40,288 nt of DNA from Candidatus Woesearchaeota archaeon (GTDB taxonomy: Archaea; Nanobdellota; Nanobdellia; Woesearchaeales; GW2011-AR4): contig JACPTD010000007.1 of assembly GCA_016192955.1 (NCBI GenBank), positions 1 through 40,288 on the forward strand. Direction: 5' to 3'. Made by a program: the position numbers and the translations under genes. Of the stretch, positions 1 through 40,288 are shown one piece after another (positions within the stretch are counted from its first letter, which is position 1; every line of letters begins with the position of its first letter). The notes beneath the pieces were generated by a model. The model made no database searches and was not told the DNA's origin. It was given only the letters and a program-made list of their open reading frames with translations.

Positions 1-7804: not shown

Positions 7805-8947
7805 ATGAAAACAATCAAGCCAATCAAGCTGGCAATAGTAATGCCCACTCATTTTGATGTAGATTCTTCATTAACCAATTTTCTTAAGTCTTATAAGTGC
7901 CTTATAGAAAAAAAGGGGATGGATGTGACTTTGTTTACTGACAAAAAAAACAATGCCAGCTATGATGAATACAAGATAAAGACTGAAAAAATAAACTGCA
8001 TTGACTACAGGACATTGCTGGAAAAGATATTGCTTGTTTTGGGCATTCCGAGATTTTACTGCACGGACCTGATTGAAAAATTAAAGAGGTATGATGTGAT
8101 AACGTCAAACAACCCTGAATTTTATGCTTTTGCGTATCAAGCTTACAATGCAGCTAAAAGATACAATGCAAGGCTTATCCTGAGAACATCCCAGACAGTG
8201 GAAGGGTTTTTCCTATTTAAGCTTACAAAGCATATAATATCCCCGATTGTTAAAAGGGCATATGACTATTCAAAGTTCTGCATCTTCACAAATCCGCAGG
8301 CTGAAGAAAGGTGCCTGAAGCTTGGATTATTGAAAGACAATAAAAAAAGCATCATAACAGGGCACCCGGTTGATGTAAACTGCTTCAAGCCAATGAATGT
8401 AGATAAGCCAAAAAAAACAATTTTGCTTTCTGTTGGCGGATTGTATAAGATTAAGGGCCATCATCTAATCATAAGGGCATTGAAGAGGGTGATAGAAAAA
8501 GGATATGGGGATGCAGAGTTATGGATAGTGGGAAAGGGCTATTATAAGGATAGCTTAACAGGACTGGCAGAAAAGCTTGCTATAAAGGATAAAGTGAAAT
8601 TCCTCGGCAGCAAAAACCACTCTGAATTGGCAAGAATTTACAACATGTCAAGCATCTTTGTTCTGGCAAACCTTCAGGAGATAACGCCTGCTGTTAACGA
8701 GGCATTGGCGTGCCAGAAGCCGGTTGTTGTCATGGAATGCGGCGGTTATGAATTTTCCATGCCAGATGAAAATTATGGGCTAATAGCAAGGAAATCTGAT
8801 CCAGACGACATGGCAGACAAGATATTATTGCTGATAAAAAACAGAAAGTTGGCTGAAAGAATTGCAAGAAACGGAAGAAAAAGAGTCTTAGAAAATTTTT
8901 CAATAGAGAAAGTCGCTGAAAAATTATACAGGGCATACACTGAATGA
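7805..8947 (+). CDS. Glycosyltransferase, GT-B fold (GT4-like).
   Basis: LLSVGGLYKIKGHHLIIRA and the C-terminal nucleotide-sugar binding region EITPAVNEALACQKPVVV. ATG 7805 is preferred over the TTG at 7793. Confidence 0.75.
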   Translation: MKTIKPIKLAIVMPTHFDVDSSLTNFLKSYKCLIEKKGMDVTLFTDKKNNASYDEYKIKTEKINCIDYRTLLEKILLVLGIPRFYCTDLIEKLKRYDVITSNNPEFYAFAYQAYNAAKRYNARLILRTSQTVEGFFLFKLTKHIISPIVKRAYDYSKFCIFTNPQAEERCLKLGLLKDNKKSIITGHPVDVNCFKPMNVDKPKKTILLSVGGLYKIKGHHLIIRALKRVIEKGYGDAELWIVGKGYYKDSLTGLAEKLAIKDKVKFLGSKNHSELARIYNMSSIFVLANLQEITPAVNEALACQKPVVVMECGGYEFSMPDENYGLIARKSDPDDMADKILLLIKNRKLAERIARNGRKRVLENFSIEKVAEKLYRAYTE

Positions 8948-8991
8948 TACTTTCATAACCTTTATAAAGCATATTTAAGCGCCTTAAGGCA

Positions 8992-9579
8992 ATGAAAAAA
9001 CCCTTTATTCACCCTACTGCAGATGTGTCCAAGCAGGCTGAATTAGGCGCTAATGCAAAGGTCTGGCACCAGTGCCAAATAAGGGAAAATGCCAGAATAG
9101 GCGATAACTCCATACTTGGGAAGAATGTATATATAGACCATGATGTCGTGATAGGAAGCAATGTCAAGGTCCAAAATAATGCGTCAGTCTATTTTGGCTC
9201 AAAAATCGAGGATGGGGTTTTTATAGGGCCTAATGCGTGCCTGACAAACGACAAAGCGCCAAGGGCTATAGCAAAAAACGGAAAGCTCAAAACCGGCAAG
9301 GAGTGGGTTGCAGGCAGGATTATTGTCAAAAAAGGCGCTTCCATTGGCGCTGGTTCTGTAATATTGCCTGACGTAACAATTGGCAGGTTTGCAATGATTG
9401 GAGCAGGATCCCTTGTCACAAAGAGCGTCCCGGATTACGCTTTGGTTTATGGCAGCCCTGCTGAATTAAAGGGGTATGTGTGCAGATGCGGAGCTAAAAT
9501 AAAAGACATTGAAGAAAAAGGAAAAAAAATGATCCTGTTTTGCGCAAAGTGCAGAGAAAAGGTTGCAACAGCAAAGTAA
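8992..9579 (+). CDS. Left-handed beta-helix N-acetyltransferase, WbpD/WlbB-like (UDP-2-acetamido-3-amino-2,3-dideoxy-glucuronate N-acetyltransferase type), with a C-terminal 4-Cys tail.
   Basis: IHPTADVS...GANAKVWHQCQIRENARIGDNSILGKNVYID and FIGPNACLTNDKAPRA. The tail is CRCG...CAKC. Confidence 0.7.
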   Translation: MKKPFIHPTADVSKQAELGANAKVWHQCQIRENARIGDNSILGKNVYIDHDVVIGSNVKVQNNASVYFGSKIEDGVFIGPNACLTNDKAPRAIAKNGKLKTGKEWVAGRIIVKKGASIGAGSVILPDVTIGRFAMIGAGSLVTKSVPDYALVYGSPAELKGYVCRCGAKIKDIEEKGKKMILFCAKCREKVATAK

Positions 9580-9580
9580 A

Positions 9581-10681
9581 ATGATACCCATTGCCAAGCC
9601 GCTTATAGGCTCCGAGGAGATAAACGCAATTGCCGATGTTATAAAATCAGGAATGATTGCCCAGGGCCAAAGAGTTGAGAAATTTGAATCTCTTTTTGCT
9701 GAATTATGCGGCACAGAATTTGCCGTGGCTGTGAATAGCGGAACAGCGGCATTGCACGCAGCTTTAAAGGCTTCAGGAGTGAAGCATGGTGATGAAGTGA
9801 TAACTACACCTTTCACTTTTATTGCAACTGCAAACACAATTCTTATGCAGGGTGCCAAGCCTGTTTTTGCTGATATTGATGAAGCCACTTTTAACATAAG
9901 CCCGGAAAAAATCCAGCAAAAAGTCGGGAAAAAAACAAAAGCCATTGTTACCGTGGACTTGTACGGGCATCTTTGCGATTATGATAAAATAGGGGAAATA
10001 GCCAAGGATAAAAGCCTCATTGTTATTGAGGATGCGTGCCAATCTGTCAATGCTGAATACAACGGCAAAAAATCCGGCAGCTTTGGAGATATTGCTGGAT
10101 TTTCTTTTTATGCAACTAAAAACATCACTTGCGGAGAAGGGGGAGCGATAACAACCAACAACAGGGAATATGCAGAAAATGCCAGGTTATTCAGGCAGCA
10201 TGGCAGAGCCAGCATGCGCCAGTATGAGCACACAGAGCTTGGGTACAATTACAGGATGACTGACATAAGCGCGGCAATGCTTCTTGAGCAGCTTAAAAAA
10301 CTCGAGCTTATAACAAAAAGAAGAATTGAAAATGCTGAATACCTAAGCAAAGGGCTTTCAAAGATTAAGGGCATAAAGGTGCCTGTTGTCAAAAAAGGCT
10401 ATAAGCATGTTTTCCACCAGTATACAATAAAAGTCGAGGACAGCTTTAAATTGAATCGGGACGAGTTGGCTAAGCATTTAAACAAAAAAGGAATTGGCTG
10501 CAGCGTTTATTACCCAAAACCGCTGCATTTATACAATCACTTCAAAAGGCTTGGGTACAAAAGCGGAGATTTTCCGGTTGCTGAAAAATTAAGCAGGCAG
10601 GTCATTTCTTTGCCTGTCTACCCGCAGCTGGAAAAAGAGCAATTGAACCGGATAGTTGACGCTTTTGGGGAGCTTGAATAG
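9581..10681 (+). CDS. DegT/DnrJ/EryC1-family PLP-dependent sugar aminotransferase (WbpE-like).
   Basis: IPIAKPLIGSEE, NSGTAALHAAL, and FSFYATKNITCGEGG (PLP lysine). The ATG lies 1 nt after the preceding stop. Confidence 0.85.
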   Translation: MIPIAKPLIGSEEINAIADVIKSGMIAQGQRVEKFESLFAELCGTEFAVAVNSGTAALHAALKASGVKHGDEVITTPFTFIATANTILMQGAKPVFADIDEATFNISPEKIQQKVGKKTKAIVTVDLYGHLCDYDKIGEIAKDKSLIVIEDACQSVNAEYNGKKSGSFGDIAGFSFYATKNITCGEGGAITTNNREYAENARLFRQHGRASMRQYEHTELGYNYRMTDISAAMLLEQLKKLELITKRRIENAEYLSKGLSKIKGIKVPVVKKGYKHVFHQYTIKVEDSFKLNRDELAKHLNKKGIGCSVYYPKPLHLYNHFKRLGYKSGDFPVAEKLSRQVISLPVYPQLEKEQLNRIVDAFGELE

Positions 10682-10682
10682 A

Positions 10683-11681
10683 ATGGATAAGATTAATGTA
10701 GCTGTTATAGGCACGGGCGCAATGGGCAAAAACCATGCAAGGGTTTATTCAGAGATAGGCAATGCCGAATTGGTTGCGGTATGCGATGCCAATAAAGAGC
10801 GGGCAAAGAGCATTTCTGATTTATATAATGCGAATTGCTACACTGACTACAAAGAAATGCTAAAAAAAGAAAAGATAGAAGCTGCTTCCGTATGCGTGCC
10901 AACAGTGCTTCATAAACAAGTTGCAACTGATGTCATAAAAAAGAAGGTTAATGTCCTTGTGGAAAAGCCCATAGCTGCAGCGATAAATGATGCAAGAGAA
11001 ATCATAAATGAAGCTGAGAAGAACAAGGTGAAGCTTATGGTGGGGCATATAGAAAGATTCAATCCGGTTGTCATTGAACTGAAAAAAAGGATAAGAAAAA
11101 ACCAGCTTGGCAAGATTTATAATGTCCATTGCGCAAGGATGGGGCCGACAGCCCAGAGAATAACGGATGTTGGAGTCATAATAGACCTGGCAATACACGA
11201 GATTGATATACTTAAGCACCTAATCAACTCAAAAATCAAGAGAGTCTATGCCGAAACCGCCCAAAGAATACACTCAACTCATGAAGACATGCTGATAGGC
11301 ACAATAAGGTTCGAAAACGGCGTGCTTGGAGTCATAAACTCGAATTGGCTCACTCCGAAGATAGTGAGGGAAATTTCTGTGGCAGGGGAAAATGGAATGT
11401 TCGTGGCAGATTATTTCAAGCAGGAATTATATTTTTACGAGAATGAATTTGCCAGGAGAAAGCTGATGCATAAATTTTACTCAATGATGGTTCTGGAAGG
11501 CAAAAAAAGAAGGATAAAAATAAAAAACAGTGAGCCTCTCAAAAATGAGCTTGTTGCATTTGTTGGCTGCTGCATGAGCAACGGCAATGTACCTATAACA
11601 GGAAATGATGGTTTGGATGCGCTCTATGTTGCGCAAAAGTTCATTGAATCGTCAAAAAAAAATGAAGTGATGGTGCTATGA
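10683..11681 (+). CDS. Gfo/Idh/MocA-family NAD-dependent sugar oxidoreductase (WbpB-like).
   Basis: INVAVIGTGAMGKNHARVY, VLVEKP and GHIERFNP. The ATG lies 1 nt after the DegT stop. Confidence 0.8.
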   Translation: MDKINVAVIGTGAMGKNHARVYSEIGNAELVAVCDANKERAKSISDLYNANCYTDYKEMLKKEKIEAASVCVPTVLHKQVATDVIKKKVNVLVEKPIAAAINDAREIINEAEKNKVKLMVGHIERFNPVVIELKKRIRKNQLGKIYNVHCARMGPTAQRITDVGVIIDLAIHEIDILKHLINSKIKRVYAETAQRIHSTHEDMLIGTIRFENGVLGVINSNWLTPKIVREISVAGENGMFVADYFKQELYFYENEFARRKLMHKFYSMMVLEGKKRRIKIKNSEPLKNELVAFVGCCMSNGNVPITGNDGLDALYVAQKFIESSKKNEVMVL

Positions 11682-12874
11682 GGATAAGCGTTGTCGGCCT
11701 TGGAAAGGCAGGGCTTCCGCTGGCAGCTGTGATAGCTGACAAAGGATTTGATGTATTGGGTGTGGACTTGGACAAAAATAAAGTTGAAAAGATAAACAAA
11801 GGAATCAATCCGCTGGAAGAGGAGCCCGGATTAAAGAGGCTGATAAGCAGCAATGCAGGCAGCCATTTGAAAGCCACAAGCGATCCAATCAAGGCTGCAA
11901 AGTCCTGCAATGTCCATATTATAGTTGTCCCTCTTTTTATAGGCAAAAACAAAAAGCCGGATTTTTCCATGCTAAAAAATGCTCTTGAGAGCCTGGCAAA
12001 ATGCCTTAAGAGAAATGATATTGTGATTTTGGAAACCACTGTTCCTGTTGGAACAACCGAAAATTTTGTTAAAAAAATACTGGAGAAGGGCTCTGGATTA
12101 AAGGCTGGGCGCGATTTTTATCTTGCTTATAGCCCGGAAAGGATAATGACTGGGTATTCTATAAGCAGGTACGTGGACTTTCCAAAGCTGATTGGCGGAA
12201 TTGATGAAAAAAGCACAGAAAAAGCCTATAAGGTATATAGCTCATTCATAAGCACGCCTGTAAAAGTAAGCAATGCAAGAACAGCAGAGCTTGCAAAAAT
12301 AGCTGAAGGAGTGTACAGGGATGTTAATATTGCCCTGGCAAACGAGCTGTTTATGGCTTCTGAGCACTATAACGTTGATTTTTGGGAGATGAGGGACGCT
12401 GCAAAGCATGAGTTTTGCAATATTCTGGAGCCCGGTAATGTTGGAGGGCATTGTATACCCATTTATCCATGGTTCTTGATTAATGAGCTTGATGCGCCAT
12501 TGGCTAAAGCTGCAAGGGAATTAAATGACGGCATGATTCATTATTACATGAAAAAAATTGAAAGGCTCAATGGAAAAAAAGGAAAAAAAGTCGGCATCAT
12601 TGGATTAAGCTACAGGGAAGGCGTAAAGGAAAAGGCTTACAGCAGGTCTGCAGCTTTAATTGATTTGCTGAAGAAAAAAGGCTATGATGTTTATGGAATA
12701 GACCCTTTGTACTCAAAAGAAGAAATAAAAAAAGAATTTGGAATAAATCATTTAGAGAATTTCAATAAGATGGATGTAATAATTTTGATGAATGAGGAGT
12801 TTGGGTATAAAGATAAATTAAAAAGGATTAAAAATAAAGTTATTGATGTAAAAAACGTTCTAATTAAACAATAA
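11678..12874 (+). CDS. Nucleotide-sugar 6-dehydrogenase (WbpA/WecC-like). Second paralogue in the window.
   Basis: ISVVGLGKAGLPLA, GGHCIPIYPWF and GLSYREGVKE. The start overlaps the upstream stop by 4 nt. Confidence 0.8.
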   Translation: MRISVVGLGKAGLPLAAVIADKGFDVLGVDLDKNKVEKINKGINPLEEEPGLKRLISSNAGSHLKATSDPIKAAKSCNVHIIVVPLFIGKNKKPDFSMLKNALESLAKCLKRNDIVILETTVPVGTTENFVKKILEKGSGLKAGRDFYLAYSPERIMTGYSISRYVDFPKLIGGIDEKSTEKAYKVYSSFISTPVKVSNARTAELAKIAEGVYRDVNIALANELFMASEHYNVDFWEMRDAAKHEFCNILEPGNVGGHCIPIYPWFLINELDAPLAKAARELNDGMIHYYMKKIERLNGKKGKKVGIIGLSYREGVKEKAYSRSAALIDLLKKKGYDVYGIDPLYSKEEIKKEFGINHLENFNKMDVIILMNEEFGYKDKLKRIKNKVIDVKNVLIKQ

Positions 12875-12886
12875 GTTATTTATAAA

Positions 12887-13561
12887 ATGGAATGCAATTT
12901 CACATATAGGCACTACAAAGAAACAATTAGCTTGGGTAAAAAGCTCGGATTTTCTTTTTATTGCATGCATGATTTTTTAAAGGAAAAACCTAAAAATAAG
13001 TTTATAGTTATGAGGCATGACGTTGACCTGTCATTGAAACATGCGCTTGCCATGGCTAAAGCAGAACATTCTTTGGGAATTAGGTCAACTTATTTTATAA
13101 GGACCAAAGGGCCTTTCAACCCGTTTGAAAGGAAGAATATTGGGATTGTAAGGCAAATATCAAAGCTTGGGCATGAGATAGGCATCCATTACGAGCTTGG
13201 CAGTGCGCCAATGAACAGCTTCAAAAAGATTTTTTTAAACAACAAAAAAAAGCTTGAAAGGCTGCTGGGGAAAAAAATTTTCGGGGCAGCGCTCCACAAG
13301 ACGAAAAATCTCCATGATAAGAAGCTTAAAAAACTGAATATCGCTGAAGGTTTATTAAATGAGTTTGGTCTGGAATATGACGCCTACTCCGATATATTTA
13401 TTAAAAAAATGAGGTATATATCCGACAGCGCTTATAGGTGGAGGGAAGGGTGCATGTGCAGCCACATCAAAAAAGAGAGCAGGCTGTGCATTTTGACCCA
13501 TCCAATCTGGTGGTCGAACAAAACATCATCGCTTGTAAGCATTATAGAGGAGCTTCTTTAA
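12887..13561 (+). CDS. Polysaccharide deacetylase-like protein (divergent CE4-type). Tentative.
   Basis: FIVMRHDVDLSL...GIRSTYFI and GHEIGIHY resemble the CE4 Asp/His metal motifs. Confidence 0.45.
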   Translation: MECNFTYRHYKETISLGKKLGFSFYCMHDFLKEKPKNKFIVMRHDVDLSLKHALAMAKAEHSLGIRSTYFIRTKGPFNPFERKNIGIVRQISKLGHEIGIHYELGSAPMNSFKKIFLNNKKKLERLLGKKIFGAALHKTKNLHDKKLKKLNIAEGLLNEFGLEYDAYSDIFIKKMRYISDSAYRWREGCMCSHIKKESRLCILTHPIWWSNKTSSLVSIIEELL

Positions 13562-13564
13562 AGC

Positions 13565-14350
13565 TCATTTTAGAGCCAAAATCCCGATTACCTCTTTTAC
13601 CGTCGTGAATTTTTTATTGCTTTTGAACTCATTTTCTGCAACGCTCCTAAACTTGTCCAGCTTATTTTTGTTGCCTATGCTGTAAGAGAGCCAGTACTCC
13701 GCAAGCGAATCAATGCCAGGGAAGGTGACTGGATTTTCAAACTTGAAAACTTCAACATTTCTGAAATTTTTTTTCAAAAAAGGCACAGCAAAATTTTCAA
13801 AAAAGCCCCTATGCATCTCTGGAAGCTTTGCTATTTTGCTGTGCAGCTCAAGCAATGCCTTGTTGTTGTTTATGCCGGGCCCGCAAATGAAAAGCCTGCC
13901 GTTTTCCTTCAGGAGACCTTTTAACTGCGTTATGGTTTTGTCTGGCTTCCTGCTGTAGTAAATGGCAAAGCATGAAATTATGACATCGAATTTTGGGAAA
14001 TGCTTTAATTTATCATACATACCCTCTATTGAAGATAAAACCATCTTGATGTGTGGCTTGCTGCCAATCATGCTCTTTACATAATTCAGAGATTTCTCGC
14101 TTAAATCAACGCCCACAACCAATCCTTTTGTTTTTTCGGCTATCGGGATAAACTGCTTTCCGGTTCCGCACCCGACATCCAAAACAGAATCTGTGGCCTT
14201 TATTTTTATTATGCCAAAAATCCACTTGTTAATATCGCGCTTTGAGTACTTATCATGCGTTTCTATTCTTTTTGCAAGCTTCTCCTTGTCTGTATTTGGA
14301 TTGTGCATATTACCAGAATGATTTTTGCTTGTCTGAGAAAAACATGGCAA
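13565..14350 (-). CDS. Class I SAM-dependent methyltransferase.
   Basis: Motif I VLDVGCGTGKQ, plus DVIISCFAIYY. An alternative start at ATG 14308 is possible. Confidence 0.75.
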   Translation of the reverse strand: MPCFSQTSKNHSGNMHNPNTDKEKLAKRIETHDKYSKRDINKWIFGIIKIKATDSVLDVGCGTGKQFIPIAEKTKGLVVGVDLSEKSLNYVKSMIGSKPHIKMVLSSIEGMYDKLKHFPKFDVIISCFAIYYSRKPDKTITQLKGLLKENGRLFICGPGINNNKALLELHSKIAKLPEMHRGFFENFAVPFLKKNFRNVEVFKFENPVTFPGIDSLAEYWLSYSIGNKNKLDKFRSVAENEFKSNKKFTTVKEVIGILALK

Positions 14351-14503
14351 TGTTATTAAACTTTATCTTTTCCGTCCTATAAGGAAAATTTCTTGAATTT
14401 TCTACTTTAAAACAGCAATGTTTTTAAATGCAGCAGCTCCTCAATCTTACTTGGGGTTTTTTGATGAATCTTTGTTTAAATTTGACACTTTGCTGGTTTA
14501 AAC

Positions 14504-15649
14504 ATGAATATACTCATTGTAAGCTACATATACCCTAATAAGAGCGACCTTCGCCTCGGGCTCTTCGTTCACGAGCAGGCAAAAGAGCTTGTAAGGCAGG
14601 GGCATAAGGTTTTTGTACTGACTGCGAGCCCTGATTCTGATGAAAAGGAAGTTTTTGAAAATGTAGTTGTTTACAGGATAAAAGCTCCAAATCTTTTAAG
14701 CGGCGCGCTTTTCAATTTCAAGGCTTTCTCCAGAATTATTAAGTTAACGGGCAAAATAGACATAATTCACCTGCATTTTGTCGGGCTTAACTCTGTTATG
14801 GGCTGGATTACTTCTAAAATCATTAAAGTTCCTCTGGTAGCCACTGTGCACGGGATTGACATCTGCCCAAAAAATCCGCTTCACAGCATTTTAATAAGAT
14901 TTTACCTGTCATTCCCAAAAAGAATCATGGCCGTAAGCAGGTTTATTTATGAGCTTGCAGCCTTAAACGCCGATAAGGGGAAATTAAGGATTGTAAATAA
15001 CGGGGTTGATTTAAGCAAATTAAAAACAACAAAGAAAAAGGAAATTCTAAAAAAAGAATTGGGGCTTGAGAATAAGAAGATATTGCTTTCTGTTGGCTGC
15101 CTTGTGAACAGAAAAGGGATGGATATTATAATAAATGCCCTGCCTGATGTCATCAAAAGCGTGCCTAATCTTGCATATTTGATTATAGGCAAGGGTGACG
15201 AAGAAGCAAACCTAAAAAATCTTGTAAAGTCACTAAACTTACAGGGTAATGTAAGATTTATAGGGTATGTAAGCAATAAGGAGATTGGCAATTATTTTAA
15301 TTTGTGCGATATTTTTGTCTTGATGAGCAACACTATAAAGGAAAAAGGCGGTATAGAGGGTTTTGGTATAGTGTACATAGAAGCATCTGCAATGGGAAAG
15401 CCTGTCATTGGGGGAAAATCCGGAGGCACAGGAGATTCTATTGTGGATAACGTAACAGGATTCAGGATAATGCCAGACAACCATCAAGAGTTAAGTAGAA
15501 AGCTTGCGCTTTTATTAAAGAACAAGAGATTAAGGGACAGAATGGGCAGGGAAGGCAGGAAGAGGGCTCTAAAAAATTTCCTATGGAAGCATAATGTTGA
15601 AAAAACCCTGAAAGTTTACAATGAAGCGATATTTATAAACCACCAATAG
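14504..15649 (+). CDS. Glycosyltransferase, GT-B fold (GT4).
   Basis: LLSVGCLVNRKGMD and GFGIVYIEASAMGKPVIGGKSGGTGDSIVDNVTGF. An A/T box TTTAAAT (14475-14481) lies about 26 nt upstream of the ATG. Confidence 0.8.
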   Translation: MNILIVSYIYPNKSDLRLGLFVHEQAKELVRQGHKVFVLTASPDSDEKEVFENVVVYRIKAPNLLSGALFNFKAFSRIIKLTGKIDIIHLHFVGLNSVMGWITSKIIKVPLVATVHGIDICPKNPLHSILIRFYLSFPKRIMAVSRFIYELAALNADKGKLRIVNNGVDLSKLKTTKKKEILKKELGLENKKILLSVGCLVNRKGMDIIINALPDVIKSVPNLAYLIIGKGDEEANLKNLVKSLNLQGNVRFIGYVSNKEIGNYFNLCDIFVLMSNTIKEKGGIEGFGIVYIEASAMGKPVIGGKSGGTGDSIVDNVTGFRIMPDNHQELSRKLALLLKNKRLRDRMGREGRKRALKNFLWKHNVEKTLKVYNEAIFINHQ

Positions 15650-15661
15650 CACCTAAAAAAC

Positions 15662-16612
15662 ATGAAATTAAAAGGCAAAAGGATATTTATCACTGGAGGA
15701 GCGGGCTTTATAGGAAGCCATCTTGTAGAGAGATTAATAGATGCCAATGAGATTGCAATATTTGATAATCTGCACAGGAACGCCCTTGCATACACAAATA
15801 TTGGCAGACATAAAAACCTAAAGCTGATCAAAGGCGATGTTCTTGATAAGGATGCTGTTGAAAAGAGCATTGGCAATGCTGACATTGCTGTCCATATGGC
15901 TGCAATTGCCGGCATAAAAACAGCAGTTGAAAAGCCAACCACAACATTAAAGACAAACCTGATGGGGAGCTATAATGCGCTCGAGGCTTGCAGGAAAAAA
16001 GGCATTGGCAGATTTATAATATTTTCAACCAGCGAGGTGTACGGACCACATATTTATGAAGCAAATGAATCCGGCGCGACAACTATCGGCCCAATTGGCA
16101 AGCCAAGGTGGGTTTATGCAATGTCAAAGCTTGCCTCTGAGTTCTTGGCGTACGGCTACGATAAGGAATACGGAATTAAATTCACAAGCGTAAGGCCGTT
16201 CAATGTCTATGGGCCAAGGCAGATTGGAGAGGGCGCAGTGCATAACTTCATTGCTAATGCAATAAAAAATAAGCCGCTTATTGTCCACAAGCCAGGAAGC
16301 CAGGTAAGGGCATGGTGCTATGTGTCAGACATGGTTGACGCATTGGAAACAATACTCATCAGCAAAAAATCAGAGGGGGAAGTGTTCAACATAGGGAATC
16401 CGCAGGCAACTTCAACGACATTGCAGACTGCAAAAACAATCATAAGGCTTTCAGGCTCCAAATCGAGAATCCATTTAGTGGATTTCAAGCATCCGGAAGT
16501 TGATATAAGGGTGCCAAGCATAGAGAAAGCCGGAAGAATTCTTAGATTCGAGCCAAAGGTTTCATTTGAAGATGGGATATCCAAAACGATCGAATGGTAC
16601 AAAAATCACTAA
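15662..16612 (+). CDS. NAD-dependent nucleotide-sugar epimerase/dehydratase (extended SDR).
   Basis: IFITGGAGFIGSHLVERL and the catalytic YAMSKLASE (YxxxK). Confidence 0.8.
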   Translation: MKLKGKRIFITGGAGFIGSHLVERLIDANEIAIFDNLHRNALAYTNIGRHKNLKLIKGDVLDKDAVEKSIGNADIAVHMAAIAGIKTAVEKPTTTLKTNLMGSYNALEACRKKGIGRFIIFSTSEVYGPHIYEANESGATTIGPIGKPRWVYAMSKLASEFLAYGYDKEYGIKFTSVRPFNVYGPRQIGEGAVHNFIANAIKNKPLIVHKPGSQVRAWCYVSDMVDALETILISKKSEGEVFNIGNPQATSTTLQTAKTIIRLSGSKSRIHLVDFKHPEVDIRVPSIEKAGRILRFEPKVSFEDGISKTIEWYKNH

Positions 16613-16613
16613 A

Positions 16614-17537
16614 ATGAAGCTGTTACTCACAGGCGCATCTGGATTCTTAGGAAAAAACTTTCTTGAGCTTGCCCAAAAGAATCTTGATATTACCGCAATA
16701 TACAACAAATCAGAGCATATTGAAAATTTTGTCAAAGAAAAAAAACTAAAAAATGTCAAACTTTTTAAATGCGACCTGACAAAAAAGAGGGAAATAGAAA
16801 AATTATTTGCCGAAATAGGCTGTAATTTTGAATGCTGCATTTACCTTGCAGGCAATGTGAATGTGCCGCTTTCCATAGCCAACCCCGCTGAAGACTTGAA
16901 CTCCAATGCAGTGGCACTTATAAATTTTCTACAAGCCTGCAATAAAATCGAAAGATTTGTTTATATATCATCAGCGGCTGTCTATGACGGCAACAAGGGC
17001 CCAGTGAGCACAAAAGCCAAACTTGACCCAGTAGTGCCGTACTGCATTTCCAAGCTCGCAACCGAGCAATACATAAAGTTTTTTTCTAATTCAGGGAAGA
17101 TTGGAAGCTATGTCATAATAAGGTTTGGCGGCGCATACGGCAAATACTCCGAGAAAAAATTTGTGAGCAAGCTTGTTGATGACATATTCTTAAAGGGCAA
17201 AAAGATTATTGAGGTTTATGGCGATGGGGCCAACATAGTCAATGTTATGCACGTGAAAGATGCGGTAAAAGCGCTTCTTGCATGCCTTAAATCAAAAAAA
17301 TCCAATGTCGTATGCAATCTTGGGCAGGAGAACATGACAATAAATGAGATAGTGAAAAGGGTGGCAAAAATATTCAACAAAAGCGTGAAAATCAGGCATA
17401 TCCCAAGAATAAAAGAGCAGAAATACATAGGATTCAGGATAAAGGCTGATTTTAATGACATTTTTAATTTTAAGCCGGAGTATTCTTTTGAGGCCGGGAT
17501 TAAAGAATTCGCAGAAAAGTTGAAAAATGAAAAGTAA
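16614..17537 (+). CDS. NAD-dependent epimerase/dehydratase (extended SDR), second copy.
   Basis: KLLLTGASGFLGKNF and YCISKLATE. ATG 16614 follows the preceding stop by 1 nt. Confidence 0.75.
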   Translation: MKLLLTGASGFLGKNFLELAQKNLDITAIYNKSEHIENFVKEKKLKNVKLFKCDLTKKREIEKLFAEIGCNFECCIYLAGNVNVPLSIANPAEDLNSNAVALINFLQACNKIERFVYISSAAVYDGNKGPVSTKAKLDPVVPYCISKLATEQYIKFFSNSGKIGSYVIIRFGGAYGKYSEKKFVSKLVDDIFLKGKKIIEVYGDGANIVNVMHVKDAVKALLACLKSKKSNVVCNLGQENMTINEIVKRVAKIFNKSVKIRHIPRIKEQKYIGFRIKADFNDIFNFKPEYSFEAGIKEFAEKLKNEK

Positions 17538-18480
17538 GGTATCATTTGTTATTCTGTCCTACAATGACGGGGAAATGGCCATAAATGCCATCAAGTCTAT
17601 CAAAAAACTAAGAACAAGGCATAAATTCGACATATTTGTTGTTGACAACGGCTCGAATGACAACAGCGCAAAATCAGTCAGAAATGCCTTTGATGATGTT
17701 AAGGTAATTGAGCTGGGAAAAAACATAGGAACTGCGGCTTATGATGCTGCAATTAAAAAATCCAAAAGCGAGTACATATTTTTTACAGGCTGCGATATCG
17801 AAGCAAAGGGCGATATGCTCGACAAGCTTGTTGCATTCTTGGGCAAAAATAAAGATGTTATTCTTGCCGCTCCAAAATATATAAATTTTTACAACAAAAA
17901 TAAAATAGACACTGGAGGAACATGGCTTTCGAGGTCATTTTATTCAGGAACTTTCAAGGATAACACCCTGGGGGATAAAAATATTGAAATACCTTATATT
18001 GGCGCTGGCTTGATAAGAAAGGAGCTCATTGAAAAATTCGGCTATTTGAACGACAATGACTACTTTTTTTATGGTGAAGATGTTGATTTGGGATTGAGAA
18101 TCAGGCTTCTTGGGTTCAAAATATATTACATTCCAAGCTCCATAGTCTACCACATGGGCTCAATGTCAAGAAAAATATACAAACCTTATTACTTGACATT
18201 TTTGATGGAGAGGAATTTATTGACCACATTTTTTAAGATTTTGTCTATTGGGAATATTTTTTTATTGATGCCTTACGTTTTACTGATGAGAATTGTTGCA
18301 ATTGCGAGGGATTTAATAACGCTGAAATTCATGAATGCATTTGCAAGGCTGTTTGCAGTTCTATGGATTGCATTTAATTTCAGCTCTATAAACAAAAAAA
18401 GGAAAAAACTGCAAAAAATGAGGAAAGCTGATGACATGACATTATTCAGGATATTTAGTGAGAGGTATTTATTCAGATAA
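17527..18480 (+). CDS. Glycosyltransferase family 2 (GT-A) with a C-terminal membrane segment.
   Basis: VSFVILSYNDGEMAINAIKSI, VVDNGSNDNS and YGEDVDLGLR. Confidence 0.8.
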   Translation: MKSKVSFVILSYNDGEMAINAIKSIKKLRTRHKFDIFVVDNGSNDNSAKSVRNAFDDVKVIELGKNIGTAAYDAAIKKSKSEYIFFTGCDIEAKGDMLDKLVAFLGKNKDVILAAPKYINFYNKNKIDTGGTWLSRSFYSGTFKDNTLGDKNIEIPYIGAGLIRKELIEKFGYLNDNDYFFYGEDVDLGLRIRLLGFKIYYIPSSIVYHMGSMSRKIYKPYYLTFLMERNLLTTFFKILSIGNIFLLMPYVLLMRIVAIARDLITLKFMNAFARLFAVLWIAFNFSSINKKRKKLQKMRKADDMTLFRIFSERYLFR

Positions 18481-18481
18481 A

Positions 18482-19924
18482 ATGTACAAAAATTACTTGA
18501 ATAAAATTTTAAAAAATCATGGATTGTTGCTATTTTTAATAGTTGTATTTGGGTTGGTTTTAAGATTGATATTCTTTTCAGGAATGGGCGTGTCTGATGA
18601 TTTGGCTTACAGTAAATATGCGAACAGCAAAGGCATAGACCCAGCCAGTGTATTGACATTGTCCACTAGATTAGGCTTGATATATATCACAGCATTATCA
18701 TATTCTCTATTTGGTATAAACGACATATCATCAGTTTTATTCATAGTACTTGCATCTATCGGGAATATTATCTTAATTTTCTATTTTGGAAAGCTTTTAT
18801 TCAATGAAAAGGTAGGGCTTATGGCTGCTTTTTTATTATCTTTTTTTCCGCTAGAGGTGGTTTATTCCACAAAACTTCTGTCAGACATACCGTCTGCTTT
18901 TTTCATGGCGTTAGGTGTCTATACTTTCCTTTATGCAGAAAAGAAATCAAAGCAAACCGCTTATTATTTTGCATCAGGCTTTTTGATTGGCATCGGCTAT
19001 TTGATAAGGGAAAGCGCATTGCTTATTGCATTATTTTTCATAATATATGTTTTATACAAAAGGCAACTAAAAAAAGAGTACTTCATCGTGCCTCTTGGCT
19101 TTATGATTATTTTTGGGGTTGAGCTTGCTGCATTATACAAGTTAACTGGTGATCCTTTTTTTAGGTTTACCGCAGTGCAGGACTATCTTTTTAGTGTCCA
19201 TAGCCAGCTAAACCATTTTGGCAGAACATCATTTCCGGAAGGCCTGTTCCATTATCCCTACATAATTTTAACTAATGAGCTCATAAACTTTTTTTATATA
19301 TCAATCTTTATTGCAATATGCTATTTCATAATTAATAAAAAAAATAATGCGCATATACTGCTATTTTGGTTCATATCTCTGCTTTTTTATTTGAGCTTTG
19401 GCTCATCGAGCTTTTCCAGATATGTACCTTTCAAGGCTGATCCAAGATACCTTTCTGTTATTACTTTGCCCGGTATATTGCTGCTGGCTTATTTTTTGAC
19501 TGAAAGCAAGCGGATTATTAAAAGAATAACACCCCTGATTTTGGCGCTGTTGCTTATTGCTTCAGTCATATCTGTTTATGCGTATGAGAATAGACATCTT
19601 TTAGACAATTTGAAAGAAGCATACCCTTATTTGAAAAAATTAGGCAAGACATTTTATACAGACCAAAGATCAACGAATGCGCTAGACTATATATCGCAGT
19701 ATAAAAATGAAATAGACATAAAACCCTATCCTGATGATTTAAGCAACCTAAAAGGTGTTTATGTGGTTATAAACAAAGAAATGCTAAGGAACTTGAAAGC
19801 ATCAAACAATAAGCTGAAATTCCCAAAAGAGATAGAAAATCCGCCTAGCAACTGGATATTAGTAAAAGAATTTGGCGATGATATTAAAAATAGGGTATTT
19901 ATTTACTATGCTCCTGAGAAATGA
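18482..19924 (+). CDS. Polytopic GT-C-fold glycosyltransferase (ArnT/PMT, GT39/83-like).
   Basis: Many hydrophobic segments, an acidic first-loop motif GVSDDLAYSKYA, and a soluble C-terminal domain. Confidence 0.6.
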   Translation: MYKNYLNKILKNHGLLLFLIVVFGLVLRLIFFSGMGVSDDLAYSKYANSKGIDPASVLTLSTRLGLIYITALSYSLFGINDISSVLFIVLASIGNIILIFYFGKLLFNEKVGLMAAFLLSFFPLEVVYSTKLLSDIPSAFFMALGVYTFLYAEKKSKQTAYYFASGFLIGIGYLIRESALLIALFFIIYVLYKRQLKKEYFIVPLGFMIIFGVELAALYKLTGDPFFRFTAVQDYLFSVHSQLNHFGRTSFPEGLFHYPYIILTNELINFFYISIFIAICYFIINKKNNAHILLFWFISLLFYLSFGSSSFSRYVPFKADPRYLSVITLPGILLLAYFLTESKRIIKRITPLILALLLIASVISVYAYENRHLLDNLKEAYPYLKKLGKTFYTDQRSTNALDYISQYKNEIDIKPYPDDLSNLKGVYVVINKEMLRNLKASNNKLKFPKEIENPPSNWILVKEFGDDIKNRVFIYYAPEK

Positions 19925-21411
19925 CAAACTACACCAAGCATGCGATAAAAGGCACAACCATTGTGCTGGCTGTCTCTATTTTAGCAGCCTTTTTGGGCTA
20001 CATTGTAAGGCTTGTTTTGGCAAGAAACTTAAGTGTTGAAGATTTTGGCTTGTTTTACGCTGTTTTTGCTTTTTTGGCGCTTTTGGGCGTGTTCAAATCA
20101 CTTGGTTTTGAGAGGTCATTAATAAAATTCATCCCAGAGTTCCTGCATAAAAATAGAAATGATTATATAAAAAGCTCTATGGTTTATGTTTTAATAACGC
20201 AGCTGATAACAAATACAATAATAATAATTGCAATTTATTCATTGTCCATTTATTTAAGCGAGCATTTTTTCCATACTCCTAAAGCAGGCATTGTGCTCAA
20301 GCTGATGGCAATTGCCTTCTTTATAGATAGTTTCGTCAATGTGCTGAAATTCAGCTTTCAGGGCTTTCAAAAGATGACTTTGTTTTCTTTCATTGATGTT
20401 GTGAGAATGCTTCTGATATTAATACTGGTAATTATTGGCTTAAAAGCCGGTTATGGGCTGTTCAGCCCTGTGGCTGCTTATATGGCTGTGCCAGCCATTT
20501 TGCTTGCAATTTTTGGGTGGATTTTGCTTAACAATGTCTTTCCAGAATTCTTCCATTCAAAATTTGCCATAGAATGGCCTTTGATAAAAAAAATATCAAA
20601 ATACAGCATATTTGTAATGGTGTCAGGCACTGCGGCCATCATACTTGGCTATACAGATACAATGATGCTGACTTATTTTAAAGGTGTTAAAGATGTTGCA
20701 TTGTACAATATAGCGTTGCCAACAGCAAAAATATTGATATACCTGCCTACTGCAATTGGAAGCATCCTGCTGCCCTTGGCATCAGAGCTGTGGGTTAAGA
20801 AGAAATTTGCGCTATTAAGGGCCGGAATGGAGTCTCTTTACAAGTATTCCATAATAGTCACAATCCCTCTGGTTTTTAGCTTAATGTCGTTCTCTGATTT
20901 TATCACAGGGGCCCTGTTCGGCAAAAATTATATCTTAGCAGTGATTCCAATGAAAATCCTGAGCATAGGCATGGTATTCATGACTATTCATCTTTTAAAT
21001 GTGAACTTTTTCCTTGGCATAGGGCAGCCTCAGGTCCAAAGCAAGATACTCTACACAGCTGCTATATTCAACCTCGTAACAGATTTCCTATTGATACCGA
21101 CACTGGGAACAGTAGGCGCAGCATTAACAACCACGGCAAGCTTTTTTATAATGATGGTTATGGGTTTTATAAACATTAAGAGGTTTATGGCTATAAAGTT
21201 CCCCATAAAGGTATGGTTAAGGATATTGTTGGCAGGAATTGGGTTTTTACTTGTGATTTATGTGTTAAAAAGATTGATTAACTTGAATGCGTGGCTTGAG
21301 ACTGGAGCCGTTTTGGCGATATCCGGAATAATTTATTTGGCATCCCTGTTTTTGTTTGGCATAGTCAATATTAATGAGGTGAGAGACTTATTCAAAAGAA
21401 TTTTTAAGTGA
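19921..21411 (+). CDS. Wzx-like oligosaccharide flippase (MOP superfamily).
   Basis: 496 aa that is almost entirely hydrophobic helices, with the typical size and position for this family. The start overlaps the upstream stop by 4 nt. Confidence 0.7.
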   Translation: MTNYTKHAIKGTTIVLAVSILAAFLGYIVRLVLARNLSVEDFGLFYAVFAFLALLGVFKSLGFERSLIKFIPEFLHKNRNDYIKSSMVYVLITQLITNTIIIIAIYSLSIYLSEHFFHTPKAGIVLKLMAIAFFIDSFVNVLKFSFQGFQKMTLFSFIDVVRMLLILILVIIGLKAGYGLFSPVAAYMAVPAILLAIFGWILLNNVFPEFFHSKFAIEWPLIKKISKYSIFVMVSGTAAIILGYTDTMMLTYFKGVKDVALYNIALPTAKILIYLPTAIGSILLPLASELWVKKKFALLRAGMESLYKYSIIVTIPLVFSLMSFSDFITGALFGKNYILAVIPMKILSIGMVFMTIHLLNVNFFLGIGQPQVQSKILYTAAIFNLVTDFLLIPTLGTVGAALTTTASFFIMMVMGFINIKRFMAIKFPIKVWLRILLAGIGFLLVIYVLKRLINLNAWLETGAVLAISGIIYLASLFLFGIVNINEVRDLFKRIFK

Positions 21412-21438
21412 AGCTTAATCTGAGGAATTTAAGAATAA

Positions 21439-21930
21439 TCACTTATGCTTTAAATTCAAATAAGATTTAATCGATCTAAAAGCTGTATCTTTCTTGGCTA
21501 GTTTTATTAATGCATAAATAAGTGAACAGAGTACCAAAACATAAATTGACTGCTCAGGCCAGATAAGATTAAGGGTGTAATTTTGATTCGAAAATGGGAA
21601 TAACATTCTTGTGCCTGACACTGTGAAATGCTTTATCATAAGGTCTGACAAAAAATGGCTCATTGAACCGAGATTGATAAAAAGCACGGTTTTTAGTTGA
21701 TTGTGCATAAACAATGGGGATATAAGCAAGCTTAGCATAAAAATCATGAATGGAGTGTGAAAAGAAATAAAGGATATTTGCAAAGGAATCCAAAAATAAA
21801 GGTAAATCAAATGAAGCTTAGACAATAAGTCAGGAAGTATTGCGCCAAGCACAACTAAGCTTTTTTTCTTTATGTTAAAAATTTCCGCCAAAATCAGTCC
21901 AATAAGAAGATGTGACAGCAGATCAGGCAT
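21439..21930 (-). CDS. Membrane-bound metal-dependent hydrolase-like protein (YdjM/DUF457-like).
   Basis: MPDLLSHLLIG N-terminus, HTPF, SHFLSDL and LFPFS motifs within four to five TM segments. Confidence 0.5.
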   Translation of the reverse strand: MPDLLSHLLIGLILAEIFNIKKKSLVVLGAILPDLLSKLHLIYLYFWIPLQISFISFHTPFMIFMLSLLISPLFMHNQLKTVLFINLGSMSHFLSDLMIKHFTVSGTRMLFPFSNQNYTLNLIWPEQSIYVLVLCSLIYALIKLAKKDTAFRSIKSYLNLKHK

Positions 21931-22294
21931 TTTTAAAACCTCTTAATGTTGGTTTCCATTCATTGAAAAAGAGTGCAATGAACATTAACAAGGCAACAAA
22001 TGAGACTGCATAAAGAATATAATTATAGTTGTAATTATGATACTCTATCAACTCAATTGTTCCATTTTTTTTGAAATCTAAATAAGCGGCAGACTCCCCT
22101 AAGACATGCCTCTTAATGCTGCCTTCCACTTTGTGTTTGCCTCCGTACTTATTTGGTTTTTTAAGATAGCTATCGAATGTAAATTTGTCATTAGCTTCTT
22201 TTGCTATTACGAGGTTATCATAGATAAATACTCCTAGAGTTAACAAAAATATTACAATGTAAAAAACCACATCCATTATCTTTTTTTTACCCAT
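21923..22294 (-). CDS. Hypothetical membrane protein with one N-terminal and one C-terminal TM segment.
   Basis: The ORF overlaps the downstream gene start by 8 nt. No motif was recognised. Confidence 0.4.
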   Translation of the reverse strand: MGKKKIMDVVFYIVIFLLTLGVFIYDNLVIAKEANDKFTFDSYLKKPNKYGGKHKVEGSIKRHVLGESAAYLDFKKNGTIELIEYHNYNYNYILYAVSFVALLMFIALFFNEWKPTLRGFKNA

Positions 22295-22460
22295 AGATTT
22301 TGCAAATTTAGTTTATGCATTAGTTAATAAAACTTACTCAATCTCATGTATTGAATAACATTTATTTTCAATATGGTAATTAAGTATTCCAAACTGTGTA
22401 CCAATAACCGATTAAGTTTAAACATATATTCTTTAGAATATAAATATTTAAGAATAAGTT

Positions 22461-22495
22461 AATTAAATGTAATTATATATAATTGAATGTAATTA
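22461..22495. promoter_or_regulatory. 15-nt direct repeat spaced 20 bp, immediately upstream of the RHH gene. Candidate autoregulatory operator.
   Basis: AATTAAATGTAATTA (22461-22475) and AATTGAATGTAATTA (22481-22495) match at 14/15 positions. An AAAGGTGG Shine-Dalgarno-like motif and the ATG at 22512 follow. Confidence 0.4.
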
Positions 22496-22511
22496 AACAA
22501 AGGTGGTCTAA

Positions 22512-22748
22512 ATGAGTAACAAGGAAATTACAACGGTTTCTATACCAACGCAATTGGCTGAGAAGCTGAAGAAGAGGATAGAAGGCACTGGATTTACATC
22601 ACTATCCGGTTATGTGGTGTATATTCTGAGGCAAGTCATCTCCAGCGTTGAGATGGACGAGCGTAAAAAGAATGAGAAAGAGGCTTTTAGCGAGGAAGAC
22701 GAGAAAAGAGTTAAGGAAAGGCTGCGCAGCCTTGGTTATCTGGATTAA
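22512..22748 (+). CDS. Ribbon-helix-helix (CopG/Arc-like) DNA-binding protein.
   Basis: Beta-strand TTVSIP, helix QLAEKLKKRIE and helix SLSGYVVYILRQVI, followed by an acidic tail. It has its own GGTGG ribosome-binding site. Confidence 0.65.
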   Translation: MSNKEITTVSIPTQLAEKLKKRIEGTGFTSLSGYVVYILRQVISSVEMDERKKNEKEAFSEEDEKRVKERLRSLGYLD

Positions 22749-22749
22749 T

Positions 22750-24129
22750 ATGAAAAAGGTTTTTCTTTTTGGCATAGATGGGGCACCGCCTGAGCTGGTT
22801 TTCGGAAAGTGGCTTGAGCACCTCCCAAACATCAGAAAACTTATGGAATCAGGCGCTTATGCCAGGCTTAATAGCACAATACCTCCTTCAACGATAGTTG
22901 CGTGGAATTCAATGATATCGGGCAAAGACACAAGCGAGATAGGTGTTTTCAGCTATACTTATGTTGATGATGAAGGCAGATCTCGGCTTGTCAACTCGCA
23001 CAATATTAAATGCAGGCTAATATGGGATATCCTAAAAGAGCATGGCAAAGAGAGCATTGCGCTTTATGTTCCATTATCTTATCCTGCCAAGCCAATAAAA
23101 GGATTAATGGTTACGGATTTTTTGACTCCAGACGTTGATTCAAACTGCACATACCCTGAGAGTTTAAAAGAGAAAATAAAAACCATGAAAAATACTGATA
23201 TATTTTTTGATGTCGCAGTAGGTTTGGCAGGGCACAAGGGGCTTGAGATTGATGTTCTTATAGAAAAAACATATGAAATGACAGAAATGCAGATTGAGCT
23301 TTTAAAAGACGTTTTAGCCAATGAAAAATGGGACTTCCTCATGGCTGTGATGATAGGCACTGACAGGCTGCAGCACATGCTCTGGAATCATTTTGATGAA
23401 ACCCATAGGAGGTTTGTCAATAATTCTCAACACAAAAACGCACTAAGAGACTACTATGTTTATCTCGACAAAAAACTTGGCGAACTGCTTGAATTGCTTG
23501 ACAAAGACACTACTGTTATAGTTGCTTCTGACCATGGCATGATAAAGCAGGAAGGCAAGATAAACATAAATAATTGGCTTATTAAAGAAGGCTACTTATT
23601 TTTGAAAGAGGGTATTGATTTGTCAGAAAAAAAGCGTTTCAGCAGAGAGCTTATTGACGTGGAAAAGACAGTTGCTTACGGCGGCGGGGCATATAATGCA
23701 CGTGTATACCTAAATAAGAAAAAACTTGGCAAGGATTATAAAAAAATAAGAGAAGAAATGATAAAAAAACTTAGGAATATCCCTGATGACAAAGGCAACA
23801 ATCTTGATACAAGTGTCTACAAGGCAGAAGAAATTTACAAAGACAGTTCAAATCCAGAATGCCCTGACCTAACCGTTTATTTTGATGACTTGAGGTGGGC
23901 ATCAAACCCTGACTTGGGACAGCATGGAATCTATTCATGGTATACTGCGGTCGGCGCTGACAGTGCAGGCCATTCGAGGCAAGGCTGCTTTGTCATAAGC
24001 GGAAAAGGCATCAAAAGCAAAGGCAAAATTGGGGACATTGACATAAGACAGGTTCTGCCAACCATACTAAAATTGCTTGAAGTCAAATGCCCTTCTGACA
24101 TAGATGTAAATCCTGTTGAGGTGTTCTAA
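22750..24129 (+). CDS. Alkaline-phosphatase-superfamily type I phosphodiesterase/nucleotide pyrophosphatase (NPP-like).
   Basis: VFLFGIDGAPPELV, IPPSTIVAWNSMISG (Thr nucleophile position) and VASDHGM. ATG 22750 lies 1 nt after the RHH stop. The ORF-track extension back to 22648 is rejected. Confidence 0.7.
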   Translation: MKKVFLFGIDGAPPELVFGKWLEHLPNIRKLMESGAYARLNSTIPPSTIVAWNSMISGKDTSEIGVFSYTYVDDEGRSRLVNSHNIKCRLIWDILKEHGKESIALYVPLSYPAKPIKGLMVTDFLTPDVDSNCTYPESLKEKIKTMKNTDIFFDVAVGLAGHKGLEIDVLIEKTYEMTEMQIELLKDVLANEKWDFLMAVMIGTDRLQHMLWNHFDETHRRFVNNSQHKNALRDYYVYLDKKLGELLELLDKDTTVIVASDHGMIKQEGKININNWLIKEGYLFLKEGIDLSEKKRFSRELIDVEKTVAYGGGAYNARVYLNKKKLGKDYKKIREEMIKKLRNIPDDKGNNLDTSVYKAEEIYKDSSNPECPDLTVYFDDLRWASNPDLGQHGIYSWYTAVGADSAGHSRQGCFVISGKGIKSKGKIGDIDIRQVLPTILKLLEVKCPSDIDVNPVEVF

Positions 24130-24130
24130 A

Positions 24131-25228
24131 ATGGCGCATTTTTACGAATCAACATTAATTGATACTGTTGACGGTTTTCAATGCAAGTCATATTCAAACG
24201 AGCATCCTGAAGGGCTCATAATCGTCAAGCCAAAATACATCCCAAAAGAATCTATAGAAGGAGAGGGCCTAAAATACAGGTTTTTATTTGAGAAATGCCT
24301 TGTCAGGTTCAACCTTTTTGCAAGAAAAGAGAAGGTTGCAGATTATGTCAAGCAGTTCAGGAAGAGATTTCCCGACTATATTTATGATTGCCCTACAACA
24401 AAAAACTGGTTTTTTGTAGTGCCGCGCAACAGGATAAAGACAGCGCACGATTGCAGGAACGGGCTGAAAGAGCTGATGAAAGTTCCTGAAAGAGACATGG
24501 ACAGTTACCTGAAGCTAGTAAGGGATCTTGTTGATTTTTTAGCCAAAAGCGGAGTCTCTTACAATAATCTTGGAATTACTCACTCCACTTTGCTTGGCAA
24601 CTATACCCCTGGAAAATCAGATATTGACATAGTGATTTACGGAAAAGAAAACGGCTGGAAAATTCTCAACTATCTTAAGGACGCAAAGCATGAAAAGCTC
24701 CATTGGAAAACTGATGAAGAGTGGGCAGAATACTATAAGGAGCATAAGACATCAGAGTCAATGCACTTTACTGAAAAAGAATATATAAGCCATATGGCGC
24801 GTAAAAGGTATGAAGGTATGTTTGACAAAACCGTATTCACTCTGTTTACAGTTGAAGAGCCGCAAGAAACCTGGCTCAAGTGGGGCGATGAAAGCTATGT
24901 GCCAATTGGGCTGGCAACAGTGCAGGGAAGAGTTGTAGACCACTACAACAGCCATGTGCGGCCCGGTTTTTATGGAATTGAAGGTGCAACACTATTGAAT
25001 AGCAGCCATCCAATGCCAAAGATTGACAAAAGCATTGCAATAAAAAAAATTGTGTTTTACTCCATTCCATTCACTCAGCAGGCAATAAGCGGCGAAAAGG
25101 TAAAAGCATGCGGGCTGCTTGAACTTGCAATTCCTAAAAAAGGCGACAAGTATTACCGGCTTGTCATAGGGTACTTTGATGCTTATATAAGCGAGAGAAG
25201 GGAAAAGGAGTTTATCAAGGTTGTTTAA
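24131..25228 (+). CDS. Pol-beta-superfamily nucleotidyltransferase with an uncharacterised N-terminal domain and a beta-rich (OB-like) C-terminal domain. Copy 1.
   Basis: LGITHSTLLGNYTPGKSDIDIVIYG matches the minimal NTase pattern G-S-x(n)-D-x-D (D-I-D codons at 24620-24628). The C-terminus reads VQGRVVDHYNSHVRPGFYGIEG...KIVFYS...ACGLLE. Confidence 0.6.
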   Translation: MAHFYESTLIDTVDGFQCKSYSNEHPEGLIIVKPKYIPKESIEGEGLKYRFLFEKCLVRFNLFARKEKVADYVKQFRKRFPDYIYDCPTTKNWFFVVPRNRIKTAHDCRNGLKELMKVPERDMDSYLKLVRDLVDFLAKSGVSYNNLGITHSTLLGNYTPGKSDIDIVIYGKENGWKILNYLKDAKHEKLHWKTDEEWAEYYKEHKTSESMHFTEKEYISHMARKRYEGMFDKTVFTLFTVEEPQETWLKWGDESYVPIGLATVQGRVVDHYNSHVRPGFYGIEGATLLNSSHPMPKIDKSIAIKKIVFYSIPFTQQAISGEKVKACGLLELAIPKKGDKYYRLVIGYFDAYISERREKEFIKVV

Positions 25229-26308
25229 ATGCACTTCTACGAATCATCCATAATAACAACAGTAGACGGCTTGCATTGCCAGGTCTATGGCAATGAGCAC
25301 CCTATTGACGGCATCCTTGTAAAGCCAAAATACATACCAACGGAAAAGCTGCACAGCGATGCGCTGCCTTACCGCTTTATAGCTGGCAGAAAAATGAACC
25401 GCTTAAATTTATGGGCTGATAAAAAAAAATTAAAAAAGTATATCGAAGAATTTAAAGCCCAATACCCAGAATACACTTATAAGAGCACCATGCATGAAGA
25501 TAATACGCTGTTTTTTTCTGTTCCGATAAACAGGATTGAGAGGATTTACTTCCCTAAAAAGGGCCTATCCGAACTTATGAGCATGCCAGCAAAATCTTTA
25601 GATGAACATCTTAAGGCAGTCTACGAGTTTGTTAATCTTTTATTAGAAAGCGGGATAAAATTAAATGAGCTTGGGGTGACATATTCCACTTTAGTGGGGC
25701 ATTACTTCTTAAATATATCCGACATCAACATAGTAGTCTACGGAAAAGATAATTTCTGGAAACTGATGGATTATCTAAAAAAATTGTCACATCCGTTGCT
25801 GAGGTGGAAGAATGAAGAAGACTGGATGAGATTTTATAAGGGAAGAAACAGGTTTGCTATCTTCACTAAAGAGCAATTTCTCAGGAATATGGACAGAAAG
25901 AAGTCTGAAGGCTATTTTAATAATAGCTTATTCATTATATTTGGAGTAGAAAATGGAAATGAATCGTGGTTTAAATGGAACGAGGAAAAATACAAAAAAC
26001 TTGGCTTGGTCACAGTTCAAGGAAAAGTCGCTGATAATTTTAATTCTGTGGTTAGACCCGGGTTTTATGAGATAAAAGATTCAAAAATCATTAATGGCTA
26101 CGATGAGGTTCCTGTTAAAAAAATTGTTTTTTACTCAAGAGATTATTGCATGCTATCCTATCCCGGAGAGCACATTGAAGCATGCGGATTGCTTGAGTTG
26201 GCAACAACAAAAGAAGGCAAGCAATATCACAGGGTTGTTGTTGGCTATTTTGATGCATATATCGGCGACAGGAGGGAAAAAGAATTTATCAGGGTGCTAA
26301 ATGACTGA
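25229..26308 (+). CDS. Paralogue of the preceding nucleotidyltransferase, with the D-x-D motif changed to D-x-N. Copy 2.
   Basis: Collinear similarity over the full length (MHFYESSIITTVDGLHCQVYGNEHP..., VQGKVADNFNSVVRPGFYEI...). The motif is LGVTYSTLVGHYFLNISDINIVVYG (D-I-N codons at 25721-25729). Confidence 0.6.
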   Translation: MHFYESSIITTVDGLHCQVYGNEHPIDGILVKPKYIPTEKLHSDALPYRFIAGRKMNRLNLWADKKKLKKYIEEFKAQYPEYTYKSTMHEDNTLFFSVPINRIERIYFPKKGLSELMSMPAKSLDEHLKAVYEFVNLLLESGIKLNELGVTYSTLVGHYFLNISDINIVVYGKDNFWKLMDYLKKLSHPLLRWKNEEDWMRFYKGRNRFAIFTKEQFLRNMDRKKSEGYFNNSLFIIFGVENGNESWFKWNEEKYKKLGLVTVQGKVADNFNSVVRPGFYEIKDSKIINGYDEVPVKKIVFYSRDYCMLSYPGEHIEACGLLELATTKEGKQYHRVVVGYFDAYIGDRREKEFIRVLND

Positions 26309-26960
26309 CGAATTTGATAAACTAGTCAATGATGATGCGTCATTGCGCGAAAATTGTGATTTTTGCAAAGAATCCAAGTTAGAGGTAGGCAAAAAAACAA
26401 GATACGGCTCAGTTGTGATATGCAGAATAGGGAAAGCTAAAAACGGATGGTTTGCTACTTTGTCTCCAAAGACAGGCGGCGACCCAAGAAAAGATTTTAC
26501 CGTACAATTGATGCCTTTTGCGCATTTGACTCATTTTTCCCAGATATCGTCTAATAGGGAATTAGCAAAGAATTACGGAACCCTCTTTTCAAAAATATCC
26601 AGATCTATATCGAAAGTCATGCTGGAAGACAAAAATCTTAAGGCGCTAGCTAACTCAAAAGAGCTCGGCATATCAATAGCAACGTATGGAAAATGTACAA
26701 CATGGAAAGAAAAAAAAGAGCATCTTCATGTCAAGATATTTCCATTTAGAGGCAATATAGGCCAACCCTATACACTAGACAGCTCTTTTGAAAGAAAAAA
26801 AATACGAAAAGATCCAAAAACAGGCGAAGAATTCGTAAAAATGATGCCTGTTAGAAAAGTTATGATAGATGATGAAAGATTTGATTTTCTATCGAAGTTA
26901 TTTATATTTTTATTAGATAACTCCTCAACTTTGTCTGATCATTATAACCACATAAAATGA
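26301..26960 (+). CDS. HIT-superfamily-like nucleotide hydrolase/transferase with an atypical H-x-H-x-K motif.
   Basis: N-terminal CDFC, FTVQLMPFAHLTHF, and EHLHVKIFPF where HIT proteins carry HxHxHxx. The gene overlaps both neighbours (by 8 nt and 4 nt). Confidence 0.5.
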   Translation: MTDEFDKLVNDDASLRENCDFCKESKLEVGKKTRYGSVVICRIGKAKNGWFATLSPKTGGDPRKDFTVQLMPFAHLTHFSQISSNRELAKNYGTLFSKISRSISKVMLEDKNLKALANSKELGISIATYGKCTTWKEKKEHLHVKIFPFRGNIGQPYTLDSSFERKKIRKDPKTGEEFVKMMPVRKVMIDDERFDFLSKLFIFLLDNSSTLSDHYNHIK

Positions 26961-27832
26961 GCTACATAGACCTTCAATCCCACACAAACGCTTCAGACGG
27001 CGAATTAAACCCAAAAGAGACAGTCGACCTTGCTATAAAAAGAGGATTAAATGCCCTTGCTATAACTGACCATGATACTGTTGACGCCCTGGGACAAGCC
27101 ATAAGCTATGCAAAAAACAAAAGCATAGAGATAGTTCCTGGAATCGAAATTGAATGCAGCGAGCCAAGGCATGGATTCAAGAAAGTCCATATGCTCGGAC
27201 TTCTTATAGATTACAACAACAGCTCTCTTTTGAATCTAACAAAAAAAAGTAAAGAAGGCAGGATTAGGCAGAAAAGGAAGATAATAAAAAGGCTGAACTC
27301 CCTGGGGTTTGACATAACTTTTAACGAAGTCAGCAGCACGGTAAAGGGCTCTTTCGGAAGGCCCCATGTCGCGAAAATACTGCTGAAGAAATATCCAGGC
27401 GAGTTTGCATCAATAAGGGATGTATTTGACAGGTATATAGGCGAAGGCAGGCCAGCATATGTTCCAAGAAAAAACATGGTTACGCTGAAAGAGGCAATCA
27501 GCATTGTAAAAAATGCCAATGGCATCCCTATTCTCGCACACCCAGGAGTTTTTAAAAAAGAGGGCTCTCTGCAGCTTATAGACATTTTCTGTGACAGCGG
27601 CGGAGAGGGAATAGAAACTTATTACCCATACCACATAGTGTGCCCGGAACTCAAAATAAACAAAGAAGGAAATGATCTCATGATAAAATTTTACCGTGAG
27701 GCTGCAAAATCAAAAAATTTGCTTGAAAGCGGCGGCAATGATTTTCATGGAAGCTACAGGGACACTATGGGAGAGATAAAAATACCCTACAGCGTCCTGG
27801 AAAAGCTAAGGTTAAGAATTCCTGTGCAATAA
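26957..27832 (+). CDS. PHP-domain metal-dependent phosphoesterase (TrpH/YciV-like).
   Basis: IDLQSHTNASDG, ALAITDHDT, ILAHPG and GGNDFHG. Confidence 0.8.
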   Translation: MSYIDLQSHTNASDGELNPKETVDLAIKRGLNALAITDHDTVDALGQAISYAKNKSIEIVPGIEIECSEPRHGFKKVHMLGLLIDYNNSSLLNLTKKSKEGRIRQKRKIIKRLNSLGFDITFNEVSSTVKGSFGRPHVAKILLKKYPGEFASIRDVFDRYIGEGRPAYVPRKNMVTLKEAISIVKNANGIPILAHPGVFKKEGSLQLIDIFCDSGGEGIETYYPYHIVCPELKINKEGNDLMIKFYREAAKSKNLLESGGNDFHGSYRDTMGEIKIPYSVLEKLRLRIPVQ

Positions 27833-27833
27833 C

Positions 27834-29381
27834 TCATATCTTTATCTTTTGAATAACATCCCTTATTGCAGCCTTCTCGTCAAGGGTTACTTTGTCTTCT
27901 TCAGAGTAAAAAATTTCTTTTGAAAAGAGCATTGAATCATCTTTAAATATTTCCTTTAAGACCTTGCCATCCATATCTTTTGGAATTGGTATATCTAGTA
28001 TATGCAATGACGTTGGCACTACATCCATAATTGAAACATTCGAGATAGTGCTTTGTTTTATGCCAGCGCCGGAAGCTGCAAATATTCCAGTTAAATCTGA
28101 AAAATGCTTTCCAGGAAGATAGGTCTCTATTTTATCAAACAGCTTGTCGGAATCGTAGGAAAATATATTTGCATACTTGTTAGTAGGTATGACCACTATA
28201 TCGGGCGCGATATTCAAAGAATTTCCATGATACAATTTTTCCCTTTTTTCAATAACCTGGAAAATCTCATCATTGTTCGAAGGATCGCGGACTTTTTTCA
28301 GTTTTGATATTATTTCATTCCTCAGTTTTTCATATTCATTGCTATTCATATCTCTGCTATTTATGAATACACCGGGGTACCTGTAGAAAACCGATGCGCT
28401 TTTAGCTGATTTCCTGTGAAATGATTCTCTTATCTCCTTGCTTTTTCTAAAAAGGAACATAAGCTTAAGCAGCCCCGTCTTGCTTAACTTTGCATATATT
28501 TTAGGGATGATTTTCTGCATAAAAGTTCTCTTGTCCTTCAGAAAACCTTCTTTGCTCAGCCAAACCCTGAAGTTAAATGATTTTTTCGGAGCCAAGCTAA
28601 ATCCATGATCAGATACTATGAAAATGTAAGGATTCTCATTACGCTCAACGAATGTTTTGATAAGGTGGCCAATGTAAGAGTCAAGTTTTTTTAGGAATTC
28701 ACGAATCACTTCCTTGTTATCAAAGAAAAGGGCTTGCAAAGGGCTTGTTTCGTCGAAAACAAGCATGAAAAAATCCCATTTTTCCTTCATAAGTTCCTTT
28801 AAAGTTAAGAATCTCCTATTATTAATGTAATAAAGTCCATCAAGGTAGTGCTGTCTGTTCTCAATCGAGTGCTTGTTGTCCTGAACTATAGTGAAATCAC
28901 CATACTTTAGACTCGTCTTGTAATCATAGCTCTTCAGCAGCGACATAATATCTGTAGGATATGAATAAACTTTCTCGTCAGGTGGGGTCAAGAAGCACGA
29001 GACCATATAACCGTTCAACTTATCAACGGGATAAGTACCCGGCACGTTTATGATACAGCATCTCTTTCCATAGCGTGACAATACCTGCCATACCTTTTCA
29101 CTTTTAATTGTTCTAGAATTTGCAAGTCTTCCATTATCATTCATGAATTCATATACTCCGTGCTTACCTGGGTTTCTTCCAGTGAAAAGGGATACCCATG
29201 CAGAGATACTTAATGGCGGCACTGTGGTCTTTAAATAAGCCGAGGTGCCTGATTTGACAAGCCTGCTTAAAGCGGGTAGATCACCATTTTTCATCCATGG
29301 CTCTAGCAAATCCCAGCTAGCCCCGTCAATTCCTATTATTAAAACACTATTGCTCATTTTGCCGTATAAGGAATAACTCAT
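27834..29381 (-). CDS. Alkaline-phosphatase-superfamily type I phosphodiesterase/nucleotide pyrophosphatase. Paralogue of 22750-24129.
   Basis: LIIGIDGASWDLL, VPPLSISAWVSLFTGRNPGKHGV and IVSDHGF. The C-terminus DVVPTSLHILDIPIPKD parallels the other copy's VLPTILKLLEVKCPSD. Confidence 0.7.
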   Translation of the reverse strand: MSYSLYGKMSNSVLIIGIDGASWDLLEPWMKNGDLPALSRLVKSGTSAYLKTTVPPLSISAWVSLFTGRNPGKHGVYEFMNDNGRLANSRTIKSEKVWQVLSRYGKRCCIINVPGTYPVDKLNGYMVSCFLTPPDEKVYSYPTDIMSLLKSYDYKTSLKYGDFTIVQDNKHSIENRQHYLDGLYYINNRRFLTLKELMKEKWDFFMLVFDETSPLQALFFDNKEVIREFLKKLDSYIGHLIKTFVERNENPYIFIVSDHGFSLAPKKSFNFRVWLSKEGFLKDKRTFMQKIIPKIYAKLSKTGLLKLMFLFRKSKEIRESFHRKSAKSASVFYRYPGVFINSRDMNSNEYEKLRNEIISKLKKVRDPSNNDEIFQVIEKREKLYHGNSLNIAPDIVVIPTNKYANIFSYDSDKLFDKIETYLPGKHFSDLTGIFAASGAGIKQSTISNVSIMDVVPTSLHILDIPIPKDMDGKVLKEIFKDDSMLFSKEIFYSEEDKVTLDEKAAIRDVIQKIKI

Positions 29382-29399
29382 CTTTAAATCTTTTAAAAC

Positions 29400-29561
29400 T
29401 TAAAACAACGCATATATAAAAGGCGACAAAGGGGAACTTTGCCCCAGCACTATCAAAATTCCCGCTAAAAGCAGCATTATGACAATTGGCAGAAGCCACC
29501 ACTTTTTCCTTTCACTCATGAAGCTCCATATATCGCTGATTAAGTAAAACCTTCTTGCCAT
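29400..29561 (-). CDS. 53-aa SxtK-like (DUF5989-type) small membrane protein. Not in the ORF track.
   Basis: My own translation: MARRFYLISDIWSFMSERKKWWLLPIVIMLLLAGILIVLGQSSPLSPFIYALF. The RKKWWLLP...PFIYxLF pattern matches the small proteins that accompany NodU/SxtI-type carbamoyltransferases. Confidence 0.6.
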   Translation of the reverse strand: MARRFYLISDIWSFMSERKKWWLLPIVIMLLLAGILIVLGQSSPLSPFIYALF

Positions 29562-29564
29562 GGC

Positions 29565-30827
29565 TTATTGCACAAGTTTCAGCTTTATTAATTTTTCGTA
29601 AATCGCATCCGCTGCAATTTTATGCCCAATTTCGTTTGGATGCGGGTCAAATTTGCTGACAATGACATCTTCCTCGTTGCGGGACTGAAAATACGGCAAC
29701 AAATCTAAAACCTCGATACCATATTCAGTTCCTACCTCTTTAATAAAGTTGTTTGCGCCTACAAAAGGATAATTATCTAATTTATAGATAAATGGAAATA
29801 CAACTAAAACTAACGTCGCATTATTCTCGTTTGAGATTTCCTTCAATTCCTTAAAATAAAGTTTGTTAAACTGCCTACTGGTTTCAGAAGAGAATAAACC
29901 CTTAATTGTATTGTAATAGGATTTTTTAATGCCTAGTATTTCCAACGCCCTACTAATTCCTTTATTGCCGAAATAATAAAGGTAGGATGAGCGCTGCATA
30001 TATATATCAAACCAGATTGCATAGGCATTTGTTTTTTCCCTATTACCCGCTTCTCCATCATTAAAATCATTTAGAACGTACCCAATTACAATTATATCCG
30101 GCTTGTAACGCAATGCTTCATTTTTTAGAATTTTAATCTCATATGCTGTATCTATACCGGGCTTTCCAAAGTTTAATACTTCATAAGTCATATTTTTTGA
30201 ATTCTTATTCAGCAATGACTCAAGCTTTTTTAAATATGTGTCATTGGCGTTCTTAACACCCACTCCAAAAGCGAATGAGTCTCCTAAGCCTACTATCCTG
30301 ATTGCACTTTCACCTTTATAATGAGGATATTCTCTGTCCCTATAGCCTTCCCTGTTTAAGGATACATATTTTTTATTAAAATCTTTTTGCCCTGGAATAA
30401 AATTGTATTTTACCTCTTCTGGCAGTACAGCTCTTATAACTAGTTCCAGGAGTACTGTAAAGATGAGCATTGTTAAGATAATTATGGTTAAGTTCTGCAA
30501 AAAAACTCTTTTTTCATTTATAAAGCGCAATATGCTTCTTTTACAATATTTAAAGAAGAAAAATATTGCCAATGCCACAAAACCCATAACTGTAATAAAA
30601 ATTTTAAAATTATTTATTGTATCCAAAGCTGCATCGGTTAATTTATTATTGATAGTATACTTTAGAAAAAAGCTTTCTTTTAGGAAGTAGCCTGTGAGAA
30701 CAAGCAGTATTCCAATCAAAAGCAAGGAATATGTTACAAATTTATAAAAGAATACAGCAAAGTTGGTTATTTTAGTTTTAGTCTTTTGCAATTTTCTCAC
30801 TGTCCCACATGTCTTTTGGGTTGTCAT
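29565..30827 (-). CDS. Membrane-anchored SGNH/GDSL hydrolase-family protein (esterase or O-acyl-handling enzyme).
   Basis: Three N-terminal TM segments, block I IVGLGDSFAFG and block V DPHPNEIGH. The annotated start overlaps the upstream gene by 50 nt, so the true start is uncertain. Confidence 0.7.
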   Translation of the reverse strand: MTTQKTCGTVRKLQKTKTKITNFAVFFYKFVTYSLLLIGILLVLTGYFLKESFFLKYTINNKLTDAALDTINNFKIFITVMGFVALAIFFFFKYCKRSILRFINEKRVFLQNLTIIILTMLIFTVLLELVIRAVLPEEVKYNFIPGQKDFNKKYVSLNREGYRDREYPHYKGESAIRIVGLGDSFAFGVGVKNANDTYLKKLESLLNKNSKNMTYEVLNFGKPGIDTAYEIKILKNEALRYKPDIIVIGYVLNDFNDGEAGNREKTNAYAIWFDIYMQRSSYLYYFGNKGISRALEILGIKKSYYNTIKGLFSSETSRQFNKLYFKELKEISNENNATLVLVVFPFIYKLDNYPFVGANNFIKEVGTEYGIEVLDLLPYFQSRNEEDVIVSKFDPHPNEIGHKIAADAIYEKLIKLKLVQ

Positions 30828-32529
30828 CCCGCTTTATTAAGAAGCTGCCAATCACAAGGTAGTCTATTCCAGTGCCCAACATGCACTTATAGGCGTCTTC
30901 AGGAGCGCAGACAATCGGCTCTCCGCGTATGTTAAATGACGTGTTGATTAAAATCGGTATTCCGCTTAATTTTTCAAATTCCTTTATTACGCCATAGTAA
31001 AGCTCATTTTCCTCTTTTGAGGTTGTCTGAAGCCTTCCTGTGCCGTCAACATGCACAACTCCCGGCACAAGCTTTTTTTTGCTTTCCTTGAAAGGATAAA
31101 CAAAGAGCATAAACGGCTCCTCGTCCTTGTCAATCTCAAAATACTCGTGCACATCCTCTTTGCTGATTACAGGGGCAAAAGGCCTGAAATGCTCTCTGTG
31201 CTTTACTTTCCTGTTCAGAATGTCCTTCATATCAGGATTGGCTGCATTTGACAATATGCTTCTTGCCCCCAATGCCCTTGGACCCCATTCCATCCTGCCC
31301 TGGAACCATCCTACAACATTATTGTTAAATATCAAATTTGCCGTTAACTTAACAAGTGCATCCTTGCTTTTGAATGTCTTATAGACTATATTATTTTTAT
31401 CCAGGAAATTTTTTATATAATCGCCGGAAAAAGAAGGCCCAAGGTAGGCAGATTCCATAACATATTTCCTTTTATTACCGAATATAACATTATATGCGTA
31501 AGCCGCAGCGCCAAGTGAAGCGCCTGCATCGCTTGCAGCAGGCTGCACCCACACGCTCTTGAAAGGAGTATTCTTTGTTATTTTTCCATTGGCAACGCTG
31601 TTCAATGCAACTCCCCCAGCCATGCAGAGGTTTTCCATTTTAGTTTCATTATAAAGGCGGTTAAGCATCTTGAAGATTATCTCTTCGGTTATTTTCTGCA
31701 ATGATGCTGCGATGTCCTTGTGCCTTTGAGCCACTTCCTCGCTTGGTTTTCTTATAGGCCCAAATTCCTCAACAAATTTTTTGCCAGGCATTGTTAACTT
31801 GTGATGGTAATCAAAATAATCCATATCAAACTCTATGCTGCCGTCTTCCTTAACATCAATTATTTTCCTGAAGTTGTCATAATAAGTTGGTTTGCCATAA
31901 GGGGACAATCCCATCACTTTATATTCTGAATTATTTACGCTGAATCCAAGATGCGCTGTCACAGTGCTGTACAGCAAGCCGACAGAGTTTGGAAACCTTA
32001 ATTCCTTCAGCAATGTTATCTCATTTCCTTTGCCATAGCCGTAAGAGGCAGTTGCCCACTCGCCAACGCCGTCAATTGTCAGTATTGCTGCTTCTTCATA
32101 AGGGCTCACTAAAAATGCAGAAGCCGCATGGGCCATGTGGTGCTCTATAAACAGAATATCACCATTATACTTTAGCTTTTTTCTTATTATAGTCGGAACT
32201 CTTAGCTTTTCATTCAGCCATGAGGGCAATGCCTTATAGAAAGGCCAAAATGAAAATGGGAACATTTCAAGATGCTGGCTTAACAGTCTTTCAAATTTCA
32301 GAAGAGGCTTCTCATAAAACGCCATATAATCAATTTGTCCTGCATTTAAGCTTCCTTCCTGCAGGCAATAATTAATCGCGTTTATAGGAAAGCTAATGTC
32401 GTGCTTTTTTCTTGTGAACCTTTCTTCCTCTGCCGCAGCTACAACAATGCCGTCTTTCATCAAGCATGCTGCTGCATCATGATAGAAGCAAGAAATTCCC
32501 AATACAACTTGGTTTTCTTCAGCGCTCAT
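30778..32529 (-). CDS. Carbamoyltransferase (NodU/CmcH/SxtI/TobZ family).
   Basis: VLGISCFYHDAAACLMKDGIVVAAAEEERFTRKKHD, HHMAHAASAF and TSFNIRGEPIV. Confidence 0.9.
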   Translation of the reverse strand: MSAEENQVVLGISCFYHDAAACLMKDGIVVAAAEEERFTRKKHDISFPINAINYCLQEGSLNAGQIDYMAFYEKPLLKFERLLSQHLEMFPFSFWPFYKALPSWLNEKLRVPTIIRKKLKYNGDILFIEHHMAHAASAFLVSPYEEAAILTIDGVGEWATASYGYGKGNEITLLKELRFPNSVGLLYSTVTAHLGFSVNNSEYKVMGLSPYGKPTYYDNFRKIIDVKEDGSIEFDMDYFDYHHKLTMPGKKFVEEFGPIRKPSEEVAQRHKDIAASLQKITEEIIFKMLNRLYNETKMENLCMAGGVALNSVANGKITKNTPFKSVWVQPAASDAGASLGAAAYAYNVIFGNKRKYVMESAYLGPSFSGDYIKNFLDKNNIVYKTFKSKDALVKLTANLIFNNNVVGWFQGRMEWGPRALGARSILSNAANPDMKDILNRKVKHREHFRPFAPVISKEDVHEYFEIDKDEEPFMLFVYPFKESKKKLVPGVVHVDGTGRLQTTSKEENELYYGVIKEFEKLSGIPILINTSFNIRGEPIVCAPEDAYKCMLGTGIDYLVIGSFLIKRDDNPKDMWDSEKIAKD

Positions 32530-32564
32530 GTTCTTTTAATGCCCATTTTTGAAATTGACGGCAG

Positions 32565-32807
32565 TCAAAAAGTCCTGTAATATTTCTCCAATGGCTGCTT
32601 TGTGACTCTGTGTTCCTGCCAGTTAGACTTTCTATTAGTCTTTTTCAGCTCCAGAAAATGCCTCTTAAAAATTTTCATGGATATCGAAACAACGCCTATG
32701 CCTATAAAATAAACCAATGCCAGCAAAATAAAATTTACAATGCTTGAAATCGTTTTTGCAACAGGCTCAATAAAATATTTTATGGCGTTCAAAATTTTTT
32801 TAAGCAT
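32565..32807 (-). CDS. Small membrane protein resembling the C-terminal half of SxtJ-family proteins.
   Basis: The TM segment IVNFILLALVYFIGIGVVSISMKIF is followed by a basic tail ending SNWQEH...YYRTF. The ORF-track start at 32852 lies in a duplicated copy, so ATG 32807 is equally possible. Confidence 0.45.
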   Translation of the reverse strand: MLKKILNAIKYFIEPVAKTISSIVNFILLALVYFIGIGVVSISMKIFKRHFLELKKTNRKSNWQEHRVTKQPLEKYYRTF

Positions 32808-32894
32808 ATTCTGGCAAGAGTCATATTCTTTATAAAAGTTATGGTGAAACATATTCTGGCAAGAGTCATATTCTTTATAAAAGTTATGGTGAAA
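32805..32894. repeat. Perfect 45-bp tandem duplication (2 x 45) spanning the start of the SxtJ-like gene.
   Basis: Copy 1 (32805-32849) and copy 2 (32850-32894) both read CATATTCTGGCAAGAGTCATATTCTTTATAAAAGTTATGGTGAAA. They are identical by direct reading. Confidence 0.95.
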
Positions 32895-33070
32895 AGCGGA
32901 TGTGCGTATGCGAAAATATAGCCCAAATATTGATAAAGTCCCTATAGGTTAAAAATTTAATTTGTCAAAAACTGCCCATCAGAGAGGGGTGGCATGTTTT
33001 ATGCACTTGGCATTCAGGTGGTTTTTGATCACACAAAATGCCATGCAATGTCTTGGTACACTTAAACCGC

Positions 33071-33305
33071 GGCTGTCCAAAAAGTTTTAAATTTTCAGAA
33101 TTATTTTTAAAAAATAATGCAATCAGTTCGGCATTTGCATTTTCTGATTAAGAAAAATTTGAATTTTCCCCAGAAAACAGCGTTTTTTGTATTTATAGTC
33201 GAGAAACTAGTATTTATACTTTTCGTTATTGACGAGAAATATTAATTGCAAAATTAACATTTTAGCGAATTTTGAAGAAATTCTCTAATGCCTTTTTGGA
33301 CAGCC
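33071..33305. repeat. 235-bp non-coding unit bounded by perfect 14-bp inverted repeats. Candidate MITE-like element or long-range hairpin.
   Basis: GGCTGTCCAAAAAG (33071-33084) and CTTTTTGGACAGCC (33292-33305). The interior is AT-rich with no ORF. Confidence 0.5.
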
Positions 33306-33323
33306 CCGACTTTTGTTGTTTAA

Positions 33324-33527
33324 ATGGCGGTATCTGATATGAATAAAATTAAATCCAAAATACTATTAACAGGTGCTACTGGATTCATAGGCTCTAATTT
33401 AGTTAAAAAATTGCATAATGGAAATAAAATTGCGATTATTTTGTATATGTTACTAAAGGGATTATATTGGGCTAAAAATCAACAAATTTTAAGTATTTCT
33501 TTTTATGTTAATAATATACTTTCGTAG
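33324..33527 (+). pseudogene. 5' remnant of an NAD-dependent epimerase/dehydratase gene.
   Basis: KILLTGATGFIGSNLVKKL is an SDR Rossmann N-terminus. The similarity is lost after about 40 codons, and the ORF runs into the 3' end of the convergent gene at 33489. Confidence 0.5.

Positions 33528-40288: not shown

Follow-up and report, generated by a model that had tools for sequence, protein, structure and literature searches.

Which process is served by a cassette of nucleotide-phosphate enzymes that sits in a glycan locus of Woesearchaeota (DPANN)? The cassette was analysed within a stretch of 40,288 nucleotides, here called the window. It comprises six tightly coupled plus-strand genes spanning 22512-27832, which encode an RHH protein, an NPP enzyme (NPP1), two nucleotidyltransferases (NTase-A and NTase-B), a HIT-like protein and a PHP enzyme (Table 1).

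Layout of the cassette

The earlier note had described six coupled plus-strand genes, and every junction was confirmed on the sequence. The RHH-like ORF stops with TAA at 22746-48 and NPP1 starts with ATG at 22750; the NPP1 stop at 24127-29 is followed by the NTase-A ATG at 24131; NTase-A ends at 25228 and NTase-B begins at 25229. NTase-B (end 26308) and the HIT-like gene (start 26301) overlap by 8 nt, and the HIT-like (end 26960) and PHP (26957 to 27832) genes share an ATGA overlap. The domain calls for the NPP, PHP, NTase, HIT-like and RHH proteins hold, the last two weakly, and the note was also right on the gene calls, on translational coupling and in its framing as nucleotide phosphate chemistry in a glycan locus. 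The gene content of the stretch delimited there (22461-27832) stood as well, while its start falls in a non-coding, operator-like repeat, and a seventh conserved gene, the convergent NPP2, also belongs to the unit. The arrangement is far beyond chance, as the identical order was found again in dozens of DPANN genomes. Conservation of gene order across genomes, proposed in the note as a check, was seen for the triplet of NTase-A, NTase-B and HIT-like genes in DPANN loci, and the flanks are glycan loci.

Table 1. Features of the cassette, in window positions
Feature	Positions	Strand	Basis or remark
Operator-like direct repeat	22460..22495	.	TAATT(A/G)AATGTAATTA, two copies 20 nt apart, TATA-like TTATATATAA between
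RHH/CopG-type regulator, 78 aa	22512..22748	+	Weak NikR N-terminal matches; identity to L118 protein
NPP1, cytoplasmic NPP/alkaline-phosphatase-superfamily enzyme	22750..24129	+	PF01663 1e-41
NTase-A, Pol-beta-type nucleotidyltransferase	24131..25228	+	N-terminal beta domain, C-terminal OB-like barrel
NTase-B, NTase-A paralogue	25229..26308	+	Second metal carboxylate replaced (S-D-I-N)
HIT-like protein, GalT/Ap4A-phosphorylase style (putative)	26301..26960	+	Weak fold matches and motifs
PHP-family phosphoesterase, TrpH/YciV type	26957..27832	+	PF02811 4.5e-13
NPP2, second divergent NPP/AlkP-family enzyme	27834..29381	-	PF01663 6e-39; convergent with operon

The two copies of the direct repeat (22460-22475 and 22480-22495) are 94% identical, precede the start codon of the RHH gene by 17-52 nt and may regulate the cassette. 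Related loci carry AT-rich ATTAAT elements that only loosely resemble this repeat. The RHH protein was called from weak matches to the NikR N-terminal part (E 0.006) and from its 63% identity (1e-32) to the 80-aa protein that heads the Sat cluster in locus L118. An RHH gene was found in 12 of 33 DPANN loci, NPP1 in 17 and NPP2, which is 27% identical to NPP1, in 14.

The NTase pair and the HIT-like protein

Pol-beta NTases transfer NMP from an NTP and release PPi. NTase-A gave a borderline PF01909 match of 20.6 bits, the cut-off being 21, and its S-D-I-D metal motif is present in 43/43 orthologues. NTase-B, 45% identical and always immediately downstream, has Asn in all 43 of its orthologues where NTase-A has D166. 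NTase-A is presumed to be the catalytic subunit and NTase-B a non-catalytic or modified partner. In the AF2 model of NTase-A (pLDDT 92) the N-terminal part is rich in beta structure and the C-terminal part forms a barrel of five strands, for which the only PDB matches were OB folds such as SSB and RPA, all weak (E 0.04-0.1).

NTase-A has 293 close DPANN homologues and belongs to a pan-archaeal family that comprises 925 representative clusters. These predicted nucleotidyltransferases are homologous to the cassette NTases over the full length (E 1e-27 to 1e-41) and share with them the three-part architecture, frequent tandem duplication and, occasionally, a NikR/RHH neighbour. They often occur as tandem pairs in H4MPT/F420/methanofuran cofactor clusters. 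Unlike the cassette genes, they adjoin CitG, ATP-grasp, CofC/D/E, FTR and MTD genes, carry a canonical GxxGS...DID motif in those copies that were checked, and have no association with HIT-like, PHP or APS kinase genes. The cofactors of these clusters (F420, H4MPT) bear hydroxy acids in phosphodiester linkage, and CitG, CofC and CofD are neighbours of the NTases there, which suggests that acceptors of the NTase family are small and anionic.

By sequence, neither the NTases nor the HIT-like protein matched a Pfam or NCBIfam family or had a PDB relative. In an alignment of 28 HIT-like sequences, CxxC, H75 and H78 were invariant, as was a motif H141-L-H143-x-K145. When the AF2 model (pLDDT 78) was compared with PDB folds, the HIT proteins 3ksv, ecHint, NitFhit and DcpS ranked first, with weak scores (E 0.03-0.3, probability 0.98 for the top one). 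The HIT assignment, made from these weak fold matches and a degenerate HxHxK motif, is accordingly putative. Within this assignment the protein would share HxHx(polar) on a HIT-like fold with the GalT/Ap4A-phosphorylase branch (Apa1/Apa2 ADP-sulfurylase/ATP adenylyltransferase; GalT), and its N-terminal CxxC and conserved histidines are reminiscent of the GalT zinc site. Yeast Apa1/2, which belong to the GalT branch, interconvert APS, ADP and Ap4A via an AMP-histidine intermediate. The window protein differs from this branch in being one small domain of about 205 aa, in having Lys at the third motif position, and in lacking a sequence-level match to any HIT family, the fold matches being weak.

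Kinship with archaeal sulfate-activation clusters

The combination had been regarded as none of the described pathways. However, its skeleton is published: an archaeal sulfate-activation cluster has the order copG – ATP sulfurylase – DHH pApase – type I phosphodiesterase/NPP – APS kinase in Pyrococcus yayanosii (PYCH_17520-17560) and also occurs in Ferroglobus, Aciduliprofundum, Aeropyrum and Ignicoccus, with the putative copG transcription factor at the position equivalent to that of the RHH gene (PMC8268124). New are the occupants of the sulfurylase and pApase slots. Related orders were observed in our control loci, namely RHH–Sat–NPP–APS kinase (L092), NPP–APS kinase–Sat (L080, L082, L094, L111, L138), Sat–NPP–APS kinase (L116) and RHH–Sat–DHH–APS kinase–sulfotransferase (L118). 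Homologues of NPP1, 33-37% identical, lie in the NPP–APS kinase–Sat operons of all these loci except L118, and NPP2-like genes were found near APS kinase in L079, L092 and L107. Inspection of NPP1 by eye showed that the metal-ligand motifs GIDG, DHG and GHS are retained and that Ser/Thr occupies the nucleophile position. NPP1 is the counterpart of the NPP gene in archaeal sulfate-activation clusters.

The cassette and the copG–Sat cluster are alike in the small CopG/RHH protein that leads, the NPP-family gene and the PAP-phosphatase-type slot, and many relatives of the cassette have APS kinase and sulfotransferases adjacent. The cassette differs in having two Pol-beta NTase paralogues and a HIT-like protein instead of ATP sulfurylase (PF01747), a PHP (or HD or IMPase) pApase instead of DHH, and a second NPP gene. 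Moreover, it lies in a glycan locus context with no PAPS reductase, and the window has no APS kinase.

The triplet across DPANN loci and the absence of Sat

The triplet keeps its order and strand in essentially all DPANN loci with room for it, the exception being one NTase pair with a ProRS-like gene in place of HIT, and the HIT-like protein was found in 32 of 33 non-redundant loci. Triplet proteins are ~70% identical across Woesearchaeota. L060 and L045 encode NPP1 and NTase-A as one fused protein, and ORF labelling gives this fusion in five further loci. NTase-B and the HIT-like protein are likewise joined in L060, L055 and L045 and, according to ORF labelling, in L035, L049, L053 and L058. 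The two kinds of fusion connect all four proteins with a single process. In 15 of the 33 loci an APS kinase (PF01583, 3e-43) is encoded within 10 kb, mostly directly after PHP or just upstream of NTase-A, and sulfotransferases of PF00685 or PF03567 type are adjacent in about 8.

When about 1.05 Mb of DPANN loci and the window were searched by tblastn with four confirmed Sat proteins, no match to canonical Sat was obtained; the DHH-family protein of the L118 pApase slot and PAPS reductase likewise gave nothing. Sat is absent from all 66 DPANN loci (a count of loci, not of whole genomes) despite at least 20 APS kinases, and no locus was found with triplet and Sat together. Among control APS kinase loci of at least 8 kb, a regex search detected both Sat motifs in 11/35, and the Sat of L092, missed by the regex, was confirmed by Pfam. 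The triplet proteins showed no detectable similarity to characterised sulfurylases.

The phosphatase slot

The slot after the triplet is occupied by PHP in 25 of 33 loci, by an HD-like protein in 6 and by an IMPase/CysQ-like protein in L012 and L055, so that three unrelated phosphatases share one place. PHP and APS kinase form one fused protein in L006 (confirmed by Pfam) and in L025 (judged from the sequence), and APS kinase is joined to the IMPase/CysQ-like protein in L012 and L055. These fusions tie the phosphatase slot to PAPS metabolism. CysQ is the canonical PAP phosphatase. In addition, a PHP gene lies between APS kinase and PAPS reductase in L099 and adjoins APS kinase in L139. Among NCBIfam families, the window PHP matched best the PHP-family 3',5'-nucleoside bisphosphate phosphatase (1.3e-45) and RNase AM (2.2e-42) of TrpH/YciV, Cv1693 type. 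As it scores far under the equivalog cut-offs (156 vs 400 bits), it is a distant subfamily whose substrate is predicted only, and it is presumed to be a 3'-phosphoadenosine-5'-phosphate (PAP) phosphatase.

Proposed pathway and alternatives

The sulfate-activation context is well supported. We consider it probable, if only just, that the cassette is a DPANN CopG-led sulfate-activation cluster for PAPS synthesis and PAP recycling in glycan sulfation, with the triplet as sulfurylase and PHP as pApase. For the individual proteins we infer the following division of labour. NTase-A (catalytic, DxD), its DxN partner NTase-B and the HIT-like protein, the latter as a nucleotidyl-histidine transferase beside the NTase pair, would convert ATP and sulfate to adenosine 5'-phosphosulfate and so substitute for canonical ATP sulfurylase, which is absent from the loci examined. 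An APS kinase, adjacent in many relatives and not on the window's contig, would then form PAPS; sulfotransferases would consume PAPS and release PAP, and the PHP enzyme would turn PAP into AMP. The NPP enzymes may be accessory: published speculation has them remove pyrophosphate and thereby pull the unfavourable sulfurylase reaction, and alternatively they may act as sulfuryl or phosphoryl transferases. The RHH protein might autoregulate from the repeat at 22460-22495, and the activated sulfate (APS/PAPS) would serve the cell-surface glycan made by the surrounding locus.

The candidate sulfurylase, predicted to combine a heterodimer of Pol-beta NTases that bear OB-like domains with a HIT-like protein, would share with Sat and CysDN the net reaction ATP + sulfate -> APS + PPi, and it shares their position by APS kinase, PAP phosphatase and NPP. 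It has no sequence or fold relationship to them, Sat being a PUA-like domain with an HxxH nucleotidylyltransferase fold and CysDN a PP-loop ATPase with a GTPase. Against this reading, neither an APS kinase nor a recognisable sulfotransferase was found in the 40-kb window, APS kinase is within 10 kb in fewer than half of the loci, and the need for three proteins in the sulfurylase role is unexplained. A nucleic-acid substrate would also be in keeping with the OB-like domain and with the PHP family (RNase AM).

It is rather unlikely that the module belongs to PAPS metabolism with the triplet not as sulfurylase but in an accessory adenine-nucleotide step, such as AMP or PAP salvage, APS/PAPS buffering or proofreading, or an Ap4A- or ADP-sulfurylase-type side reaction, while Sat/CysDN is encoded elsewhere or APS/PAPS comes from the host. 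The pathway context would be identical; HIT enzymes typically hydrolyse or phosphorolyse adenylylated compounds, many metabolites are scavenged from hosts by DPANN archaea, and the absence of Sat covers loci, not whole genomes. Sulfate adenylyltransferase genes are also reported for DPANN MAGs in a metagenomic survey (PMC8091004). Yet the triplet is the sole invariant part of the module and stands at the place of Sat in homologous RHH/NPP/APS kinase clusters; the lack of Sat beside so many APS kinases contrasts with the controls and L092; and three strongly conserved proteins would be costly for a reduced genome if their step were only accessory.

None of the three options in the earlier note named sulfate activation (APS/PAPS) and PAP recycling, the theme of the comparative evidence. 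Polymer decoration came closest, since the likely output is glycan sulfation, that is, sulfuryl transfer and not nucleotidylylation. In its original sense, with the NTase pair adding a phosphodiester-linked group (for example a nucleotide-derived or phosphoribosyl-type substituent) to a surface glycan or lipid carrier and the HIT-like, PHP and NPP proteins trimming or proofreading, it seems improbable. The glycan locus, the wider NTase family beside CitG, CofC and CofD in phosphodiester-linked cofactor clusters, and the phospho-group transferases among AlkP-superfamily enzymes would all agree with it; however, APS kinase adjacency, the APS kinase–PHP/CysQ-like fusions, the swap of three 3'-phosphatase types and the RHH/NPP genes in Sat clusters are left unaccounted for, and every cassette protein looks cytoplasmic and soluble. 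We give very little credence to a nucleotide second-messenger or toxin system for defence or stress, or to an RNA-end processing or repair module. NTase plus phosphodiesterase combinations are known in CBASS-like systems, and the OB-like domain, the RNase AM-type PHP and the HIT fold (aprataxin, DcpS) have RNA-related relatives. Nevertheless, PADLOC was null for 6/7 proteins, the sole match being a weak one to PHP (E 7e-4), and neither an effector nor a sensor gene was seen; RNA-end repair leaves the APS kinase fusions and sulfotransferases unexplained. The cassette is also confined to glycan loci, where it keeps a fixed place alongside APS kinase and sulfotransferases. Within DPANN its conservation is strong and its distribution vertical, whereas defence islands are patchy.

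If the sulfate-activation reading is true, the cassette may represent a new way of activating sulfate, in which three uncharacterised proteins replace ATP sulfurylase.

Organisation of the cassette and its flanks

The window is a 40-kb contig from a DPANN archaeon (Candidatus Woesearchaeota). The ORF map resolved six consecutive plus-strand genes, encoding an RHH-like protein, an NPP-family protein (NPP1), two nucleotidyltransferases (NTase-A and NTase-B), a HIT-like protein and a PHP protein, together with a second NPP-family gene (NPP2) on the opposite strand. All of the gene junctions proposed from the sequence alone in the earlier note were confirmed by this map, and the NTase-A product is identical to the NCBI protein HYY71_00425. 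NPP1 and NPP2 both matched PF01663 (1e-41 and 6e-39, respectively) and share 27% identity. The RHH gene is closely preceded by two 16-nt direct repeats, TAATT(A/G)AATGTAATTA, which lie 20 nt apart, flank a TATA-like element and may represent the RHH operator. Conservation of such an operator across loci was considered and found unconvincing, as the related loci show only loosely similar AT-rich ATTAAT elements.

According to the window annotation, the cassette is flanked by a glycan locus containing GT1 and GT2 glycosyltransferases, epimerases, dehydratases, a DegT aminotransferase, UDP-sugar dehydrogenases, a PMT_2 protein, a Wzx-type flippase, a GDSL hydrolase, a carbamoyltransferase and a sulfatase-family protein. 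The last, of 584 aa, is extended at its N-terminus by about 190 aa; genes like it were seen in nine related loci, which would fit a sulfate- or phospho-group theme of these glycan loci. A separate gene group at 3080-6626 suggests acyl or glyceryl glycan modification. No carrier protein was noticed in this group, and the phosphopantetheinyl transferase reaction also yields PAP. The window gave no tRNA or Rfam match, and neither an APS kinase (PF01583) nor a recognisable sulfotransferase was detected in its 40 kb by tblastn and relaxed Pfam searches.

Table. Positions of the cassette genes and of related features in the window and in other loci
Feature	Sequence	Position	Strand	Basis or remark
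Direct repeats	window	22460-22495		candidate RHH operator
RHH-like	window	22512-22748	+	ORF map
NPP1	window	22750-24129	+	ORF map; PF01663
NTase-A	window	24131-25228	+	ORF map
NTase-B	window	25229-26308	+	ORF map
HIT-like	window	26301-26960	+	ORF map; 8-nt overlap with NTase-B
PHP	window	26957-27832	+	ORF map; ATGA overlap with HIT-like
NPP2	window	27834-29381	-	converges on the operon, 1-nt gap
Aminoglycoside-3-N-acetyltransferase-like protein	window	3080-3553		
MaoC dehydratase	window	3555-3992		
FkbH-like protein	window	4228-6042		
4'-Phosphopantetheinyl transferase	window	6174-6626		
Sulfatase-family protein	window	33489-35243	-	
NPP1+NTase-A fusion	L060	8522-11077		
NTase-B+HIT-like fusion	L060	11084-12823		
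NTase-B+HIT-like fusion	L055	11064-12794		
HAD-like protein fused to NTase-B+HIT-like	L045	11061-13499		
HAD-like protein	L061	12788-13603		also in L043
Divergent HIT-like paralogue	L001	12147-12803	-	also in L048, L063
Divergent HIT-like paralogue	L045	7962-8576		
ProRS-like gene	L031	12189-13499		also in L033
Polytopic membrane protein	L051	5007-5846		same position in L016, L022, L037, L050, L061
463-aa protein	L050	8608-9999		also in L052, L054, L061
NPP within Sat-APS kinase operon	L080	4408-7799		
NPP within Sat-APS kinase operon	L116	5436-8525		
NPP within Sat-APS kinase operon	L092	806-4111		
NTase relatives	L067	6001-8062		beside CitG, ATP-grasp ligases, MfnB, Fae, MCH
NTase relatives	L069	4976-8628		NikR-type RHH neighbour
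NTase relatives	L070	3955-6074		beside CofD, CofC, CofE
NTase relatives	L072	3986-6077		beside CitG, FTR, MTD, Fwd

Conservation across DPANN loci

When one genome per GTDB species was scanned, 61 loci were recovered, nearly all from MAGs titled DPANN (Woesearchaeota/Nanoarchaeota, Iainarchaeota and Aenigmatarchaeota); one Bathyarchaeota-titled and one Bacteroides-titled contig gave short partial matches. For many MAGs with a DPANN-type cassette, the title reads 'uncultured Methanosarcinales archaeon' (L010, L012, L015, L025, L026 and others), which looks like a taxonomic mislabel by a binning pipeline.

Gene content was counted in 33 non-redundant loci that had sufficient sequence on either side, with ORFs labelled against the window proteins. 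This query-based labelling took the place of single-linkage clustering of the neighbourhood ORFs, in which genuine gene fusions had caused NPP, NTase and HIT-like proteins to fall together. NTase-A, NTase-B and the HIT-like gene (hereafter the triplet) kept an invariant order, with the HIT-like gene present in 32/33 loci. Regarding the NTase-NTase-HIT-PHP order, whose conservation the earlier note had raised as a question, the triplet part is constant, but PHP itself occurs in 25/33 loci and is replaceable by an HD-like protein (six loci) or an IMPase/CysQ-like protein. NPP1, NPP2 and RHH were present in 17, 14 and 12 of the 33 loci, respectively. An APS kinase (PF01583, 3e-43) was found within 10 kb in 15 of them, usually immediately 3' of PHP or just upstream of NTase-A, and sulfotransferases (PF00685 or PF03567) adjoin in about eight loci. 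Fusions of NPP1 with NTase-A and of NTase-B with the HIT-like protein were also observed; those in L060, L055 and L045 were checked directly, and further ones come from the ORF labelling.

Several additional genes were noticed in these neighbourhoods. In many DPANN loci, the APS kinase is followed by a polytopic membrane protein (about 280 aa) whose match to CDP-alcohol phosphatidyltransferase is weak (E 0.003); this protein might draw on the activated sulfate or have a lipid acceptor as its substrate. Directly upstream of NTase-A, some loci encode a 463-aa protein in which an N-terminal MarR-like winged helix is joined to the barrel and C-terminal domain of pyruvate kinase. In two loci, a HAD-like protein (about 270 aa; first motif DLNGT) is encoded between the HIT-like and PHP genes, and in another it is part of a fusion.

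Comparison with canonical sulfate-activation clusters

A cluster of copG, ATP sulfurylase (Sat), DHH-family pApase, type I phosphodiesterase/NPP and APS kinase genes has been described in Pyrococcus yayanosii and other archaea (PMC8268124). The window cassette is likewise headed by a small CopG/RHH regulator and contains a type I phosphodiesterase/NPP gene, NPP1, whereas its Sat slot is filled by the triplet. The control set consisted of 80 metagenome loci fetched with an alignment of DPANN APS kinases, and canonical Sat was defined by PF01747 plus PUA_2. The gene orders observed there were NPP-APS kinase-Sat (L080, L082, L094, L111 and L138), Sat-NPP-APS kinase (L116), RHH-Sat-NPP-APS kinase (L092), APS kinase-PHP-PAPS reductase-Sat (L099) and RHH-Sat-DHH-APS kinase-sulfotransferase-sugar nucleotidyltransferases (L118). 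The 78-aa RHH-like protein of the window is 63% identical (1e-32) to the RHH protein of L118. As the L118 Sat is of the Thermoplasmatales type, L118 was dropped as a within-DPANN comparison and is treated as a cross-phylum one. Homologues of NPP1 (33-37% identity, PF01663) reside within Sat/APS kinase operons of non-DPANN organisms. The embedding of a PF01663 gene in such operons was seen in several unrelated metagenomic lineages, and the present reading would give this recurrent, uncharacterised gene a testable role; removal of PPi has been speculated for the NPP of the archaeal cluster (PMC8268124).

No Sat, no DHH protein and no PAPS reductase was detected by tblastn in the window and 66 DPANN loci (about 1.05 Mb in all); the queries were four Pfam-confirmed Sat proteins, one PAPS reductase and the DHH-family protein that sits in the L118 pApase slot. 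In the window, PHP lies in the putative pApase slot. A motif scan of the DPANN loci likewise gave no Sat motifs, despite at least 20 APS kinases there. Among the 35 control loci of at least 8 kb, 11 contained both Sat motifs, three a CysD-type PP-loop and one the triplet (L075, DPANN-like), which was also present on the short contig L074. The triplet and Sat occurred together in no locus of either set. RHH, NPP, PAP phosphatase and APS kinase are thus common partners in both settings, and the triplet takes exactly the place that Sat has elsewhere. Sulfate adenylyltransferase annotations have been reported in DPANN MAGs by one survey (PMC8091004).

PHP matched PF02811, and its best NCBIfam matches were 3',5'-nucleoside bisphosphate phosphatase (1.3e-45) and RNase RNM (2.2e-42), both far under the equivalog cut-offs; against NF041577 it scored 155.7 bits and did not reach the cut-off of 400. 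Three unrelated enzymes share this phosphatase slot, namely PHP, the HD-like protein and the IMPase/CysQ-like protein (PF00459, 7e-53 in L012 and 2e-50 in L055). Fusions to APS kinase were found for the CysQ-like protein (L012 and L055) and for PHP (L006, Pfam-confirmed; L025, by sequence). The best reading of the slot is therefore PAP recycling, CysQ being the canonical PAP phosphatase, and that of the whole module a PAPS cycle. With sulfotransferases and a glycan context but no PAPS reductase, the module probably serves sulfation and not sulfur assimilation.

Predicted properties of the triplet proteins

NTase-A and NTase-B are paralogues with 45% identity. Membership of the Pol-beta superfamily was judged by the motif hG[GS] x9-13 Dh[DE]h plus a matching profile. 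NTase-A scored 20.6 bits against the PF01909 cut-off of 21, a borderline value, and NTase-B had no match. The metal site G148...H-S152...S-D164-I-D166 of NTase-A was kept in 43/43 orthologues, whereas NTase-B has S-D-I-N at this site in 43/43. This difference across the 43 pairs suggests a heterodimer of a catalytic and a modified subunit. In Foldseek searches with the full-length AF2 model of NTase-A (pLDDT 92, pTM 0.90), no full-length PDB relative was found, and only the C-terminal barrel matched OB folds, weakly.

The HIT-like protein had no sequence match in Pfam, NCBIfam or PDB. The invariant residues in its family alignment are C19xxC22, H75, H78 and H141-L-H143-x-K145; the last motif, H141-L-H143-V-K145 in the window protein, has both histidines and the lysine invariant, versus the superfamily triad HxHxHxx. 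The CxxC and histidines together with HxHx(polar) are reminiscent of the transferase branch (GalT/Ap4A phosphorylase). The best PDB fold matches of its AF2 model (pLDDT 78) were the HIT proteins 3ksv (probability 0.98), ecHint, NitFhit and DcpS, all weak (E 0.03-0.3). Sequence searches with the three proteins (Pfam, NCBIfam and PDB by phmmer or profile) returned nothing usable, and the HIT and OB assignments are putative ones based on weak fold matches.

Some NPP-carrying loci encode an additional, divergent HIT-like paralogue, which shares 24-27% identity with the window protein. In L031 and L033, where no HIT-like gene was seen, its usual place between NTase-B and PHP is taken by a gene for a ProRS-like class II aminoacyl-tRNA synthetase. 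Functional substitution by this gene was considered; an inserted housekeeping ProRS is more likely.

Proposed mechanism and alternative readings

In Pol-beta nucleotidyltransferases, an oxygen nucleophile attacks the NTP alpha-phosphate and PPi leaves. HIT enzymes of the GalT branch form an AMP-histidine intermediate, and yeast Apa1/2 interconvert APS, ADP and Ap4A. With sulfate as the nucleophile, the NTase reaction would give APS. The NTase pair might carry out an adenylylation, with the HIT-like protein passing AMP to sulfate; alternatively, the pair would make APS itself and the HIT-like protein would proofread. The NTase-B+HIT-like fusions suggest that the hand-off would be direct. The unfavourable equilibrium would be pulled by APS kinase, perhaps assisted by PPi removal through NPP, and PHP would convert PAP to AMP. 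No paper relevant to the HIT-like family emerged from a literature search on ADP sulfurylase and HIT.

The earlier note had regarded the gene combination as an undescribed nucleotide-based system and had offered synthesis of a signal or toxin, as in defence systems, as one of its options. A combination of NTases and phosphodiesterases would be compatible with CBASS or other NTase-based systems; however, six of the seven proteins had no PADLOC match, PHP gave a weak one (E 7e-4), and the conserved neighbourhood contained no effector gene. The defence reading was therefore rejected. Nor is the kind of system new, for its skeleton has been published (PMC8268124); what is new is the enzymes in two slots, those of Sat and pApase. 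At the pathway level, the assignment as a PAPS-cycle module that serves glycan sulfation has good support and is probably correct. From comparative genomics, the triplet may be a replacement ATP sulfurylase, a reading to which we give slightly less than an even chance. Tentatively, it can be proposed as a third independent ATP sulfurylase class, composed of a Pol-beta NTase heterodimer and a histidine-nucleotidyl transferase, which would have displaced Sat in DPANN and whose pan-archaeal relatives would analogously activate small anionic acceptors in F420 or H4MPT biosynthesis.

The wider nucleotidyltransferase family and its significance

A full-library profile search placed 925 representative clusters in the NTase family at E up to 1e-3, with members in Vulcanisaeta, Korarchaeota, Helarchaeota, Thermoprotei and Methanococcus voltae. 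These relatives carry the canonical GxxGS...DID motif in the copies checked and are frequently encoded as tandem pairs in cofactor clusters (methanopterin, F420 and methanofuran). Such neighbourhoods fit a role as activators of small anionic acceptors, and the family may supply an unassigned phosphodiester-forming step of cofactor biosynthesis. To our knowledge, several steps in F420, methanopterin and methanofuran biosynthesis have no assigned enzyme. In the literature on DPANN/Woesearchaeota sulfation, on COG1665 and on CitG with nucleotidyltransferase and H4MPT, nothing on the NTase family was found.

Sulfur assimilation, dissimilation and all PAPS-dependent sulfation begin with the activation of sulfate, for which we know of just two enzyme types, Sat and CysDN. 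If the proposal is true, a third, unrelated sulfate activator would alter the sulfur-metabolism annotation of metagenomes, in which such DPANN genomes now seem incapable of sulfate activation. It would also offer a first clue to what a large pan-archaeal family of nucleotidyltransferases does. Moreover, it would mean that ultra-small, host-dependent archaea spend resources on sulfated surface glycans, with a bearing on cell-cell attachment.

What the first reader, a model, noticed from the sequence alone, without database searches (positions are those of the whole stretch)
24131..26308. Tandem nucleotidyltransferase paralogues, one with a substituted catalytic Asp
The two 360-370-aa proteins are collinear along their whole length, with the same N-terminal FYES..TVDG..C..Y.NEHP..G..VKPKYIP block and the same C-terminal VQG+V.D...S.VRPGFY block. 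Copy 1 keeps the Pol-beta signature S-D-I-D (24620-24628). Copy 2 reads S-D-I-N (AAC codon at 25727-25729). In this superfamily the two carboxylates of the [DE]x[DE] motif bind the catalytic metals. Copy 2 is therefore probably inactive or altered, which suggests an obligate heteromer of a catalytic and a regulatory or substrate-binding subunit.
Basis: partly seen in the sequence, partly recalled or inferred. Interest (0 to 1): 0.6.

Follow-up and report, generated by a model that had tools for sequence, protein, structure and literature searches.

The report
Paired archaeal nucleotidyltransferases, one altered
Two adjacent sister genes for nucleotide-transferring enzymes, one of which has permanently swapped a key catalytic residue, form the core of a gene cluster conserved across tiny DPANN archaea that sits beside the genes for making "active sulfate", so the pair may be an unrecognised way of activating sulfate.

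Summary
NT1 (24131-25228) and NT2 (25229-26308) are full-length paralogues, 45% identical, E 2e-121. NT1 reads S-D-I-D and NT2 reads S-D-I-N. The Asn is neither an error nor a strain variant. It is fixed in 120/120 NT2 orthologues and 53/53 species loci, and four independent metagenome assemblies show no variant there.

NT2 follows NT1 in 54/54 DPANN loci with room. A singleton relative keeps DxD. NT2 is not decaying. It is as conserved as NT1, its remaining pocket residues are invariant, and it is fused to the downstream HIT-fold protein in at least 10 relatives.

Both copies also replace the Gly of the G-S motif, with His in NT1 and Tyr in NT2.

The pair belongs to an uncharacterised Pol-beta-type family with no Pfam, NCBIfam or PDB match.

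It forms a tight operon: (RHH-PDE)-NT1-NT2-HIT-PHP. In about 20 loci an APS kinase is the immediate neighbour, twice fused to PHP. Sulfotransferases and glycan genes lie alongside. No canonical ATP sulfurylase was seen in the loci.

Best reading: a catalytic plus altered NTase pair working in PAPS (sulfonucleotide) metabolism, possibly as a non-canonical sulfate adenylyltransferase. The heteromer itself is untested.

The parts
22512..22748 (+). Small ribbon-helix-helix-like ORF (78 aa), probable operon regulator
   Evidence: tblastn finds it upstream of PDE1 in about 20 DPANN loci. It is 58% identical in L078. No Pfam hit; the RHH assignment is inferred from the N-terminal TTVSIP..LAEKLKK pattern.
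22750..24129 (+). PDE1: alkaline-phosphatase-superfamily phosphodiesterase or nucleotide pyrophosphatase
   Evidence: PF01663, E 1e-41. Its stop lies 1 nt before the NT1 ATG. It is upstream of NT1 in 25/48 loci. It is fused as PDE::HD::NT1 in P0243.
24131..25228 (+). NT1: Pol-beta-type nucleotidyltransferase paralogue with an intact DxD
   Evidence: AF2 model pLDDT 94.4: N-terminal beta domain, then an NTase beta-alpha-beta core, then a C-terminal OB-like barrel.
24578..24586 (+). NT1 T-H-S: the G-S motif with Gly replaced by His
   Evidence: [TS]-H-S in 59/61 loci. The distant family has T-G-S.
24617..24628 (+). NT1 S-D-I-D metal-binding motif
25229..26308 (+). NT2: paralogue with DxN. Its start abuts the NT1 stop (TAA-ATG).
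   Evidence: It follows NT1 in 54/54 loci.
25679..25687 (+). NT2 T-Y-S: the G-S motif with Gly replaced by Tyr
   Evidence: Tyr in 53/53 loci.
25718..25729 (+). NT2 S-D-I-N; Asn codon AAC at 25727-25729
26301..26960 (+). HIT-fold protein (219 aa). It overlaps the NT2 stop by 8 nt.
   Evidence: Invariant residues are C19-x-x-C22 (26355-26366), H75 and E-H-L-H-V-K (26718-26735). AF2 pLDDT 79.8. All top Foldseek hits are HIT superfamily, prob 0.9-1.0 and E about 1e-2. It is fused to NT2 in at least 10 relatives and follows NT2 in 47/50 loci.
26957..27832 (+). PHP-domain phosphoesterase, closest to 3',5'-nucleoside bisphosphate (pAp) phosphatase and RNase RNM. It overlaps HIT by 4 nt.
   Evidence: PF02811, E 4.5e-13. 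NF041577 scores 155.7 bits, below the cutoff of 400. It lies within 3.5 kb in 35/47 loci. It is fused to APS kinase in L007/L076 and L026.
27834..29381 (-). PDE2: second AP-superfamily phosphodiesterase, convergent with the operon
   Evidence: PF01663, E 6e-39. It recurs downstream on the minus strand in about 12 loci.

Best explanation
NT1 and NT2 come from a DPANN-specific tandem duplication within an uncharacterised archaeal family of Pol-beta-type nucleotidyltransferases. The family architecture is an N-terminal beta domain, an NTase core and an OB-like barrel.

NT1 keeps the two-carboxylate metal site and is the catalytic copy. NT2 has a fixed, selected DxN site and a relaxed triphosphate loop. 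It most likely no longer does two-metal nucleotidyl transfer but still binds a nucleotide ligand. It acts with NT1, probably as a hetero-oligomer, and hands substrate or product to the HIT-fold enzyme to which it is sometimes fused.

The whole unit (PDE/HD)-NT1-NT2-HIT-PHP belongs to sulfonucleotide (APS/PAPS) metabolism that feeds sulfation of surface glycans. APS kinase makes PAPS, sulfotransferases use it, and PHP removes the pAp by-product.

The most likely specific role for NT1/NT2 (with HIT) is the otherwise missing first step, transfer of AMP from ATP onto sulfate. The fused or adjacent pyrophosphatase-type PDE/HD would pull that reaction forward.

Shown: paralogy, the fixed DxN, obligatory adjacency, the fusions and the gene neighbourhood. 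Inferred: the heteromer, NT2 as a binding subunit, and the sulfate-activating chemistry.
For: Paralogy and motifs.

Selection on NT2: it is as conserved as NT1 and the Asn is invariant in 173 sequences.

Loss of NTP-loop constraint in NT2: T159 and G161 are conserved only in NT1, and the fixed differences H151/Y, N157/H and D166/N cluster around the active site.

Pairing: NT2 follows NT1 in 54/54 loci with a median gap of about 14 nt. In the window the genes are joined TAA-ATG.

Singleton P0244 keeps DxD and has no NT2, HIT or PHP beside it.

The duplication is DPANN-specific (NJ tree). Distant relatives also occur as clustered paralogues, all with GS and DxD.

Fusions: NT2::HIT, HD::NT1 and PDE::HD::NT1, and PHP::APS kinase.

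HIT fold. HIT proteins are known to use APS as a substrate (PMC4613722).

PAPS link: APS kinase lies within 7 kb in 25/66 species loci. It is directly downstream of PHP in 12 and directly upstream and divergent in about 8. Sulfotransferase-family ORFs are in the flanks. PHP is closest to pAp phosphatase. No canonical ATP-sulfurylase motifs were found in 862 kb of these loci. The flanks are dominated by glycan genes.
Against: No physical evidence exists for an NT1-NT2 complex. No NT1::NT2 fusion was seen among the 150 best representatives. NT1 and NT2 distances correlate weakly (r = 0.37).

The window itself has no APS kinase or sulfotransferase hit in its 40 kb. About 60% of loci lack an adjacent APS kinase.

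Genome-wide absence of sat or cysDN was not tested.

The distant relatives sit with tetrahydromethanopterin and pterin genes, not sulfur genes, so the chemistry is not conserved family-wide.

No Pol-beta-fold enzyme is known to activate sulfate (own knowledge).

The third catalytic carboxylate could not be located. NT1 also lacks the canonical Gly of the G-S motif, so even NT1 is atypical.

The HIT fold match is only moderate (E about 1e-2, pLDDT 80).
Confidence: 0.4

Rival explanations
1. NT1 and NT2 are both active enzymes that catalyse two different consecutive steps. NT2 would use a one-metal or Asn-assisted mechanism. They are not a catalytic plus non-catalytic heteromer. The pathway could still be sulfonucleotide or another activated-donor pathway in glycan synthesis.
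For: The Asn and the rest of the NT2 pocket are invariant, and NT2 is as conserved as NT1. Distant relatives occur as two to four clustered paralogues that all keep GS and DxD, which suggests multi-step or multi-substrate use rather than regulation. NT1 evolves semi-independently of NT2 (r = 0.37, with two or three NT1 subtypes).
Against: D-to-N at the second carboxylate normally cripples two-metal NTases (established knowledge of the superfamily). The NT2 triphosphate loop is unconstrained. DxN never occurs without a DxD partner.
Confidence: 0.25
2. The operon is an RNA or oligonucleotide end-processing or nucleotide-salvage module. NT1/NT2 would be template-independent RNA or tRNA 3'-end nucleotidyltransferases using the OB-like domain to bind nucleic acid. 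PDE, HD, PHP (RNase RNM-like) and HIT (aprataxin, DcpS or FHIT-like) would trim or de-adenylylate ends.
For: The OB-like C-terminal domain matches SSB, RPA and the aaRS anticodon-binding domains. PHP scores almost as well for RNase RNM as for pAp phosphatase. HIT relatives include aprataxin and DcpS. Bacterial CCA enzymes carry HD domains (own knowledge). DPANN depend on salvaged nucleotides (own knowledge).
Against: The Foldseek OB hits are weak (E > 0.03). The direct adjacency and fusion with APS kinase and the sulfotransferase neighbours are not explained. The loci are glycan islands, not RNA-processing neighbourhoods. Distant relatives sit in cofactor operons.
Confidence: 0.12
3. It is a nucleotide second-messenger or anti-virus defence module. 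It would consist of a CD-NTase or OAS-like synthase with an inactive sensor paralogue, plus degrading phosphodiesterases.
For: The tandem active/inactive NTase arrangement recalls OAS2 and OAS3. Several phosphodiesterase families are present in one operon.
Against: No PADLOC hit for any component except a negligible one for PHP. The unit is found in 66 species-level DPANN loci with fixed synteny rather than patchily, as defence islands are. No effector gene is present. The APS kinase linkage is unexplained.
Confidence: 0.04
4. NT2 is a decaying duplicate, or the Asn is a sequencing or strain artefact.
For: None beyond the substitution itself.
Against: Four independent assemblies agree. DxN is fixed in 173 orthologues. 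NT2 is the most conserved protein of the operon. The reading frame is intact everywhere.
Confidence: 0.01

Closest known systems
Minimal Pol-beta-type nucleotidyltransferases (Pfam NTP_transf_2 PF01909 / Polbeta PF18765; MNT-like)
   Same: The core has a beta-alpha-beta arrangement with a G-S helix cap and a DxD strand. Of the distant family, 74/100 members hit PF01909 and 23/100 hit PF18765.
   Different: The proteins are three times larger, with a unique N-terminal beta domain and a C-terminal OB-like barrel. No Pfam, NCBIfam or PDB entry covers the whole protein. NT1 and NT2 replace the motif Gly with His and Tyr, and NT2 has DxN.
OAS2/OAS3 and NF45-NF90 (DZF) pseudo-NTase partners (own knowledge)
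   Same: A duplicated NTase-fold unit has lost catalytic carboxylates but is retained as a binding or partner module next to, or dimerised with, a related unit.
   Different: Those are eukaryotic, and fused (OAS) or fully non-catalytic on both sides (DZF). Here there are two separate genes, only one residue of the dyad is changed, and that residue is strictly conserved. No sequence relationship was detected.
ATP sulfurylase systems: Sat, heterodimeric CysD-CysN, and Sat-APS kinase(-pyrophosphatase) fusions (own knowledge)
   Same: The genomic position is the same, beside APS kinase, a pAp phosphatase and sulfotransferases. There is a two-subunit logic of catalytic plus auxiliary, as in CysDN. 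A pyrophosphatase-type domain is fused to the putative catalytic subunit.
   Different: There is no homology. The Sat motifs RNPxHxxH and GRDHAG are absent from the loci. The fold is Pol-beta NTase, not the HxxH nucleotidylyltransferase or PP-loop fold. Activity is untested.
HIT superfamily enzymes acting on APS (Fhit, Hint4, DcpS; GalT and Ap4A-phosphorylase branch)
   Same: The downstream 219-aa protein has a HIT fold by Foldseek. It has an H-x-H nucleophile motif plus a GalT-like CxxC...H pattern. HIT enzymes hydrolyse, phosphorolyse or ammonolyse APS through an adenylyl-His intermediate (PMC4613722).
   Different: The motif is H-x-H-x-K, not H-x-H-x-H or H-x-H-x-Q. No Pfam HIT or GalT model matches. 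It is fused to an NTase paralogue in some genomes, an architecture not known to me.
Distant archaeal relatives in tetrahydromethanopterin/pterin gene clusters (Bathy-, Kor-, Nezha-, Baldr-archaeia)
   Same: They share the three-domain architecture, at E about 1e-40 to the DPANN profile. They also occur as adjacent paralogues.
   Different: All copies keep T-G-S and DxD. Their neighbours are MptA-type GTP cyclohydrolase, DHPS-like, flavoprotein and RFAP-synthase-like genes, with an HPPK fusion. There is no HIT, PHP or APS kinase.

Membership tests
Pol-beta-like nucleotidyltransferase superfamily (PF01909-type) | Profile match at or above the Pfam gathering score | tested here: inconclusive
   NT1 scores 20.6 bits against a GA of 21, E 6e-4. 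NT2 has no hit. Of the distant relatives, 74/100 hit at E <= 0.01, best 9e-10. They link to NT1/NT2 at E about 1e-40.
Pol-beta-like nucleotidyltransferase superfamily (PF01909-type) | hG[GS] motif at the helix N-cap | tested here: not met
   The Ser is kept, but the Gly is His in NT1 (59/61 loci) and Tyr in NT2 (53/53). The distant family has T-G-S.
Pol-beta-like nucleotidyltransferase superfamily (PF01909-type) | [DE]h[DE]h metal-binding dyad | tested here: inconclusive
   The result differs between the two copies. NT1 meets it: DxD in 61/61 loci and 106/106 orthologues. NT2 does not: DxN in 53/53 and 120/120.
Pol-beta-like nucleotidyltransferase superfamily (PF01909-type) | Third catalytic carboxylate on a neighbouring strand | tested here: inconclusive
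   E242 is invariant in NT1 and NT2 but is not conserved in the distant family, where only DxD and one Glu in the OB-like domain are. No model coordinates were available to check the geometry.
Pol-beta-like nucleotidyltransferase superfamily (PF01909-type) | NTase alpha/beta fold | tested here: inconclusive
   The secondary structure of the AF2 model (beta 147-150, helix 151-155, beta 165-170, helix 172-182) fits the fold. Foldseek found no match at E < 0.001; the best NTase hit was Pla1, prob 0.6.
HIT superfamily (downstream 219-aa protein) | HIT fold | tested here: met
   The top 20 Foldseek PDB hits are all HIT proteins (1y23, FHIT, GalT-like 6k5z, HINT, aprataxin, DcpS), prob 0.9-1.0 and E 0.01-0.1. 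The model has pLDDT 79.8. Support is moderate.
HIT superfamily (downstream 219-aa protein) | H-phi-H-phi-H-phi-phi (or H-x-H-x-Q) nucleophile motif | tested here: inconclusive
   E-H-L/I-H-V/I-K is invariant, with Lys at the third position. No Pfam HIT or GalT match.
Canonical ATP sulfurylase (Sat; CysD/CysN) | Sequence signatures RNPxHxxH and GRDHAG, or homology to Sat or CysD | tested here: not met
   Neither NT1 nor NT2 has any NCBIfam or Pfam hit to these families. The motifs are absent from 862 kb of loci. The pair is therefore not a member; only 'may work like one' is proposed.
Canonical ATP sulfurylase (Sat; CysD/CysN) | Catalyses ATP + sulfate -> APS + PPi | not testable with these tools
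   This needs an enzyme assay or complementation.
PHP-family 3',5'-nucleoside bisphosphate phosphatase (26957-27832) | NCBIfam equivalog score at or above the cutoff | tested here: not met
   NF041577 scores 155.7 bits against a cutoff of 400. RNase RNM scores 145 against 375. The PHP domain itself is met (PF02811, 50 bits against 26). It is a family relative, not an equivalog.
CD-NTase, CBASS or other catalogued defence systems | Match to PADLOC models | tested here: not met
   No hit for NT1, NT2, HIT, PDE1, PDE2, RHH or the HD::NT1 fusion.
Catalytic plus pseudo-enzyme hetero-oligomer | Physical NT1-NT2 interaction | not testable with these tools
   No multimer prediction was available. The indirect evidence is 54/54 adjacency and the TAA-ATG junction. 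There is no NT1::NT2 fusion and r = 0.37.

The most novel reading that the evidence does not exclude
NT1-NT2, together with the HIT-fold protein, is a third, non-homologous kind of sulfate-activating enzyme: an ATP (or ADP/Ap4A):sulfate adenylyltransferase built on a Pol-beta nucleotidyltransferase heteromer. The DxN subunit would be a metal-poor APS-binding or hand-off site. The enzyme would supply PAPS for glycan sulfation across DPANN archaea. More broadly, the whole family, including the methanopterin-cluster relatives, would be 'oxyanion or hydroxyl adenylyltransferases' that fill missing steps in archaeal cofactor and sulfur metabolism.
Probability: 0.27. Interest if true: 0.85.

Novelty: new variant of a known kind. 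Interest (0 to 1): 0.62.

Why it matters
If the pair is a catalytic plus altered heteromer, it is a clean prokaryotic example of a selected pseudo-enzyme partner in the Pol-beta NTase superfamily, in a family with no characterised member and no solved structure.

The conserved operon gives a concrete, testable function for a block of 'hypothetical' genes found in most Woese-, Nano-, Iain- and Aenigmat-archaeota. The proposed function is supply and recycling of active sulfate for cell-surface glycans. This bears on how these host-dependent archaea build their surfaces.

If the sulfate-activation idea holds, metabolic reconstructions that score sulfate activation by sat or cysDN alone would miss it in DPANN.

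The distant relatives point to missing steps of methanopterin biosynthesis in Bathyarchaeia and Asgard archaea.

Tried and rejected
Searches that found nothing:
- Sequence searches of PDB with NT1, with the DPANN profile A1, the distant-family profile A2 and the HIT profile A3 gave no meaningful hit.
- NCBIfam gave nothing for NT1, NT2, HIT or the distant relatives.
- Foldseek of the NT1 model against PDB gave no hit below E 0.03, only OB-fold fragments and a weak poly(A) polymerase match.
- PADLOC gave nothing.
- A literature search for COG1665 gave 0 papers. Searches on methanopterin plus nucleotidyltransferase, and on DPANN plus PAPS, found nothing describing this family.
- No RNA-seq run holds the region, so co-transcription could not be checked.

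Analyses that did not help:
- The mirror-tree test for NT1-NT2 co-evolution was weak (r = 0.37) because NT1 has divergent subtypes.
- My first motif regular expressions failed or mis-numbered NT2.

Ideas considered and dropped:
- TiaS-like or CCA-adding enzyme: no fold or sequence match.
- RelA/SpoT-like pyrophosphokinase: suggested by the HD and HPPK fusions, but the motif is classical GS...DxD.
- Sugar-1-phosphate nucleotidylyltransferase: only the glycan context supports it.

Caveat on one line of evidence: Pfam 'Sulfatase' hits in the flanks, including window 33489-35243, may be LtaS- or EptA-like transferases, so they were not used as evidence for sulfur metabolism.
Full report
OBSERVATION. 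The two ORFs are real. NT1 is 24131-25228 (365 aa) and NT2 is 25229-26308 (359 aa). They align end to end with 45% identity and 68% positives, E 2e-121. Codons 24617-24628 read S-D-I-D and 25718-25729 read S-D-I-N. The NT1 stop TAA (25226-25228) is followed directly by the NT2 ATG. The same sequence appears in assemblies of four groundwater metagenome runs, with no variant at the Asn codon.

IS THE ASN A QUIRK? No. Searches of 5.8 billion proteins returned two orthologue sets from DPANN archaea (Woese-, Nano-, Aenigmat- and Iain/Diapherotrites). All 120 NT2 orthologues read SD[IMLV]N. All 106 scorable NT1 orthologues read SD[IMV]D. A scan of one genome per GTDB species gave 66 loci. In these, NT2 follows NT1 in 54 of 54 loci with enough downstream sequence. 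DxN is present in 53/53 and DxD in 61/61. A singleton relative, P0244, is 44-45% identical to both copies. It keeps DxD and has no NT2 beside it.

IS NT2 DEAD? It is not decaying. Over 32 complete loci the mean pairwise identity is 0.62 for NT2, 0.60 for NT1, 0.56 for HIT and 0.51 for PHP. Mean column conservation is 0.73 for NT2 against 0.75 for NT1. The Asn, the preceding S-D and the Ser of the G-S motif are invariant. The residues fixed differently in the two clades cluster at the active site: H151/Y, N157/H and D166/N. The loop residues T159 and G161 are conserved only in NT1. I read this as loss of canonical NTP and metal handling while a selected ligand pocket is kept. That reading is an inference. 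Both copies also replace the Gly of the superfamily's G-S motif: T-H-S in NT1 and T-Y-S in NT2, against T-G-S in all distant relatives. NT1 is therefore atypical as well.

WHAT FAMILY? NT1 just misses the Pfam NTP_transf_2 threshold (20.6 bits against 21) and NT2 has no hit. NCBIfam and PDB sequence searches are empty. A profile search of 1.84 billion representatives found 978 relatives. These include a family of about 340 aa in Bathy-, Kor-, Nezha- and Baldr-archaeia at E about 1e-40. Of that family, 74/100 hit PF01909 and 23/100 hit Polbeta. AlphaFold2 gives a confident NT1 model (pLDDT 94.4, pTM 0.91). It has an N-terminal beta domain, a beta-alpha-beta NTase core and a C-terminal barrel. 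Foldseek finds no PDB neighbour for the whole protein, only weak OB-fold matches. This is an uncharacterised branch of the Pol-beta NTase superfamily. An NJ tree puts NT1 and NT2 together against the distant family, so the duplication is DPANN-specific. The distant family also occurs as two to four clustered paralogues, all with GS and DxD.

THE OPERON. In the window the genes are packed with junctions ranging from 1 nt apart to 8 nt of overlap. The order is an RHH-like ORF (22512-22748), PDE1 (22750-24129, PF01663), NT1, NT2, a 219-aa protein (26301-26960) and PHP (26957-27832). A second PF01663 gene is convergent (27834-29381). Across species loci the 219-aa gene follows NT2 in 47/50. PHP lies within 3.5 kb in 35/47, and PDE1 precedes NT1 in 25/48.

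The 219-aa protein has invariant C-x-x-C, His75 and E-H-x-H-x-K. It folds with pLDDT 80. Its best structural matches are all HIT-superfamily enzymes: a Bacillus HIT protein, FHIT, a GalT-type uridylyltransferase, HINT, aprataxin and DcpS, with prob 0.9-1.0 and E about 0.01.

Natural fusions tie the parts together. NT2::HIT occurs in at least 10 relatives. HD::NT1 and PDE::HD::NT1 also occur. PHP::APS kinase occurs in two species.

WHAT PATHWAY? The nearest flanking ORFs of the operon are mostly glycan-synthesis genes: GT1/GT4, epimerases and flippases. Strikingly, APS kinase accounts for 9 of 148 sampled ORFs. By tblastn, an APS kinase lies within 7 kb in 25 of 66 species loci. It is the very next gene after PHP on the same strand in 12, with a gap of 8-128 nt. 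It is the divergent upstream neighbour of NT1 in about 8. Sulfotransferase-family ORFs (PF00685, PF03567) occur in the flanks of 8 species loci and in L077, which reads Sulfotransfer_1, APS kinase, NT1, NT2, HIT, PHP. PHP is closest to the PHP-type 3',5'-bisphosphate (pAp) phosphatase, although below the equivalog cutoff. HIT enzymes are documented to use APS as a substrate through an adenylyl-enzyme intermediate (PMC4613722).

The neighbourhood therefore contains every step of a PAPS cycle except the first, sulfate adenylylation. No canonical ATP-sulfurylase motif occurs in 862 kb of these loci. The simplest hypothesis is that NT1/NT2 with HIT provides or handles APS. The PDE/HD pyrophosphatase-type partners, APS kinase and PHP would then pull an unfavourable reaction forward. 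This step is inferred from gene association only.

There are caveats. The window itself holds no APS kinase. Genome-wide absence of sat or cysDN was not checked. The distant relatives sit in tetrahydromethanopterin and pterin clusters instead: an MptA-type cyclohydrolase, a DHPS-like gene, a flavoprotein, an RFAP-synthase-like kinase and an HPPK fusion.

HETEROMER? The evidence is indirect: universal adjacency, a translationally coupled junction, non-redundant motifs and DxD in singletons. Against it, or missing: no multimer model could be run and no NT1::NT2 fusion was found. NT1 and NT2 distances correlate poorly (r = 0.37), whereas NT2 tracks HIT and PHP (r = 0.69 and 0.76). NT2 may be more intimately tied to HIT than to NT1.

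VERDICT. The pair is a new variant of the catalytic plus pseudo-enzyme theme, in an uncharacterised NTase family. Its operon context makes a specific and novel biochemical hypothesis directly testable.

Noticed in passing
L006:4965-7035; L004:4962-7053; L073:5626-7143; L074:2852-7047; L075:4936-7077: Distant relatives of NT1/NT2 in Baldrarchaeia, Bathyarchaeia and others sit as clustered paralogues inside tetrahydromethanopterin/pterin gene clusters. The neighbours are GCHY-1/MptA, a Pterin_bind DHPS-like gene, Flavoprotein/Fer4, a GHMP kinase, FTR and Mpt_N. One relative is fused to HPPK (folK). They may fill a missing methanopterin biosynthesis step.
   Followed up: partly
L076:12796-14205 (= L007) and L026:9839-11221: The PHP phosphoesterase and APS kinase are fused into one ORF (469 aa in L076). 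This would couple PAPS synthesis with removal of pAp.
   Followed up: partly
P0241 (614 aa), P0243 (1087 aa); loci L047, L048, L049, L064: Some Woesearchaeota carry a RelA/SpoT-type HD domain (weak PF13328 hit) fused in front of NT1. In one case PDE1 is fused in front of that.
   Followed up: partly
loci L046-L064 against L007-L033: NT1 falls into subtypes. One is about 70% identical to the window NT1 and reads T-H-S. Another is about 47% identical and reads S-H-S. An intermediate group is about 52% identical. NT2 stays 54-72% identical throughout. NT1 seems to have been exchanged or to have evolved faster in some lineages.
   Followed up: partly
window 6632-12874: This is a complete-looking WbpA/B/E/D/I-type set: UDP-GlcNAc 2-epimerase, GT1, hexapeptide acetyltransferase, DegT aminotransferase, GFO/IDH/MocA oxidoreductase and UDP-sugar dehydrogenase. 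It would make a 2,3-diacetamido uronic acid sugar.
   Followed up: no
window 3080-6626: A small acyl-carrier-type cluster lies inside the glycan locus. It holds an FkbH-like protein (604 aa), a 4'-phosphopantetheinyl transferase, a MaoC dehydratase and an aminoglycoside-3-N-acetyltransferase-like ORF.
   Followed up: no
window 33001-37000: G+C drops to 0.28-0.30, against about 0.40 elsewhere. The stretch holds a membrane-anchored 'Sulfatase'-family protein (33489-35243, possibly an LtaS/EptA-like transferase) and ORFs with no or only faint Pfam hits. It may be a recently acquired or variable part of the glycan island.
   Followed up: no
window 30778-32529 and 29565-30827: A NodU/CmcH-type carbamoyltransferase and a GDSL-family acylhydrolase lie just downstream of PDE2. 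This suggests carbamoyl and O-acyl decoration of the glycan.
   Followed up: no
L011, L013, L016, L026 etc.; L066; L071: Several GTDB records that carry this DPANN operon are titled 'uncultured Methanosarcinales', 'Patescibacteria group bacterium' or 'Bacteroides sp.'. These are probably mislabelled or mis-binned contigs.
   Followed up: no
L078:7001-8089 and L079:128-1198: Singleton DxD relatives (P0244, P0248) are each followed by a prolyl-tRNA synthetase gene. In L078 an RHH-PDE pair lies nearby on the other strand. This may reflect the pre-duplication arrangement.
   Followed up: partly
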